Source: a virus
Taxonomy: Duplodnaviria; Caudoviricetes
DNA: 52,249 nucleotides
IMG/VR virus record: IMGVR_UViG_3300045282_000164
Location: 1 to 52,249 of that record
Reading direction: 5' to 3' (one strand)
How positions within the stretch are numbered: the stretch's first letter is position 1; each line of letters begins with the position of its first letter. The translations under genes were made by a program, and so were the position numbers. A model generated the notes under the pieces. That model was not told where the DNA came from and searched no databases. It saw nothing but the letters and a program-made list of their open reading frames with translations. Positions 1-52,249 of the stretch are shown here, piece after piece.

Positions 1-200
1 GGACAAGTTACCAGGGCACAACTTGCCGGGAACGTCTTTCAAAAGTTGGTGGAACGCTCAGGCAAGGGCCAAGTATTCGATCCCGTCAAAGCTGTGGCTG
101 TGTTCAAGCAGATGGACCCCGAGTTAAGAACGCGTTTGTTTGGTTCAAGTGCAGCAGAAATCACACAGGGCTTAGAGACAATGGCGATCGCTACGGGCAA
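1..200. repeat. 200-bp direct terminal repeat, left copy
   Basis: 1-200 matches 52050-52249 except G79 vs T52128. Confidence 0.97.
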
Positions 201-894
201 CGCCACGCAAGCAAAGAACATGGCCAGCGCCCTAACCGATGCCACCAAGTTAGCCCAGAGCCGATTTGAGTCAATGGTCGCGCAGTCGAAGATGGCCAAG
301 CAGATAGCACAGTCCGTGCAAGCCCAGGCCAAGGCGCAGATTGGGCCAGCTCAAACAAACTATAACAATACACTGGCACAAGCAGGGGTAGGACAGAAGC
401 TCCTAGAAACACGGGCCATGCGCTCAGCATCTTATGGTGGTGGTCCGGGCGGCAGCTTCATGAAGATCATTGGAGCTGAGGAAATGGTACGCGGCGGGTT
501 AAACCTGATAGGCGGCAATCTCGGGATTGGAAGTTCTCAGCTTTTACGCGGCGCCACATTAGCTGTACCTATTCAGCTTGCTCGCATGTTTGCCTCACCG
601 ATGGGAAAAAGCGTGGCGTCAACGCTTGCCACTGTTGCCAGTCCAGGTACTCAAGCCTATGCCAACGCCACAAGTGATCTCGCTAACTGGATGCTACAGG
701 ATCAGATTGCCCATGCAGGTGCCGGTCAAGTAGTGCAGCAAAGTAAGAAGGATTATGAGAAGGAATTCCAGGCTGCAATGAAAGATTCAAGCATTCCTAT
801 AGATGAGAAAATTAGACGGGCTATGGAAAAAGACCAGAATTATCAAGCACCACACAGGGGAAATCCCTATGTGCAGTCAGGGTCAAGTAGGTAA
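1..894 (+). CDS. C-terminal part of a large Ala/Gln-rich internal virion (ejection) protein that starts at 50580
   Basis: Same frame as the open ORF at 50580-52249 via the terminal repeat; joined product about 787 aa. Confidence 0.75.
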   Translation, partial: GQVTRAQLAGNVFQKLVERSGKGQVFDPVKAVAVFKQMDPELRTRLFGSSAAEITQGLETMAIATGNATQAKNMASALTDATKLAQSRFESMVAQSKMAKQIAQSVQAQAKAQIGPAQTNYNNTLAQAGVGQKLLETRAMRSASYGGGPGGSFMKIIGAEEMVRGGLNLIGGNLGIGSSQLLRGATLAVPIQLARMFASPMGKSVASTLATVASPGTQAYANATSDLANWMLQDQIAHAGAGQVVQQSKKDYEKEFQAAMKDSSIPIDEKIRRAMEKDQNYQAPHRGNPYVQSGSSR

Positions 895-990
895 AAAGTA
901 GCGCAGACACAGGATTGCGCCGAGCATCCAAATAATAGGGAATTCGGTAAGAAGAAAAAACGAAGTCACAATTAAGAGGAAAAGGAACAT
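883..990 (-). CDS. 35-aa hydrophobic membrane peptide (MFLFLLIVTSFFLLTEFPIIWMLGAILCLRYFLPT)
   Basis: Manual translation; a TATATT -10-like box lies 8 nt upstream on the minus strand; opposite strand, right after the ejection genes. Confidence 0.5.
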   Translation of the reverse strand: MFLFLLIVTSFFLLTEFPIIWMLGAILCLRYFLPT

Positions 991-1077
991 ATAGCCTGAA
1001 TATACCTTAACCACGAATTAAGCAATGACCATACCCCGGCCCGGCCAGGCTGAGGTATTGGCCGAACCTAAAAAGAT

Positions 1078-1123
1078 AAGGGCTGTCCTGTGATCACAGC
1101 ATGGGATGGCCCTTTTTCTTTTT
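1078..1123. terminator. Probably bidirectional intrinsic terminator
   Basis: Stem AAGGGCTGTCCTGTG/CATGGGATGGCCCTT with an A-tract before and a T-tract after. Confidence 0.7.
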
Positions 1124-1140
1124 GGGGCCACTGAGAAAAA

Positions 1141-3624
1141 ATGAAACTATTTCACACAACTTCTAACTCTTCGCCGCCGCCGATTATTAGCCTGTTCCTT
1201 CGGCGTTGCCCATCGGCAATTTGCCGGCTCATAGTCGCCATTATTATTGATCCTATCAAGCTGCAATCCCGCAGGACGATTCCCCATATCAGCAAAGAAG
1301 TTTTCGAATCTTTGCCAACGGTCACACACTTTAATGCCTCGTCCTTTGTATCTGTCGGCCGCATGATTGCGCGGGTTCTCGCAGCGATTGCGCATACCAG
1401 CCCATATTCTAAATTCGACGGAATTACTCATGCCGTGGCGAAAATTAAGTTTTTGAATCTTCTCTACTTTTACACATCCACAGCTTTTAATAGCATTCCA
1501 ATAGGTAAGATTGTTGGCGGCTACAGAAGTCAGCTTCCCACAATCACACCTACAAAACCACATGACGCGCCTCTGTGGACCTTGTCGTTCTGGACTCATT
1601 CCAATAACCACAAGCCGCCCAGAACGTTTGCCAGTCAAATCTTGCAACTTCATTTATTGTCCTTATTCCTTCTCTTGTTTTTACCATGTGTTAATGCTTT
1701 TGGTCAAACCGATACCGGGTTTTTTGTGAGGGCGGATTGCGGAACTTTAACTCCAACCAACAATCAAACCTTGTGTTTGCAATCGACTACGGTGAGCGGG
1801 AGAACTGCAGGTGTTGTTTATGTTTATACATCCGGTGCTTGGACTTCCACCTCGTCAATAGGTTCTGGGGACGTAACTGATGTGCTCGGCACCTCTTCAG
1901 AAATTACAAGCACTAATAGCGGCGGACCAGCTCCGACTCTTTCAATTGCAGATACCTTCCGAATCACAGGTCATGCTGTGACTGCTCCGGTCAAAACTGG
2001 TACGTCTCTTCCTGCTACATGCACAACAGGAGACTTGTTTTTCAAAAGTGACGCGACGGCAGGAAGTAACTTTTATGGATGCACGGGTACAAACACTTGG
2101 ACACTAGAAGGCGGGACTACCGCAGCGGCATCTAGTGTCACGTTTACACCTAATGGGACAATTTCTTCAGTTAACGTTCAATCCGCTGTGCAAGAAGTTA
2201 GGGATGAGGCGCAACCACTTGATGCTGACTTAACCGCCATTGCCGCCCTAGCGACCACTGGGTGCACGGCTAGAACAGCAGCAAATACCTGGGCCAACCG
2301 CACGCTTACCGGCACCACTGGCAACATCACAGTAACTAACGGTGATTGTGTGGCGGGTAATCCTACCTTTGACCTTGGCGCCACGGCAGTCCAGACTGAT
2401 CAATCGAATACCTGGACAACTGGCGATCAGAGCATGGCTGCCGCAGCATCTTGGACAATGCCGGTAGCTACGGGCGCAGCTCCTACGGCAAACGGCAGGT
2501 GTGCTTATGATTCAACCGCGAACCTAATTAAGTGCGGGTTTAACGGCACTACCCTCACGCTTTCCACAACCAGCGTGACACAACCGCTCAGCGCAATTTT
2601 AACATCAATGGCAGGTCTATCCGGTGGACCGCCAGTTAATGCTCAAATTCCCTATTTTACTGGCGCGACCACAGTGAGCTTGGCGCAGTTTGGCCTTTGC
2701 GTGGACAGCGGCGGCCAGCACGTAAACATCACTTCAGTTTCTCCGCTTACCTTTAGCTGTGGCACTTCAAGCACAGGCGGGATTAGCGGAGGGACAATCA
2801 ATAAATATTCGAAGTATTTAAGCGCCACGACTCTGGGGCCAGGGATCTCCACAGACGATGGGACCAATGTCACCATCGGCGGCGGCTTGATCGTCGGTGC
2901 CACTCCTTGGCTGATCGTGGACACTTCAGCCATTGCAGCCAGTGATAAAACCTGGACAGTCCTAAACTTCAGTGGAACGGTTCGGCCTTCGACGGGCGTA
3001 TTTACCCCTGGCAACATTGTAACAACCAATGCCAACGGGTTGTTGATTGATGGTGGCGCGGCTGGCGCAGGAACGTGGACCGATGCAAGTGCAAATACGG
3101 GAACAAATAAAATTCTAGTCGATTCACTTGCCGGTGGAACGAACACACTGACCCTTGGCATTAGCGCTTCCTTTGACGGTGGTTCACTCACGGCAGACGG
3201 CACTAACTGCCAAGACCCCGTTAAGGTCACGATAAACTCTGGGCCAGCTCAATATGCCATTTTGTGTGCAACGCCAAACAGCGCCCAATTCGATGCAGTT
3301 CTTATTGATCTTAAGCATGCGCTAGCAACGATTAAGGTGCGGCTCAAGGCAAACGATACTGTATCCACGCAAACCCTTGCGGGAACATTTAAAGCTCAAT
3401 GTAGAGCAACCGGGACAGCACCGAGCTCGACGTGGGGCAGCACCCAAACGGTGAGCATCACATTGACTACATTAAACACTACCTATGAGGGGTTGACGGC
3501 AGCCATCACTCCCAACGGCACATGCTCCGCTAATTCGGATCTTTACATCAGATATAACGCTACGGGGGGATCTAATTCAGCGACGACAAGAATTTTGGGG
3601 CTAGGGATAGAGCAGCAATCATGA
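1141..3624 (+). CDS. Tail-fibre-like protein with a signal peptide interrupted by an antisense HNH gene
   Basis: Fibre motifs QPLDADLTAIAAL, TISSVNVQSAVQEV and GTSLPATCTTGDLFFKSDA; Thr/Gly/Ser-rich; h-region LLSLFLLLFLPCVNAFG begins at 1654. Confidence 0.75.
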   Translation: MKLFHTTSNSSPPPIISLFLRRCPSAICRLIVAIIIDPIKLQSRRTIPHISKEVFESLPTVTHFNASSFVSVGRMIARVLAAIAHTSPYSKFDGITHAVAKIKFLNLLYFYTSTAFNSIPIGKIVGGYRSQLPTITPTKPHDAPLWTLSFWTHSNNHKPPRTFASQILQLHLLSLFLLLFLPCVNAFGQTDTGFFVRADCGTLTPTNNQTLCLQSTTVSGRTAGVVYVYTSGAWTSTSSIGSGDVTDVLGTSSEITSTNSGGPAPTLSIADTFRITGHAVTAPVKTGTSLPATCTTGDLFFKSDATAGSNFYGCTGTNTWTLEGGTTAAASSVTFTPNGTISSVNVQSAVQEVRDEAQPLDADLTAIAALATTGCTARTAANTWANRTLTGTTGNITVTNGDCVAGNPTFDLGATAVQTDQSNTWTTGDQSMAAAASWTMPVATGAAPTANGRCAYDSTANLIKCGFNGTTLTLSTTSVTQPLSAILTSMAGLSGGPPVNAQIPYFTGATTVSLAQFGLCVDSGGQHVNITSVSPLTFSCGTSSTGGISGGTINKYSKYLSATTLGPGISTDDGTNVTIGGGLIVGATPWLIVDTSAIAASDKTWTVLNFSGTVRPSTGVFTPGNIVTTNANGLLIDGGAAGAGTWTDASANTGTNKILVDSLAGGTNTLTLGISASFDGGSLTADGTNCQDPVKVTINSGPAQYAILCATPNSAQFDAVLIDLKHALATIKVRLKANDTVSTQTLAGTFKAQCRATGTAPSSTWGSTQTVSITLTTLNTTYEGLTAAITPNGTCSANSDLYIRYNATGGSNSATTRILGLGIEQQS
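1147..1653 (-). CDS. HNH homing endonuclease
   Basis: DLTGKRSGRLVV..WFCRCDCG..SCGC..IWAGMRNRC..YKGRGIKVCDRW..LDRINNNGDYEPANCRWAT; SD-like AAGGA upstream. Confidence 0.93.
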   Translation of the reverse strand: MKLQDLTGKRSGRLVVIGMSPERQGPQRRVMWFCRCDCGKLTSVAANNLTYWNAIKSCGCVKVEKIQKLNFRHGMSNSVEFRIWAGMRNRCENPRNHAADRYKGRGIKVCDRWQRFENFFADMGNRPAGLQLDRINNNGDYEPANCRWATPKEQANNRRRRRVRSCVK

Positions 3625-4241
3625 AGATCTTACCAGTTCTTTTCATCCTTCTATTCCCTTCGCTGGCATCGGCAGCTTGCCACGTTTACTTTATGCCGGC
3701 GGTTAGCACTTCTGATTTTGTTCAACCTAAGTACAGTTTCTCCACATCAGGCTCGTTTATACCATTCGGTGGACAAGGAATTTATTTAGCTGCCGCTGAT
3801 ATAGGCAGTACTGAGGACGCAGCTTTAACAGCCAATGCCGATGTTACCGCCGTTCCCGATAACCTAGATCAGCAGATAGGCGCGGGAGCTCTCGCTAAGA
3901 TTCAAACCGCACTAGAGAATCGCAACATTCCTGCTGGCTGGTTGACGGCGGCAACGACATACAGATCAGCATTGAGAACCATTGTTAATATGTTCAAATT
4001 CTTTCAGAAGTTTATCGCCGTGACCCATATCACCGTGCCGGTCATTACCGGGGCGATCACTCTAAACAGCACATTCAATTCACTCAGCGCAGCCAATCGC
4101 CAGCGGCTCATCGATACGGCTACGGCGTTAAGCTTTGACACTTCCGGGCTCACGGGCGCGGCAACCATGCGCCAGATTCTCAAGGCCATAGCCGATCAAT
4201 ATGGCTCTCCACCAGTAGTCTTGGGGTGTGTGACGATATGA
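3621..4241 (+). CDS. Exported protein, possible fibre accessory
   Basis: Signal peptide MKILPVLFILLFPSLASA; 2 Cys near the two ends of the mature chain; ATGA coupling to the upstream gene. Confidence 0.75.
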   Translation: MKILPVLFILLFPSLASAACHVYFMPAVSTSDFVQPKYSFSTSGSFIPFGGQGIYLAAADIGSTEDAALTANADVTAVPDNLDQQIGAGALAKIQTALENRNIPAGWLTAATTYRSALRTIVNMFKFFQKFIAVTHITVPVITGAITLNSTFNSLSAANRQRLIDTATALSFDTSGLTGAATMRQILKAIADQYGSPPVVLGCVTI

Positions 4242-4918
4242 AAAGGCTTTTTCTCTCTCTAATTTTTGTCCTGTGCTTGGCTACCAACTCATGGGCGGTT
4301 ACAGCATCGGACACTTTAGCATCCTATGGCGATGGCAACTTGAGCGTACTCAATGCCAACTGGCCGATCCTAAATATCGACGAGGGTTCTTTGTTTATTG
4401 CGTCGGGATCGGCAGATGTGGATGTTTTCTTTGGTAGTAACTATCGAGGTGATATTTCGCCCGGTGCTAGCCAGTTCTCTCAGGTGCAAATAACACAGCT
4501 TAACGTAGTTAACGAGGCATGGGTTAAACTATTCGTCAGAGCGCAGGCGGCTGATTCGATCACCGATACTTATATCTGTGTCGCTGTACGTAACGCTCAA
4601 GGTTCTCCCTACAGCATAGGGACGACATCTGTAATCTCAGTTGTTTCAGGTACTATCGAATCGCTGATTGCCTCGGAGTCATCAACGAGTTGGTCGGCAG
4701 GCGACACCCCGAAGTGTGCCATGACCGGGACAACCATCACCATGTACCGCAATGACGTTGCATTGCTCAGCACCACGAATGGCAGCTACGCCACCGGTAA
4801 TGTTGGGTTTGGATTATTTTCAGATCGTTACTCTGGCGGAGATACGTTCCTCAATAACTGGCTTGGGGGTGATATCTCGGTTGTTGGGACCGCTAGGCAT
4901 AGGCCGGTGATTCAATGA
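4238..4918 (+). CDS. Exported beta-sandwich (lectin/ConA-like) protein
   Basis: Signal peptide MKRLFLSLIFVLCLATNSWA; GTTITMYRND..YATGNVGFG strand pattern. Confidence 0.7.
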   Translation: MKRLFLSLIFVLCLATNSWAVTASDTLASYGDGNLSVLNANWPILNIDEGSLFIASGSADVDVFFGSNYRGDISPGASQFSQVQITQLNVVNEAWVKLFVRAQAADSITDTYICVAVRNAQGSPYSIGTTSVISVVSGTIESLIASESSTSWSAGDTPKCAMTGTTITMYRNDVALLSTTNGSYATGNVGFGLFSDRYSGGDTFLNNWLGGDISVVGTARHRPVIQ

Positions 4919-7512
4919 AGAGGCTTCTACTTGTTTTATTTTGGTTGATTTTATCGTTGCCAGTTTTCGCGCAGGCAACGACACGCTACGTCATTCCTAG
5001 CGCTGGGGGTACGGGATGCTCAAACGGTTCAACTAATTATCATGTTGGAAGCAACACATGCAGCGGTGGGGCGGATCAGGTCGTTTATACCACGATCCTC
5101 AATGGCCTTAACGCGATGAACGCTTGCGACACATTGACTATCCGCGGGGGAAATTACACCGAGAAGCTCGACGTGACGGGCTTTACTTGGCCATGCTCCT
5201 CTTATAATTCTCCGACTCTAATCCAGGGACAGCCCGGCGAAACAGTTACCTTAACCCCAGCTAGCCCAGATGCGACGATTCACACCAATGCCGAAGGCAC
5301 ATGGCCGGCGATAGCTCAAACTTACATAATATTTAAACATATCAAAATCGACGCACGAAACCTGAACCCACATTTCGGAAACTCTGCTACTTCTATTAGT
5401 CACTTTACGCGATTTGATGACATTGATATCTGCTGCGTTGGCGATAATGCGGGAACAAACCGGATAAGTGGGATCGGGGTTCAAGTCGGAGATGATGTAG
5501 AGATCATCAACTCGAATATTCACGATTACGGATTGAATTTTTTTCAACCCTTCAACTATACCCAAGCCGATATTGATAACGGCACGGCGCTCGGCGGGTT
5601 TGGGTTTTATGGCGTCTATTGGGGTGGCGCTAATGGAGTGCTGCGCAATACTACGTTTTCAAACATCGGTGCGTTTTGCATCCATCAGTACTCTTTTACC
5701 CATGTTTCAGGCCTGGATAATTTTTTGGTGGAAGGTAACACCTTCAAGAATTGTGGCGGGTATATGTACAATTCCCCAGCTTCGGGAACTCCTCCAGGCT
5801 TTATCTTTCCTGGCCAGAAAGCTAGCACTGTGGCAATTCTAACTTCGGGCCATAACGCTATCTTTAGGAACAATCTATTAAATGGAAACCTCTTTGGTGA
5901 AGGAGTGGTCGTAACGTTTTTCTCGTCGGGCTTCCAGATTTATAACAACACAATCAGGGGTATGAGCACGTCAGGTATTTTTGTTGATGGTGGTCCGACA
6001 AATTTGTCCATTCACGATAATATTGTAGTGGACAACGGAATTAATTTCTCTAACGGCGACAATCCTGGAACTCCCACATACACTAGAAACCTGTGCTCCG
6101 CCGCTGGCGGGACACCATCCCCGCAATGCACCGGCAGTCTTACAGAACTATCGTCAGCCACCTTTGTAAACAATACGAATGATTTTCATTTGAAGGCTGG
6201 CAGCAAAGCAAGAAATGCCATTCCTTTAGGGCAATGCTTGACAAGTGTTGACGTTACTGGACTTGCTCGCCCACAGGAAAATTTATGTGACATTGGTGCT
6301 TACGAGTTTGCTAGTGCGAGTAATGTACCGCCGACAATTACCATTGGGGCAATCGCTGGTCTGTCGTCGTGCACAACAGTTGGTTCCGTGACCACCTGCA
6401 ATACGGGCAACTCGACAATAATTCCGCTGGGCACAGCAACGGATTCAGACGGGACTATTTCGAGCGTTGCTTATACCTGCAATAGATGTGGGGCTAGCAG
6501 CGGAGCCGGATCAGGAAGTGCGTCCTTGACCCTACCAAACTGGACTATCGGAACCATTCCCGTTCCGATTCAGCTCCATGCGGGGATAAACACTCTCATC
6601 ATAACAGCAACAGATAATGGTGGGGCTGCAACTGCACGGACTTTAGTTGTAAATTATACTCCTACTTTTCCAGGTAATACGATGGCTCTAGGCCTAGCCT
6701 GTGATGAGGGATCGGGCACAACTTGTGCTGATTCCAGCGGCAATGGCAACACGGCGACCCTCATCAGTGGAGCTACGTGGACCACGAGCGGTCGATTCGG
6801 CAAAGGGGTTGTATTAGATGATGCCCTACATCAATACATCAACGTGCCTGATTCTAACTCACTAGATTTTACTCAGTCATTCACGCTCTCTCTTTGGGCG
6901 TTCCCAACAGCTTCCATGACCGGCTTCAACGCCTTAATAACTAAAGGCGATGCGCTTCAACGATTGTACGCCAGCGCATCAAGCGATAGCTGCTCTGTAA
7001 CAGGCAACGGCAGTCCCTTTGGAATCTTCAAAACTAACGGGATTCTAGGCCCTGACTTTCAAGTTTGCGGAACTCCACCACTGGCAATAAATCAATGGTC
7101 ATATGTGGCCCTGACATATAACGGTTCTGTACTCAGCTTGTGGGTTAATGGCGTGTTGGCCAATAGTATCTCCGGTGCCGGGTTAATGGAACCAAGCGCG
7201 TTACCTTGGCAGATCGGCGCCAGCCAGTTCGGTGAATATTTTAAGGGGGTCGTGGATGAAGTAAGATTGTATAACTATGCCATCCCACGCTTCAGCGGCG
7301 TGCAGAACGCGGCAGGCATCGGCGGCGCATGTATAGCCGGGACTATTCCAGGATCGCCCACGGCAGGCAACATTTATTTCCTTGACCCGCCGTCAATAGT
7401 CAGGGACATGGCCTGCGGTATCACGCCAGGGGCGCCGCCACTAGCAATCAAAATCCCAGCCAGCGCAACAGGGTTAAAGCTATCAGGTGTAGTCAAGTTT
7501 GGATCGAGGTAA
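4915..7512 (+). CDS. Exported receptor-binding/depolymerase-like protein: beta-helix, choice-of-anchor-Q-like, Ig-like and LamG domains
   Basis: Signal peptide MKRLLLVLFWLILSLPVFAQA; IYNNTI repeats; DFHLKAGS..CDIGAYEF; DEGSGTT.ADSSGNGN..WSYVALTYNG..FKGVVDEVRLYN. Confidence 0.85.
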   Translation: MKRLLLVLFWLILSLPVFAQATTRYVIPSAGGTGCSNGSTNYHVGSNTCSGGADQVVYTTILNGLNAMNACDTLTIRGGNYTEKLDVTGFTWPCSSYNSPTLIQGQPGETVTLTPASPDATIHTNAEGTWPAIAQTYIIFKHIKIDARNLNPHFGNSATSISHFTRFDDIDICCVGDNAGTNRISGIGVQVGDDVEIINSNIHDYGLNFFQPFNYTQADIDNGTALGGFGFYGVYWGGANGVLRNTTFSNIGAFCIHQYSFTHVSGLDNFLVEGNTFKNCGGYMYNSPASGTPPGFIFPGQKASTVAILTSGHNAIFRNNLLNGNLFGEGVVVTFFSSGFQIYNNTIRGMSTSGIFVDGGPTNLSIHDNIVVDNGINFSNGDNPGTPTYTRNLCSAAGGTPSPQCTGSLTELSSATFVNNTNDFHLKAGSKARNAIPLGQCLTSVDVTGLARPQENLCDIGAYEFASASNVPPTITIGAIAGLSSCTTVGSVTTCNTGNSTIIPLGTATDSDGTISSVAYTCNRCGASSGAGSGSASLTLPNWTIGTIPVPIQLHAGINTLIITATDNGGAATARTLVVNYTPTFPGNTMALGLACDEGSGTTCADSSGNGNTATLISGATWTTSGRFGKGVVLDDALHQYINVPDSNSLDFTQSFTLSLWAFPTASMTGFNALITKGDALQRLYASASSDSCSVTGNGSPFGIFKTNGILGPDFQVCGTPPLAINQWSYVALTYNGSVLSLWVNGVLANSISGAGLMEPSALPWQIGASQFGEYFKGVVDEVRLYNYAIPRFSGVQNAAGIGGACIAGTIPGSPTAGNIYFLDPPSIVRDMACGITPGAPPLAIKIPASATGLKLSGVVKFGSR

Positions 7513-7515
7513 ATT

Positions 7516-7890
7516 ATGACCAATGACCAGATTACGGCGATCATAACGGCACTGGCAACAATAGCGACGACTATCTATGCAGCGTGGAAAGCGTCTCAAG
7601 CTTCGAAAGCAGCGAGTCAGGCTGTTACGGCAGTCAAGGCTGTAGACGTTAAGGTTGATACGGTTACAGACCAAAACGACAAGCAGCAGGACAAACTTGA
7701 CGAGGTTCACAGCCAATGGAATTCACGCCTTGATGAATGGAAAAGGGACCAAGCTAAGGCTACGGCGGCGGCAATTGCAACGGCACTAGAGGCGGGCAAG
7801 AAGATAGGTGCTGATGAACAGCGAGCCATAGCCGAACAAAAGGCCAAGGATGTTTTGCTTGCGGTAGACGATAAGGAGAAAAAACAATGA
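7516..7890 (+). CDS. Membrane-anchored coiled-coil protein (holin or i-spanin candidate)
   Basis: N-terminal TM followed by a coiled coil; lysis-region context. Confidence 0.55.
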   Translation: MTNDQITAIITALATIATTIYAAWKASQASKAASQAVTAVKAVDVKVDTVTDQNDKQQDKLDEVHSQWNSRLDEWKRDQAKATAAAIATALEAGKKIGADEQRAIAEQKAKDVLLAVDDKEKKQ

Positions 7891-8087
7891 GTCTATTCAT
7901 TCGTGTTCTTTATGTATTGCTAGCTATCGCCTTTGTGGTGTTGGCTTACTACGTGGTGATTTGGGTACTAGCAATGTTAGGGATTATGGTGCCGGACCAT
8001 ATCCTCAAAGTTGTCTTTGTGATCCTGGGGTTGCTGGCTGTGATCGGTGCACTTAGCGGTCGGTTTGATAATTTCTGGAGGGCTTAA
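7887..8087 (+). CDS. Two-TM small membrane protein (holin candidate)
   Basis: 66 aa with two hydrophobic helices. Confidence 0.6.
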   Translation: MSLFIRVLYVLLAIAFVVLAYYVVIWVLAMLGIMVPDHILKVVFVILGLLAVIGALSGRFDNFWRA

Positions 8088-8479
8088 TGGCTAAGCTAAC
8101 CGGACAGTGGGTGTGGGTGGATAAACGGTTAACCAAACTAGAAAAAGTACTGGTTAATCAGGTGATGGGGATTGGGAAAATTGTTGCAGACATTAATAGA
8201 AAGGTAACTAAAATGGCTGATGATCTAAAGGCAGCAAATGACGCATTGGACGCAAGTGCGCAGTCTCTTACAGACATAAGCGCGAGTCTCAGTAACATCG
8301 TGGCTGATGAAGCCAAGTTGAGTACGCAGATTGCCGACTTGCAGGCTCAACTGGCAGCTGGCGGCGGTGTCTCGGCGGCAGATATGGCAGCATTGGCTAG
8401 TAAAGCCCAGGCTAACCAAGCCGCGTTAAAGTCAGTAGCAGATGCAGCAAAGGCCGCAGCGGATGCGATACCTGATTAA
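8087..8479 (+). CDS. Ala-rich coiled-coil protein
   Basis: Heptad pattern; possible alternative start MADDLK near 8213. Confidence 0.6.
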   Translation: MAKLTGQWVWVDKRLTKLEKVLVNQVMGIGKIVADINRKVTKMADDLKAANDALDASAQSLTDISASLSNIVADEAKLSTQIADLQAQLAAGGGVSAADMAALASKAQANQAALKSVADAAKAAADAIPD

Positions 8480-8783
8480 ACTTCTCTGTCTTGCTGGAGG
8501 TTTGGGAATAGCAATTAATGCCCAGGCCTTCAGCGACACCGCAACCCTCACCTGGACAAACAACGATACCAGCCAAGCTATCAGGGGCTCACGCATAGAG
8601 GTATCCAAGGATGGCGGCCAAACCTGGGCAGTGGCATATACAGTAGGGCGCGGGGTAACCACAAGGATTGTGCTGCTCCAGGCTGGGCAAAGGTGGTGCT
8701 ATAGGGTCAGGGCTTATACTAATGCTGCGCAATCAGATCCATCAAACGTCACTTGTGCTACAGTGACAGTGACGACAGGTTAG
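8463..8783 (+). CDS. Exported fibronectin type III protein
   Basis: Signal peptide; ATLTWTNN..WCYRVRAYT..SDPSNVTCAT. Confidence 0.8.
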   Translation: MRYLIKLLCLAGGLGIAINAQAFSDTATLTWTNNDTSQAIRGSRIEVSKDGGQTWAVAYTVGRGVTTRIVLLQAGQRWCYRVRAYTNAAQSDPSNVTCATVTVTTG

Positions 8784-8791
8784 GGAGGGTT

Positions 8792-9208
8792 ATGGTTAAA
8801 CTAAGTGTCATTTTGGCCGTGTTCTTGTTCGCTTCAGTTGCCGAGGCTCAGATCGTGACCTGTGTTCCCACTTACGCCAAGGGATGTGTGCTTACCTTGT
8901 CTTGGCAAAACAACCCTGCACCAGATGGTGCCTATCTAGGCTTGCATGTTTGGCGCAAGCTCAACACGACAACTTACCCAACGACACCATTTGCCACACT
9001 AGGTCCTAACATTACGAGCGTAGTGGACACAACCCTGGCGCAAAGTCCTACCGTAGCCAATAATTATACCTACGTGGTGACGGCCTTTAATAGCTCAGTT
9101 GTTGGCATTAACCAGGAATCACAGGTGTCAAACGAGGTTGCCTACACCGTGCCAGTGTTGCCTGTGATTAATGTTCCTATCGCGCCTTCTAATGCGAGGT
9201 TACAATGA
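8792..9208 (+). CDS. Exported fibronectin type III protein
   Basis: GGAGG SD; signal MVKLSVILAVFLFASVAEA; LTLSWQNN..YTYVVTAFN..ESQVSNEV. Confidence 0.8.
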   Translation: MVKLSVILAVFLFASVAEAQIVTCVPTYAKGCVLTLSWQNNPAPDGAYLGLHVWRKLNTTTYPTTPFATLGPNITSVVDTTLAQSPTVANNYTYVVTAFNSSVVGINQESQVSNEVAYTVPVLPVINVPIAPSNARLQ

Positions 9209-9507
9209 AATATTTATGGATTCTGTTGCTGTTATGCTCGGGTTGCGTCGATATGTTTACCGCCAAAACACAAGCCACTTACACCATATCACCGGACGGC
9301 AAGACAATCTCTTACATCTCGAATAAAGAACAGCAAGGGTTAAAACTCCACCTTGAGGAAGTCAACGGCAAACCGACTGTCGTAGACATCTCCGTCGATA
9401 AAGCCGACACACAGCAAGAGGCAATCGCAGCGGCGCTCCAGACTCAGCTCGGGTTACAGCAGATTATTAAGGGATTGTTAGATAAGGCAGCGCAGGGAGG
9501 AAAGTGA
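9205..9507 (+). CDS. Lipoprotein, spanin candidate
   Basis: Lipobox-like LLLLCSG-C; lysis-region context. Confidence 0.65.
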   Translation: MKYLWILLLLCSGCVDMFTAKTQATYTISPDGKTISYISNKEQQGLKLHLEEVNGKPTVVDISVDKADTQQEAIAAALQTQLGLQQIIKGLLDKAAQGGK

Positions 9508-9575
9508 TTCTCTTTGCTGCCGGGTTTCTTGCGGGGATTGTCTTTATTATATTCGTATCGATGTTTCTAAGATGA
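9504..9575 (+). CDS. 23-aa single-TM peptide
   Basis: GTG start, (M)ILFAAGFLAGIVFIIFVSMFLR; overlaps both neighbours by 4 nt. Confidence 0.45.
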   Translation: MILFAAGFLAGIVFIIFVSMFLR

Positions 9576-9841
9576 TTCTAGCACTACTTTTAGCCGTTCA
9601 AATTCTCATGGGAGAAGTAAAGCGCGACCCGCACCAGGTAGTTCTATTCCGCAAGGATAACCCTTGTCCCTCAACTGGCCACACAATAGGTGCTTGTCCT
9701 AATTATGTTGTCGATCATATCGTGCCGCTGTGTTGGGGCGGCGCCGATTCTCCTAACAATATGGCTTGGGAAAAGCAGGCAGACTCATACAAGAAGGATG
9801 TGTTCGAGCGGCAGGCCTGTGCGATGAAAAACAAGAAGTGA
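9572..9841 (+). CDS. Small HNH-motif protein with a hydrophobic N-terminus
   Basis: PCPSTG..GACPNYVVDHIVPLCWGGADSPNNMAW. Confidence 0.8.
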   Translation: MILALLLAVQILMGEVKRDPHQVVLFRKDNPCPSTGHTIGACPNYVVDHIVPLCWGGADSPNNMAWEKQADSYKKDVFERQACAMKNKK

Positions 9842-9878
9842 AAATTCGTTCCCGGCCCAAAAAACAAAAAGGAGTCTT

Positions 9879-10127
9879 ATGAAGCGTGGGCCATCGAAGA
9901 TATTTGATAGAGTCAATAATCGGCGCTGTGAACTCATCAATAAGAAATTTGGTGAAGGGTTGTCGCCTCGCGAAGAAAAAGTTTTTGATTATATTCAAAA
10001 TCACACTATGAATTTACTTGATGAGCTACATTTTCCAATGCCCTGGCGTGGATTAGAGGAAACCATATGGAGGTTTAAGCAAATTCGCCGCGTAATGTAT
10101 CCGAAAGGCGAGAATTATCCTGGTTAA
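9879..10127 (+). CDS. Hypothetical protein
   Basis: AAGGAG SD; 82 aa. Confidence 0.6.
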   Translation: MKRGPSKIFDRVNNRRCELINKKFGEGLSPREEKVFDYIQNHTMNLLDELHFPMPWRGLEETIWRFKQIRRVMYPKGENYPG

Positions 10128-10237
10128 AGGAGTCCGTGGGGCTGGCTTGCCACGTGCCCGGCGCAGTTCCGGCGGTTGTAAGCCCTCCCCACGTATTAGC
10201 TAATAGAACTACGTTCGCATATTAAACTAAGTTGTCA

Positions 10238-10669
10238 ATGATTTTGGCTAATCTTGAATCGTTTTTAATTCGTCACGAGGGGAACCGGCTCAAACCTTAC
10301 CTTGATACCGTGGGCAAGATCACCATTGGGATAGGCCGTAACCTTACCGATGCTGGTATCTCGCCGGCCGAATCTCATTACCTGCTGTGCAACGACATAA
10401 GCAAGACAATCGCCCAATGTCGGCAACAGCTTCGGTGGTTTGACTCGCTTAATGGACCTCGGCAGATGGTAATCATAGATATGGTTTTCAATATGGGGAT
10501 TGGCCGTTTTCTAGGCTTTCATGATACTATCGCTGCGATTGAAGAGGGAGATTACAAGCTTGCAGCTTCTCGGATGCTTGACTCGAAATGGGCATTGCAA
10601 GTTGGGCAGCGCGCGCTTGAAGACGCAAACATATTTTTGACCGGGGAATATGTTGAAGGGACTGTTTAG
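10238..10669 (+). CDS. Endolysin, GH24 / T4-type lysozyme
   Basis: HEGNRLKPYLDTVGKITIGIGRNL (E-D-T triad); DMVFNMG; MLDSKWALQVGQRA. Confidence 0.93.
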   Translation: MILANLESFLIRHEGNRLKPYLDTVGKITIGIGRNLTDAGISPAESHYLLCNDISKTIAQCRQQLRWFDSLNGPRQMVIIDMVFNMGIGRFLGFHDTIAAIEEGDYKLAASRMLDSKWALQVGQRALEDANIFLTGEYVEGTV

Positions 10670-11756
10670 GGTCTGTGGGCACGTCTTTCGCAGACACCGT
10701 TGATTGAGTCGCTATAAACCCACCGCTTGCTCTCTTGCACTCGCTCGGCAGATGGGGCGGCAAGCAGTTTAGAGAAGCAACGTATTGCCCTGCAAGCTGG
10801 CCATTGTCATTTAAACCGTTGATATCATACTGCGCAATGAGTCCATTGATCGTAGGCGGCAAGCTAATTAGATAGAACGCACCATCATCCACGAGATACC
10901 AACCGAACTGTCCTATCTCATTGGTGTAAAGCATGACGCTTTGCCCCAAGTTATTCAGATCCACTATCTCAACACTCGAGCCCCCAGGCATAAAGTCAAA
11001 TGAGGGCGGGAATGGAAAATCCCAAATCCCGTTGTCATAGATAAACCAATAATGGGCCACGGTGTTGAACGTGTTGGGGTCGTACATGGTGAAGTCACCC
11101 AAAATCTGGTTGTGATTATTAATTGCCCACAAGGTTGTATAGCTATTCGCCACGGGCACATCAAACGGCAGATATAGATTTTGCGAGGAGTTATTGTACC
11201 AGCAAAAACCATGGATCCGGGTAGGACCGAACTGGTTAGGGTTTGTGAACGGGTTGACGTACTGGCCGCACACATCACCGTAATCGTTGGCACCAAAGCC
11301 GAGGGTGCTCTGAGCGCCTGGAAACATTAGCAGGGTGTATTGACCGATCTTGTTAAACAAAAACCCCATCTCATTACCGGCACTATCCGCGCATAGGCCG
11401 GCTGCATCGGCGCGGGCGTTGATTGTAGTAGCTCCTACCTGAGTAGGCCCGCCACCACAGTCAAGCGTTCTAGTTTGGCCATTGGTGTAGCGGACGGCGT
11501 TGGCCATGACTAGATCACCGTTGTTGTTGATGTCCTGTAAGGCGACCGCGGTCGTTTGGATAGTGTAAGGTATGACTTGAGAATAGGCAGGGATGGCGAT
11601 CAACAGCAGCAAGACAGGTAATAGTAGTTTGGCAGCGTCCTTTTTCGCTGCCTCTTTCATTTCCTCCCGCCAAACATGCACGAGCCCATTAAACACTTGA
11701 ATCAGGTTAGCCATATTATGACCCCAGGCTTCCAAATCCTTTAAAATCTGTTCCAT
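10527..11756 (-). CDS. Exported beta-propeller-like (HAF-type repeat) protein
   Basis: Repeats DINNNGD, GANDYGDVCG, AINNHNQILG, DLNNLGQ and GLNDNGQLAG; h-region LLLPVLLLLIAIPAYS. Confidence 0.75.
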   Translation of the reverse strand: MEQILKDLEAWGHNMANLIQVFNGLVHVWREEMKEAAKKDAAKLLLPVLLLLIAIPAYSQVIPYTIQTTAVALQDINNNGDLVMANAVRYTNGQTRTLDCGGGPTQVGATTINARADAAGLCADSAGNEMGFLFNKIGQYTLLMFPGAQSTLGFGANDYGDVCGQYVNPFTNPNQFGPTRIHGFCWYNNSSQNLYLPFDVPVANSYTTLWAINNHNQILGDFTMYDPNTFNTVAHYWFIYDNGIWDFPFPPSFDFMPGGSSVEIVDLNNLGQSVMLYTNEIGQFGWYLVDDGAFYLISLPPTINGLIAQYDINGLNDNGQLAGQYVASLNCLPPHLPSECKRASGGFIATQSTVSAKDVPTDPKQSLQHIPRSKICLRLQARAAQLAMPISSQASEKLQACNLPLQSQR

Positions 11757-11892
11757 CTTCTTTTATCTTTCCTCCATAAGCTCACTCTGATAATCATTGC
11801 GTCCGATATATTCAAGTGCTCCCTTAAGTCTGCTCACTTCGGGTAGTTCCATGAATGCCATAAAAAATAATGCCTCAACTTGAAAATACTTG

Positions 11893-11921
11893 TTGACTAA
11901 TTAGTAATTAGCCATTATATA
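11893..11921 (+). promoter_or_regulatory. Sigma70-type rightward promoter in a divergent region
   Basis: TTGACT-N17-TATATA; spacer contains TAATTAG repeats. Confidence 0.65.
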
Positions 11922-11959
11922 TTGACCATGAGTAAAGCACATAAAGGAGCCTATAGCAT

Positions 11960-12172
11960 ATGAGCATCGATAAAACAAAGACCTGTCTTTTACCTCACTG
12001 CAAGAAGCACCCGTTTTGCCGTGGGCTTTGCCGGGATCATTACCAATACGCCATGCTGCGAGCCCGGCAAGGCAAGATCGATCTGAAGGAACTTGAACGA
12101 CTTGGTAAGATTCTCCCGAAAAAGACATCAGGTATGGCGACCAGCAAATATTTCGCTGACGCCGCCGTATGA
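11960..12172 (+). CDS. Small Zn-binding protein
   Basis: C-x4-C..RGLCRDHY; AAGGAG SD. Confidence 0.7.
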   Translation: MSIDKTKTCLLPHCKKHPFCRGLCRDHYQYAMLRARQGKIDLKELERLGKILPKKTSGMATSKYFADAAV

Positions 12173-12534
12173 GGGACATGAACAAAAAGAAGGCTCACGA
12201 CGCTCGCCGTCACCGTGAGCGCATGGCAAAGGATCTCAAGTATCGTATGCGTAAAATCTTCAACACCATAAATCACCGCTGCAATACGACCCAGCACAAA
12301 TCGTCGAAATACTATAACGGCAAGGGCATTCAGAACTTCCTGACGGTGAAGGCTCTCTGCGCGTTGTGGCAAATGTATGACGCTGGGAAAATGGTGAGGC
12401 CTTCGATAGATCGTTACAACTCCGATGGACATTATGAGATTGCTAACTGTCGATTTGTTGAACTGTCGGAGAATGTATCGCGTGCAGCTCGTAAATACTG
12501 GCGTGCGCAAGAACTGATGAGGGTGGGGCAATGA
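12169..12534 (+). CDS. HNH-family endonuclease
   Basis: YYNGKGI..RPSIDRYNSDGHYEIANCRFVELSEN. Confidence 0.8.
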   Translation: MRDMNKKKAHDARRHRERMAKDLKYRMRKIFNTINHRCNTTQHKSSKYYNGKGIQNFLTVKALCALWQMYDAGKMVRPSIDRYNSDGHYEIANCRFVELSENVSRAARKYWRAQELMRVGQ

Positions 12535-12699
12535 CAATAGGTACACTTATCTGGCTTTTGATTTCCTACGTTCCAATACCAACAGGTGGGCAAACCATTA
12601 AGGTAGAAGCTCACATAACTAAGCAGGGTTGCCAAGCAGCTGTGAAAAAATTGGATAAAATTGAAGCTTGGTGCGTTGAAGCAACCTTGAAGGACTGAC

Positions 12700-12867
12700 A
12701 TGAAAAAGCTAAGCGAGGAAGTGGATGAGCTGTACATCAGGTTTATGGCTATCTACCCGGCTTCACCGGCTGATTCGCGTGATCCCAAATGGGTTGAATG
12801 TGTTGCGCTGTTTACTGAGATCATTTCGGCCTTGGAAAAGATCGAAAAGGAAAGGGGGGAGAAGTGA
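12700..12867 (+). CDS. Hypothetical protein, 55 aa
   Basis: AAGGA SD; GTGA overlap with the next gene. Confidence 0.55.
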   Translation: MKKLSEEVDELYIRFMAIYPASPADSRDPKWVECVALFTEIISALEKIEKERGEK

Positions 12868-13124
12868 ACGAACTTTGCGACTGCAAACTTAAACGCATTA
12901 CCAACATTCACGGTTATTATGATCCTGAGATAGTCTACTGCTCTGTTCACGCTCACGCCTTTGAAACCCTCGCCGCGCTCAAGGCGATAGGCACCTTGCC
13001 TGATGGGTACTGTTTTTGCCCGGCAGAGCTTGTCAAAAATAATATAAAGACTGGCAACGTGATCCACACTGGCGAATGTCTCCAGGCCCAGGCCGCGATA
13101 AAAGCTGCTGAAGGTGACAAATGA
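12864..13124 (+). CDS. Hypothetical Cys/His-rich protein
   Basis: Coupled ORF in the small-gene run. Confidence 0.6.
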   Translation: MNELCDCKLKRITNIHGYYDPEIVYCSVHAHAFETLAALKAIGTLPDGYCFCPAELVKNNIKTGNVIHTGECLQAQAAIKAAEGDK

Positions 13125-13363
13125 AACAAGGTAATCCAATCCTATGTACCGAAGCCTTGCCGTGTCCATTTTGCGGAAGCACACCGGAGATTGAACCTTG
13201 GCATGGTGGGGGACCAAGAAAACGAATGATAGCCTGCGCCGACGATTGGTGTGCCGTTTCTCCCCATGTAACCGGCAGTACGAAAGCCGTAGCCCTTGAA
13301 CGGTGGAATTGCCGCCGATCTGCCCAGGCCGCGATTCGGGCGGCGGAAGGAGAAGGCAAATGA
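13121..13363 (+). CDS. Lar-family restriction alleviation protein
   Basis: LPCPFCG..IAC...C..ALERWNCR. Confidence 0.8.
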   Translation: MKQGNPILCTEALPCPFCGSTPEIEPWHGGGPRKRMIACADDWCAVSPHVTGSTKAVALERWNCRRSAQAAIRAAEGEGK

Positions 13364-13575
13364 TTGAAAAACTTTTCAATAATCCTCATCTACTCCATCA
13401 AACCGCTGATAGTGACAGCGATCTTCCCGAAGCTCCTATAGCAGGCTGCATTGATGCCAATGGGACAATGGTCCTCTCACAAGAAGGCCGTCACATTTGC
13501 ATCAACAATAAGTCTGTCCCGGAACTTTGTAAATTACTCAAGCAGCTTGCTACCGTTCCACCAGCAAAGAAATAG
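13360..13575 (+). CDS. Hypothetical protein
   Basis: ATGA overlap with the Lar gene. Confidence 0.6.
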   Translation: MIEKLFNNPHLLHQTADSDSDLPEAPIAGCIDANGTMVLSQEGRHICINNKSVPELCKLLKQLATVPPAKK

Positions 13576-13579
13576 TCAC

Positions 13580-13834
13580 ATGAAACCCCAAACCACATTT
13601 GTCTACCTCGACAGCACAACGATTCACGCTGTACCCCATGCCCTCGGCCCCTCGCCGGATGATATCGCAGACCACATGGAAGTCATTTCTAACGGCATCG
13701 AGGCTGGCGGTAGCTCGTTTCAGTTGAGTGATGGTGGTCTGATTTATCTGCTCCTCTTCTTTGTTATTCTTATCGTGCTGAGTCATAAGCCTAAGAGCCA
13801 ACGGCGTGCCACAACAAAAAACTATGGAGGTTAA
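13580..13834 (+). CDS. Hypothetical single-TM protein
   Basis: TM segment GLIYLLLFFVILIVL. Confidence 0.55.
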   Translation: MKPQTTFVYLDSTTIHAVPHALGPSPDDIADHMEVISNGIEAGGSSFQLSDGGLIYLLLFFVILIVLSHKPKSQRRATTKNYGG

Positions 13835-14122
13835 CAATGGGAGACGGAGATCAGCGGTTATGCGAGCGATGCAAAGGAAGGAACGGAACGCTAGCCGAGT
13901 ATGATGTTCAACAAGACGATCAAACGCTGCCACCGCAGCATGTATGTAAATCGTGTGCTTGTGATGCCATGAAAATTAAAGGCTTGAGGGTTTGGAAGAG
14001 AAGGGATTAGGGCGGTAACGTCCGGTGTCGTTATGGCACTCGCCTAAAACTATGAGATTAACACACGGAGAGAACTGTTGGTCTGTTTTTGAACTAGCCG
14101 CCGATTACGGAAAGGGGAGAAT

Positions 14123-14311
14123 ATGACCGATTCATTTGAGTACATTAGAAACTATTATCACGTGCCGGCAAGACGTGGCGCTATCGTCACTTATAAGGGG
14201 CAACGGGGCAAGGTGACAGGCACGAGCGGCCAATATGTATTGGTAAAACTCGACTTTCCGAAACATTCGTTACCGTATCACCCTAAAGATCTTCAATGGG
14301 AGCAGGAGTAG
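14123..14311 (+). CDS. Hypothetical phage protein, SH3-like
   Basis: FEYIRNYYHVPARRG..GKVTG..PYHP; GGGGAG SD. Confidence 0.7.
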   Translation: MTDSFEYIRNYYHVPARRGAIVTYKGQRGKVTGTSGQYVLVKLDFPKHSLPYHPKDLQWEQE

Positions 14312-14509
14312 GGGCCAATCGTCACAAACCGAGGGAGGACAAAGCGATGAGAATAGATTTAGGCAGAATGACAGAAGAAGAGATTTTTGAGCTAGTTCAA
14401 GAGGCCATTCCAAATTTAAAGGAAGAACATTTATACCCACTCTTGGACTTGATAGCGGAGACAACCACGAAAGAGGAAGCAATAGCCCATTTGGAGAAAG
14501 GAAAATCCG

Positions 14510-14755
14510 ATGGCTAGACAAGATCCAACTGGCTCAGGCCATGATAGGGAAGTTGAGCAAATTGAGATGGCTAAACTAGAGCTACACGTGGAAGGAATAT
14601 GCGACGGCTATCCTAAATGCCTGAGTTGCGTAATCGAGGATACCGAATGGCGAAACCGTGAGGCGGCAAACCTTCTTTTCCCGCAACCCACGACAGAGCT
14701 AGACCAGCTCAAGGTTTTGGATTGGGCTTTTGACAGGATTATTGGGAAGCGATGA
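14510..14755 (+). CDS. Hypothetical protein
   Basis: Coupled ORF. Confidence 0.55.
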   Translation: MARQDPTGSGHDREVEQIEMAKLELHVEGICDGYPKCLSCVIEDTEWRNREAANLLFPQPTTELDQLKVLDWAFDRIIGKR

Positions 14756-15108
14756 GCACAATATTCTCCGCTCCTGCCATACTTACCCGCATAGCCTACC
14801 TCAAAGACGGCGGCCTATCTCTAGGCTTCGCCACCAATGAGCTGAGCGACGAGGACAAGGTTATCGCCTCGCGATTTCATCAGAAATTTGGGTGGGTGTG
14901 CTTTAAAGAGAATCAGTTTGTTGAAGAGGATTTGCCGACTACCGATGCCACGGATGAACAGAAGTCACCAGCACAAAGATTGAGGGCGGCGCTATTTGTT
15001 CTCTGGAAACAGCAAACCGATGGGCAGGAAACCAAAGAAGAGTTTGAATACTTCTATCGCCGCCAAATGGAAAGGGCGATCAACAGAGTGAAAAAACTTT
15101 TAGATTAA
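14752..15108 (+). CDS. Hypothetical phage protein
   Basis: KDGGLSLGFATNEL..KSPAQRLRAALFVLWKQ. Confidence 0.7.
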   Translation: MSTIFSAPAILTRIAYLKDGGLSLGFATNELSDEDKVIASRFHQKFGWVCFKENQFVEEDLPTTDATDEQKSPAQRLRAALFVLWKQQTDGQETKEEFEYFYRRQMERAINRVKKLLD

Positions 15109-15117
15109 GGAGAAAAA

Positions 15118-15549
15118 ATGCAAGTAACAGTGACGGCAGTAAGCGATGTAAGGAGCGACAACCGGGGCGTTTCGTCTAAAATAAAATGTGGAAATGACGA
15201 ATACTACGTTAATGAGGATGCAACACCACTAATAGGCAAAACTGTAGAAATAACTTACGAGGATAAAACCAGCAAAAAGGGCAATAAGTATAAAATAGCC
15301 AAGATCGTAAAAGTTCTTGAGGGTGTCGCACCTGTCAACGGCAATGGCAAGGTTACATGGGAGAACTACAAAAAGGTTGCACAGGCGGCTCACACGCTAG
15401 CCCTTGAACTTGAGCCGGACGGACCAGGCGAAAGTGGAATAGTTGTTGACCGATCCGAAGCCCGCGTATCCCTCGTTCAAACAATATTGGTTGCGCTTCG
15501 GGATGGAAAGATAGAATTGCCCGAAGGCGACGACGATATCCCCTTTTAG
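15118..15549 (+). CDS. SSB-like / OB-fold protein
   Basis: Beta-rich N-terminus; acidic C-terminal tail DDDIPF. Confidence 0.6.
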   Translation: MQVTVTAVSDVRSDNRGVSSKIKCGNDEYYVNEDATPLIGKTVEITYEDKTSKKGNKYKIAKIVKVLEGVAPVNGNGKVTWENYKKVAQAAHTLALELEPDGPGESGIVVDRSEARVSLVQTILVALRDGKIELPEGDDDIPF

Positions 15550-15793
15550 GTGACACATGCACGAAGACAATGAAATGTATCCCTGCGAAACCTGTATCGA
15601 AGAGGAAGAACAACGGCAAATTGAGAGGGGGGCGAGGGACTTTGTTAAGTCTTGGCGTAAGGGATGGAACGCAGCCATTGATGAGTTGATTCAGGAGTTT
15701 GATTCAGAGTGGGTGAAGAACATCATCAGGGCGCGGAGGATTAAGGAATGATCGCAAACGTCGCCATTGGGCGCATAAGCGGAAGGACGGGAT

Positions 15794-16810
15794 ATCTCTA
15801 TTATCATAGAAGCATTGGAGAGTTTGTACCGCGCCGAAGCCGCCAAACGCCAGCTTGAGCCGGTTGACCCATTTCGCGCCTCAAGCATGGGGCATTGCAT
15901 ACGCCAAGGTTGTTTTGACCTGCTTGGGCTCAAAGGTGAGCCCCTGCAGCCTCGGCGTGTGGCGGTGTTTAAGCATGGGGATTTAATTCACAGCGCACTC
16001 ACTGATGACTTATGCAAGGCATTGGGTTGGCGTTGGGTGCCTGGGCCAGACTTTGAGGATTGTTTTGTTGAGATCGACGGCGCCAAGATTAGCTATCACA
16101 TTGATGGCGCGTTTCAACTAGATGGTATTGCGCATACTGGATCAGGGTGGATCGGCATAGTCGAATTCAAATCAATGAGTGATTACGCCTTTGAGAAGGC
16201 CAAGAAAGGAGAGATAGACCATGTTTACCTTTGCCAAGCTTATATTTATTGTGTTGGGAGTGACTTTAATCCTGTCGTATTTATTGCATACCGGAAAGAA
16301 ACCTCTCACATGGTGGAGATCGTATTTGATAGAACGGCGACTGAGAAGATTGTTACGCAAAGACTTACGGGTGACCCCATTACCCTTGCCAAAGAAGATC
16401 CGCTAATGCTCACCGAGATCCGCACGCCGTTTGATCCTAGTGTGGAAGAGTATGTTAGGAATCGCATAAAGTGGCTCAAGTTGACTAAAGAAGTGCAAGA
16501 AGACGTGGAATTGAATCGTTTGACGTTAAAAGCCTATGACAGTTTAGCTGATTGGGCTTTAGAAGATGTGCCCGGCGCGGATGCTGTGGAGAACGAAACA
16601 GTAAAAATTCAAGGCCAAGCCAATGCAGTTACATTTGAACATGACAATCCCGAAGTAAAGGCCGTAGGTAAAAATGGCTCATGGTTTAGCTATGAAACCG
16701 GCCGGCGTATCCTCGGATTTCCCTGCAATTATTGTCGTCACCTGAAGACAGATTTTCCCGAGGCTAGAATGGAAATGAAAGGGGACAAGCCCATATGGGT
16801 GATACCATGA
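15794..16810 (+). CDS. Cas4-like PD-(D/E)XK exonuclease; start uncertain (ATC 15794 or TTG 15815)
   Basis: RASSMGHCIRQ..GDLIH..HIDG..IVEFKS..QAYIY..CNYCRH. Confidence 0.8.
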   Translation: MSIIIEALESLYRAEAAKRQLEPVDPFRASSMGHCIRQGCFDLLGLKGEPLQPRRVAVFKHGDLIHSALTDDLCKALGWRWVPGPDFEDCFVEIDGAKISYHIDGAFQLDGIAHTGSGWIGIVEFKSMSDYAFEKAKKGEIDHVYLCQAYIYCVGSDFNPVVFIAYRKETSHMVEIVFDRTATEKIVTQRLTGDPITLAKEDPLMLTEIRTPFDPSVEEYVRNRIKWLKLTKEVQEDVELNRLTLKAYDSLADWALEDVPGADAVENETVKIQGQANAVTFEHDNPEVKAVGKNGSWFSYETGRRILGFPCNYCRHLKTDFPEARMEMKGDKPIWVIP

Positions 16811-16915
16811 AACTTAAAACAAAACTTTTATTTGGGCAGCCGGCAAGCAGATAATAAACCTGGATAGTAAACAAATGAACTGGCTTTGCTGTAACTTGCG
16901 AAAGGCGAACCAAAA

Positions 16916-17218
16916 ATGAGCCAAATGAGCCTAGAAATCATTTATCACGGCATCCATATTCCCGCATGCCGCTGCCAATATTGCCCAGCTCTTTGCTCTA
17001 GCCGTGTGGCTATGATTGTCCACGAGATTAGACATGAATACGCTTTGGCTAGGATTGCCAAGTTTAGGCTGGATACCAACCTCCGCCCCAACAGCAGCCG
17101 CTACATTAACCCGGTGCGGCATTCGGTTAGGCGATGCACCAGTTGCGGTGAACTCAAGCGGATTGCGGCTAAGAGCATGTGCGGGCATTGTTACCCGGCT
17201 TCGTTGAGGCCAAAATGA
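16916..17218 (+). CDS. Zn-finger hypothetical protein
   Basis: CQYC..HEIRH; CTSC..CGHC. Confidence 0.6.
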   Translation: MSQMSLEIIYHGIHIPACRCQYCPALCSSRVAMIVHEIRHEYALARIAKFRLDTNLRPNSSRYINPVRHSVRRCTSCGELKRIAAKSMCGHCYPASLRPK

Positions 17219-18057
17219 CACATAAACCAAGACTCCTCGACCTCTTTTGCGGTGCAGGCGGCGCAGCAATGGGCTACCACCGCGCAGGGTTTGATGTGGT
17301 CGGCGTGGACATCAAGCCGCAGAAGCATTACCCCTTCGAATTTCACCAGGCCGACGCCATGACATACCCGCTTGACGGGTTTGACGTGATCCATGCTAGT
17401 CCGCCGTGTCAGGGATACTCGGAAGCAACTCCAATGGAGCACAGAAGCAAGACGCCGAAATTGATTCACGAAGTACGCAATCGATTTTACGGTGAGGGGG
17501 TTCCTTATGTTATCGAAAACGTAGAAGGTGCACGTAAGGAGTTGTATTCACCAATAATGCTTTGTGGCTCGGCGCTCGGGCTACCGATTTGGAGACATCG
17601 ATATTTTGAGGTTAGGCCAAACTTTTTTAACTTGCTTCCCTGCTGCGATCATCGGCGGTATCCGATCACTGTTCACTCGGGGAGTCATACCAGAAAAACT
17701 TTTGTTCCTGTGCTGTGTACCGGAGGAGGCGATGGTAAGAGTAAGAGAGCTGTCCGCAAACATCACCGACCACGAGAATCGGCTGATGTTGTCAGGTGGG
17801 CAATGAGGATCGATTGGATGGTACAAGGCGAACTGACACAGGCCATCCCCCCCGTTTACACGGAATTCATAGGCAAACAACTTATGAAATACCTTGAAGT
17901 TTGCCCTAACTGCGGTGATGGTTCTGGTTGGCAATTTGTAAATCCTTACGGTTGGGTTGCTTGTGCCGATTGCAACGATGATATGAAGAAGCCAAAACCA
18001 CTTAGGCCTATGATTGATCAACGTCGAGCAATCCGTAACGATGATCGATCCGGTTGA
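17215..18057 (+). CDS. DNA cytosine-C5 methyltransferase
   Basis: LDLFCGAGG (motif I), SPPCQ (IV), VIENV (VI), RHRYFE, QAIPP. Confidence 0.92.
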   Translation: MTHKPRLLDLFCGAGGAAMGYHRAGFDVVGVDIKPQKHYPFEFHQADAMTYPLDGFDVIHASPPCQGYSEATPMEHRSKTPKLIHEVRNRFYGEGVPYVIENVEGARKELYSPIMLCGSALGLPIWRHRYFEVRPNFFNLLPCCDHRRYPITVHSGSHTRKTFVPVLCTGGGDGKSKRAVRKHHRPRESADVVRWAMRIDWMVQGELTQAIPPVYTEFIGKQLMKYLEVCPNCGDGSGWQFVNPYGWVACADCNDDMKKPKPLRPMIDQRRAIRNDDRSG

Positions 18058-18335
18058 AAGGGCGGCATTGAAGGCTTTTTATCCCTGTGTCTGGAAACGT
18101 ATTCAAGCCCTAGAGGAGCAGGTAGATACCAAGTGGGGCATGGGCGGGAAGATATACGACAAGAACCAGCTTTCATTGTTCTGCGCTGATTGTGATTCAC
18201 CTAAATAATGTGCCAAACCGACACTTTGTGCTTGCCAATAAATTATTCTTGGGGTATGAATAGGTTGTTTCGTGCTTAGTCATCTCGGGGCTGGGCAGGT
18301 TCACGACTGTCCAGCCCCTCCCTCGTGAAAGGGAA

Positions 18336-18500
18336 ATGAATTTAGATTCACAACTAATACTTGATTACCTAGGAAAGTTCTTCGCACTAACAGCGCTTGC
18401 TGGCCTTGTCGTGGGTTGCGCAATGGTATGGGCCACGCTGATATCCGGTATTGTGCTCGGCATTATTACCATCAAGGAATATTTCCAGGCTAAAAATTAG
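18336..18500 (+). CDS. Small membrane protein, 54 aa
   Basis: Manual translation MNLDSQLILDYLGKFFALTALAGLVVGCAMVWATLISGIVLGIIT.. Confidence 0.5.
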   Translation: MNLDSQLILDYLGKFFALTALAGLVVGCAMVWATLISGIVLGIITIKEYFQAKN

Positions 18501-18734
18501 ATGGATAAATCCAAACCAGGCCAGAAATTTATGAAAATAATTATAGGATTAGTTTGTGGATTGCTTCTTGGCTTTATCGCCACTATCGGTGCCCAGGTTG
18601 TTAGAACGTATAGGTGCGATGAAGCAAGGTGGACAGGCCCTGTAGAATTAACCGATTTTCACCAGACAATTGAACTAGGGTTTTGCCCTGATGGTTTAGT
18701 TTTGTGGAGGCCGCAGGCAAGAGAACATAATTGA
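18501..18734 (+). CDS. Membrane or exported hypothetical protein
   Basis: Hydrophobic segment IIIGLVCGLLLGFIATIGA. Confidence 0.6.
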   Translation: MDKSKPGQKFMKIIIGLVCGLLLGFIATIGAQVVRTYRCDEARWTGPVELTDFHQTIELGFCPDGLVLWRPQAREHN

Positions 18735-18737
18735 GTG

Positions 18738-19064
18738 ATGGATAAGTCCAAGCCCGGTAAAGCTCTCTCCCCCGAACTCAAAGCGGTTCTAGATCCCATC
18801 TATCGCCGCGATCCCATACGTTACCGTCACATTGCTCGGTTTGTTTGGCTTATGCAGAAGAGAAGCTGGCCGGATCAGGCAATAGCCCAGGCGTTTACTA
18901 ATGCCGGTGAGCGGATCCACGAGGCAAGCGATTGGTGGGCTTATATGACCTCGCTAATGCGCAAGGCGTATAGGCAATCGTTTGAGGCGGAATCGGATGG
19001 GTATAAACGAGGTGATTTGAGCAAGGTAGGTGCCGTTTTGGCACGTATGGCAAACTGTAAATGA
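18738..19064 (+). CDS. Hypothetical helical protein, weak resemblance to replication-initiator C-termini
   Basis: ..IHEASDWWAYMTSLMRK..LSKVGAVLARM. Confidence 0.55.
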   Translation: MDKSKPGKALSPELKAVLDPIYRRDPIRYRHIARFVWLMQKRSWPDQAIAQAFTNAGERIHEASDWWAYMTSLMRKAYRQSFEAESDGYKRGDLSKVGAVLARMANCK

Positions 19065-19318
19065 TTTATTACGTTTACCCGAAGATTTTACCCTGGAAAG
19101 ATTCGTTATCTCTGGAAAGTAATTTACCGTTCAGGATTTCATTGAATGGTGACAGGCCGGATGATTCGGCAGGTTTTCTGATGGTTTTTGAGACTATGGA
19201 AGCGTTTAACAAATTCGATGCTGGTGAAGGGTTAAACCCGGTCATTGTGTACCCAATTAAGCAACCTGATGAAGTTCAACCAAGTAAAGCAATGCCGGGA
19301 TTGCCGGTATCGAAGTGA
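19061..19318 (+). CDS. Hypothetical protein
   Basis: Coupled ORF. Confidence 0.55.
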   Translation: MIYYVYPKILPWKDSLSLESNLPFRISLNGDRPDDSAGFLMVFETMEAFNKFDAGEGLNPVIVYPIKQPDEVQPSKAMPGLPVSK

Positions 19319-19365
19319 CGTAGTGGACGATTGGATTAGTCATAGGCTTTTACACGTGGATTTGA

Positions 19366-19893
19366 ATGACAAAGAGACTCCAATACTCACAACTTAGGAA
19401 GATGGCACTAGAGAAGCTTGGCGCTAAGTGTCGGCGTTGCGGCTTTAAGGATCGGCGTGCGCTTCAGTTTGACCACGTTCACAGTAATGGAGCCGAGGAA
19501 CGTCGCCAGTATGGAATGCGCAATCTGGAGGTCATGTATGTCAAGATCATTGAAGGCAATACGACCGACTATCAAATACTTTGCGCCAATTGTAATTGGA
19601 TCAAGCGAGCAGAGAAAAACGAGAATCGATTAGGTTCGAGTAATTACAGCAGGATTAAGCATAGGTCTTCATGGCGGGCAGACGTAAAATTGCCCGCCCA
19701 GGCAGTTCACGTTAACGGACCCGTCGCATCCGTCTTTAATTCAAGCAGCGGCCAGGAACCGGACCCCGACCAGAACAGGGGGCAGCGAGCCGGTTTTGAT
19801 TTGGAACGTGGACCCCGAGATACAGTGTCAGAAGAAATACAAAAGCCAGGTGAACAAATGTCCAGCCTGGCTAATGTAACGACTGACCTATAA
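19366..19893 (+). CDS. HNH endonuclease with a low-complexity C-terminal extension
   Basis: LGAKCRRCG..LQFDHV..YQILCANCNWIK. Confidence 0.85.
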   Translation: MTKRLQYSQLRKMALEKLGAKCRRCGFKDRRALQFDHVHSNGAEERRQYGMRNLEVMYVKIIEGNTTDYQILCANCNWIKRAEKNENRLGSSNYSRIKHRSSWRADVKLPAQAVHVNGPVASVFNSSSGQEPDPDQNRGQRAGFDLERGPRDTVSEEIQKPGEQMSSLANVTTDL

Positions 19894-19999
19894 CGGTATT
19901 GGCATACCTGTCCTAGTAATCTCACACCTCTCGTGGATTATCAATAGGGACAGAGAGGGAATCGCTACGGGAACGGGTGTGTCCTAAAGATTTGGAGGT

Positions 20000-20194
20000 G
20001 TGATGGACTTCGACGAGCGGGCGGAAGAGATAGTGGATTTTATGGTGTTTAACAACCGTGGGGATAGAGTTGATTTGATTGCCGCCGCGCTCCGTGAGGC
20101 TTATGAGGCAGGTTTACAGAAGGCAATGGACACGGTTGATAGGCGCGGGCTGGTTTCAATTAATCAGCTAAAGGCCCTCAAGGTGAAATCCTGA
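20000..20194 (+). CDS. Hypothetical protein
   Basis: GGAGG SD; IAAALREAYEAG. Confidence 0.6.
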   Translation: MMDFDERAEEIVDFMVFNNRGDRVDLIAAALREAYEAGLQKAMDTVDRRGLVSINQLKALKVKS

Positions 20195-20360
20195 TGGGCT
20201 TATTTGTTTGGGTTTTACTTCTCACAATTGGCGGTAACGATAATTACTTAGGTGTTTATAGGACTCAGCAATACTGTGAGATCATCATGGCAGGGCTCAA
20301 GATAGAGAAACCGGCGCGTGTGCTACGGTGCGAGAAGCAAGAGGTGAGGGGCTAATCAAA

Positions 20361-20792
20361 ATGACACAATCAGAAGTCAACGCACACATGGCTAAGTTTA
20401 AGCCTACGCGGGCCCAGGAACGACGATTGGCCAAATTGACACCCAATCCCAGGCCTCAGCAGACTGATCGGCGGACCTCCCATAAGTACGGTGCCGTTAA
20501 AACCGAGATTGACGGGTATAAGTTTGACTCGAAGCGTGAAGGCGAAAGATACCGCGAGCTGGTGTTAATGATAGCAGCCGGCGAAATAAGCGGGTTAATT
20601 GTGCATCCGGTATGGCCGATCCGTCATAAGGATGTGGATATCTGCTTTGTCATTTTGGATTTTAGCTACTGGGATAAGCGAGCGAATACAATTGTGCATG
20701 AGGATGTGAAGGGTTTTGACACGGCGGTTAGCCGGTTGAAGCGTAAGTTACTGCTCGCCTTTTATGGAATTAATGTGAGGGTGATTAAATGA
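20361..20792 (+). CDS. DUF1064-like PD-(D/E)XK endonuclease
   Basis: HKYGAVKTEIDGYKFDSKRE..DFSY..EDVKG..LKRKL. Confidence 0.85.
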   Translation: MTQSEVNAHMAKFKPTRAQERRLAKLTPNPRPQQTDRRTSHKYGAVKTEIDGYKFDSKREGERYRELVLMIAAGEISGLIVHPVWPIRHKDVDICFVILDFSYWDKRANTIVHEDVKGFDTAVSRLKRKLLLAFYGINVRVIK

Positions 20793-21139
20793 GCGAAGAA
20801 CTTATTAGGCAAGCAAAGACAGTGTTTTCGGATCCTCATGCCGAGATTACCCGCCTCGAGCGGGAGAATGCTGAGCTGCAGGATAAGATAGTCGGGCTGG
20901 AAAAGGATAATAAACAAGCATTCGAGCTAGGTTGGCAAGCCGGCAATGATGCCCAAGAGTTGATGGAGGAGAAAATAGCTAGGTTGGAAAAGGTGGTGGA
21001 GGCGGCAAGCAAGGTTATGGCTGTCTACAATGACTTCCCTGATGGTGATATGTGCTTGGCCATGCAGGAATTTAGTGGATTGAATAATGCTATCGCTGAC
21101 ATAAATTATCCTTGCACAAAGGGCCAAAGTGGCACATAA
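20789..21139 (+). CDS. Coiled-coil hypothetical protein
   Basis: EITRLERENAEL..KIARLEKVVEAA. Confidence 0.65.
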   Translation: MSEELIRQAKTVFSDPHAEITRLERENAELQDKIVGLEKDNKQAFELGWQAGNDAQELMEEKIARLEKVVEAASKVMAVYNDFPDGDMCLAMQEFSGLNNAIADINYPCTKGQSGT

Positions 21140-21507
21140 TGAATCCATGCCATGCCCATATTGCGGATCTGGCCCTTATCCTCATTTGACATCGTGTCCA
21201 CTTTATAGACCAGTGAGCAAATGATCCTCGGCATTATCTACGGCCTGGTTGGGAGTTTTGTGTATTTCGTGCTGGTGATGTGGCTGGCGAATTATTTGAT
21301 TCCATGAGGTGGGAGCCTGCCAGAAAACCCGCGTTATCTATCAGGCGAGGGGGGATTAGTCCCAATGAATGATGCCGGTTCCATGTGGCTTTGGTTCCAT
21401 GCCGAACAAGTAACAAAACTGATCGCCGATCCACAATTCATCTAAATGCCAAATGCTATCAGGAAATTCTTGCAATCCTCTGACGATATCTTTAGTTGAA
21501 TACATAA

Positions 21508-21744
21508 CTAATCCTCCTCAATCATGGTTAGTTGGCTGGCGTCAATCCATTTTTGGCCCTGGCCACCGATCGGCTCGATCAGGGCATCAATGCGGCCAAA
21601 GGCTTTCTTTGTGTCTAGGATACGGACCGGGAATTTCATGCGGAGATTAGAGAACATAGCTGTTTTACCAATGAGATTAGATAGAGCAATGGTGCTCATT
21701 TGTGCGTGGAATTTGGCTGTGTCTTCTGGTGTGCGTTCAATCAT
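21508..21744 (-). CDS. Hypothetical protein
   Basis: GAGG SD; VRILDTKKAFGRIDALIEPIGGQGQKW. Confidence 0.7.
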   Translation of the reverse strand: MIERTPEDTAKFHAQMSTIALSNLIGKTAMFSNLRMKFPVRILDTKKAFGRIDALIEPIGGQGQKWIDASQLTMIEED

Positions 21745-21952
21745 GGGACACCTCGACGATCTTAGCCAATTGGGCCTTTGCGTTATCAGAAAAATCACGG
21801 GTATCAATAGTTTCCATAAGATGCTTCTTGCACTCACGGTAGAAACCAACGGAGTTGAGCTGGACTATGTCAGTTAGTACAGCATACCCCTTGCGTTTAC
21901 AGCCAGCGAAAGCACAATGGCCACCGCGTTCAATTCGTATTTCCAATGTCAT
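21737..21952 (-). CDS. Hypothetical protein
   Basis: AAGGAGG SD. Confidence 0.65.
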   Translation of the reverse strand: MTLEIRIERGGHCAFAGCKRKGYAVLTDIVQLNSVGFYRECKKHLMETIDTRDFSDNAKAQLAKIVEVSHD

Positions 21953-21984
21953 TTTCGTTCCTCCTTGGTTGAGCACGTTAATGG

Positions 21985-22167
21985 TTAGCACAGATGAGAT
22001 ACGCCAAGCCGCTTTGCATTTTCATAGGCTTGCTTTGTCTTCTCTTCAATGGCTCTCTGGCCTACTGTGGTTACAAAGACTGAGCCTAAATAGCGGTCTT
22101 CCTGCTGTAATGCGAACTCATAGGCTTTCACGGCTGCTTTCTGTTCCTTGGTCAACTTGGTTTCCAT
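21985..22167 (-). CDS. Hypothetical protein, first gene of the leftward operon
   Basis: AAGGAGG SD. Confidence 0.65.
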   Translation of the reverse strand: METKLTKEQKAAVKAYEFALQQEDRYLGSVFVTTVGQRAIEEKTKQAYENAKRLGVSHLC

Positions 22168-22195
22168 GTTCATGTCCTCCTTGCCTATTATACTT

Positions 22196-22211
22196 AGCAA
22201 GCACAATGCCA
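22196..22211 (-). promoter_or_regulatory. Sigma54 (-24/-12) promoter
   Basis: TGGCATTGTGCTTGCT, exact GG-N10-GC spacing, just upstream of an SD. Confidence 0.7.
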
Positions 22212-22360
22212 ACGAGATTAATCAATGAAATCAATGCTAGGTGTTATAATTAGTAGGGATAACCAGTCAAACTTGTGTGAGGTTAATACGGATTAGTGGT
22301 TGACTAATCATACAGTTTAGGGAAGCACGGACTTAATATTTCATCGTTTAGGGGGCAATA

Positions 22361-22834
22361 ATGACACCATTGAGTGAGGCTGCTAAGGCCGTGGAGCTGG
22401 TGGAGACGTTGGGGTATAGCAGTAGCAAGGCTGGATTGGTATTGGGCTTAGCTAAGCATAGTGTGACGGATATTATTAACGGGGTTAGTGGTTGGAATGA
22501 GCGCAAGCAGGAACCCCTCTTTGCACGCTACCGCCAGGAACAGAAAGCAATTCTCATCCATGCCATGACCCAATTGACCAGGGAAAGCCTGATTCATGCC
22601 TCGCAAAACCTTCATAAGGCCTCGTATTCACAGGCAATTGTTGGATCAGCCATTTTGATTGACAAGACAAGGTTGCTGGCCGGCGAGCCCACCGAGATCA
22701 CCGCCAGCATTGAGCTTCACGCGGTGGGCAGCCTGGATAAGCTAGCGAATTTATTGAGCCAATCCCTGGTTGGCGAGGGCAGCATGGGGGCACCTATGGG
22801 GGCACCTGTGGACATTACCCCAACTAAAGTCTAA
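22361..22834 (+). CDS. terS: Terminase small subunit, putative
   Basis: N-terminal HTH; KASYSQAIVGSAILIDKTRLLAGEPTEI. Confidence 0.65.
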   Translation: MTPLSEAAKAVELVETLGYSSSKAGLVLGLAKHSVTDIINGVSGWNERKQEPLFARYRQEQKAILIHAMTQLTRESLIHASQNLHKASYSQAIVGSAILIDKTRLLAGEPTEITASIELHAVGSLDKLANLLSQSLVGEGSMGAPMGAPVDITPTKV

Positions 22835-23234
22835 TCATATCATATGCTTGCAAGGTTAGTTCTGTTCCTAGTTAGGCAATCACATTGAGTGTTAGAGTAG
22901 CGGATGGTATGGGCTTGGGGCGGCATGGGCTTCCCCCCACCGTCATGTGGGTTCGCCAAGGAGTCCTTTCTCCCCACCACAACATTAAAAAAGGCCAAAT
23001 AAGTGAATGAATACAAGGTTTATCCTCCACCTGGGCATAAATCCTGTGAGCACACCCGAGGCCACTGCACGATTTGCCAAATGAAGTGGGAAGTGTATGA
23101 ATACGTTTACGATTTGGACGAAAAGCAGCGGCTTGAGCTTTACCGCTGGATGCATGAGGTATTGAATTGCCGGATCTACTAGGCCAATTTTCCCCCACCA
23201 CAAATAATAAAAAGCGTCTACTTGTCTAAATGTC

Positions 23235-23263
23235 TTGACAGCCACATGTCTACTAGTTACATT
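23235..23263 (+). promoter_or_regulatory. Sigma70 promoter, likely leaderless transcript, overlapped by GTCT(A) repeats
   Basis: TTGACA-N17-TACATT; ATG 6 nt downstream. Confidence 0.7.
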
Positions 23264-23269
23264 GTCGAT

Positions 23270-23605
23270 ATGTCTAAAGTAGACTTTCACATCAAGTTGG
23301 ACAAGGAATTGTTGAAGCGGCTGCGCGTGCATTGCGTTGAGGTTGAGCGGAGTGTTGGGGAATTTGTCGCTGTCGCAATTCAGGAAAAGCTGGCTCGCAC
23401 AACGACTGTTGACCTCAAGAACGGCTCAAAGATTACCCTGACCAAAATGTCCGACGAGGATTTGAATGCAGGGACTAAATTGGATCAGGTGATTACCGAT
23501 CTTCCTCCACCGGAGGAAACCAAGGTTGAGCCCAAGCCCAACAACCACAAGCTAGGCCGGACAGCCACGCACTACGTTAAGGATGAGTTTACGCAGGATT
23601 CGTAA
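23270..23605 (+). CDS. Ribbon-helix-helix transcription regulator
   Basis: VDFHIKLDKELLKRLRVHC..RSVGEFVAVAIQEKL. Confidence 0.75.
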   Translation: MSKVDFHIKLDKELLKRLRVHCVEVERSVGEFVAVAIQEKLARTTTVDLKNGSKITLTKMSDEDLNAGTKLDQVITDLPPPEETKVEPKPNNHKLGRTATHYVKDEFTQDS

Positions 23606-23636
23606 GGGCTAGGCTCGGGAACGAGGGAGGACAGGG

Positions 23637-23831
23637 TTGCCCAAGACAAATGATATGCTGCGCGACGAGTTGTCGGCCGAAATAACTGCTACTTTTGAAT
23701 TTCTCAAGGGAAATGAGGGTAAGCTGTTCGAATCACAAATTCGCAGTTTTGCCAATCAACAGACAATCATGATGGCACTCAGACGAATTTTGAAACAGCT
23801 TGGAGGGGGAAATGAACAAAATAGTTTGTGA
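23637..23831 (+). CDS. Hypothetical protein
   Basis: GGAGG SD; TTG start. Confidence 0.55.
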   Translation: MPKTNDMLRDELSAEITATFEFLKGNEGKLFESQIRSFANQQTIMMALRRILKQLGGGNEQNSL

Positions 23832-24051
23832 TGCTTGCATGGGTAAGGGTTATCAAGGTTGGTTTTTCTGGAAACGGGACTGCATGAAGTGCGCAAATTG
23901 GGGTTGTTTGGTGGACCAGCCGACGGCAGTTCCAGGCGAAATGCTCTCTATTCCTGACCCAAGACGATTGCGAAGCGTCTACCCGATGACCTACAGACCA
24001 GCAAGCAAGTGGGTTGAGTAAGGGCGAGTTTCCGCAAACGAGGGAGGACAA

Positions 24052-24219
24052 ATGAAGAGGTTACTTCAGGCAATAATTCTAGGTACGGTTTTTATGGGTA
24101 GCCTTGCCTATGCGCAGTGCACGACCCAGAGTTTTTACGATACCCGCACGGGCAGGATGACGGTGTGCACCACCTGCTACGATGCGAACGGGAACCCTAT
24201 TTCCACTATTTGTAGTTGA
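24052..24219 (+). CDS. Small secreted 4-Cys peptide, 55 aa
   Basis: MKRLLQAIILGTVFMGSLAYA|QCTTQSFYDTRTGRMTVCTTCYDANGNPISTICS; GGAGG SD. Confidence 0.75.
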   Translation: MKRLLQAIILGTVFMGSLAYAQCTTQSFYDTRTGRMTVCTTCYDANGNPISTICS

Positions 24220-24225
24220 GGTTTT

Positions 24226-24621
24226 ATGGCTAAGCTAAGCGATTATGAGTTTTGGGATATGGTAAGGGGGGCGGTTGAGGAACGGTATAAGGGTAGCAGC
24301 AAAACTTGGCAAATAGAGCCTCCTCCTCCATTCTATACTGAAATTGTGACCGGCGAAATTCGGGAGCCGGTTGTGCACCTGCCTATCAACGAATTCATTG
24401 AAGGTGTCAAAATGGCACCTGCGGTTTGCGCTTTCTGCAACAAAGTTCATCCTGGCAATAATTACTGTGCAAGGGAAGATTGTTGGCCGTTGGCCAACCT
24501 GGAAACCCCCGCTTGCGGCAGCGTTGCCTATATAAAGGAGGAGCTAAACCAGCTCACCGACAAGGAGCGCCAGGAAATCTATGTGCACCTTTACGCGCTC
24601 GGGTGCCGGATCAATAGATAG
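24226..24621 (+). CDS. Hypothetical protein
   Basis: GAGG SD; CAFC motif. Confidence 0.6.
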   Translation: MAKLSDYEFWDMVRGAVEERYKGSSKTWQIEPPPPFYTEIVTGEIREPVVHLPINEFIEGVKMAPAVCAFCNKVHPGNNYCAREDCWPLANLETPACGSVAYIKEELNQLTDKERQEIYVHLYALGCRINR

Positions 24622-24630
24622 GAGGTAGTC

Positions 24631-24816
24631 ATGCCCAAGAAAGAAAAGGTAGCTAAGATAGCTAAACCCAAGAAAGTCAACCTGGACGAAGGCCACGTGA
24701 CTATATTGATGGCCCTTGAGAGTAAGGTGGCCGGGCTTCTGGGGCGGGTTGACGCTCTCGAAGCGAAGGTAAACGAGCTGGCGGCCGGCCAACCTGTGCC
24801 CCCGGCGGCCGCATAG
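24631..24816 (+). CDS. Small basic coiled-coil protein
   Basis: AGGAGG SD. Confidence 0.65.
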   Translation: MPKKEKVAKIAKPKKVNLDEGHVTILMALESKVAGLLGRVDALEAKVNELAAGQPVPPAAA

Positions 24817-24821
24817 GATGA

Positions 24822-25205
24822 AAGGTTAACGCCCTTGGGATAACGCCGCGTTCTCTCAAAAACGAGTATCAACCTAGCATCGGCTTTGTTAACAAGTACG
24901 GTTCCAACAGCTCGGAAGATCACAACGATTGGCTGATTTCGCAGAAGCGCACCCAACTTGAGCCAGAGCAGGCTCTTTTACTTGCCGTCCTAGAGGATGC
25001 TATCTATACCGCGGTAACCAGGATCACAATAACTCGCAAGGGAAAAAACACGCCGGAAAAAAAGAAAAAGGACCAGGCCAAGGCTCGGGCGTGGGTAAGA
25101 AGCAACGATCATTCCTGGGTTTGTTCCTTTTGTTGCGTGTGCGATGCGCTGAATCTGGAACCTGGCTACGTGCGGAAGTTGATTATGAAGAGATACGGCA
25201 AATGA
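24822..25205 (+). CDS. Protein-like open frame with no canonical start codon
   Basis: EPEQALLLAVLEDAI..ARAWVRSNDHSWVCSFCCVCDALNLEPGYVRK; the nearby ATG at 24818 is one base out of frame. Confidence 0.6.
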   Translation, partial: KVNALGITPRSLKNEYQPSIGFVNKYGSNSSEDHNDWLISQKRTQLEPEQALLLAVLEDAIYTAVTRITITRKGKNTPEKKKKDQAKARAWVRSNDHSWVCSFCCVCDALNLEPGYVRKLIMKRYGK

Positions 25206-25329
25206 AGTGGCTGGGTGACGATTATGATGAATCGAGCGGTGGATTTAGCCTTGGCGAGAGTATTTTTCTTGGCGGCCTTATAGGAACTTGTTTGGGTGTC
25301 GCGGTTCTGTTGTTGGCCCTATTGTTTTC

Positions 25330-25989
25330 GTGACCACCGTAACCCTACATAAGCCCTTGGTCATCACCAAGCCAACCGTGCTGGAAAACAAGGTTTACAA
25401 TTGTGGTCCCGAAATGGTCGGCAAGACAATGATCGAGATCCCGAGCTCGCCGACAAACCGCAGGCTTGAGGATGTACACCTTAACCGCGTGACTTTGAAT
25501 TGTAATGGCATCGCGGGTGCTGGATTAGCGGCAATCGATCTGTGGGGAAGCTCATTCACCAATGTCCAGGTGATCGCCCCAACCGTGACCGCCTATTATC
25601 TGGCCGGGGAAACATTCGCCATGCAGTACTGTGATTTTCTACGGTGCTCTGCTTGGTGTATCTGGAATACCGGCGCGTTACTTCTGGATGGTACGGGACC
25701 AGGGGTAGGCAACAACGCCAATGTTTGTTTCGGGACGTTTAAGAGTTGCTACTTTCACACCGAGGGGGGCACGTCGTTGGAAATCCGCGATTGTGACACC
25801 TGTACGTTTGAGAACTGCGGATTCGAAACTGTAACTGGCTTTGCTGTCCGCTGCTATGAGCGCGGGTCGAATGCCTGGGAAAACAACGACCCAGGACCAG
25901 GGCGGATGTATTTTGCCCATCCCGAGCGCGAGAATTTTGTATCCTGGGGAAAATGTAACGGGGCGCCGAACTTTGTTTCGCAGGATTAA
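25330..25989 (+). CDS. Beta-helix (pectin-lyase-like fold) protein
   Basis: Repeated TFxxCxF turns. Confidence 0.6.
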   Translation: MTTVTLHKPLVITKPTVLENKVYNCGPEMVGKTMIEIPSSPTNRRLEDVHLNRVTLNCNGIAGAGLAAIDLWGSSFTNVQVIAPTVTAYYLAGETFAMQYCDFLRCSAWCIWNTGALLLDGTGPGVGNNANVCFGTFKSCYFHTEGGTSLEIRDCDTCTFENCGFETVTGFAVRCYERGSNAWENNDPGPGRMYFAHPERENFVSWGKCNGAPNFVSQD

Positions 25990-25998
25990 TTTTGCCTA

Positions 25999-27660
25999 AT
26001 GCCTAGCTTGGAAGAATTAATCGAACGCGCCGACACTCTCACAGTTGATGAGCTAAAGGCCCTTCCCCGTGAGGACCGTATCAAGCTCGCCTTGGAACTT
26101 CAGCAAAAACGCCAGGGCATCCAGATGGAAAATCAGCTGCTTTTCTACAAGCCGGTTTCCGATGAAGCAAGGAGGTTTCATTGTTCACAAGTACAGCAGA
26201 GAATTATTCTTGGTGGCAACGGCAGTTCGAAATCGGAAACTCAATTGGTAGACCTTATTATAGAGATGACCGGGATTATCCCATACTCATTGCAGTCAAT
26301 ATACCCGAAAGAGAAACTTCGTGCGCCTTTGATGGCGCGCTTAATTGTAGAGAGTTTCACTTCTACCTGGGAAGGATCGATCAAGCCCAAACTAGTTTGG
26401 AATACCTGGACGGGCTTAAAAGACGGGATTCGCGGGCATTGGGGGTGGATCCCAAAAAGTCTCCTTAAAAATGGTAAGTGGGAGGACTCATGGAGTGCCG
26501 AATTTCGTACGTTAACCTTGACCAATGGATCGAAGTTACAGATCTTCTCACACGACCAGGAAGTTTCGAAGATGGCTTCGGCTTCAGTTCACCGGATTGC
26601 TGTGGACGAGGGGCCGAGCTCGGCCGAATGGCGGGAGAATTTAATGCGACTGAGGGAGGGCGGTTCTATCTCTCTTGCGATGACTCCGCCGGACGAAGAA
26701 TCGAAATCCTGGGCTTCAGCCTGGGTTTACGATGAACTTTATACCAAGGGCCAGCTTGGACCTGAGAAAGACCCCGACATTGATTCGTTTACCTTCAAAA
26801 CCCGCGACAATCCATTTGTAGATCAAGAGGCGATCACCAAGGCCATTAAGGGCATGACCGAGACACAGCAGGCCACCCGAACCGAAGGTGCGTTCACCCA
26901 CCTCGGCGGCCTTGTCTATCCTATATATAGGGATACGCCAACCATGTGGTGTTTCACGTGCAACGAGCGGACGTTTTTGGTCAACAACACCTGTGGCAAG
27001 TGCGCAGGGACCGATTTCACCGAGTACACCAACTTTGTTGAGCCGGATCCAAAATATTACCGATACCCAACCGTATTCTTGATTGATCCGCACCCACGCA
27101 AGCCTGTCATGATGATTTGGGTTGCCGTGGATCCGATTGATGATGCTGCGCAGATCCATGAGATGGAATTGGACAAGGAACCCGAGGATATTGCCAAACG
27201 GGTATTTGAATTTGAGAAGGAAATGGATTTGACCATTGCCGCCCGTATCATGGACTCCAAAATGGGCGGTCAAGCCGCATCAAATGCCGGCAAACGTCAC
27301 GTTAGTGTCAAAATGGCCTATGATCAGGTTGGACTTCGGTGTAAGATGGCAGACAATGATTTCGCAGTGGGTAAAAACCGTCTCAAATCACTCCTCAAGC
27401 CCGACGGCAGAACCAGGAAGCCTCGTTACGTCGTTTTCAATACATGTAAACGTACCAACTTCATGTTCAAGCATTTCGTTTGGGATGAATTCGTGCATGG
27501 TGACGGTAAGGACCAGAAGCAACAGCCAAAATCGCTCAACGACGATTTCCCAGCACTCGCCAGATATTTTGCCAACGAAGATTACACCTTCGCTCGCCTA
27601 ACAATGGGTATCCAGCCGATGAGGAGCACAAAACGGCAGAGAAGGACGGCATATGGATGA
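25999..27660 (+). CDS. terL: Terminase large subunit
   Basis: Walker A GGNGSSKS; Walker B IAVDEG; AMTP; TRDNPFV; nuclease IDPHPRKP and DDFP. Confidence 0.92.
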   Translation: MPSLEELIERADTLTVDELKALPREDRIKLALELQQKRQGIQMENQLLFYKPVSDEARRFHCSQVQQRIILGGNGSSKSETQLVDLIIEMTGIIPYSLQSIYPKEKLRAPLMARLIVESFTSTWEGSIKPKLVWNTWTGLKDGIRGHWGWIPKSLLKNGKWEDSWSAEFRTLTLTNGSKLQIFSHDQEVSKMASASVHRIAVDEGPSSAEWRENLMRLREGGSISLAMTPPDEESKSWASAWVYDELYTKGQLGPEKDPDIDSFTFKTRDNPFVDQEAITKAIKGMTETQQATRTEGAFTHLGGLVYPIYRDTPTMWCFTCNERTFLVNNTCGKCAGTDFTEYTNFVEPDPKYYRYPTVFLIDPHPRKPVMMIWVAVDPIDDAAQIHEMELDKEPEDIAKRVFEFEKEMDLTIAARIMDSKMGGQAASNAGKRHVSVKMAYDQVGLRCKMADNDFAVGKNRLKSLLKPDGRTRKPRYVVFNTCKRTNFMFKHFVWDEFVHGDGKDQKQQPKSLNDDFPALARYFANEDYTFARLTMGIQPMRSTKRQRRTAYG

Positions 27661-27825
27661 CAAATACCCAGGAGTTGCAGAAGGCGCAATCTGGACTTTT
27701 ACTTCTGAGCAAAACGGCATCACCATAGGTGTGTCTAAAGACACTTTTCATGACTCGTTGTTGCTTACATGGAAGCAAATCGATGACATGATGAAGCGAT
27801 GGAGGAAGAAAGTTGATTGAACTAA

Positions 27826-30231
27826 GTGGCTGAAGAAACAACCAGCGACAAACCAACTCTGGATCTTGCCAAGCCGTCAGACGATGCGCCTAAGGCAAAG
27901 CGGCTGCTACCCAAGCGATCTTTTAAGATCGACAAAGAAAAGTTTGTCCAGTACATCCTCCAGAACCTAAAAACCGATCTTCAGGACCGTGAGCAGCGCA
28001 TGATTCGTAAGCAGGCGCGTGACATGAAGCTCGATGGGTGGCTAAGCGCCAAAACCTACCCGTGGGACAACGCCAGTAATTACCAAGTCCCGGCGATGTT
28101 GATTGCCCACCTAAAAATGTGCGGCACCCTCCAGAACGCTCTGAAGTCCATCCGTCCCATGATGGAAGCCAAGGCCAAGCAGCGGAGAAACAACGGCCGG
28201 GAACAGACAATCGATAATGTGCTGGACTTTCAGATGTTCGTGGAAAACCAGGGCGAGACGGCGATCGACAATATCACCACTCATTTTTGCCGTGACGAGG
28301 CGGTATTTGCCACGGTGCAATGGGTGAAGGAAACCCAGACGTTTCACGATTTGCGGCTATTGAAACCGCTTGACCCGGCTAAATCAGTTGAACTCCAGTT
28401 GCTTGAAAACCTCACAATTGTTTACCCCAACATGCTCACCCAGGAAGCGACAACAAACGATTATTACGAATGGAAGGTAACATACAAAGATGATAGCGGA
28501 GATATTCGGTACTCCACTTGCTGCTTTTATGAAATGGATGACGGGGCAATCCAAGCCGCCCTTGTTACCAAAGTCACAACCTTTGATGGACCCAGCCTGC
28601 AAGTCAAAAACTTTGAAGACATCGTCTTCCCAATTCGATCAGCCAATCTCCAACCGCCTTCTGACACGAACCCCGATGGAGCACCTTACTATAACGAACT
28701 CTTCACCTTTTCCGTGGACACTTGTAAACGACGATACCAAGACGGAACCTATCACCAACTCGACGACGACGGAATGGCCAAAATAGAGGCGTCAAAGTCA
28801 GTGGCGGGAAGCGGCGATGAAAGTGACACACCCAAGGAACAGACCGACCGCCAAGAAGGGGTCGAGCTTTCCAAGGCAAACAAGAGGGAGGACCGCCAGG
28901 GCGTAAAACACTATGGACGCTACGACGTTGATGGTGACGGTCTTGAGGAGGATGTTGTTGCCTGGGTTGCTAGGGATGCCGGTGTCCTTCTCAAGGTTGA
29001 GCTCCTCACCGAGGTTTTTCCCGTCATTCCTATCAGCCGACCGATTGCCCATGCTTCTTTTGAGCCTACACCAAATAGAGTTTACGGTAAATCCCAAGCG
29101 GAACTTTTAGAAACCCTAGAAGATGCCATGACGACGATGCTAAACCAGCACATCGATTACGGCACCCTTACCAACACGCCGTTTGGCGTATACCGCGCTG
29201 CCTCTGGATTAAAAGGCGAACCAATCTTTATTGAACCCGGCACCATGATTCCGCTAGATGATCCGATGAACGATATCAACTTTCCATCCATGCCGCAGCG
29301 CGATAGCGCGTTTGCCTTGAATACAATGGCGGTGTTGCAGCAATTCGTGGAAAGAATCCAATCAATGGGGGATACATCCTTTGGAAGAGTACCACAAGGA
29401 AAAGCCAGCGCACTTAGAACAGCTGGAACGACAATGGCTCTCCTGGCACCGGCAGATGACAGAGCAGAACAAATATTACGACGCTTATTCGGGCTTTTTG
29501 CAAACGTTTTCCAATTCTTTCATGCGCTCAACCGCAGGTACTTACCCAAGCAAAAAGAAATTAGGATGTGTGGCATGGCTGAAGCTGGGGAGGAAGCTTA
29601 TGTCACTTTGGCTAACGGCTCTCAGGACGTAGACTTCGAGATTGACTTTGAATTCAAAGGGAGCCTGATCAACGCAAACAAGCAGGTACTTTCCCAGGAG
29701 ATTTCCGAGGCGTTGTCAATCCTCGTTTCCCCACTTGCGTTCCAGGCCGGTTTCCTCGGTATGACCGAGATGTACAACCTGTTTAGAGATAAGCTGAAAT
29801 CCTTGAACCTCGACCCCGACAAGTATCTGAAGCGGCCCCCCAATCCCATGCCTGGGCCGAAGTTGTTAGCTGAGGAAGTGATTTCAGCCATTCTCGACAA
29901 TGGGTTGCCAATTGGCTCACCGCTTGAAGTTCCTGAGGAGCATTTGCAAAAGATCATCACCTATATGCAGTCTCCTCAGTTTGGTTTCATGAACACCACC
30001 CAGGCGGCGATTCTCAAGCAGTGGATGCTCAAGGTGCAGCAACTTATTCTCCAACAGATGCAATTGATGCAGGAAGCGCAGCAATTTAACCAGCAACAAA
30101 ATAGCGGGCAAGGTGGCGGCGGCGGCCCCCCGACCACGGTTAGCTCAAATGGTACCGGGCCAGCCTCAAATCCTCCACTTAACGGCGCTCAGAATTTGGA
30201 TGAATCTATCGCGCCGCCGGGGACACAATAA
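27826..30231 (+). CDS. Portal protein
   Basis: 801 aa after TerL; KTYPWDNASN; NRVYGKSQAELL; RTAGTTMALL; Q-rich tail. Confidence 0.88.
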   Translation: MAEETTSDKPTLDLAKPSDDAPKAKRLLPKRSFKIDKEKFVQYILQNLKTDLQDREQRMIRKQARDMKLDGWLSAKTYPWDNASNYQVPAMLIAHLKMCGTLQNALKSIRPMMEAKAKQRRNNGREQTIDNVLDFQMFVENQGETAIDNITTHFCRDEAVFATVQWVKETQTFHDLRLLKPLDPAKSVELQLLENLTIVYPNMLTQEATTNDYYEWKVTYKDDSGDIRYSTCCFYEMDDGAIQAALVTKVTTFDGPSLQVKNFEDIVFPIRSANLQPPSDTNPDGAPYYNELFTFSVDTCKRRYQDGTYHQLDDDGMAKIEASKSVAGSGDESDTPKEQTDRQEGVELSKANKREDRQGVKHYGRYDVDGDGLEEDVVAWVARDAGVLLKVELLTEVFPVIPISRPIAHASFEPTPNRVYGKSQAELLETLEDAMTTMLNQHIDYGTLTNTPFGVYRAASGLKGEPIFIEPGTMIPLDDPMNDINFPSMPQRDSAFALNTMAVLQQFVERIQSMGDTSFGRVPQGKASALRTAGTTMALLAPADDRAEQILRRLFGLFANVFQFFHALNRRYLPKQKEIRMCGMAEAGEEAYVTLANGSQDVDFEIDFEFKGSLINANKQVLSQEISEALSILVSPLAFQAGFLGMTEMYNLFRDKLKSLNLDPDKYLKRPPNPMPGPKLLAEEVISAILDNGLPIGSPLEVPEEHLQKIITYMQSPQFGFMNTTQAAILKQWMLKVQQLILQQMQLMQEAQQFNQQQNSGQGGGGGPPTTVSSNGTGPASNPPLNGAQNLDESIAPPGTQ

Positions 30232-30633
30232 ATGAGTAGACTTCCAGAAGAAAATATTGATCCCTACAATGTGGCAAGGGGCGGCATGTGGGACAGTCAA
30301 CGGCTGATAATGGCAAAGCAAGAACAGCTCAAACGCCAGCAGGGCGAGGCAGAAGTCATGTCACGTCTTACGGCAAGCCCTGAGTGGGAAATATACGGGC
30401 GCAAGCTGGAGTTTGAGCTAAACCGTGCCAAACAACTCAGGGCACGACTGGAAAACGCTCTCTTAACCCAGGTTTTAAATCCCCAGGACTATATTGAGGC
30501 AAAAGTACATCAGGCCGGGGCAAAAAGCATGGTTGAAGCACTTGAGTTTAGCTTGAACGTGGCCAAGACACTTATTGAGAAAGGCGAGAAGGCAATAGCT
30601 GAATTAACCTTTATGGAGGCGAGAAAAGAGTGA
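30232..30633 (+). CDS. Post-portal helical protein
   Basis: LTASPEWEIY; position after the portal gene. Confidence 0.65.
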   Translation: MSRLPEENIDPYNVARGGMWDSQRLIMAKQEQLKRQQGEAEVMSRLTASPEWEIYGRKLEFELNRAKQLRARLENALLTQVLNPQDYIEAKVHQAGAKSMVEALEFSLNVAKTLIEKGEKAIAELTFMEARKE

Positions 30634-30952
30634 AAAAAAAGATTCGCGTTTGGCTTCCGCCCGGCTTTCAAAAGGGGGGATGGATGGAAGTGACAGAAAA
30701 ACAACTTATAAAAGCCATTATTCCTAAGAAACCCAAGAAGGCTAAATAATGAGTCAAAAAAACATTGCCAAAATAAGAACTTGCGAAAACTGTGGATATA
30801 ATGCGATACTGACCGCAAAGCAGCTCATCCGACATTGGGAACAATGTATCAAGAAACCCAACAATGATGAGTCATTCGATACGTTAAATGCAGTCTATGT
30901 AAGTACATGGGTTAAAAAAACAGCCTAACATAAGTTTCACGCGGAGAGTTTG

Positions 30953-30990
30953 AGCCGTTGATGCGTTATTGCGTCGCGGCTTTTTTATTT
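30953..30990 (+). terminator. Intrinsic terminator-like hairpin before the scaffold gene
   Basis: AGCCG..GATGC/GCGTC..CGGCT followed by TTTTTATTTT. Confidence 0.55.
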
Positions 30991-31054
30991 TCTGCGCGGT
31001 TTCGCCTGAACCATATCACGGCGCGGCCTATCCTAGCCAAAACAGGGAGTTAAA

Positions 31055-31819
31055 ATGGCAGAAGCCCAAGAAGCGGAAGAAAAGCCCGCAGTACCAATAG
31101 AAGAACCACCTAGCCAGCCAGCACCTATCGAGGATCCGGCTGATGACGAACGCCCGCCCGGTGGATCAGAGGATTTATCGGTTTACGGGCGCAAGATGAA
31201 TGCTCGGGCCAAGAAAGCTGAGCAGGAAGCCAGGTTACTTCGTGAAGAGAATATCCGCCTTGCCCAGAAAGCCAAGGATGCGGAAGAGGCCAAATCAAAG
31301 CCACCTGATGAAATTTACAATCGGCAACAGGTTTTAGCTTTTGTTCGTGAGGGTAAATTAGATCGCGCTGTTGCGGATGACTACATCAAGGCCATTGTTG
31401 AGCCAATGGAAATCAAGGCGCTCTATGAAGCAGCACAGGCCGAGATTGCTGAATTTGTATCACTGATACCGGCATTAGGCGATTCCTCAAGTGAAGCCTA
31501 CAGAAAAGCAGCAGCCGAGTATGCCGACCTGATGAGCAGGGGATTGCCCGACAACCACATCACGCGTGCTCTAGCGATATCGAACGCGCACGGCAAGTTA
31601 TCAATTGTCAAGGAAAGGGCTAGGGTCCGCGAAATGAACAGCAATCCTAGAACAATGCCGGTAGACGGCAGCGGTGGCAGCAACAATGGTGGAAGTGCAC
31701 CTAAAGATATGTCTCATGCGCCGGCACACCTCCAAGAGTACTGGCAAAAGGCGGGGCTCAACGAGAAAGAACGGGCGCAGCATTTCAAGACCTGGCAATC
31801 GAGGCAACCTAAAAAGTGA
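31055..31819 (+). CDS. Scaffolding protein, putative
   Basis: Acidic Pro-rich N-terminus and coiled coil; precedes the capsid genes. Confidence 0.7.
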   Translation: MAEAQEAEEKPAVPIEEPPSQPAPIEDPADDERPPGGSEDLSVYGRKMNARAKKAEQEARLLREENIRLAQKAKDAEEAKSKPPDEIYNRQQVLAFVREGKLDRAVADDYIKAIVEPMEIKALYEAAQAEIAEFVSLIPALGDSSSEAYRKAAAEYADLMSRGLPDNHITRALAISNAHGKLSIVKERARVREMNSNPRTMPVDGSGGSNNGGSAPKDMSHAPAHLQEYWQKAGLNEKERAQHFKTWQSRQPKK

Positions 31820-32232
31820 TAGCAATAGTAAGTAAGTACGCCAAGTTGGGTGAGGGTTTTAGCAAGCGTGAAATTCTCAAGGCCTCAGAAGATCCTGGCA
31901 GGCGTACTAAGGCTCACGGCTACACTTCAGCATCCGCAGCAATCGACAACCGCGTTGCTCAACGGCTAGGCATAGTTCTTTGCGGCTACTGCCGTCCAAA
32001 ATTCAACCCCAAAGCAGTGCATTACCGTCGCGCCTGGATTCCCAACGGTGCCAATATCGACCCTTATAGGACTGATGGTAAATGCGAAGATTGTAAGCAG
32101 CTCACTATCAACACCCCAGGTGGGGGTGTGATGTGGGTTGCTGAAGAACAGTACCACCACGTTTTCCACGAGCCAAGCGGAATGCGAAACGCCATGTGGG
32201 AACGTCTAAGAAACTTATTTTACAGGAGATAA
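31816..32232 (+). CDS. Zn-binding hypothetical protein
   Basis: CGYC..CEDC. Confidence 0.6.
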   Translation: MIAIVSKYAKLGEGFSKREILKASEDPGRRTKAHGYTSASAAIDNRVAQRLGIVLCGYCRPKFNPKAVHYRRAWIPNGANIDPYRTDGKCEDCKQLTINTPGGGVMWVAEEQYHHVFHEPSGMRNAMWERLRNLFYRR

Positions 32233-32233
32233 T

Positions 32234-32980
32234 ATGTCGAAAGCATCTGGATATCTTTGCGGTCAAAATTGGGTAAAGCGTTATAAGCTGGGGGCGACCG
32301 CCGCTGCTACGCTTCTCCCTGGAATTCCCTTTTTAATGGTGGCGACAACTGGCGGCGTGGGGCCGGTCACGGCTACCGCTGGCGCCGATTGTGTTGGCCT
32401 TTCCCTTGGTTCGCCCTCCGGCGCTGGCTATACGACAACCCAGGCAACCGTTCTCGCTTCCGGCGAGGGCATGATTGACATTGAAATCAACCCCCATCTA
32501 GTTATTGAGTCAGTTCAATCTGGCGCGACCACTTCCGGCACTGCTATGCAGCTTGCCACCAACACGGTGGCATCGGCCGGTGGAACCGTAGTGACGGGTA
32601 CAGGCTTAGGCGCCGGTGGCGACATCGACGGTGGGATGATTTGGCGGTATCAGTACGGTGTGGCCGGCGAACTCCGAACCATCACCACGCATACATCTAC
32701 CACGGATCTCCGCGTTACCGTTCCTTTTTCCACGGCAATCGCTGTAGGCGACACCTTTCTCTATAGCACCTACAACGAAACCGGCAACGGCGCGGCCGGC
32801 GGCGACGGTAACTCAAATATCACCCTTACCAGCGATCTTTTGCAGGCGGACTCAAGCGCGGCATCGGGCGCGGGCATTGATTGCTGTGTCGTGAACTTCA
32901 TTGCGGCAGGCCAATATGACACCTTGCTCCAGTGGGTTCTTGGCGATCATATCTTCAACGATAGCGGTTCTCTCGCTTAA
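32234..32980 (+). CDS. Capsid decoration/cement-type protein, putative
   Basis: Gly/Ala/Thr-rich; directly upstream of the major capsid gene. Confidence 0.55.
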   Translation: MSKASGYLCGQNWVKRYKLGATAAATLLPGIPFLMVATTGGVGPVTATAGADCVGLSLGSPSGAGYTTTQATVLASGEGMIDIEINPHLVIESVQSGATTSGTAMQLATNTVASAGGTVVTGTGLGAGGDIDGGMIWRYQYGVAGELRTITTHTSTTDLRVTVPFSTAIAVGDTFLYSTYNETGNGAAGGDGNSNITLTSDLLQADSSAASGAGIDCCVVNFIAAGQYDTLLQWVLGDHIFNDSGSLA

Positions 32981-33047
32981 TTTCTGAAGGCGGGCAAGCC
33001 GGAATGCCTAAGATTTCCCGGCAAACTTAACCTTCAGGAGATTAATT

Positions 33048-33968
33048 ATGCTTCGAACCGATCAAATGGCGGATCTACTGGACCCGCGCTTTCAGGACAT
33101 CCTAAACGACCGTTTTAACAACATTGAGGGCGACATGGTTAACACCATGTACTCAATGAAACCTAGCAAGCTAATTACCGAGCGTTTCAGCACTTTGGGC
33201 ACTATGGATGATGTGCAGCGATTCCTGGGCTCGGTTGATTACGATGATGTTTACCAAGGATTCGATGTGGCGGTTACGCCTTTGGAATTTGCCAAGGGGC
33301 TTCAGATTCAGCGGAGACTGTTCGACACCGATCAGTTCAACCTGATTGAGCAAAAGCCCAAAGCCATGACAGGGGCTCTCTACCGCACCCGCCAGAAGTT
33401 TGCAGCCCGGCCGTTCAACTTCGCCTTTGGTGTTGATAATTTCTTCTACAACCACAGCGAAGGTGTTTCCCTCTGTTCCAATTCCCATATTACCAACTCG
33501 GGCCAATCGACAGCGACAGGTTTTGACAACCTAAACACCACATCGCTCAACCCGGTAACTTACACCGCAGCTCTCTTTCAGATGTATAACTTTCGTGGTG
33601 ATCGGGCAGAGAAAATCACCGTCAGGCCCAATACCCTGATTATCCCCAAGGCTCCAGCCATTGCTGAGCAGGCATATGAGATAGTCAAGTCATCTGCCTA
33701 TCCTAGCCAATCGAATGCCGGCGTGGCGAACTACAACCAGAACAAGACAGAAATCATTGAGTGGATCGAGTTAAATAGCTCCACCAACTGGTTTATGACC
33801 GATATGGAGATGCAAAAAGAGCAGGGGCTTTATTGGCTGGATGCGGTGAAGGCTGAAATGAAGCTGATGGAAGATTTCGACACCTTGGTCATGAAACATC
33901 GCCTTTACGCGGTCTGGGCAAATATGTGGCTCGACTGGCGTTGGATCTGCGGTAGCCAGGTCTCTTAA
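33048..33968 (+). CDS. Major capsid protein, Mu gpT-like
   Basis: DLLDPRF..EFAKGLQIQRRLFDTDQ..GVSLCSNSH..PNTLIIP..TNWFM..DWRWICG. Confidence 0.85.
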   Translation: MLRTDQMADLLDPRFQDILNDRFNNIEGDMVNTMYSMKPSKLITERFSTLGTMDDVQRFLGSVDYDDVYQGFDVAVTPLEFAKGLQIQRRLFDTDQFNLIEQKPKAMTGALYRTRQKFAARPFNFAFGVDNFFYNHSEGVSLCSNSHITNSGQSTATGFDNLNTTSLNPVTYTAALFQMYNFRGDRAEKITVRPNTLIIPKAPAIAEQAYEIVKSSAYPSQSNAGVANYNQNKTEIIEWIELNSSTNWFMTDMEMQKEQGLYWLDAVKAEMKLMEDFDTLVMKHRLYAVWANMWLDWRWICGSQVS

Positions 33969-34025
33969 TCCTAACACTCGTCAGGTGTGGAATAGGTTTG
34001 AGACAATTCTGACAAAGGAGAAATT

Positions 34026-34997
34026 ATGTCTTTTTTAAATAGATACGGCACTCAATTCGGTGCCATGCCTCAGAGCACAGGCACCGTGTGGTTTGTGTCG
34101 CCTTCGGCAACTTACAATATTGGCGGCCAAAGTTACCCTGCTGACAATGCTAACGCCGGCAACTCACCCGAAACCGCAGTAAGGACCATTCAACAAGCGA
34201 TCACGAATGCGACCGCAAACGTGGGCGATGTGATTGCGCTTCTGCCCGGTACGCATACCTCGGCAGTGGGGGCGGTAAACAAGGCGGGGCTTAGTTTTAT
34301 CGGTTTGCCCTACTTCCCTGAATCGGCAATCAGCGGGTACCATACCCAAGGGCCCCAAGTTACGGTCACGGCGTCAGCAACGATTGCTCTCGCGATCACA
34401 GCAGCCGATTGCGCGTTCTACAATATTCGGTTCTTGCCGGTGACAGCCCAAACCAATGTGACTCTAACCACGGCGGCCGCTCGTACCCGGTTTGTCCATT
34501 GCTCATTTGATAATACCGGCGTGGCTGGCAATGCAGCTACAATCGGCCTCGCTGTAACAACGGCGAACCTGCCTCGCGGCCTACATTTCCAGGGCTGTAT
34601 ATTTAGAGATTCTAGCGTGACGACATCTCAGGGCCCGGCCGTAAACCTCGCGGCTTCAAGGGATTTCTGGTTTCACCGCTGCACCATATATAAGGATGGC
34701 CAGATTGCCTCGGGTATTGCTTGGACAACGGCGATAACCCTGGAGGACTTGGCAACCGGAACCTTTGAGGAAGTGAACTATGTCGGTACAGAAGTTTCGG
34801 TAGGTACGACCAAGGTAATCACCGGCACGGCTTTGACAGGCGCGGGCTTGATTCACGTTATCCGTTGCACAAGCACGGTTAACACAGCCTGCTTGTTCTT
34901 GGATGACTTTGCGGCCGCCGATGTGGATTTGTGTTTGAATTACGTTGCGACTGTTGCGGGCGGCACTGGTGGCACCTTAATTACAGCGACAACTTAA
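34026..34997 (+). CDS. Beta-helix virion-associated protein, no signal peptide
   Basis: GTVWFV..NAGNSPETAVRTIQQAITNATANVGDVIALLPGTH. Confidence 0.7.
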   Translation: MSFLNRYGTQFGAMPQSTGTVWFVSPSATYNIGGQSYPADNANAGNSPETAVRTIQQAITNATANVGDVIALLPGTHTSAVGAVNKAGLSFIGLPYFPESAISGYHTQGPQVTVTASATIALAITAADCAFYNIRFLPVTAQTNVTLTTAAARTRFVHCSFDNTGVAGNAATIGLAVTTANLPRGLHFQGCIFRDSSVTTSQGPAVNLAASRDFWFHRCTIYKDGQIASGIAWTTAITLEDLATGTFEEVNYVGTEVSVGTTKVITGTALTGAGLIHVIRCTSTVNTACLFLDDFAAADVDLCLNYVATVAGGTGGTLITATT

Positions 34998-35085
34998 CTA
35001 TCCCCCCGGCTCTTGGCCCTTTGCGTGGCGGGTGGAACTCCTCCCCATTCGCTGCGCCGCCAGGGGTACAAATGAAAGGACAGGT

Positions 35086-35958
35086 ATGAGCGTAGAGACA
35101 GAAGAAATTCTAACCAAGGTGAAGCGAATTAAGAACGTGGCTAAAGATGGCGAGCTTACTCAGAAAGCCGTCAGGTTCATGACCCACCAGGAGCAGGACG
35201 CTAAAAAAGACGACTTGCAGTTTGTAGAAAGCATTCTCTCGCCGCATAACGTCTTGCCTAATCACACCATGATCACCCAGGATGCAAGGAAAAACCTTGT
35301 CAATTACTCGCGCTTTCTAAAGAAGGATTTAGCAGAGAACGTGGCGCCCGATAAGCTACCAGGTGAGGCTAAGGATGCGCTGATGAGACGGCGTGATTTC
35401 TTGGTTGAGAAGATTCGTGAAGGGATGCCGCCCAATGAAATCATGAAGCGCAATCCCCCCGGTGCCGTATCTCAGCACATGAAATGGATGGCGGCAACCA
35501 AGGATTACCAGCTTGAATATAAAAACGTCCAGCGTGCCCTTGAGCCTGATGATAACTCTGAGGATTTGGCAAACATTGAGATGTTACGCCCAAGTATGGC
35601 AGGCCCGGCGGGTGACGCGGCAACATTCATGGCGGATGCGCAGATACAAGGATATTTCGCACAATCGGCACTGGCAAAGGCCAACTGGCCGCTGGGTGAG
35701 CCAAAGATGGATACCGCGTTGGCCCAGGCAGAACGGCGGGAACTCGAGGAGCTGAGAGCGGAGAAGGCTAGGCGGGAAGAGGAGCATAAAGAACGGCAGC
35801 GCAAATATGGGACAAGTGCGGAAGCGTTAGCTAGGCAGGCCAAGAAGTCAGAGGAAACATCCAAACGGATGAAAGAATTCTGGGCAAAGAAAAAGGCCAA
35901 AATAACACCCGAGGTACAAAATGACCAAGCCCAACAAACCGAAACCTACGGAGATTGA
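35086..35958 (+). CDS. Hypothetical helical protein
   Basis: AAGGA SD before ATG 35086. Confidence 0.65.
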   Translation: MSVETEEILTKVKRIKNVAKDGELTQKAVRFMTHQEQDAKKDDLQFVESILSPHNVLPNHTMITQDARKNLVNYSRFLKKDLAENVAPDKLPGEAKDALMRRRDFLVEKIREGMPPNEIMKRNPPGAVSQHMKWMAATKDYQLEYKNVQRALEPDDNSEDLANIEMLRPSMAGPAGDAATFMADAQIQGYFAQSALAKANWPLGEPKMDTALAQAERRELEELRAEKARREEEHKERQRKYGTSAEALARQAKKSEETSKRMKEFWAKKKAKITPEVQNDQAQQTETYGD

Positions 35959-36511
35959 GAAGTTTAAAGAAGGCGTAGCCAGGGCAGTAAAGAAGGCTTT
36001 CAAGCATCCGCATGAATGTGTGCAATTTCAAAATACGGTAGAGCAGGAAGATAAGGAATTTCTTGCTGCGCTCACTGCTGGCGCTGGCAAGGTTGGGGAT
36101 ACCACGCCCGTTATTACTGTAGCTCAGGCCAACCGTGGGCCAGCCACCTTTACCTTTGATGCACCACAGCCGATTCCTGCGGGCTTGCGTTTTGCTACTT
36201 TCAATCTTCCTTGCGATCTTATCAGTGATAAGCTGGCCACCGGGAAAAGTTTAGACATCCAGTTTTTTCTTTCACCCGATGGTGTGCAACCTTACGCCTT
36301 TGCTAACGGTACTCATTGGGTGAGTTACGGACCGAACGGACAGCACACAAAGAATCCTGACGGCACGCCGGGGCCAGATAACCCTGACCCGACAATAATT
36401 CTCCCATTGATTGATTTCCCTGGTAATCCGCGAGTGGGGTTTAGGCTTAGGGGTGTGATTGTCCTTAACAACTCATTTAACATCGGCGCTAACGTGTCGA
36501 TTACAAGCTAG
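35921..36511 (+). CDS. Hypothetical structural protein
   Basis: Position in the structural block; beta-rich C-terminus. Confidence 0.55.
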   Translation: MTKPNKPKPTEIEKFKEGVARAVKKAFKHPHECVQFQNTVEQEDKEFLAALTAGAGKVGDTTPVITVAQANRGPATFTFDAPQPIPAGLRFATFNLPCDLISDKLATGKSLDIQFFLSPDGVQPYAFANGTHWVSYGPNGQHTKNPDGTPGPDNPDPTIILPLIDFPGNPRVGFRLRGVIVLNNSFNIGANVSITS

Positions 36512-37188
36512 TGGCAATTGCTTTTGACAGCGCAGTGGATGGGGGTACAAACGGTGGTGGAGCTAATAGTTTAACTTTCACATTTAATAATGTTGCCGGG
36601 AACATTGTTTTTGTCGGTGGCAATGGTGATAGCGATATTTTGGACGTGACTAGTGTTACGTGGAACGGTGTGGCGATGGCTTTGGTGGAACGGTTACAGG
36701 GGGGCCTTAGTTCGCTACACGACCTGTATCTATACGTGTCGAACGGCACACCAGCTACAGGATCAAATAACGTAGTGGTAAGTGCTACGAACAATCAAAC
36801 TTTGAGATTTGGCGCGGTGTCTTATTCTGGTGCGAGCCTTTTTGCGCAACCAGATGCCCACACGAACCATTTTGATTTTCTTAATCCTCTGACTACGCCG
36901 CTTGTTTCGATTGCCGACAATTGCTGGCATGTACTAGTGTTTGATGGATTTCATTCCGGCGCGGAAGCACCGGCAGCCGGGACCGGTACAACACGTAGAG
37001 CTTTTTCTACTGACACTACATGGGGGCTATTTGATTCTAACTCAGCTAAGACACCGGCTGGCAGTGTTAGCCTAGCAACTCAGTTTTCAACCATTGAACA
37101 AACTGCGGCGCATGTGATGGCGTCGTTTAATCCGACAGCGATTATTCCGCCCGCCGTCAGTGCTTCAGCATATTATTACAAGGCATAG
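36511..37188 (+). CDS. Virion beta-sandwich protein
   Basis: MAIAFDSA..VTSVTWNGVAM..PATGSNNVVVS. Confidence 0.7.
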   Translation: MAIAFDSAVDGGTNGGGANSLTFTFNNVAGNIVFVGGNGDSDILDVTSVTWNGVAMALVERLQGGLSSLHDLYLYVSNGTPATGSNNVVVSATNNQTLRFGAVSYSGASLFAQPDAHTNHFDFLNPLTTPLVSIADNCWHVLVFDGFHSGAEAPAAGTGTTRRAFSTDTTWGLFDSNSAKTPAGSVSLATQFSTIEQTAAHVMASFNPTAIIPPAVSASAYYYKA

Positions 37189-39393
37189 ATGGCGCTCACT
37201 GTAAATCACGTTTTCACCAATCCGGTTGCGGACGGCACAATCACGTCAATCGTTCGCCCCTCAGACTGGAACAGCGCCCACAAACTCGTTTACAACATGA
37301 TCGATGGTATTGGCGTATCCGATACCACCTATTTCAGTGGTTCGGTTATCTTTTCCAATCAGGCCAATATCACCATCAACTCGTCAGTCAACGGCGCATC
37401 GCAGTACGTGCAGTTTAGCGTGGGTGCGGCTGGCTTAACTACCGCAATGGCGAGCAATCGCGGCTCTGATTTTGTACAGGCCACGGCAGGATTTAACGGA
37501 ACCAATTGCAGCGGGACCATTGCGTCAAACTCGGTTTCTGTGAGCGTTGGCAACTATCTAACTACAGCCGATCTCTCTGCCAATAGTTCTAAGTATGTAC
37601 AGAACTGGAAGCTAACCGGGAACACAGCGGGCACTACTTCAAGCGCACAGGGAACCGACCTTTGGTTTGATGGCGGCAACAGCATCACGGTATCCGGCAA
37701 CAGTAATACCATAAGGCTATCAGTAGGCGCCTATATCACTACGGCACGGGGCAGCACCGACGCAATTGGACTCAATACGGCCGGGACCAACATGACATGG
37801 ACAGCCAATAGCGCGGGGCTGTCTATTAACGCTGGTGGCTATGCAGGAACAAATACCGCGGCAACTGGCGCGTCTGTCACACTCAACACCTCGGGCATCT
37901 CCATTAATTTGCCCGCATATCTAACTACAGCAGATCTATCCGCCAACACCTCAAAGTTTGTCCAAAACTGGAAATTGACAGGCAACACGTCAGGAACAAC
38001 CAGCAGTGCTCAAGGGACTGATTTGTGGTTTCAAGGTGGGAATAGTCTGACCGTCTCTGGCAGTAGCAACAGTGTTGTCTTCTCGGTGGGTGCCTACATT
38101 ACTACTGCCGATCTATCCGCGAACAGTTCTAAGTACGTCCAGAATTGGAAGCTCACCGGGAACACATCTGGCACCACAAGCAGCGCACAAGGAACCGATC
38201 TTTGGTTTCAGGGTGGCAATAGTCTCACGGTTTCAGGAAGCAGCAATAGCATTGTGTTTTCCGTAGGGGCATATCTAACAACGGCAATGGCATCAAACCG
38301 TGGGACTGATTTCGTGCAGGGCACAGCGGGGTTTAACGGCACGAATTGCAGCGGCACGATTGCATCAAATTCGATTTCTGTCAGTGTGGGTGCCTACATT
38401 ACCACGGCGGATTTATCTGCCAATAGTTCTAAATATGTCCAGAATTGGAAACTAACAGGGAATACGGCAGGTACTACAAGCAGTGCTCAAGGCACCGATC
38501 TTTGGTTTTCGGGTGCGGGTGCCATGACTGTTTCCGGCAGCAGCAATACTATTGTGCTTAGCCCTCCCGCAAGTTCGAGCCTGATTGGATCGAGCGGTAT
38601 TTCGCTAAGCAGTGCGGGCTCAACAATTACTATTTATCAGCCGGTAGCATCTCAATTTGATCCCGTCAGGGCCGCACCTGTAACCAATTCCACTTTGGGT
38701 CAATCAACGCTTTATTTCTTCCCATTCGATAATGGTGACATGCTATCCGCTTCCCGCGTTAACTTCTTTCATTCAATTGCGTTTACCTACTCGGGGGCGC
38801 CAGCTAACTCAACCGCATGGCTTGCGGCAGGTTATGGCCTCTACACTAGAGGAACAGGAGCAAGCACCGATAGGATCTCACTGCTTACTAGCTATTCAAT
38901 GGCCTATATAAGTGGCAGTGCTTCGAGTAGCACGCGTCTGTCTGTGACTAACTATTGGCAGGTATCGAATGGAACTACCCATTCCACGACTCAATACGGA
39001 CAAAATAATGTGACGGCAGGAACTTATCTCACAAGCTCGATTGGTGGCTTTCGCGTAGTCGCTTTCCCGGTAAGTTCTTTGCTAACTCCCGGCCGTTATT
39101 GGCTTGGCTATTCAGTTCAAAGCTCCAGCCAGGGAGCCTCGTTGATTTTTGGCCATAGCGTCATGCAGGCGCAGTTTTCAAACCAGCTTGCTTTCCAGCC
39201 GTTCAATGTGGTTTCGGCTGCGTCTAATGCCTCATTCTGGGATGCGTCAAACGGGTTTGGAATTTACTCCGCACAGTCGGCAGCGTGGCCGAATAGCATT
39301 CCTTTAACATCAGACTCAATCAGGGCGGCGCTGGTCAACACGGTGCCAATATTTAACTTTAGCGGGATTAGCCAATCGAGTAATATTCTATGA
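37189..39393 (+). CDS. Ser/Thr/Gly-rich fibre protein with modular internal repeats
   Basis: VRPSDWNSAH N-terminus; four 59-aa-type and two 41-aa repeats. Confidence 0.8.
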   Translation: MALTVNHVFTNPVADGTITSIVRPSDWNSAHKLVYNMIDGIGVSDTTYFSGSVIFSNQANITINSSVNGASQYVQFSVGAAGLTTAMASNRGSDFVQATAGFNGTNCSGTIASNSVSVSVGNYLTTADLSANSSKYVQNWKLTGNTAGTTSSAQGTDLWFDGGNSITVSGNSNTIRLSVGAYITTARGSTDAIGLNTAGTNMTWTANSAGLSINAGGYAGTNTAATGASVTLNTSGISINLPAYLTTADLSANTSKFVQNWKLTGNTSGTTSSAQGTDLWFQGGNSLTVSGSSNSVVFSVGAYITTADLSANSSKYVQNWKLTGNTSGTTSSAQGTDLWFQGGNSLTVSGSSNSIVFSVGAYLTTAMASNRGTDFVQGTAGFNGTNCSGTIASNSISVSVGAYITTADLSANSSKYVQNWKLTGNTAGTTSSAQGTDLWFSGAGAMTVSGSSNTIVLSPPASSSLIGSSGISLSSAGSTITIYQPVASQFDPVRAAPVTNSTLGQSTLYFFPFDNGDMLSASRVNFFHSIAFTYSGAPANSTAWLAAGYGLYTRGTGASTDRISLLTSYSMAYISGSASSSTRLSVTNYWQVSNGTTHSTTQYGQNNVTAGTYLTSSIGGFRVVAFPVSSLLTPGRYWLGYSVQSSSQGASLIFGHSVMQAQFSNQLAFQPFNVVSAASNASFWDASNGFGIYSAQSAAWPNSIPLTSDSIRAALVNTVPIFNFSGISQSSNIL

Positions 39394-40103
39394 CGCCGCA
39401 GATAATCTCATACGACTTTGGCCGCCACAATGGAGATTTAAAAGGGGCTTCTGCTCGCATCCTACAGGGCGGCTCGTGGAAAAAACAGCGCATGATTGTG
39501 CTTATTCCGGCGGCAACCATGATGGCCAGCAAGGTTGCGCTGTCTCACTGGAACCTTATCTTCCCGCCCAATCAGGCAGTCCACAGGATGCTTTGCCTTG
39601 GGATGGAAGTAGGGGAGGCTTATTCAACTGCAATCGAAAGTATCCTGGCGCATCCCGATCTTTCACAGTGGGAATTTATACTCACGATTGAACATGACAA
39701 TATTCCGCCGCCTGATGGTGTCTTAAAGCTGGTTGCACAGATGGAAAAGCACCCCGAATTGTCCTGCATCGGCGGACTCTATTTTACGAAGGGCGAGGGT
39801 GGTGTACCCCAGATTTGGGGCGATCCAACTGATGCGATTGTAAACTACCGCCCACAGGCCCCTGTACCTGGGCAATTGGTGGAATGTTGCGGGACTGGCA
39901 TGGGCTTTAATTTGTGGCGACTTTCTATGTTCAAAGATGATAAACTAAGGAAGCCGTGGTTTAAAACACAGGCAAGCGCAGCCGGGGTAGGCACGCAGGA
40001 TCTTTATGCTTGGAGCGACTTCCGTAAACATGGCTATCGGTGTGCTATTGATTGTGCGGTGATGGTGGGCCATTACGACCCAGAAACGGATACGACATGG
40101 TGA
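39390..40103 (+). CDS. Glycosyltransferase, GT-A/GT2-like
   Basis: ILTIEHDNIPPPD..IGGLYFTK..GTGMGFNLW..QDLY..VMVGHYD. Confidence 0.8.
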   Translation: MTPQIISYDFGRHNGDLKGASARILQGGSWKKQRMIVLIPAATMMASKVALSHWNLIFPPNQAVHRMLCLGMEVGEAYSTAIESILAHPDLSQWEFILTIEHDNIPPPDGVLKLVAQMEKHPELSCIGGLYFTKGEGGVPQIWGDPTDAIVNYRPQAPVPGQLVECCGTGMGFNLWRLSMFKDDKLRKPWFKTQASAAGVGTQDLYAWSDFRKHGYRCAIDCAVMVGHYDPETDTTW

Positions 40104-40241
40104 ATGAAGCTAAAAGAGGATGTCCAGTATGCGGTGGTACTGCGGGATTTCATCTGTCATTTTGTACTCAACCATTGACCGAGGAAGAGAAAGACATTCA
40201 GCAAAAAGTTTACAAGGCAATTTTCTCAACTGAAAAAAAAG

Positions 40242-40913
40242 ATGGGACAAGCGAAACTAAAAAAGAAACCTGAAAAGTATGGTCCTCAGCCTGTTGGGGA
40301 GCTATGCTATTGCGGCAAAAAAAACAATCCAATTGATTGTGCCTTCCCAACCTGTAATGGTCGGGCGGCATTAAAGCTCGATCTAGGTTGTGGCCAGAAC
40401 AAGCAGGTGGGATTTACCGGCGTTGACCGCCGTCAATTTCCCGGTGTGGATCAACTTGTGGATCTCACCAAAACACCTTGGCCGTGGCCAAGTGATTCAG
40501 TTGAGGAAGTCCATTGCTCTCACTTCCTTGAACACCTTGACCACAACACCCACAACCCACAGCGCGTTAGATTCATGAACGAGCTTTACCGCGTCATGAA
40601 GGTTGGCGCCAAGGCATCAATTGTTACCCCGCATTGGTGCAGCAACAGGGCCTATGGTGATTTTACTCATGCCGATAAGCCAGTAAGCGAGATGTTCTAT
40701 TACTATCTCAGTAAGAAGTGGCGAAAGGAAAACGCACCGGACAATGATATCGAGTGGAATCCGGATGGTTATAGCTGCGATTTTGAGGCTACCTGGGGCT
40801 ACGGGATGCGAGCAGATTTGACGGTGCGCAATCAGGAATATCAACAGTTTGCTTTTGCTAACTATAAGGAGGCGGCGCAAGACCTGTGGGCAACGCTCGT
40901 AAAACTTGGGTGA
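40242..40913 (+). CDS. Class I SAM methyltransferase, type 11-like
   Basis: LDLGCG..GVD..DLTKTPWPWPSDSVEEVHCSHFLEHL..MNELYRVMK. Confidence 0.88.
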   Translation: MGQAKLKKKPEKYGPQPVGELCYCGKKNNPIDCAFPTCNGRAALKLDLGCGQNKQVGFTGVDRRQFPGVDQLVDLTKTPWPWPSDSVEEVHCSHFLEHLDHNTHNPQRVRFMNELYRVMKVGAKASIVTPHWCSNRAYGDFTHADKPVSEMFYYYLSKKWRKENAPDNDIEWNPDGYSCDFEATWGYGMRADLTVRNQEYQQFAFANYKEAAQDLWATLVKLG

Positions 40914-41070
40914 CACAGCTTTCCAAGCAGATGCGTTTCAAAACGATGCTTTCCAAATTAACGCAGGCGAGGAGCCGCCAATTGTTATCAATCACCCGCA
41001 TTGGCGGGGTGCATCAACCATGCGCCGTTGCAGGAAGTGCTGCATAGCAATTTTAATGATGTTTTTCTAA
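40906..41070 (+). CDS. Small protein with an AFQxxAFQxxAFQ motif
   Basis: TTG start; GDTAFQADAFQNDAFQINAG. Confidence 0.6.
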   Translation: MGDTAFQADAFQNDAFQINAGEEPPIVINHPHWRGASTMRRCRKCCIAILMMFF

Positions 41071-41079
41071 GGAGATTTT

Positions 41080-42123
41080 ATGGCAACCCCACCATATCTA
41101 TGGGAAGAAAACTTTGAATCAAGTGTCACAATAGCCACCGCTACCAGCGGCAGCTTGATCGATGTGCCTCACTTTACCGAACTGGCCCGCCAGGGCATGG
41201 CACCTTACCGTGGCGCATACTGTCTTAGGATTCGGCTTGCCGGTGGCACCACGTCGCAGTTCATCAGGGAAGACACGGCATTCGATGATCTCATAGCCTC
41301 CACAACCAGATATATCCGACTCTATTTTTATCTCGGCAAGGATTTGGTGATGGCTGATGGCGACAAGTTCTCCTTGTTCGAGGCCGAGTCAACCCTTAAC
41401 ACTGTCACAGAAGCAGCCTTTGGAATTATCAGGACCGGAGCACAGCTCCTACTCTGGTACAATGAGACAACAGCGGCAGCGACACCAACAACGATTATCC
41501 TAGGCAACGCAGCTTTAGGTGCCAATACGGCACTTGGCCAATGGAACTGTTTTGAAATGAAGATGGTCCTTGATGCTGGCGGCGGTAACGATGGCACTTT
41601 GACGGGCTACTTCAATGACGGGGCGGCGGCAGCTATCACCGCACTAGACCAAGCAGCAATCGTTGACGCCAAAATTGGCGTTATTGGTCCCGATGCAGGT
41701 ACAAGCGGTACAGTCCTGATTGACAAGATTTACTATGACGACCTCCAGATATTCAAAGATCCAAGCAGATTCCGCAATGCTAATGCTTACATGACCAGCG
41801 CCACCGATCATATTTTCTTAGGCCCTGGTAGATTCTCTTGTGCGCTTACCGGCACCGGCACAAATGCCGTTTTGACACTTTACGATAGTGACGGTATTCC
41901 AACCAACCTGGCGGCCAATGTTCTTGACCGTTTGCGTAACCTGACAGCAAATGAACGCGTGCCAAGCTATGATGCTCTTGAGGTAACCAAGGGCCTTTAC
42001 GCCACTCTTAGCGGCACCAATGCTGAAGCCTTTTTCTCCTTTGATGAATGTGGCCCGGCCGGCCTGACTTCAGAAGCGCAGATTATTAACCTGGGCATTA
42101 GGAATGGAGCACCAAGACGATGA
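41080..42123 (+). CDS. Virion protein, ConA/lectin-like fold
   Basis: YIRLYFYLG..LGQWNCFEMK..GTLTGYFND..VLIDKI. Confidence 0.65.
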   Translation: MATPPYLWEENFESSVTIATATSGSLIDVPHFTELARQGMAPYRGAYCLRIRLAGGTTSQFIREDTAFDDLIASTTRYIRLYFYLGKDLVMADGDKFSLFEAESTLNTVTEAAFGIIRTGAQLLLWYNETTAAATPTTIILGNAALGANTALGQWNCFEMKMVLDAGGGNDGTLTGYFNDGAAAAITALDQAAIVDAKIGVIGPDAGTSGTVLIDKIYYDDLQIFKDPSRFRNANAYMTSATDHIFLGPGRFSCALTGTGTNAVLTLYDSDGIPTNLAANVLDRLRNLTANERVPSYDALEVTKGLYATLSGTNAEAFFSFDECGPAGLTSEAQIINLGIRNGAPRR

Positions 42124-42216
42124 TGTGGTTTTTCAATCGTCGTATTGAGCATAAATGGACAGAAGTTTTAGAGCCTGGATTGCGACGTATTATTGAAGAA
42201 AGGTACCTAGAGAAAT

Positions 42217-42735
42217 ATGAGTATCCAACTTCCCTACATTGAGAAAATTGAATCGGCTTCAGAACTTCTCGACTTGCTCTGTGATCCTAAGAAGTTTGCC
42301 GAACGGCTGAAGACGCTTGAGCAAGCCCAGGAAGCCGTAAACGTGCGGCTCAAGCGATACGAGGACTTCGATAAGATCGAAACGTATAAGAATGCTGCCG
42401 ATGCCAAGGTTAAGGAAGCCGAAGAGAAGCGAGCCGAGGTTGCTGAATATGTGAAACGGCAGCGTGCTTCGGCCGACACGATCTTAGGCAAAGCAATGGC
42501 TAAAGATAAGACTGCCCAGGAATTTCATGATGAGGTTCATAAACGCCATGAAGCAAGGGAAAACAAACTGGATCTTTGGGACCAGGAGCTTACCAAGCGC
42601 GAGGACGCTGTTGCTAAGGACTTGGCTGCTGCCGTCAAAAGCAGGGAAGACGCAGTTAAACTCGTTGCCGAAGCGAACAGCATCAGGGCAGAATATGAAG
42701 CTAAGCACGCAAAGCTAAAGGAGCTAGCAGCATGA
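42217..42735 (+). CDS. Coiled-coil protein
   Basis: E/K/A-rich heptads. Confidence 0.7.
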   Translation: MSIQLPYIEKIESASELLDLLCDPKKFAERLKTLEQAQEAVNVRLKRYEDFDKIETYKNAADAKVKEAEEKRAEVAEYVKRQRASADTILGKAMAKDKTAQEFHDEVHKRHEARENKLDLWDQELTKREDAVAKDLAAAVKSREDAVKLVAEANSIRAEYEAKHAKLKELAA

Positions 42736-43022
42736 TGCACAAGTTTGCTCTTACCGCAGGCATCCCACACCGCATCAATGGCAAGTGGCCAATCCTGGGC
42801 TTTCATTGGGGGTTTATCCAACCTGGCGAGTTTTGGCTACGCATTTTTTTGATCTGGCTACGCGTTGATATTTGTCTGGGTAAGCATTGGCCCTCGGTAG
42901 ATGTGCGGGAACATTGGAAACAGTTTAAGGGGGCGCAAAAACTATACAAGAAAACTGACGGTTTTGGATTCGATTACCTTGGTAGGCGGGAATATTATGA
43001 ACGGCAGTTAAAGTCATGTTAA
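42732..43022 (+). CDS. Hypothetical protein
   Basis: Coupled ORF. Confidence 0.5.
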   Translation: MMHKFALTAGIPHRINGKWPILGFHWGFIQPGEFWLRIFLIWLRVDICLGKHWPSVDVREHWKQFKGAQKLYKKTDGFGFDYLGRREYYERQLKSC

Positions 43023-43732
43023 ACCCGACTACGTTATACCTATATCTATATGCCGGTGGCACGCCGCCGTCCAGGCCACCGCAGACCTTTTACCAGGCGC
43101 AATACTCACTCAAGCCAGGGATTGATGAAATGATTTTGCCCCATACCCTACAGACGGCAAGCATAGTGCCGGCGTTTACCCCAAGTTGGAATACCACGGT
43201 ATGGGCAACGGTGATCACAGATACTTATTTGAAGGTTAGATTCGGCGTTCAAACGCCGCTCAAGGCTGCAACGCTAGACTATTCAGTCAATCGCGGGACA
43301 GGGGTAGCCGTAACATCAGGGGTCACAACCTGGACAGTTAGCCACAACTTTAACGATGCAACGGCCGTGATTCTCTTTGCCTCCAATTGGAACACAACAA
43401 TTAGAGTTAGAACCAAAGCGGCCAATTCAACTATTGTTGATTTTAGCACCCCGGCACCAACAGGAGCTTACCTTTATTATGGTTTACACCAGGACGATTC
43501 AGACATCACATCAACTGAGGTTGTGTCTGATGCGGCTAAAACTCACACAATACGTCACAACGCATCCAGGGCTTTTCTCCCGATCTTCGTACAGCCAAGC
43601 TGGTACACAACCGTTACGTGGAAAGAAAAGTTGGACCTTAATCAGACAGTCATAAGCTTTGGCACTCCGCCAAGTGGAGCGGCAACAATGGATACGCGAG
43701 TAAAGGCTATTGGGAACATGGTGGTGTCATGA
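43016..43732 (+). CDS. Structural protein with three tandem beta domains
   Basis: PSWNTTV, SNWNTTI and PSWYTTV repeats. Confidence 0.65.
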   Translation: MLNPTTLYLYLYAGGTPPSRPPQTFYQAQYSLKPGIDEMILPHTLQTASIVPAFTPSWNTTVWATVITDTYLKVRFGVQTPLKAATLDYSVNRGTGVAVTSGVTTWTVSHNFNDATAVILFASNWNTTIRVRTKAANSTIVDFSTPAPTGAYLYYGLHQDDSDITSTEVVSDAAKTHTIRHNASRAFLPIFVQPSWYTTVTWKEKLDLNQTVISFGTPPSGAATMDTRVKAIGNMVVS

Positions 43733-44754
43733 GTAGCACATCAGAACCTCAAACATTTCGTGAGTTACAAGACGACTTCATTTCGAGAATTAAGGAATCG
43801 TCAACCGTTGCATCCAAAGTAACACAGGCTAAGCGGCTTCTAAATACTGCTCTTGTTGACATGCACCAGGCACCGGGTAAAAGTTTTTCTTGGCCTGAGA
43901 AGCCCGGGGTACTTATTACTCATGCACCTTACGATACCGGCACGGTGACTATTACCGCTGCAAATAGAAATTTCGTGACGGGGGCTTCAACACTATGGAA
44001 TACCGCTGTGCCAGGATTTGGGTTTAATAACGTCAGGGTTGGCGGGAAGATCAAATTTGCAGGTGGCCTGGATAATTATGAGGTTGCATTGGTGGGCTCT
44101 GATAACTCACTGACGCTTACCTCAGTTTATATCGGGGACGCTCTATCCGCTGCTAGCTACACCTATTACGAGGATGATTACGCTTTGCCCGGTGACTTTG
44201 AGGAATTCGTTGATCTTAGAATGTTCTCAACTGATCTCAACATTCCGCTAGTTGGCCGCACTGACTTCCGCAGGATGTTCCCGCGTAACGATCTCCCACA
44301 GCGTCCCAAGGTGGCAACCCACATCCAGCTTGATTTCAGCGGCACGGCTGCCGCACAGCACCGTGTGACGCTGTACCCGCCTCCAGATGACGAATACCAG
44401 ATACCGTACTGGTACAGGAGTAACTACCTGGCGGTGACTACAACCGGGACACGTCAATCCCGCATGGTGAACGATAGCGATGAACCGATTGTGCCACTTG
44501 GCAAACGCCAGGCGATTACGCTCTATGCTATTTATGAATATTATCGAGACGATAAGGACGACATGCCGCGTGCTCAGGAAGCGTACCGAATCTATACCGA
44601 GTTTATGAAACGAATTGTGGGCGATAAAAGTGCCAGCGATTCAAGGCCTCAACTAATTGTGGCTAGCCGTGGGCGTGGAATGCGAGGCAATCAACGATTT
44701 GATTATGGAAATCGTTTTGACCAGATCAGGGATATAAAACGGTGGGGTTATTAA
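43729..44754 (+). CDS. Head-tail adaptor (tail tubular protein A-like)
   Basis: TFRELQD..DYALPGDF..TLYPPPDDEY..DSDEPIVP. Confidence 0.75.
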   Translation: MSSTSEPQTFRELQDDFISRIKESSTVASKVTQAKRLLNTALVDMHQAPGKSFSWPEKPGVLITHAPYDTGTVTITAANRNFVTGASTLWNTAVPGFGFNNVRVGGKIKFAGGLDNYEVALVGSDNSLTLTSVYIGDALSAASYTYYEDDYALPGDFEEFVDLRMFSTDLNIPLVGRTDFRRMFPRNDLPQRPKVATHIQLDFSGTAAAQHRVTLYPPPDDEYQIPYWYRSNYLAVTTTGTRQSRMVNDSDEPIVPLGKRQAITLYAIYEYYRDDKDDMPRAQEAYRIYTEFMKRIVGDKSASDSRPQLIVASRGRGMRGNQRFDYGNRFDQIRDIKRWGY

Positions 44755-46365
44755 GTGCCTGACGCAATTTTCCCAACCATATTATTACCGCTTGGAAATG
44801 TAGGTTACGCTACCGATTTACCCAAGCAAGCGCGTAGTCTCACCCACTATGAGCGTGCAGACAATGTTATCTATGAGGTAGGCGGCCAAATTCGTAAGTT
44901 CGGCGGTGCAGAGAAAATCAATGCGCAAGCTCTTACCGGCGCAGTAACTGGCATGTACGATTACTGGTTTGGTGGTGGCTCTTTAGGTTTCACTCAGAAA
45001 TTCATTGCTACTTCAGCCAACGGCAAGATTTGGAAAGACGATGGTGACGGCGTATTCGATGATATCACCGGCGCCGCAACCATCACCAACAATGCCATCC
45101 CTGTCTTCGGCACGGCCACCAATCTTTTGATTATCGCATTCCACACGCGCAACCCAATCCTACAATGGACCGGCGCGGGTGTTGTTTCAGCTCTATCTAG
45201 CGCACCATTGGGCAAGGGTTTTGTATTTCATGGCAATCGTGGCTGGATTTGGGACGGTAGCATTCTTTACTATTCCGCCTATGGCGATGTAACTGACTGG
45301 ACTGGTATGGATACCGGCAACTTTGTGATCGATGCCGGCGATGGCGATGAAATTGTGGGATGCGCGAGCCATACCCGATCCAACCTTATTGTTTTCAAGG
45401 GGCCTAATACCGGCTCAATTCACACTATCAGTGGCACGGCGCCAAGCGGGGCAGATGCCTATGTTAAGGACGTGGTGTGTCGTGGCCTACCGCTTCAAAG
45501 TCCTCACGGACTTATTCAGCTTGGCGATGGTGACTTGGCCTTCATGACGCCTCGTGGCCTGCACCTTCTTTCAACTGTGTTCCAATACGGCAACTTTGCC
45601 CCGAAGGATATCACGCGCTATCTACGCCGCCACTTCAGGGAACTGATCAGCCGCGCTAACATGAATGCTACCTGGGGCGTGGATTATAAGGAAAAAAATT
45701 GTCTGCTCTGGGCAACAACCACCGTAGGCGCGACTAGAAATGATCAGATGTTTGGCATGTCTTATACTCGCCTGGCTGAAGATAACTGGAAACCATTCAC
45801 GGTTACACGTGAGTGTTACAGCATGGCGATTAGAAAGAATCCTACAACAAAAATTGATGAAGTAGTCACGGGCTCAGCCGATGGATTTGTCCGGCGCCAG
45901 GATATCAACTTACGAAGCCTCGACGGGATAACCCCATATACTTACAACCTGACTTCGCCCAGGTTGCTTATAGGGACGGTGGACGCGGCAGGAAAGCCCA
46001 GGGGTGACATGCCGGGAGTATTGGAAAGCATCTATGTGCGCTCTGAATCTACGGGTGATTATACCCTCTATGGTTCATTCTCTAGGGACAATTTGCCTGC
46101 CGAGACTTACGGTTTTGCTCTAGGGGAAACCATTGGAGACTTTGTTTTAGGCACCTCAATCCTTGGGGTTGGCCGACTCGGGACTAACGACGCAATGGAA
46201 ATTGCTTATTCAAATCCCTCTGCAGTGGGTGAGTGCCGTTCGCTCAAGTTTACTTTGCTTCAGGGCGGGCTGGACCAGGATGCAAACTTATTGGAAATGG
46301 GAATTGAATATACACCGGCCGGGCAGACGCGTAAATCTCCGGTACAATCGGCTAGGGATACTTAA
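44755..46365 (+). CDS. Tail nozzle/stabilisation protein (tubular B or P22 gp10-like)
   Basis: HGNRGW..LYYSAYGDVTDW..GDEIVG..LIVFK; position after the adaptor. Confidence 0.78.
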   Translation: MPDAIFPTILLPLGNVGYATDLPKQARSLTHYERADNVIYEVGGQIRKFGGAEKINAQALTGAVTGMYDYWFGGGSLGFTQKFIATSANGKIWKDDGDGVFDDITGAATITNNAIPVFGTATNLLIIAFHTRNPILQWTGAGVVSALSSAPLGKGFVFHGNRGWIWDGSILYYSAYGDVTDWTGMDTGNFVIDAGDGDEIVGCASHTRSNLIVFKGPNTGSIHTISGTAPSGADAYVKDVVCRGLPLQSPHGLIQLGDGDLAFMTPRGLHLLSTVFQYGNFAPKDITRYLRRHFRELISRANMNATWGVDYKEKNCLLWATTTVGATRNDQMFGMSYTRLAEDNWKPFTVTRECYSMAIRKNPTTKIDEVVTGSADGFVRRQDINLRSLDGITPYTYNLTSPRLLIGTVDAAGKPRGDMPGVLESIYVRSESTGDYTLYGSFSRDNLPAETYGFALGETIGDFVLGTSILGVGRLGTNDAMEIAYSNPSAVGECRSLKFTLLQGGLDQDANLLEMGIEYTPAGQTRKSPVQSARDT

Positions 46366-47129
46366 TGGCTAATCTAGCGCAATTTTACGTTTATAAAGAC
46401 GGCGATATTCTCACAGCGGCACAGCTCAATGGCAATGACGCCAATCTCCGCGAGAACTTCATGACGCTAATCTCACCCCTCGGCGGTAGCTTAAACGTCA
46501 ACAGCCAGAGCCTTACAAATATCGGTAGCGCCGTCTTTAGTGATGTGGCAGGAAATCCAACTTTACCGGGCCAGCTCCTTCTTGACGGTACTATACTTAA
46601 ATTTTTTGATGGAAGCATTGTTCGAAATAATCAAGTCCTTCATTCCGTTTCACAGTCTGGCATAGTAAGCGGCACGGCTATAGAAGCCGTGCTATATACG
46701 TTTACCGTTCCAGCTTTTGTGATTGGCACTGCTGGTCAAGTGGTCGTTCATATGAAATCGAGGTTTGGACTATTGGCTGGCTCTAACGTCGCTATAAGAG
46801 CTTCTTATGGGGCGGGTAGTCCTGCCCAGGTAACGATTTCTAACGCAAGCGGGGTAACGGCAGCACTCACCCTCTGCCCGATCACCGTAACGATTTCGGG
46901 AAATGTCCTGGAATCAACTCAAAGCGTGCAACTCGAATGCAACATAACAAGCAGTCAAAGTAATCTTGTTAATGTTTTTGCCGCAACGGAAACCAATCTT
47001 TCACAGGTGGCTGTGAGCGGCACCAATTCAACTATCGCCAATGCCTTGCATATCAACGTGCTTTTCAGTTCGGCGGATGGGGCTAATCAGTGTGATTATC
47101 TGACGCTGCAAACGATAGCGATGTCATGA
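46365..47129 (+). CDS. Short tail fibre or needle-like protein
   Basis: N-terminal DGDILTAAQLN attachment-type motif. Confidence 0.6.
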   Translation: MANLAQFYVYKDGDILTAAQLNGNDANLRENFMTLISPLGGSLNVNSQSLTNIGSAVFSDVAGNPTLPGQLLLDGTILKFFDGSIVRNNQVLHSVSQSGIVSGTAIEAVLYTFTVPAFVIGTAGQVVVHMKSRFGLLAGSNVAIRASYGAGSPAQVTISNASGVTAALTLCPITVTISGNVLESTQSVQLECNITSSQSNLVNVFAATETNLSQVAVSGTNSTIANALHINVLFSSADGANQCDYLTLQTIAMS

Positions 47130-47554
47130 TTGTTCGGCCAAAGGTACGATTTGCCACCAATGAAGATGCAAGAGATGTTCAAGAGATTCTAAATGAAAAT
47201 GGACAAATACCTGGCGGGCATGACTGGTCAGACCTCGGTTACTCATGGCTTGTGGCAGAGTATGACGACACAATTATTGGATGCGTGCAGGTCATTGTCG
47301 GGAAGCCCTTCGGCCACATCGGTTTTCTTGCCGTTCTCCCCGGCTATTACAATGGTGGCGCTGGGGCTGTTCTCTGGCGGGCCGCTGAGAATCTTTTGGC
47401 AAACAGTGGATGTGACGGTTATACCGGCATGACTACCAATGAACAGGTGTTAGATAAGTTTCCCAAGCGCGGCGGCATTATTTTTGGCGATCCAGTAAGA
47501 CTCCTTTTTAAGCGCGTATATCGAAAAGGGATTGATTATGGGCGGCGGCTCTAA
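47126..47554 (+). CDS. GNAT acetyltransferase
   Basis: VRFATNEDA..LVAEYDDTIIG..IGFLAVLPGYYNGGAGAVL. Confidence 0.85.
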   Translation: MIVRPKVRFATNEDARDVQEILNENGQIPGGHDWSDLGYSWLVAEYDDTIIGCVQVIVGKPFGHIGFLAVLPGYYNGGAGAVLWRAAENLLANSGCDGYTGMTTNEQVLDKFPKRGGIIFGDPVRLLFKRVYRKGIDYGRRL

Positions 47555-48803
47555 ACAAAAAAGTGTAACCAAGGTTGAAACTCCCCCTCCTACTCCAGAG
47601 CAAACTTTAGCTCAACAACAGGCGGCGGCAGCTAATAATCTTGGCATGAATCAGTTGGGTTATACCTGGGGCGCACCGCAGCATGCGGATGTTACGGATG
47701 CAACGCGTACTCAATACCTAGCAAGTAATCCTGCTGCTCAAGCACGTTTAGGAGTGCAAGATCCCTCTAACCCAACGCCGCAACAATTAGAACGGTCATA
47801 TCAAGATTTTCTTGATCATGGACAGGCTGAAGGTGCGACTTGGGCACAGTCGGACAGTGGCCCCGCAGGTTGGCAGAAACGACCATTAACAGCAGATGAA
47901 CAGCAAACTGAGGATAGAAATAAACAGATCAATGACCTTATCTATTCCAAGCTAACGGGCCAGGTAAGCCCGCAGGACAAGGCGAACATTGACACTGCCT
48001 ATGGTGCAGCCCGTACTGTCGGAACCAATAATCTAAACACCAACTTTCAGAATGCCCTTGATCAACTCAACATGACTGCTGGGCAATCTGCAGCGCAGCG
48101 GGGCCTCAACATGGGCGACACTGGTATAGCCGGGCCGGTATCCCAAAACAAAAAACTGCTTGGCGAGAATTATGGTCAACAGCTAACAAACTTCAATACA
48201 TCGCTTAGCGGTGCGCAGGCTGGATCAATGCTCGATGTGGGTAACACACAGCAAAACTTTGCTCTCGCCCTCCAGCAGTTCCAGGCTCAGCTTGCACAAC
48301 AGGCAATCCAGAACCGTCAAGCGATTGGTGACAGCTTTTCTAATACCGCTATGGGGCTAGGTGCTTTGAATGCCCGCAATATCACTCAGACAACCATAGG
48401 CAATACTGCTAACCAAAGTTCAACTGGCTCACTCTTAGGTGGGGCAGGTGGTGCAATCGGCGGCATAGGATCTCTATTTAGTTCTAGCGCGGGCGGCACA
48501 AGCGCGGCAAGCGGAATCGGTAGCATGTTTTCCAGTTTTAGCTCGCGCAAGTTCAAAAGAAATATTGAAACCGTTGATCTTGAAGCAGTCTTAACAGAAC
48601 TAGAACAGACACCAGTTTATGAATGGACTTACAATCCAAGTTTCCACGATTCACGGCGCCATATTGGCCCGGTAACGGAAGAGGCGCCAAAAGCCATTGT
48701 TAATGAGGATCAATTAGTCATACCCGATTGCGTGGGATTCCTGTTTGCTGCGGTCAAGGCACTTAGCGAGAAGGTAAAGAAGCTAGAAAATGGCGTTCGC
48801 TGA
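47538..48803 (+). CDS. Ejection/pilot-type protein with a C-terminal peptidase S74 chaperone domain
   Basis: MGGGSKQKS N-terminus; FSSRKFKRNI..VYEWTY..HIGPVTEE..FAAVKALSEKV. Confidence 0.8.
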   Translation: MGGGSKQKSVTKVETPPPTPEQTLAQQQAAAANNLGMNQLGYTWGAPQHADVTDATRTQYLASNPAAQARLGVQDPSNPTPQQLERSYQDFLDHGQAEGATWAQSDSGPAGWQKRPLTADEQQTEDRNKQINDLIYSKLTGQVSPQDKANIDTAYGAARTVGTNNLNTNFQNALDQLNMTAGQSAAQRGLNMGDTGIAGPVSQNKKLLGENYGQQLTNFNTSLSGAQAGSMLDVGNTQQNFALALQQFQAQLAQQAIQNRQAIGDSFSNTAMGLGALNARNITQTTIGNTANQSSTGSLLGGAGGAIGGIGSLFSSSAGGTSAASGIGSMFSSFSSRKFKRNIETVDLEAVLTELEQTPVYEWTYNPSFHDSRRHIGPVTEEAPKAIVNEDQLVIPDCVGFLFAAVKALSEKVKKLENGVR

Positions 48804-50580
48804 TTATACGGGCTTGATTGGCAAGGGGATAGGCACCGTTATTGGTGCTTGGTTCGGTGGCCCTGCTGGAGCTGCAGTCGGTGGCATGGCAGGTCAAATG
48901 GAGGGTGATAAGTTCGGCGGCGTGCTCAAGGGTGATAGCGACTGGACAAGCATGTTGTCGCCTTCTGACCCATCAGCCATGTTGGGCGGTGGCCAACAAC
49001 AACCAGCACAACCTCAAGGTCCAGCAAATCCTTTGATAGATTTGTCCCTTAATCAACCCGGCCCAAATATAAATTTTGATTCATACGGCGGGGCAACCTC
49101 AGAAGTTCCTTCACGGTTCGGCAGTCTCAACCTTGGTCTTGGCGGCCAGCCTGGCAACGCTACGGGTGATCCTATGGGAAACCTGTTTACTAATCCTAGT
49201 AATCAATTTGATGTGATGGCAGATTCACCAGCGCCACCGGCAAACTACTCACCTAACTTTACACCGACTGCGGCACCTTCGGTTGCTGATGCTGCGGCTC
49301 CAAGTGGTGGTGGATTTAATTGGGGCGGCTTAGGCCAGGCACTTCAAGGTGTAGGCAATGTGCTCGGGGCTACTGGAGCGGGGCTGAATGGTGATCCTTA
49401 CTACAATATGAGGCTACAACAGCAAGTGCAGGACGCGGCACACCAGAAACAGGTAATGAGTCTTGAACAACAAAAGTTGCAACTAGAGAAAGCCAATGGT
49501 TTTAGAAGCATGTTGGATCTTGCGGCAACAGTGAATAGTTCAAATATTAGCGATGAAGATAAAAAAGCATTTGCTCCTCAATTTACCAAATTAATGAATG
49601 ATACTACCGGAATAAATGTAAGCCCAGAATTTGGTATAAGCCTGCTCACAGGAAAAGGTAAGGCCGAAAGATTGGCGGCTGCTTACCCAGATCTCGCCAA
49701 TGCTTTTGCCAGTCCTTCAGATGCCGCAGCGTTCATTGACAAGATCAATAAAAATCCTGGGCAAGAAGAACAAATATTAAACGGTAAATTCTATGAGTTG
49801 GCCATTAATAAAGTGCAGTCTGGCCAGGATGTTCCTGATACCGTGGCTGCACATCTCAACGAGAAACAAAAAGCCAACCTTGGCGACTCAGTTTTTAATA
49901 AACTCATGGGTAACGCTAATCGGCTCACACCCGAGGAGAGATCCCAGGTTACATCTAAAGGATTGTTGACCACCCCCAATGGCAAGTTCCTAACCGACGA
50001 GCATTTCACCCGGTTAAAAGAAGCAGGTTTCCCCAATGTTGAGGCAGCATCGGTTCTCAAATCCAAGGCAATAGCCGAGCCAGCTAGGGCACAATCAGAA
50101 CAGCACTTTCAACAATCTCAGGCGGCAACACGGGCCAATGAGGCGGCGAACAGAGCACAGTCTGAAAGCCACTTCCAGCAATCCAAGGCACAGTCTGAAT
50201 CTCACTTCCAGCAGAACAAAGCTCAACAGGAAGCTAACGCTGCGCCCATAACCGAGACAGTCACGCCGGTTAGCAAGAGCCAGATGGAAGGCGCGGCTAG
50301 CGTTCTCAATAGTGTGATGGATACACCGGATTTCAAGAAGGCTAGCGATACTGTTAAACAGCAAAAACTAGAAGGAGCATTGAAAGCTCAAGGGTTAAAG
50401 TTCGCGCCTGGGACAGATATGAAAGCTATCTCCAAAAAATGGCTAGGTGGAATTGATCCTTCTAGCTTGCCGGTTGTCAAAATTCCCGCGGTTGGCAAGG
50501 GCCGGGGAATGCCAACTGGTGGTACGCCGGGACAACCGTCGATCAATGATTTGATCAATCAGTACACTCAAGGGAAATAA
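48790..50580 (+). CDS. Internal virion (ejection) protein
   Basis: Gly-zipper GTVIGAWFGGPAGAAVGG; Q/A-rich. Confidence 0.7.
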   Translation: MAFADYTGLIGKGIGTVIGAWFGGPAGAAVGGMAGQMEGDKFGGVLKGDSDWTSMLSPSDPSAMLGGGQQQPAQPQGPANPLIDLSLNQPGPNINFDSYGGATSEVPSRFGSLNLGLGGQPGNATGDPMGNLFTNPSNQFDVMADSPAPPANYSPNFTPTAAPSVADAAAPSGGGFNWGGLGQALQGVGNVLGATGAGLNGDPYYNMRLQQQVQDAAHQKQVMSLEQQKLQLEKANGFRSMLDLAATVNSSNISDEDKKAFAPQFTKLMNDTTGINVSPEFGISLLTGKGKAERLAAAYPDLANAFASPSDAAAFIDKINKNPGQEEQILNGKFYELAINKVQSGQDVPDTVAAHLNEKQKANLGDSVFNKLMGNANRLTPEERSQVTSKGLLTTPNGKFLTDEHFTRLKEAGFPNVEAASVLKSKAIAEPARAQSEQHFQQSQAATRANEAANRAQSESHFQQSKAQSESHFQQNKAQQEANAAPITETVTPVSKSQMEGAASVLNSVMDTPDFKKASDTVKQQKLEGALKAQGLKFAPGTDMKAISKKWLGGIDPSSLPVVKIPAVGKGRGMPTGGTPGQPSINDLINQYTQGK

Positions 50581-52249
50581 TGCCCGCTGATATCCTCCAA
50601 GCCATAGTGAACCATCCTGACTACCAGCAGACGACGCCAGAGGTTCGTCAAAAGGTATTGCAACAGGCATTCAATGACCCCGATGTAAAGGCGCTTAACA
50701 CCGATCAAAAATTGGCATTGGTAAAGCAGATCACTTACCCCGGCGGTTATCCAACTGAGCAGGAAGGTGAACCGCAGTTTGAAGGCAACATTGGAGCGGG
50801 TGAAATAATCCCGCAGATGAAGCTCCAGATTGGCGGCGGCATCGATACCCTACAGAAGGCATCTCAGATGCCGCAGGGGATGGATAGGGTTAAGCAAGAT
50901 ATTTCTGGCGGTGCCCAAATCCTGAGTGGCGTGGGAACGGCATCGGATGCGGCCGGGATGGCGGTAGGGGTACGCGCCAAGGCTCTATCTGACACGCTCG
51001 GGTTGCCACCAATGGCAGGGAATATCATCGGCTCACTTGCTTATGCCACAACTCCCTTTGCTTTGATGGGGATTGGGCAAAAGATTGCCGGTGCTATTAC
51101 CTCTAAGTTTGGTTCAAAGGTAAGTCAGGCCGATCTTGAAGCAGCCCGAAGCGGATTGATGACAGTACAAAAAACAGCAGCCCAAACTCAGGAAGCACTT
51201 GACCTAGCCAAGGCAGGTGAGGCGGCATCTACCGTGCAGGCTTCAGTTCAAAGTGGCCTTAGCCAAGCATCGGCAGCCTCTCAATCCGCTGCCGAGAAAG
51301 CCTTAGTTGCTGGACAGACAGAAAGAACTGTTGGCCAAACCGTCACCGATGCCCTAGTTAAAACCAGGCAAACATTACCCCCTGCCGTTCCAAGGAGCCA
51401 AATTGGCACCCAGATAAAGAGCGACATCGAGGCCAAGATTAACGACTTGCTCGTGGAAGCTCGGGGCCAATACGATCCTATCATGCAGGAAGCGGCCAAG
51501 ATTCCAGTCGGTGGGGTAAGCAGGAAACAAATTGGGACTATTCAACCGGGAGTTAGCGAGCAGGTAAATGCTGCTCAGATGGCACGCGAGGCGGCAACCT
51601 GGCGCGATGTGAGCGCCGAGACGGTGCAACAGGTTAGCGATCTATCCAAGACTGAAGGGATTTCAGTCAGCGAAGCATTCAAACAAGTGTTGGCCAACCA
51701 ATCTAAAACCACCGTGGCCGATCTCATTCTGCAAAAGCAAAGGGCCAATGTTCTTGTTAGACGTGCCCTAAATACTGGCCAGGATAATGCGGCTCGTATT
51801 GCTAAAATCGAACTCAACAATGTCAACCAGCAGATTCAGGCTGCTTCGCCTGATATCGCCGCCAAGTTAAAGATGGCTGACAAGTTTTACGCTGAGCAGT
51901 ACGCGCCTGTGGCTTCTTATGGTGCCTTCCCTAGAACAGTCCGCGACATGCCGGTTGAGGATATGGCTAACGAGATTGTCAGGCTCGGCAGCCGCAAGGG
52001 TTCTCTTGAGGCCCTCGACAGCATGGAGCCTGTGTTTGCCAGTGCAGAAGGACAAGTTACCAGGGCACAACTTGCCGGGAACGTCTTTCAAAAGTTGGTG
52101 GAACGCTCAGGCAAGGGCCAAGTATTCTATCCCGTCAAAGCTGTGGCTGTGTTCAAGCAGATGGACCCCGAGTTAAGAACGCGTTTGTTTGGTTCAAGTG
52201 CAGCAGAAATCACACAGGGCTTAGAGACAATGGCGATCGCTACGGGCAA
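50580..52249 (+). CDS. N-terminal part of a large internal virion protein, continuing to 894 via the terminal repeat
   Basis: TAATG coupling; manually translated open frame MPADILQAIVNHPDY.. to the window end; missing from the ORF track. Confidence 0.8.
   Translation, partial: MPADILQAIVNHPDYQQTTPEVRQKVLQQAFNDPDVKALNTDQKLALVKQITYPGGYPTEQEGEPQFEGNIGAGEIIPQMKLQIGGGIDTLQKASQMPQGMDRVKQDISGGAQILSGVGTASDAAGMAVGVRAKALSDTLGLPPMAGNIIGSLAYATTPFALMGIGQKIAGAITSKFGSKVSQADLEAARSGLMTVQKTAAQTQEALDLAKAGEAASTVQASVQSGLSQASAASQSAAEKALVAGQTERTVGQTVTDALVKTRQTLPPAVPRSQIGTQIKSDIEAKINDLLVEARGQYDPIMQEAAKIPVGGVSRKQIGTIQPGVSEQVNAAQMAREAATWRDVSAETVQQVSDLSKTEGISVSEAFKQVLANQSKTTVADLILQKQRANVLVRRALNTGQDNAARIAKIELNNVNQQIQAASPDIAAKLKMADKFYAEQYAPVASYGAFPRTVRDMPVEDMANEIVRLGSRKGSLEALDSMEPVFASAEGQVTRAQLAGNVFQKLVERSGKGQVFYPVKAVAVFKQMDPELRTRLFGSSAAEITQGLETMAIATG
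52050..52249. repeat. 200-bp direct terminal repeat, right copy; indicates a circular or complete assembly
   Basis: Copy of 1-200; the reading frame continues across the junction. Confidence 0.97.

What the first reader, a model, noticed from the sequence alone, without database searches (positions are those of the whole stretch)
1141..1704. HNH gene nested antisense, exactly stop-to-start, inside a signal peptide
Seen: the + frame reads ATG AAA, then CTA (complement of the HNH stop), then the antisense HNH body, then CAT (complement of the HNH start), then TTA TTG TCC TTA TTC CTT CTC. Removing the 507-nt HNH gene gives MKLLSLFLLLFLPCVNAFG-Q, matching the MK-hydrophobic starts of the next three genes. 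The insert is a multiple of 3 and is stop-free on the + strand, so the HNH uses no TTA, CTA or TCA codons among its roughly 15 Leu/Ser residues. The HNH ribosome-binding site (AAGGAATAAGGA) is the reverse complement of the h-region codons. No intron sequence flanks the ORF. Inference: the homing gene hides in a region that signal peptidase later discards, so a 169-aa antisense-encoded extension would be cleaved off and cost little. This would be a third way, besides introns and inteins, to invade a gene neutrally. Internal initiation (TTG 1642), ribosome bypassing or RNA excision are alternatives.
Basis: partly seen in the sequence, partly recalled or inferred. Interest (0 to 1): 0.87.

Follow-up and report, generated by a model that had tools for sequence, protein, structure and literature searches.

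The report
Backwards HNH gene inside fibre leader
A selfish DNA-cutting (HNH-type) gene sits backwards, codon for codon, just after the start codon of a soil phage's fibre gene, and its opposite strand is kept free of stop codons, so the fibre can probably still be made without an intron or an intein.

Summary
The + ORF 1141..3624 (827 aa) reads ATG AAA, then the exact complement of a 168-codon HNH-family gene (1147..1653, minus strand), then a signal-like hydrophobic leader and a fibre protein.

It is not a one-off. Three more fibre alleles carry the same nest (L103/P0018, L094, P0228). An empty site exists in a near-identical relative (L093: MKKLLSFF...).

The complement of the endonuclease gene is stop-free in all four. 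Chance gives about 0.3-3% for the window and about 10% for same-strand relatives. The original ATG keeps a normal ribosome-binding site, while internal starts have none.

In viral contigs, family members lying backwards in an operon often carry a stop-free host-strand ORF. In 5 of 9 it ends on the next gene's start codon.

Best reading: a homing-endonuclease gene whose mirror strand is selected to let host ribosomes cross it, here fused to the fibre precursor. Removal of the 169-residue extension by signal peptidase is plausible but untested.

This scan has already noted stop-free bridges over backward HNH genes in other genomes. In print the nearest case is the same-strand "hidden HNH" ShiLan insertion (PMC11855218). 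This is a new variant, not a new category.

The parts
1015..1151 (+). Intergenic module plus the first 11 bases of the fibre ORF. It is identical in short contigs of two other metagenomes, which diverge on both sides. Its right edge (1151|1152) marks the left junction of the insert.
   Evidence: X2 record 4 matches 1015-1151 with 0 other letters and 1 gap; X3 record 11 matches 1061-1151 with 0 other letters; both stop matching at 1151.
1078..1124 (+). Terminator-like hairpin (15 pairs) with a T run, 17 bases before the fibre ATG. It lies 3' of the HNH stop on the other strand.
   Evidence: consensus scan only; 2 terminator-like sites found against 1.4 expected in shuffles.
1133..1146 (+). Native ribosome-binding stretch (GAGA) and start of the fibre gene, ATG AAA.
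   Evidence: anti-SD pairing is -4.7 kcal/mol, against a median of -5.5 for 34 ATG genes and -2.5 for random positions. The same start stands in an insert-free context in X2.
1141..3624 (+). Fused open frame of 827 codons: MK + mirror image of the HNH gene + leader + fibre.
1147..1653 (-). HNH-family endonuclease gene of 168 codons plus TAG. It has no TTA, CTA or TCA codon.
   Evidence: (phrog_374, E 4.9e-61).
1660..1664 (-). AAGGA ribosome-binding site of the HNH gene, 6 bases before its ATG. It is the complement of the leader codons TCC TT(A).
   Evidence: -5.9 kcal/mol.
1654..1698 (+). Signal-like leader LLSLFLLLFLPCVNA, the h- and c-regions of the fibre precursor.
   Evidence: It aligns with the leader of the insert-free homologue P0003 (MKKLFTLLFLLIASAAYG|QDTGFF). 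It was judged by eye; no signal-peptide predictor was available.
1699..3621 (+). Mature fibre protein. Its homologues are phage fibre-like proteins of soil metagenomes.
   Evidence: phrog_697, structural protein; 172 homologues at E<=0.001; best 60% identity.

Best explanation
A free-standing homing-endonuclease gene of an HNH-annotated phage family (phrog_374) has inserted backwards and codon-aligned between codon 3/4 and the hydrophobic leader of a phage fibre gene. The fibre keeps its original ribosome-binding site and ATG.

Ribosomes start there, read the complement of the endonuclease gene as a 169-residue meaningless extension, and run on into the leader and the fibre. Selection therefore purges from the endonuclease gene the three codons (TTA, CTA, TCA) that would be stops on the host strand.

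This is the fused form of a more general design. In that design, a backward endonuclease gene carries a stop-free host-strand 'bridge' that hands ribosomes to the next host gene.

Shown: the insertion, its empty site, its recurrence, the stop-free mirror frame beyond chance, and the placing of ribosome-binding sites.

Inferred: that the fused frame is translated. Weaker still (about 0.4): that the extension is then cut off together with the leader by signal peptidase.
For: (1) Insertion with an empty site.
- L093 reads ATG AAA AAA CTA TTG TCT TTT TTT (MKKLLSFF...).
- L103 and L094 have the same flanks: 97-98.6% identity upstream and 91.6-94% downstream.
- Between CTA and TCT they hold a backward HNH gene of 179 or 249 codons.
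- dS between the L103 and L093 fibres is only 0.025.

(2) Recurrence. Four fibre alleles have MK(K)L + mirror-HNH + leader in one open frame:
- the window;
- L103 (= P0018/P0019);
- L094;
- P0228, 842 aa, whose mirror part is residues 37-191.

(3) The two HNH alleles in L103 and L094 are only 68-74% identical in DNA and differ in length. Their flanks are 94-99% identical, and both mirror frames are open.

(4) Chance is low.
- 0.33% of like windows in this genome are open.
- P(open) by family codon usage is 0.032 (window), 0.071 (L103) and 0.015 (L094).
- Relatives lying on the same strand as both neighbours are open in 3 of 31.

(5) Start signals.
- ATG 1141 pairs with the anti-SD at -4.7 kcal/mol. 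In-frame TTG 1642, 1657 and 1675 give +0.4, +2.2 and +1.5.
- In L103/L094 the ATG gives -5.0, against -0.9 and -3.5 for internal GTGs.

(6) General pattern. I examined 116 distinct family genes in viral contigs.
- The 9 that lie backwards to both flanks are open in 4 and have one stop in 2. Same-strand genes are open in 3 of 31 (Fisher one-sided p 0.034).
- In 5 of the 9 (L027, L034, L057, L073, L121) the host-strand ORF ends overlapping, or 1 base from, the ATG of the next host gene.

(7) The nested fibre genes are not decaying. dN/dS is 0.45-0.52 in nested-nested and nested-empty pairs, with no frame breaks.

(8) The leader and its small-residue cleavage-like site are retained after the insert in all nested alleles.
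Against: - There is no expression evidence of any kind, and the host is unknown.
- A 171-residue extension ahead of a signal peptide may hinder export. I could run no signal-peptide predictor.
- P0228, L087 and L090 have a good in-frame ATG just before the leader. Internal starts are therefore feasible in some alleles, and the mirror frame might serve only to carry ribosomes or to protect the mRNA.
- A terminator-like hairpin ends 17 bases before ATG 1141. A promoter-like site (1469-1496, +) lies inside the insert, although such sites are no more frequent there than in shuffles.
- Three of the 9 backward relatives have 5-6 stops in the mirror frame, so a bridge is not obligatory.
- The other HNH-like gene of this genome (12169-12534) lies on the same strand as its neighbours, yet also lacks the three codons. 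A family or chance effect therefore exists.
- The HNH tree is unresolved. The nested alleles cannot be counted as independent events, and L103 and L094 share a site.
Confidence: 0.6

Rival explanations
1. The fibre is made from an internal start just after the insert: TTG 1642 or 1657 here, GTG after CAT in L103/L094, ATG in P0228. The upstream open frame is only a translated leader that carries ribosomes across the insert and shields the mRNA from polarity, or it is not used at all.
For: - P0228 has MIYPRSTR + leader. L087 has MKFMFRH.. and L090 has MKLSTCKIYKRWH.. just before their leaders.
- A gene caller chose the internal start in P0017.
- In L090 the bridge ends in a stop, and an ATG follows 7 bases later.
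- A promoter-like site lies at 1469-1496 on the + strand.
Against: - In the window, L103 and L094 the internal candidates are non-ATG and lack any anti-SD pairing (+0.4 to +2.2 kcal/mol; -0.9 and -3.5). The upstream ATGs have normal pairing.
- Ribosomes reading a fused frame do not terminate, so they cannot re-initiate there.
- If the upstream frame were unused, nothing would keep it open in four alleles.
Confidence: 0.22
2. The open mirror frame is a chance or compositional 'shadow ORF' of an endonuclease gene that landed on the fibre's start. The nested fibre gene is dead or dispensable.
For: - Codon-aligned mirror frames are the most often open. Of 80 family genes, 7 are open.
- The same-strand HNH-like gene at 12169-12534 is also open.
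- 1189 database 'proteins' match the mirror translation, most of them 100-300 aa and so probably shadow ORF calls.
- The phage has other fibre-like genes.
Against: - Four nested alleles are all open and all in frame with an intact leader and fibre.
- The joint chance by family usage for the three with DNA in hand is about 3e-5 if they are independent.
- dN/dS is 0.45-0.52, with no breaks in the nested fibres.
- Three of the 7 open genes turned out to be coupled bridges themselves.
Confidence: 0.08
3. The insert is removed before or during translation: by a self-splicing intron, ribosomal bypassing, an invertible or excisable DNA segment, or protein splicing.
For: These are the known ways for homing-endonuclease genes to sit inside genes. 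The TATT repeat at both junctions could in principle support precise deletion.
Against: - The HNH ORF fills the insert to the base, leaving no room for ribozyme structure.
- Rfam gives only a sub-threshold sRNA hit (E 0.31) on 800-1800.
- 507 bases is ten times the known bypass gap (recalled).
- There are no flanking inverted repeats beyond the 7 bases shared by two ATG-AA starts.
- The + translation has no Pfam family.
- No joint was seen in the contigs laid. Contigs cannot show rare forms, so this point is weak.
Confidence: 0.04

Closest known systems
ShiLan-type 'hidden HNH' insertions in actinophage DNA methylase genes (Arsenault, Gosselin, Gogarten 2025, PMC11855218; abstract, section 3.6 and searched passages read)
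   Same: An HNH gene lies inside a host ORF with no intron or intein. The host frame stays stop-free across the insert. Distribution among close relatives is patchy, pointing to homing.
   Different: There the HNH is on the same strand in another frame, and it sits inside the mature enzyme as a presumed loop. Here it is on the opposite strand, codon-aligned, with its own ribosome-binding site. It sits before the leader, where the extra residues could be discarded.
Free-standing homing endonuclease genes of T4-type phages: seg and mob genes, including antisense segD and gene-splitting insertions such as Aeh1 nrdA (review PMC2988022; passages read)
   Same: An endonuclease gene without an intron or intein, lying between or in phage genes. 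There is presence/absence polymorphism, and the element must not disturb host gene expression.
   Different: Those sit in intergenic spaces or split the host gene into two polypeptides. In the passages I read, no host reading frame is described as running through the complement of the endonuclease gene.
Stop-free bridging frames over backward HNH genes or cassettes in phage late operons
   Same: TTA, CTA and TCA are purged from a backward HNH gene, and the host-strand ORF is coupled to its neighbours. I reproduced this here on 5 viral contigs.
   Different: Here the bridge starts at the invaded gene's own ATG. It does not end in a stop-start overlap but is fused to the invaded protein, ahead of a signal-like leader.
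Inteins, including those whose homing nuclease is a separate antisense ORF
   Same: The mobile insert is read in frame with the host gene, and the extra residues are later removed at the protein level.
   Different: There are no splicing blocks here. Removal, if any, would be by the host's signal peptidase acting on the host protein's own leader, not by self-splicing.
T4 gene 60 bypass element linked to the mobA endonuclease (bioRxiv 10.1101/2022.08.31.505936; listing and start of the abstract seen) and 'fractured genes' with split inteins (PMC2677866; listing and start of the abstract seen)
   Same: These are other translation-level or protein-level ways of tolerating an endonuclease-linked insert in a coding region.
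   Different: They skip 50 bases or trans-splice two halves. Here the whole insert would be translated.

Membership tests
Free-standing homing endonuclease gene | Intact ORF of an endonuclease family | tested here: met
   168-codon ORF. phrog_374 'HNH endonuclease' at E 4.9e-61. 314 relatives in viral contigs. Confident model, pLDDT 91.
Free-standing homing endonuclease gene | Present or absent at one precise site between otherwise near-identical genomes | tested here: met
   L093 (empty) against L103 and L094 (occupied), with flanks 91.6-98.6% identical. For the window itself this is only partly met: the upstream module up to base 1151 recurs in X2 and X3 in front of a different, insert-free ORF.
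Free-standing homing endonuclease gene | Not carried by an intron or intein | tested here: met
   The ORF fills the insert. There is no Rfam intron on 800-1800 and no Pfam family in the + translation.
Free-standing homing endonuclease gene | The enzyme cuts the empty allele near the insertion site | not testable with these tools
   This needs a cleavage assay on the L093-type site.
HNH (beta-beta-alpha-metal) nuclease superfamily | Match to a curated HNH profile | tested here: inconclusive
   PHROG families named HNH match strongly. Pfam gives nothing even at E<=10, nor does NCBIfam or PDB sequence search.
HNH (beta-beta-alpha-metal) nuclease superfamily | His-Asn-His/Asn motif with the first catalytic His | tested here: inconclusive
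   In 25 aligned members N145 and N157 are invariant. The residue before them, which by recall I equate with the first His, is an invariant Arg (R134, 'DR'). An invariant His lies elsewhere (H73).
HNH (beta-beta-alpha-metal) nuclease superfamily | Beta-beta-alpha fold | tested here: inconclusive
   The model has strands 131-134 and 146-149 followed by helix 151-158. The best of 48,161 chains is the HNH restriction enzyme PacI (Z 6.1, rmsd 2.4, 75 residues), which is below the tool's trust level of about 8. Foldseek finds nothing at E<=0.001.
ShiLan-type hidden HNH insertion | Host reading frame stop-free across the insert | tested here: met
ShiLan-type hidden HNH insertion | HNH encoded on the same strand in another frame | tested here: not met
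   The HNH is on the opposite strand and codon-aligned. I therefore file this as a variant, not a member.
Sec-type cleavable signal peptide (of the invaded gene) | Basic n-region, hydrophobic core, small residues at -3/-1 | tested here: inconclusive
   Seen by eye in 23 of the 27 fetched homologues and in the next three genes. No predictor was run, and whether the leader works 171 residues inside a chain is unknown.
Stop-free bridge over a backward endonuclease gene (this scan's earlier notes) | Codon-aligned mirror frame free of stops beyond chance | tested here: met
Stop-free bridge over a backward endonuclease gene (this scan's earlier notes) | The bridge ends in a stop that overlaps the next gene's start | tested here: not met
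   Here, and in L103, L094, P0228 and L087, the frame is fused to the downstream protein. It is met in L027, L034, L057, L073 and L121.

The most novel reading that the evidence does not exclude
A lineage of homing-endonuclease genes has evolved a two-strand design. One strand encodes the nuclease. Its mirror strand is kept readable, so the element can live inside the coding start of exported phage receptor-binding proteins. The host makes a precursor with a junk N-terminal extension, and the cell's own signal peptidase trims it off with the leader. This would be a protein-level, splicing-free route to neutral invasion of a gene. The fused form may be tolerated only in front of cleavable leaders, while elsewhere the same elements end their bridge on the next gene's start codon.
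Probability: 0.35. Interest if true: 0.88.

Novelty: new variant of a known kind. Interest (0 to 1): 0.7.

Why it matters
Homing endonuclease genes are thought to survive inside genes only by hiding in introns or inteins, or by staying between genes. Here the hiding place is the coding start of a gene. The disguise is a mirror reading frame purged of stops, and the host's own export machinery may remove the junk.

If confirmed, this would show that selection on a selfish gene can act on its non-coding strand. It would explain many long 'hypothetical' N-terminal extensions and shadow ORFs in phage annotations. It would also warn gene callers that the long ORF and the nested backward gene can both be real.

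It gives a directly testable system. One synonymous change in the HNH gene makes a stop in the fibre frame.

Tried and rejected
Searches and tools that gave nothing:
I therefore could not fetch the DNA of P0018/P0019, P0017 or P0228 by identity.
- Close-relative scans of viral contigs found nothing with the fibre, with P0228, or with a 39-base pattern of the upstream module.
- The fibre alignment found nothing in genome contigs, so I have no host clue.
- A word-based search with residues 1-171 found only the window's own protein.
- Rfam on 800-1800 gave only STnc70, below threshold (19 bits against 40; E 0.31).
- PDB by sequence gave nothing. Foldseek PDB gave nothing at E<=0.001.

Reads:
- No RNA holder was listed.
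- Laid contigs of X1 (the probable source) show one contig across the region and no joint. Contigs drop rare forms, so this says nothing about excision.

Tree:
- The careful search for the HNH tree did not finish. The quick tree is star-like. L103, L094 and L087 group at aLRT 91, and the window's gene is unplaced. I make no claim on independent origins.

Ideas rejected:
- Invertible switch: the ends share only AAATGAA in inverted order, because both genes start ATG AA. L103 and L094 lack even that.
- My first reading, that none of the 7 open relatives is nested, was too quick. Three of them (L034, L057, L073) proved to be coupled bridges. So 7 of 80 overstates pure chance. The same-strand figure is 3 of 31.
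- The second HNH-like gene (12169-12534) with the open mirror ORF 12040-12546 lies in a + strand run of small genes. I take its mirror ORF as a shadow compatible with chance among 51 genes.

Literature:
- No paper in the listings describes a host frame reading through the complement of a free-standing endonuclease gene, or an endonuclease gene in a signal-peptide region.
- The library lacks most subscription journals, and supplements were closed.
Full report
What is there.

The window is a complete 52,249-base virus record of a tailed phage, with portal and major head protein hits. The + ORF 1141..3624 (827 aa) and the - ORF 1147..1653 (168 aa) are both open and codon-aligned.

The + frame reads ATG AAA, then CTA (the complement of the TAG stop). 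It then reads the mirror image of the whole minus-strand gene, then CAT (the complement of its ATG). After that come LLSLFLLLFLPCVNA|FGQTDTGFF... and a fibre-like protein.

The minus-strand gene matches PHROG phrog_374 'HNH endonuclease' at E 4.9e-61. It has 314 relatives in viral contigs. Its 8 Leu and 7 Ser codons include no TTA, CTA or TCA. The other two + frames over it hold 4 and 11 stops.

Its ribosome-binding site, AAGGA six bases before the ATG, is the complement of the leader codons.

Is the label HNH safe?

Only partly.
- Pfam gives nothing even at E<=10. NCBIfam and PDB sequence searches give nothing.
- In an alignment of 25 members, the Asn positions of the motif are invariant. The place I equate, by recall, with the first His is an invariant Arg.
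- A confident model (pLDDT 91) ends in a beta-beta-alpha unit.
- Its best structural neighbour among 48,161 chains is the HNH restriction enzyme PacI, but at Z 6.1, below the tool's trust level. Foldseek finds nothing.

I use 'HNH-family' as the annotation of the PHROG, not as a shown catalytic mechanism.

It is an insertion, and the empty site exists.

Of the 27 fibre homologues I fetched, out of 172 hits:
- 23 start M/L-[K/R/Q]-x followed by a hydrophobic leader and a small-residue site before Q. The closest is P0003: MKKLFTLLFLLIASAAYG|QDTGFFIRADCGTL, 60% identical.
- Two start inside the protein (P0009, P0021).
- One starts at the leader (P0017).
- One, P0018, has a 183-residue extension after MKK. 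That extension is homologous to the window's extension (39% over 89 residues, E 1e-11).

The metagenome scan brought the DNA.
- In L103 (= P0018) the frame is ATG AAA AAA CTA | mirror of a 179-codon HNH gene | CAT GTG GTC TCT TTT TTT.
- L094 has the same junctions with a 249-codon HNH gene.
- L093 has the same flanks (97% upstream, 91.6% downstream) and reads ATG AAA AAA CTA TTG TCT TTT TTT, that is MKKLLSFFVFL....

So the insert lies between the host's Leu-4 codon CTA and the leader. The HNH stop codon is the complement of that host codon.

For the window itself, short contigs of two other metagenomes are 100% identical to 1015-1151 and 1061-1151 and differ beyond on both sides. In X2 the ORF goes on in frame as MKLF-KFLIPLLLL, an insert-free leader of another gene. 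TATT stands at both 1148-1151 and 1655-1658. 'Exactly stop to start' is therefore true of the ORF, but the junction is ambiguous by about five bases.

A fourth nested allele, P0228 (842 aa), turned up when I searched 1.8 billion representatives with the mirror peptide. It reads MKKL, then a mirror-HNH stretch at 37-191, then MIYPRSTRIIFIHALILILVILNSNTHA|ADLGYLSSIDCGTLSP.

Is the open mirror frame more than chance?

- In this genome only 19 of 5713 (0.33%) 169-codon windows of + genes are open in the codon-aligned mirror frame.
- Only 1 of 51 genes lacks the three codons. That gene is the other HNH-like gene at 12169.
- From host codon usage P(open) is 0.015. From the family's own usage at like G+C it is 0.032 for the window, 0.071 for L103 and 0.015 for L094.
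- Of 80 family genes in viral contigs, 7 are open. Three of those later proved to be coupled bridges.
- L103 and L094 matter most. Their flanks are 94-98.6% identical, but their HNH genes are only 68-74% identical in the alignable parts and differ by 70 codons. Both mirror frames are open. The site has seen allele replacement, yet the property persists.
- The nested fibre genes show dN/dS 0.45-0.52 and no breaks, like the nested-empty pairs.

Where does translation start?

- Pairing with the anti-SD (a recalled motif) is -4.7 kcal/mol for ATG 1141. The median is -5.5 for 34 ATG genes of this genome and -2.5 for random positions.
- The in-frame TTGs at 1642, 1657 and 1675 give +0.4, +2.2 and +1.5.
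- L103 and L094 give -5.0 for the upstream ATG and -0.9 and -3.5 for internal GTGs.
- The upstream module with this ATG is native, since it stands before an insert-free ORF in X2.

Against this:
- A terminator-like hairpin lies 17 bases upstream, and a promoter-like site lies inside the insert. Such sites are no commoner there than in shuffles.
- P0228, L087 and L090 offer good ATGs just before their leaders.

The wider pattern.

The same family sits backwards at the next gene boundary in relatives.
- In L087 it lies between the fibre stop and the next leader-bearing gene. A + ORF (3472..4743) runs open through it and in frame into that gene.
- In L090 a 144-codon + ORF covers most of it, ends in a stop, and an ATG follows 7 bases later.

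I then classed 116 distinct family genes from two viral-contig scans by the strand of their flanks.
- Of the 9 that are backward to both flanks, 4 are open, 2 have one stop, and 3 have 5-6 stops.
- Same-strand genes are open in 3 of 31 (one-sided Fisher p 0.034).
- With half-classified flanks the counts are 8 of 25 against 4 of 63 (p 0.004).
- In 5 of the 9 (L027, L034, L057, L073, L121) the host-strand ORF over the HNH gene ends overlapping, or one base from, the ATG of the next host gene. In L073 and L121 it also begins within 10 bases of the previous stop.

So translation of the host strand across a backward endonuclease gene is a recurrent, apparently selected design. The window shows its fused form. 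In my small sample the fused form occurs only in front of signal-like leaders: the window, L103, L094, P0228 and L087. The five stop-start bridges precede genes whose starts mostly do not look like leaders. It is a correlation in ten cases, judged by eye.

How it most likely works.

Shown:
- a mobile endonuclease gene at a defined site in the first codons of the fibre gene;
- an empty site;
- allele turnover;
- a mirror frame kept open beyond chance;
- the native start signals retained.

Inferred (0.6): ribosomes start at ATG 1141 and translate through into the fibre precursor.

Inferred more weakly (about 0.4): the internal leader still engages export and signal peptidase removes residues 1 to about 186.

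Rivals:
- an internal start, with the mirror frame as a mere ribosome carrier (0.22);
- a chance shadow ORF on a dead gene (0.08);
- removal by splicing, bypass or excision (0.04).

What is known.

The concept of an HNH gene read through by its host ORF without intron or intein is in print for the same-strand, out-of-frame ShiLan and Pacc40 insertions in actinophage methylases (PMC11855218). It mentions neither the opposite strand nor signal peptides: all four opposite-strand phrases I searched and 'signal peptide' gave 0 occurrences.

The T4 review (PMC2988022, passages) describes antisense segD and gene-splitting insertions, but no mirror reading frame in what I read.

This scan has repeatedly noted stop-free bridges over backward HNH genes in other genomes, and one unchecked note of an HNH in a signal-peptide region elsewhere. 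My reproduce the bridge pattern independently on this family.

I therefore rate this as a new variant of a known kind. It is well supported as an observation. Its attraction is a clean empty site, four alleles, and a simple decisive experiment.

Noticed in passing
window 1015-1151: A 137-base intergenic module (hairpin, ribosome site, ATG AAA CTA TT) is 100% identical in short contigs of a freshwater metagenome and of another soil metagenome. Both flanks there are unrelated. It may be a recombination or homing boundary, or a co-converted flank.
   Followed up: partly
window 12169-12534 (+) and 12040-12546 (-): A second, shorter HNH-like gene (33% identical to residues 74-161 of the first) also has no TTA, CTA or TCA codon, and a 168-codon mirror ORF covers it. 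It lies on the same strand as its small-gene neighbours, so the mirror ORF looks like a shadow.
   Followed up: partly
window 1654, 3621, 4238, 4915: Four consecutive fibre-module genes of a tailed phage begin with signal-like leaders (MK + hydrophobic + small residues), as do nearly all homologues. Export of tail-fibre-like proteins would be unusual and is unexplained.
   Followed up: no
L094 941-1690 (-): This HNH allele is 249 codons long. After the nuclease core it repeats the N-terminal Cys-rich (CxCxCG...SCGC) module. Its mirror frame is still open over 750 bases.
   Followed up: no
L090 3313-3801 and L087 3511-3963: In relatives the same family sits backwards between the fibre stop and the next leader-bearing gene. 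In both, the complement of the HNH's conserved K-F-H codons supplies an ATG AAA start for the host strand.
   Followed up: partly
L027, L034, L057, L073, L121 (viral contigs): Backward HNH genes here have a host-strand ORF that ends overlapping, or one base from, the next host gene's ATG. These are stop-free 'bridges' as noted before by this scan in other genomes.
   Followed up: yes
protein library: 1189 cluster representatives match the mirror translation of this HNH gene at E<=0.001. Nearly all of the top 150 are 100-300 aa long. They are probably wrong-strand gene calls over HNH genes in public annotations.
   Followed up: no
window 50580-52247 and 1-894: The record starts and ends inside one large gene. 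A 52,020-base contig of run X1 holds window base 1 at its position 32,707. The genome is therefore circular or circularly permuted.
   Followed up: no

What the first reader, a model, noticed from the sequence alone, without database searches (positions are those of the whole stretch)
1141..9208. Tail-fibre/receptor-binding module predicted to be Sec-exported and disulfide-bonded
Seen: six proteins here (1141, 3621, 4238, 4915, 8463, 8792) have basic-hydrophobic-small-residue signal peptides. My counts of Cys in the mature chains are 14, 2, 2, 22, 2 and 2, all even and mostly in neighbouring pairs. The 1141 protein carries typical phage fibre motifs. In its QPLDADLTAIAAL module, which I recall as TTG-hydrophobic-x-ART..TNGDGVAGNPT elsewhere, it reads TTGCTART..TNGDCVAGNPT, as if a Cys pair had been acquired. 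The structural proteins at 34026-47129 lack signal peptides. Established: tailed-phage fibres normally fold in the reducing cytoplasm, and even-Cys bias marks DsbA-oxidised exported proteins. Inference: this phage builds its adsorption apparatus (fibre, beta-helix/LamG adhesin, FN3 domains) in the periplasm and joins it to particles during or after lysis, which fits its position next to the lysis genes. I know of no characterised example, but cannot exclude prior reports.
Basis: partly seen in the sequence, partly recalled or inferred. Interest (0 to 1): 0.88.

Follow-up and report, generated by a model that had tools for sequence, protein, structure and literature searches.

The report
Phage tail fibres carrying secretion signals
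A soil phage and many of its relatives put export signals and paired cysteines on their tail-fibre and sugar-binding proteins, which suggests these parts mature outside the cytoplasm and meet the virus particle only at lysis, a route not described for tailed phages.

Summary
The window is a complete, apparently virulent 52-kb podovirus-like genome. Five of the six stated ORFs do start with Sec/signal-peptidase-I-type leaders. The sixth start (1141) is wrong: its first 168 codons are antisense to an HNH endonuclease gene, and the fibre more likely starts at TTG 1642 or 1657, with a leader that has lost its basic N-region. All Cys counts are confirmed (14, 2, 2, 22, 2, 2).

The pattern holds across the family. 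64 of 119 fibre homologs carry leaders, including nearly all close ones. 59 of those 64 have even mature Cys counts, and cysteines appear and disappear in pairs. 57 of 64 expose Gln at +1, the Bacteroidetes Q-rule.

The module order (leader-fibre, small leader protein, leader beta-helix protein, leader FN3-like protein, lysis genes) recurs in eight related contigs. One relative fuses leader, T7-type tail anchor and this fibre body. Ten of 149 other T7-anchor proteins also carry leaders, one of them at the gp17 position of a podovirus contig.

Export and oxidative folding are well supported. Attachment to virions after holin action is plausible (about 0.5) but unproven. No report of it appeared in six literature searches.

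The parts
1078..1114 (+). Terminator-like hairpin (15 pairs) with T-runs on both sides. It separates the structural operon from the HNH gene, the leader module and the lysis unit.
   Evidence: sequence
1147..1653 (-). HNH homing-type endonuclease gene, divergent from the 5' end of the fibre gene and overlapping it.
   Evidence: phrog_374 E 4.9e-61. The same antisense N-extension is seen in homolog P0017.
1642..3624 (+). Fibre protein, 660 aa if the start is TTG 1642 (alternative: TTG 1657). It has a leader-like N-terminus, a small disulfide N-domain, a shaft with the shared fibre motif, and a C-terminal CBM-like beta-sandwich. The mature chain has 14 Cys.
3621..4241 (+). 206-aa leader protein of unknown fold, with 2 Cys (near the N-terminus and near the C-terminus). 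Its start overlaps the fibre stop codon.
4238..4918 (+). 226-aa leader protein with 2 Cys and no family hit. Homologs in related loci carry leaders.
4915..7512 (+). 865-aa leader protein: right-handed beta-helix, choice-of-anchor Q domain and Laminin_G_3/ConA-like lectin domain. The mature chain has 22 Cys and Gln at +1.
7516..8087 (+). Two small membrane proteins, 7516-7890 and 7887-8087, that are holin candidates.
   Evidence: phrog_263 E 9.9e-5 for 7516; hydrophobic sequence of 7887
8463..8783 (+). 106-aa leader protein, FN3-like, with 2 Cys.
   Evidence: fn3 at 21.7 bits, below the cut-off
8792..9208 (+). 138-aa leader protein, FN3-like, with 2 Cys and Gln at +1.
   Evidence: The homolog in L004 matches fn3 at 37 bits.
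9205..9507 (+). 100-aa lipoprotein-like protein in the lysis cassette (spanin or exclusion candidate). Homologs of 44-49% identity were found in 3 related loci.
10232..10669 (+). Endolysin (lysozyme type) without a leader or SAR segment.
   Evidence: phrog_7 E 3.8e-21
10527..11660 (-). Opposite-strand 377-aa leader protein with 8 Cys, Gln at +1 and a repeat-rich sequence. It looks like a moron (independently expressed accessory gene).
   Evidence: no family hit
24052..24219 (+). 55-aa leader mini-protein with 4 Cys and Gln at +1.
37189..39393 (+). Leaderless 734-aa repeat-rich candidate for a conventional tail fibre, with 2 Cys. Its N-terminal motif resembles those of the leaderless distant homologs P0100 and P0083.
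43016..43732 (+). Leaderless 238-aa protein made of small beta-domains. One of them is similar to the C-terminal domain of the L024 T7-anchor stub.
   Evidence: 34% identity, E 3e-7
47532..52249 (+). Internal virion / DNA-ejection proteins directly upstream of the module. The last gene continues into 1-894 across the 200-nt terminal overlap.
   Evidence: phrog_8003 and phrog_4287 for 47532; overlap

Best explanation
The region is a late transcription unit of a virulent podovirus-like phage whose host is probably a member of Bacteroidota. Its glycan-binding proteins are made as Sec pre-proteins: a fibre with a CBM-like tip, a small partner protein, a 226-aa protein of unknown family, a beta-helix/LamG protein, and two FN3-like proteins. 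Signal peptidase I cleaves them, usually exposing Gln, and they fold with disulfide bonds in the periplasm.

No outer-membrane or T9SS sorting signal was found, so they would stay periplasmic until the neighbouring holin/endolysin cassette fires. At that point they would meet the cytoplasmic, Cys-poor particles. I take the fibre to be a genuine tail-fibre-family receptor-binding protein that docks on tails only then. The beta-helix/LamG and FN3 proteins may act attached or free.

Shown: the leaders, the Cys pairing statistics, the synteny, and the existence of leader + tail-anchor fusions in relatives. Inferred: actual export, cleavage, oxidation, and docking after holin action. The confidence of 0.5 is for the whole statement including docking; for export and oxidative folding alone I would say about 0.85.
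For: Leaders and cysteines
- Leaders are at 3621, 4238, 4915 and 8792 and at 8463 (by eye).
- All 8 leader proteins in the window have even mature Cys counts.
- Of 119 fibre homologs, 64 carry leaders. Of those, 59 of 64 have even Cys counts (range 6 to 24) and 57 of 64 have Gln at +1. The leaderless ones show 28 of 55 even counts and a third of the Cys density.
- Cys columns co-occur in pairs with Jaccard 1.0 for 15/15, 20/20 and 22/22 sequences, and for the window-only pair.
- Leaders and even Cys counts also appear in 11 of 11 and 10 of 11 beta-helix homologs, in 6 of 7 homologs of 4238 (the 7th is an 83-aa fragment), and in 3 of 3 homologs of 8792.

Context
- The same module order recurs in L003, L004, L007, L011, L018, L021, L024 and L026.
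- The Q-rule is reported as typical of Bacteroidetes (mean Q-value 71%; PMC5837995, abstract and section 16).
- The window shows no integrase or resolvase, and no relative of the fibre was found in the GTDB genome collection.
- No T9SS or other sorting domain was found.

Fibre identity
- The shared fibre motif occurs in cyanophage structural proteins.
- The model's C-domain matches CBM6/35/36/61 and tailspike C-domains (E 4e-5 to 5e-4, TM-score normalised to the target 0.5-0.6).
- BFVD matches are phage tail-fibre proteins.

Tail docking in relatives
- L009 has a leader, then a T7-type anchor (own HMM E 4.3e-40; phrog_1640 E 3e-28; Pfam PF03906 only 20.3 bits), then a body 55% identical to the window fibre.
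- 10 of 149 other anchor proteins carry leaders placed exactly where the initiator Met would be. 9 of those 10 have even Cys counts, against 49 of 90 leaderless ones of at least 350 aa (Fisher one-sided p 0.029).
- One of the ten, P0137, lies at the gp17 position in L034, after tail protein phrog_376 (E 5.6e-163) and an internal virion protein. A GGGAGG Shine-Dalgarno sequence precedes the leader's ATG.
- In L024 a leaderless PF03906 stub (32.1 bits) directly precedes the leader-fibre gene.
- A 3:3 complex of the stub's C-domain with the fibre N-domain got weak support only: score 0.36, best of 3 controls 0.00. The mark was reached by 58 of 80 solved complexes and 2 of 110 mismatched pairs, but at a score of 0.60 or under by only 7 of those 80 and by both mismatches. 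Runs agree in at least 61% of contacts and the partner's pLDDT is at least 84.
Against: - No experiment, no SignalP run and no cultured relative: the fibre has no match among 50,697 phage records.
- The window's own fibre leader lacks a basic n-region and its start codon is uncertain.
- The window has no detectable T7 anchor, so its docking partner is unknown.
- Leaderless fibre-like proteins (37189, 46365) and a leaderless beta-helix protein (34026) are encoded in the structural module, so the particle may be complete without this module.
- In 4915, 4238, 8463 and 8792 the domain starts right after the cleavage site, with no docking module.
- A terminator-like hairpin groups the module with the lysis genes rather than the virion genes.
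- 3 of 9 full-length members of the 3621 family lack leaders.
- Cys-parity counts are not phylogenetically independent.
- Disulfide geometry could not be measured, because the tools return no model coordinates.
- The complex prediction is weak by the tool's own standard.
- Only 1 of 4 leader-anchor proteins queried could be placed on a viral contig.
Confidence: 0.5

Rival explanations
1. The proteins are exported but never join virions. They would be periplasmic or lysis-released accessory factors: free lectins and a depolymerase that clear the host's polysaccharide, or receptor-masking or receptor-destroying proteins that block superinfection and stop progeny from sticking to debris. This would be analogous in logic to T5 Llp or Cor (recalled from memory).
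For: - In 4915, 4238, 8463 and 8792 the domain starts right after the cleavage site, with no docking module.
- 4915 carries a choice-of-anchor Q domain, which is typical of bacterial surface proteins.
- The module is separated from the virion operon by a terminator-like hairpin and interleaved with lysis genes.
- Leaderless fibre candidates exist elsewhere in the genome.
- Further leader proteins lie in non-structural places: 24052 and the opposite-strand 10527.
- P. gingivalis prophages encode Q-rule leader proteins that were read as host-surface modifiers (PMC10367356, passages seen).
Against: - The fibre family includes a leader + T7 tail-anchor fusion (L009), and an anchor domain has no known role other than docking on tails.
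- In L034 the only fibre seen at the gp17 position carries the leader.
- The fibre's N- and C-terminal modules are swapped around a conserved shaft, as in virion fibres.
- The phage looks virulent.
Confidence: 0.3
2. The hydrophobic N-termini are not cleaved export signals. They could be membrane anchors, assembly tags or gene-calling artefacts. The proteins would fold in the cytoplasm as ordinary fibres, and their cysteines would oxidise only after release.
For: - No dedicated predictor or experiment was available.
- The window's fibre leader lacks a basic n-region.
- My heuristic gave 2 false positives among 139 leaderless anchor proteins.
- The PMC10367356 authors take some phage 'signal peptides' (those of major capsid proteins) to be cleaved by the prohead protease rather than to be export signals.
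Against: - Canonical n/h/c regions with A-x-A sites recur in about 64 fibre homologs and in every module protein across eight loci.
- Gln at +1 in 57 of 64 matches a host-specific signal-peptidase-I rule.
- In the 3621 and anchor families the leader is grafted exactly in front of the normal N-terminus.
- Even, co-varying cysteines track the presence of the leader.
Confidence: 0.1
3. These are lysogenic-conversion or moron genes of a temperate phage, expressed from the prophage to remodel the host surface.
For: - The opposite-strand gene 10527 looks moron-like.
- There is a precedent in P. gingivalis prophages.
Against: - No tyrosine or serine recombinase in a genome rated complete.
- No relative of the fibre in 185,579 species genomes, and none of 10527 either.
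- The genes are translationally coupled, with overlapping stops and starts, to late and lysis genes on the same strand.
Confidence: 0.05

Closest known systems
T7 gp17-type tail fibres and tailspikes (Pfam PF03906, Phage_T7_tail N-terminal anchor)
   Same: The fibre sits at the same genome position, after the internal virion proteins and before the holin. It has the same modular build of N-module, shaft and C-terminal receptor-binding domain. One relative (L009) carries the anchor itself, and L024 encodes it as a separate stub.
   Different: Every close member carries a Sec-type leader and 6-24 paired cysteines. The window's own fibre has a different N-module and no anchor. T7 gp17 is taken, from general knowledge and not from any call, to have no leader and to be assembled in the cytoplasm.
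Secreted and SAR endolysins (for example Lys44 of Oenococcus phage fOg44)
   Same: These are late proteins of tailed phages that use the host Sec system and wait outside the cytoplasm until holin action (review PMC6116005, passages seen).
   Different: Those are lysis enzymes. Here the exported proteins are fibre, lectin, beta-helix and FN3 proteins, while the endolysin itself (10232) has no leader.
Q-rule signal-peptide proteins of Porphyromonas gingivalis prophages (PMC10367356)
   Same: These are phage-encoded proteins with signal-peptidase-I leaders that expose Gln, read as adaptation to a Bacteroidetes secretion pathway.
   Different: They are five genes of unknown function in temperate phages, interpreted as host-surface modifiers. 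They are not a fibre module in an apparently virulent podovirus. That paper's Supplementary Data 4 could not be read.
Lambda Lom/Bor, T5 Llp and Cor (recalled from memory, not tested)
   Same: These are exported phage proteins encoded beside tail-fibre or receptor-binding genes.
   Different: They are small outer-membrane proteins or lipoproteins that act on the host. They share no fibre architecture or tail-anchor homology.
Filamentous-phage coat proteins pIII/pVIII, and in vitro tailspike or fibre addition in P22 and T4 (recalled from memory)
   Same: The first are virion proteins made with leaders. The second shows that fibres and spikes can join finished particles late.
   Different: Inoviruses assemble at the membrane and are not tailed. 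P22 and T4 parts are cytoplasmic.

Membership tests
Sec / signal peptidase I substrates | N-terminal basic n-region, uncharged h-region of 7-15 residues, and small residues at -3 and -1 | tested here: met
   Own heuristic: met for 3621, 4238, 4915, 8792, 10527(-) and 24052. 8463 was judged by eye. The fibre has the h- and c-regions but no basic n-region. The heuristic's false-positive rate was 2 of 139 on leaderless anchor proteins. SignalP was not available.
Sec / signal peptidase I substrates | Actual translocation and cleavage | not testable with these tools
   Needs PhoA fusions or N-terminal mass spectrometry.
Bacteroidetes Q-rule substrates | Gln immediately after the cleavage site in most signal-peptidase-I substrates (Bacteroidetes mean 71%) | tested here: met
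   5 of 8 window leader proteins, or 6 if 8463 is cut two residues earlier. 57 of 64 fibre homologs, though these are related sequences. Only 4 of 11 beta-helix homologs. Reference values come from PMC5837995 section 16; a few non-Bacteroidetes, such as Ignavibacterium, also score high.
Disulfide-bonded extracytoplasmic proteins | Even number of cysteines that appear and disappear in pairs | tested here: met
   8 of 8 in the window; 59 of 64 homologs; paired columns with Jaccard 1.0; 9 of 10 leader-anchor proteins.
Disulfide-bonded extracytoplasmic proteins | Cys pairs within bonding distance in the structure | not testable with these tools
   Structure prediction returns no coordinates.
T7-type tail fibre (PF03906) | N-terminal tail-anchor domain | tested here: not met
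   Window: no match at E <= 1, and the best own-HMM hit has E 1.2. Relatives: L024 stub 32.1 bits. L009 has own-HMM E 4.3e-40 and phrog_1640 E 3e-28, but Pfam gives only 20.3 bits, below the cut-off.
Phage tail fibre (general) | Extended shaft with a shared fibre motif and a C-terminal receptor-binding domain | tested here: met
   phrog_697 at residues 173-261; the motif occurs in cyanophage structural proteins; CBM-like C-domain; BFVD tail-fibre matches. Trimer state was not tested.
Virion component | Presence in purified particles | not testable with these tools
   No cultured relative.
T9SS cargo | C-terminal sorting domain | tested here: inconclusive
   No NCBIfam or Pfam hit at E <= 0.01 for any module protein. 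A divergent sorting domain cannot be excluded.
Lysogenic-conversion moron | Carried by a temperate phage or prophage | tested here: not met
   No PF00589 or PF00239 match in a genome rated 100% complete. No relative in GTDB species genomes. Other integration systems were not searched.
Tailspike depolymerase (for 4915) | Right-handed beta-helix plus an N-terminal particle-binding domain | tested here: inconclusive
   Beta_helix at 36.3 bits. The helix region begins within a few residues of the cleavage site, so no N-terminal docking domain is evident. C-terminal docking was not tested.

The most novel reading that the evidence does not exclude
A two-compartment assembly route for tailed phages. 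Some podoviruses of diderm hosts (hosts with two membranes) would send their receptor-binding fibres and tailspikes, including ones with the T7-type tail anchor, through Sec into the periplasm. There they would be cleaved (pyroglutamate-capped in Bacteroidota) and disulfide-bonded. Infectious particles would be completed only after the holin breaches the inner membrane.
Probability: 0.45. Interest if true: 0.9.

Novelty: new variant of a known kind. Interest (0 to 1): 0.8.

Why it matters
All textbook tailed-phage morphogenesis is cytoplasmic, and the absence of signal peptides is even used as an argument that a fibre-like protein is of phage origin (PMC6199706, passage seen).

If fibres with tail anchors really are exported, three things follow:
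- The last assembly step is coupled to lysis.
- Oxidative folding becomes available to phage adhesins.
- Annotation pipelines, host-range engineering and expression of such receptor-binding proteins would need a periplasmic route.

The idea is directly testable with leader fusions and mass spectrometry. The Q-rule also offers a simple host-phylum marker for uncultured phages.

Tried and rejected

Searches that found nothing useful
- A single-sequence scan of viral contigs found nothing. The 27-sequence alignment was too diverse for pattern scans, so I used a 10-sequence one.
- Neither genome-contig scan found a relative (fibre; 10527), so the host could not be confirmed that way.
- The protein atlas gave only weak leads, all at 0.88 or below.
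- PDB sequence searches were empty.
- Pfam found nothing in five fibre homologs with other N-modules.
- Viral-contig scans for P0221, P0188 and P0159 found nothing.
- BLAST of the window's virion proteins against proteins upstream of the fibre in related loci gave one hit only.

The 3621 protein
- It folds confidently (pLDDT 86, pTM 0.81) but matched nothing: best BFVD E-value 0.18 and best VIA-align Z 3.3 over 48,161 chains. Its role stays unknown.

Literature
- Six searches found no report of Sec leaders on tail fibres or tailspikes of tailed phages.

Rejected idea
- A dual-start isoform in L034: the leader's ATG has a GGGAGG Shine-Dalgarno sequence, while the GTG at codon 25 has none.

Full report
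**What the window is.** The window is a whole IMG/VR virus record of 52,249 bp that CheckV rates complete. Its first and last 200 nt are the same apart from one mismatch, so the gene at 50580-end continues into 1-894. The genome encodes:
- a portal (phrog_1216) and an HK97-type capsid protein;
- DNA-ejection / internal virion proteins at 47532-894;
- an endolysin (phrog_7).

No tyrosine or serine recombinase was found. The nearest cultured phages share only about 25% identity in the portal. I read it as an apparently virulent, podovirus-like phage of an uncultured lineage.

**Checking the observation.** Five of the six leaders are real at the stated starts:
- MKILPVLFILLFPSLASA|A (3621)
- MKRLFLSLIFVLCLATNSWA|V (4238)
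- MKRLLLVLFWLILSLPVFA|Q (4915)
- MVKLSVILAVFLFASVAEA|Q (8792)
- a weaker one at 8463

The 1141 start is an artefact. Its first 168 codons are antisense to a minus-strand HNH endonuclease gene at 1147-1653 (phrog_374, E 4.9e-61). The hydrophobic segment followed by A-F-G|Q lies just inside the overlap with that gene's 5' end. TTG 1642 or TTG 1657 is therefore the likely start, and the leader has no basic n-region. Homolog P0017 shows the same antisense extension, so the same kind of endonuclease gene appears to have invaded the same site twice.

The mature Cys counts of 14, 2, 2, 22, 2 and 2 are correct. Two more leader proteins exist, 10527-11660 on the minus strand (8 Cys) and 24052-24219 (4 Cys), which makes 8 of 8 even. 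Among 42 leaderless genes of at least 100 aa, 10 have no Cys, 18 have an even count and 14 an odd count. None of the 18 greedy-set ORF starts between 34026 and 47554 is among the leader-like starts listed.

**The pattern belongs to the family, not just to this genome.** A search of 5.8 billion proteins gave 172 hits, of which 120 were listed. Of the 119 that are not the window's own protein:
- 64 have leaders by my heuristic;
- 59 of those 64 have even mature Cys counts (6 to 24, mode 10);
- 57 of 64 have Gln at +1.

The 55 without leaders are mostly distant proteins that share only a roughly 60-residue fibre motif. A few are truncated or mis-started close homologs, and two (P0016, P0024) have leaders the heuristic missed. 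Of these 55, 28 have even counts (11 of them zero), and their Cys density is 0.50 per 100 aa against 1.52. These counts are not phylogenetically independent.

The alignment gives a cleaner test. In 52 sequences, cysteines appear and disappear in pairs: 15 and 15, 20 and 20, and 22 and 22 sequences at Jaccard 1.0.

**Synteny.** Two viral and 29 metagenomic loci encode relatives. In L003, L004, L007, L011, L018, L021, L024 and L026 the order recurs:
1. Cys-free internal virion proteins, where the locus reaches that far upstream (L003 starts inside the fibre gene)
2. leader-fibre
3. a small leader protein
4. a leader beta-helix protein
5. a leader FN3-like protein (seen in L003, L004 and L011)
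6. holin-like genes
7. a lipoprotein
8. endolysin

Counts for the individual families:
- Beta-helix homologs: 11 of 11 have leaders and 10 of 11 have even Cys counts.
- 4238-like: 6 of 7 have leaders, all with even counts. The 7th is an 83-aa fragment.
- 8792-like: 3 of 3 have leaders, Gln at +1 and 4 Cys.

The virion proteins upstream of the fibre in those loci gave only one BLAST hit to the window's virion proteins, although the fibres are about 50% identical. The module is therefore either unusually conserved or mobile. In the window a strong terminator-like hairpin (1078-1114) separates the module from the structural operon.

**What the proteins are.**
- Fibre. The model (mean pLDDT 68; the N-domain and residues 500-660 are confident) has a C-terminal beta-sandwich. 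It matches carbohydrate-binding modules CBM6/35/36/61 and the C-domains of the K2-2 and CBA120 tailspikes (E 4e-5 to 5e-4). In BFVD it matches phage tail-fibre proteins. Its motif recurs in cyanophage structural proteins.
- 4915. It has Beta_helix and Laminin_G_3 domains plus a choice-of-anchor Q domain.
- 8463 and 8792. Both are FN3-like.
- 3621. It belongs to a small family in which 5 of 9 full-length members have a leader grafted in front of an otherwise identical N-terminus. The two members with a Cys near each end both have leaders. Its confident model matches no known fold.
- Sorting signals. No T9SS or other sorting domain was found in any module protein, so the proteins should stay in the periplasm until lysis.

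**Host.** Gln at +1 is the Bacteroidetes Q-rule. Bacteroidetes have a mean Q-value of 71%, the phyla compared there (Chlamydiae, Spirochaetes, most Chlorobi) lie mostly below 20%, and a few outliers such as Ignavibacterium score high (PMC5837995, abstract and section 16). The window scores 5 or 6 of 8. A Bacteroidota or similar host is therefore likely, but I could not confirm it from genomes.

**Are these virion parts?** This is the crux, and relatives give new evidence.

1. L024. A leaderless 204-aa protein with the T7 tail-fibre N-terminal anchor overlaps the start of the leader-fibre gene (PF03906, 32.1 bits; 36% identity to T7 gp17 residues 10-53).
2. Anchor distribution. That anchor domain occurs at the N-terminus of 8,857 representative proteins (E up to 0.001); among the 150 best listed, lengths run from about 100 to 1,700 aa.
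3. L009. Scanning all loci with an HMM of the anchor found one polypeptide that reads leader (MTHRFRYLLFAIFVAVSAPAFA|VV), then anchor, then a body 55% identical to the window's fibre (HMM E 4.3e-40; phrog_1640 E 3e-28).
4. Other anchor proteins. Among the 149 other best anchor proteins, 10 carry canonical leaders whose cleavage site replaces the initiator Met. PHROG profiles align from position 2. Of these, 9 of 10 have even Cys counts, against 49 of 90 leaderless ones of at least 350 aa (Fisher one-sided p 0.029). Several are beta-helix depolymerase-type tailspikes.
5. L034. One of the ten, P0137, lies on a 71.5% G+C viral contig directly after tail protein phrog_376 (E 5.6e-163) and an internal virion protein, which is the gp17 position. 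A GGGAGG Shine-Dalgarno sequence precedes the leader's ATG. Related contigs have leaderless anchor fibres with 1-6 Cys at that position.
6. Complex prediction. A 3:3 complex of the L024 stub's C-domain with the fibre N-domain got weak support only: score 0.36, best of 3 controls 0.00. The mark was reached by 58 of 80 solved complexes and 2 of 110 mismatched pairs, but at a score of 0.60 or under by only 7 of those 80 and by both mismatches. The runs agree in at least 61% of contacts and the partner's pLDDT is at least 84.

**Against virion membership for this window.**
- It has no detectable anchor.
- It encodes leaderless fibre-like proteins (37189, 46365) and a leaderless beta-helix protein (34026).
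- In four of the module proteins the domain starts directly after the cleavage site.
- The fibre's own leader is degraded by the HNH insertion.

**Verdict.** Export and oxidative folding are well supported; I put them at about 0.85. That the fibre then joins particles after holin action is the best single reading, at about 0.5. A free or receptor-masking role comes next at about 0.3.

**Literature.** Six searches found Sec leaders on phage endolysins and on prophage proteins of unknown function, but none on tail fibres or tailspikes of tailed phages. One paper treats the lack of signal peptides as a mark of phage origin.

Noticed in passing
window 1-200 and 52050-52249: The two ends are a 200-nt direct repeat with one mismatch (position 79). 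The record is therefore a complete genome assembled with an overlap, although IMG/VR classes it as 'linear'.
   Followed up: partly
window 1147-1653 (-) and homologs P0017/P0018: An HNH endonuclease gene sits divergently on the very 5' end of the fibre gene and removes the leader's basic n-region. An independent homolog shows the same antisense extension, which suggests a homing site at the fibre start.
   Followed up: partly
window 3621-4241: The model is confident (pLDDT 86, pTM 0.81) but has no structural match (best Z 3.3). The family exists both with and without leaders.
   Followed up: yes
L034 10001-12124 (P0137): A 71.5% G+C podovirus contig whose fibre at the gp17 position has a leader (Thr at +1, not Gln) and 10 Cys. 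The phenomenon may therefore not be limited to hosts in Bacteroidota.
   Followed up: partly
L011 1873-9279; L024 5674-9393; window 47532-50580: The internal virion proteins are almost free of cysteine (0 Cys in 2,468 aa in L011), in sharp contrast with the Cys-rich leader proteins next to them.
   Followed up: no
window 25288-25989: A 233-aa ORF with 13 Cys and a weak Beta_helix hit (20.8 bits, below the cut-off) lies just before the presumed large terminase gene. It has no leader.
   Followed up: no
window 47126-47554 and 40242-40913: An acetyltransferase-like gene (phrog_1249, E 0.005) and a methyltransferase-like gene (phrog_6636, E 1e-11) are embedded among the virion genes.
   Followed up: no
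window 37189-39393: The leaderless 734-aa protein contains several near-identical internal repeats of about 60 aa.
   Followed up: no
window 18531-18734: A small ORF has a leader- or TM-like N-terminus and Gln after a possible cleavage site. It lies in the early region.
   Followed up: no
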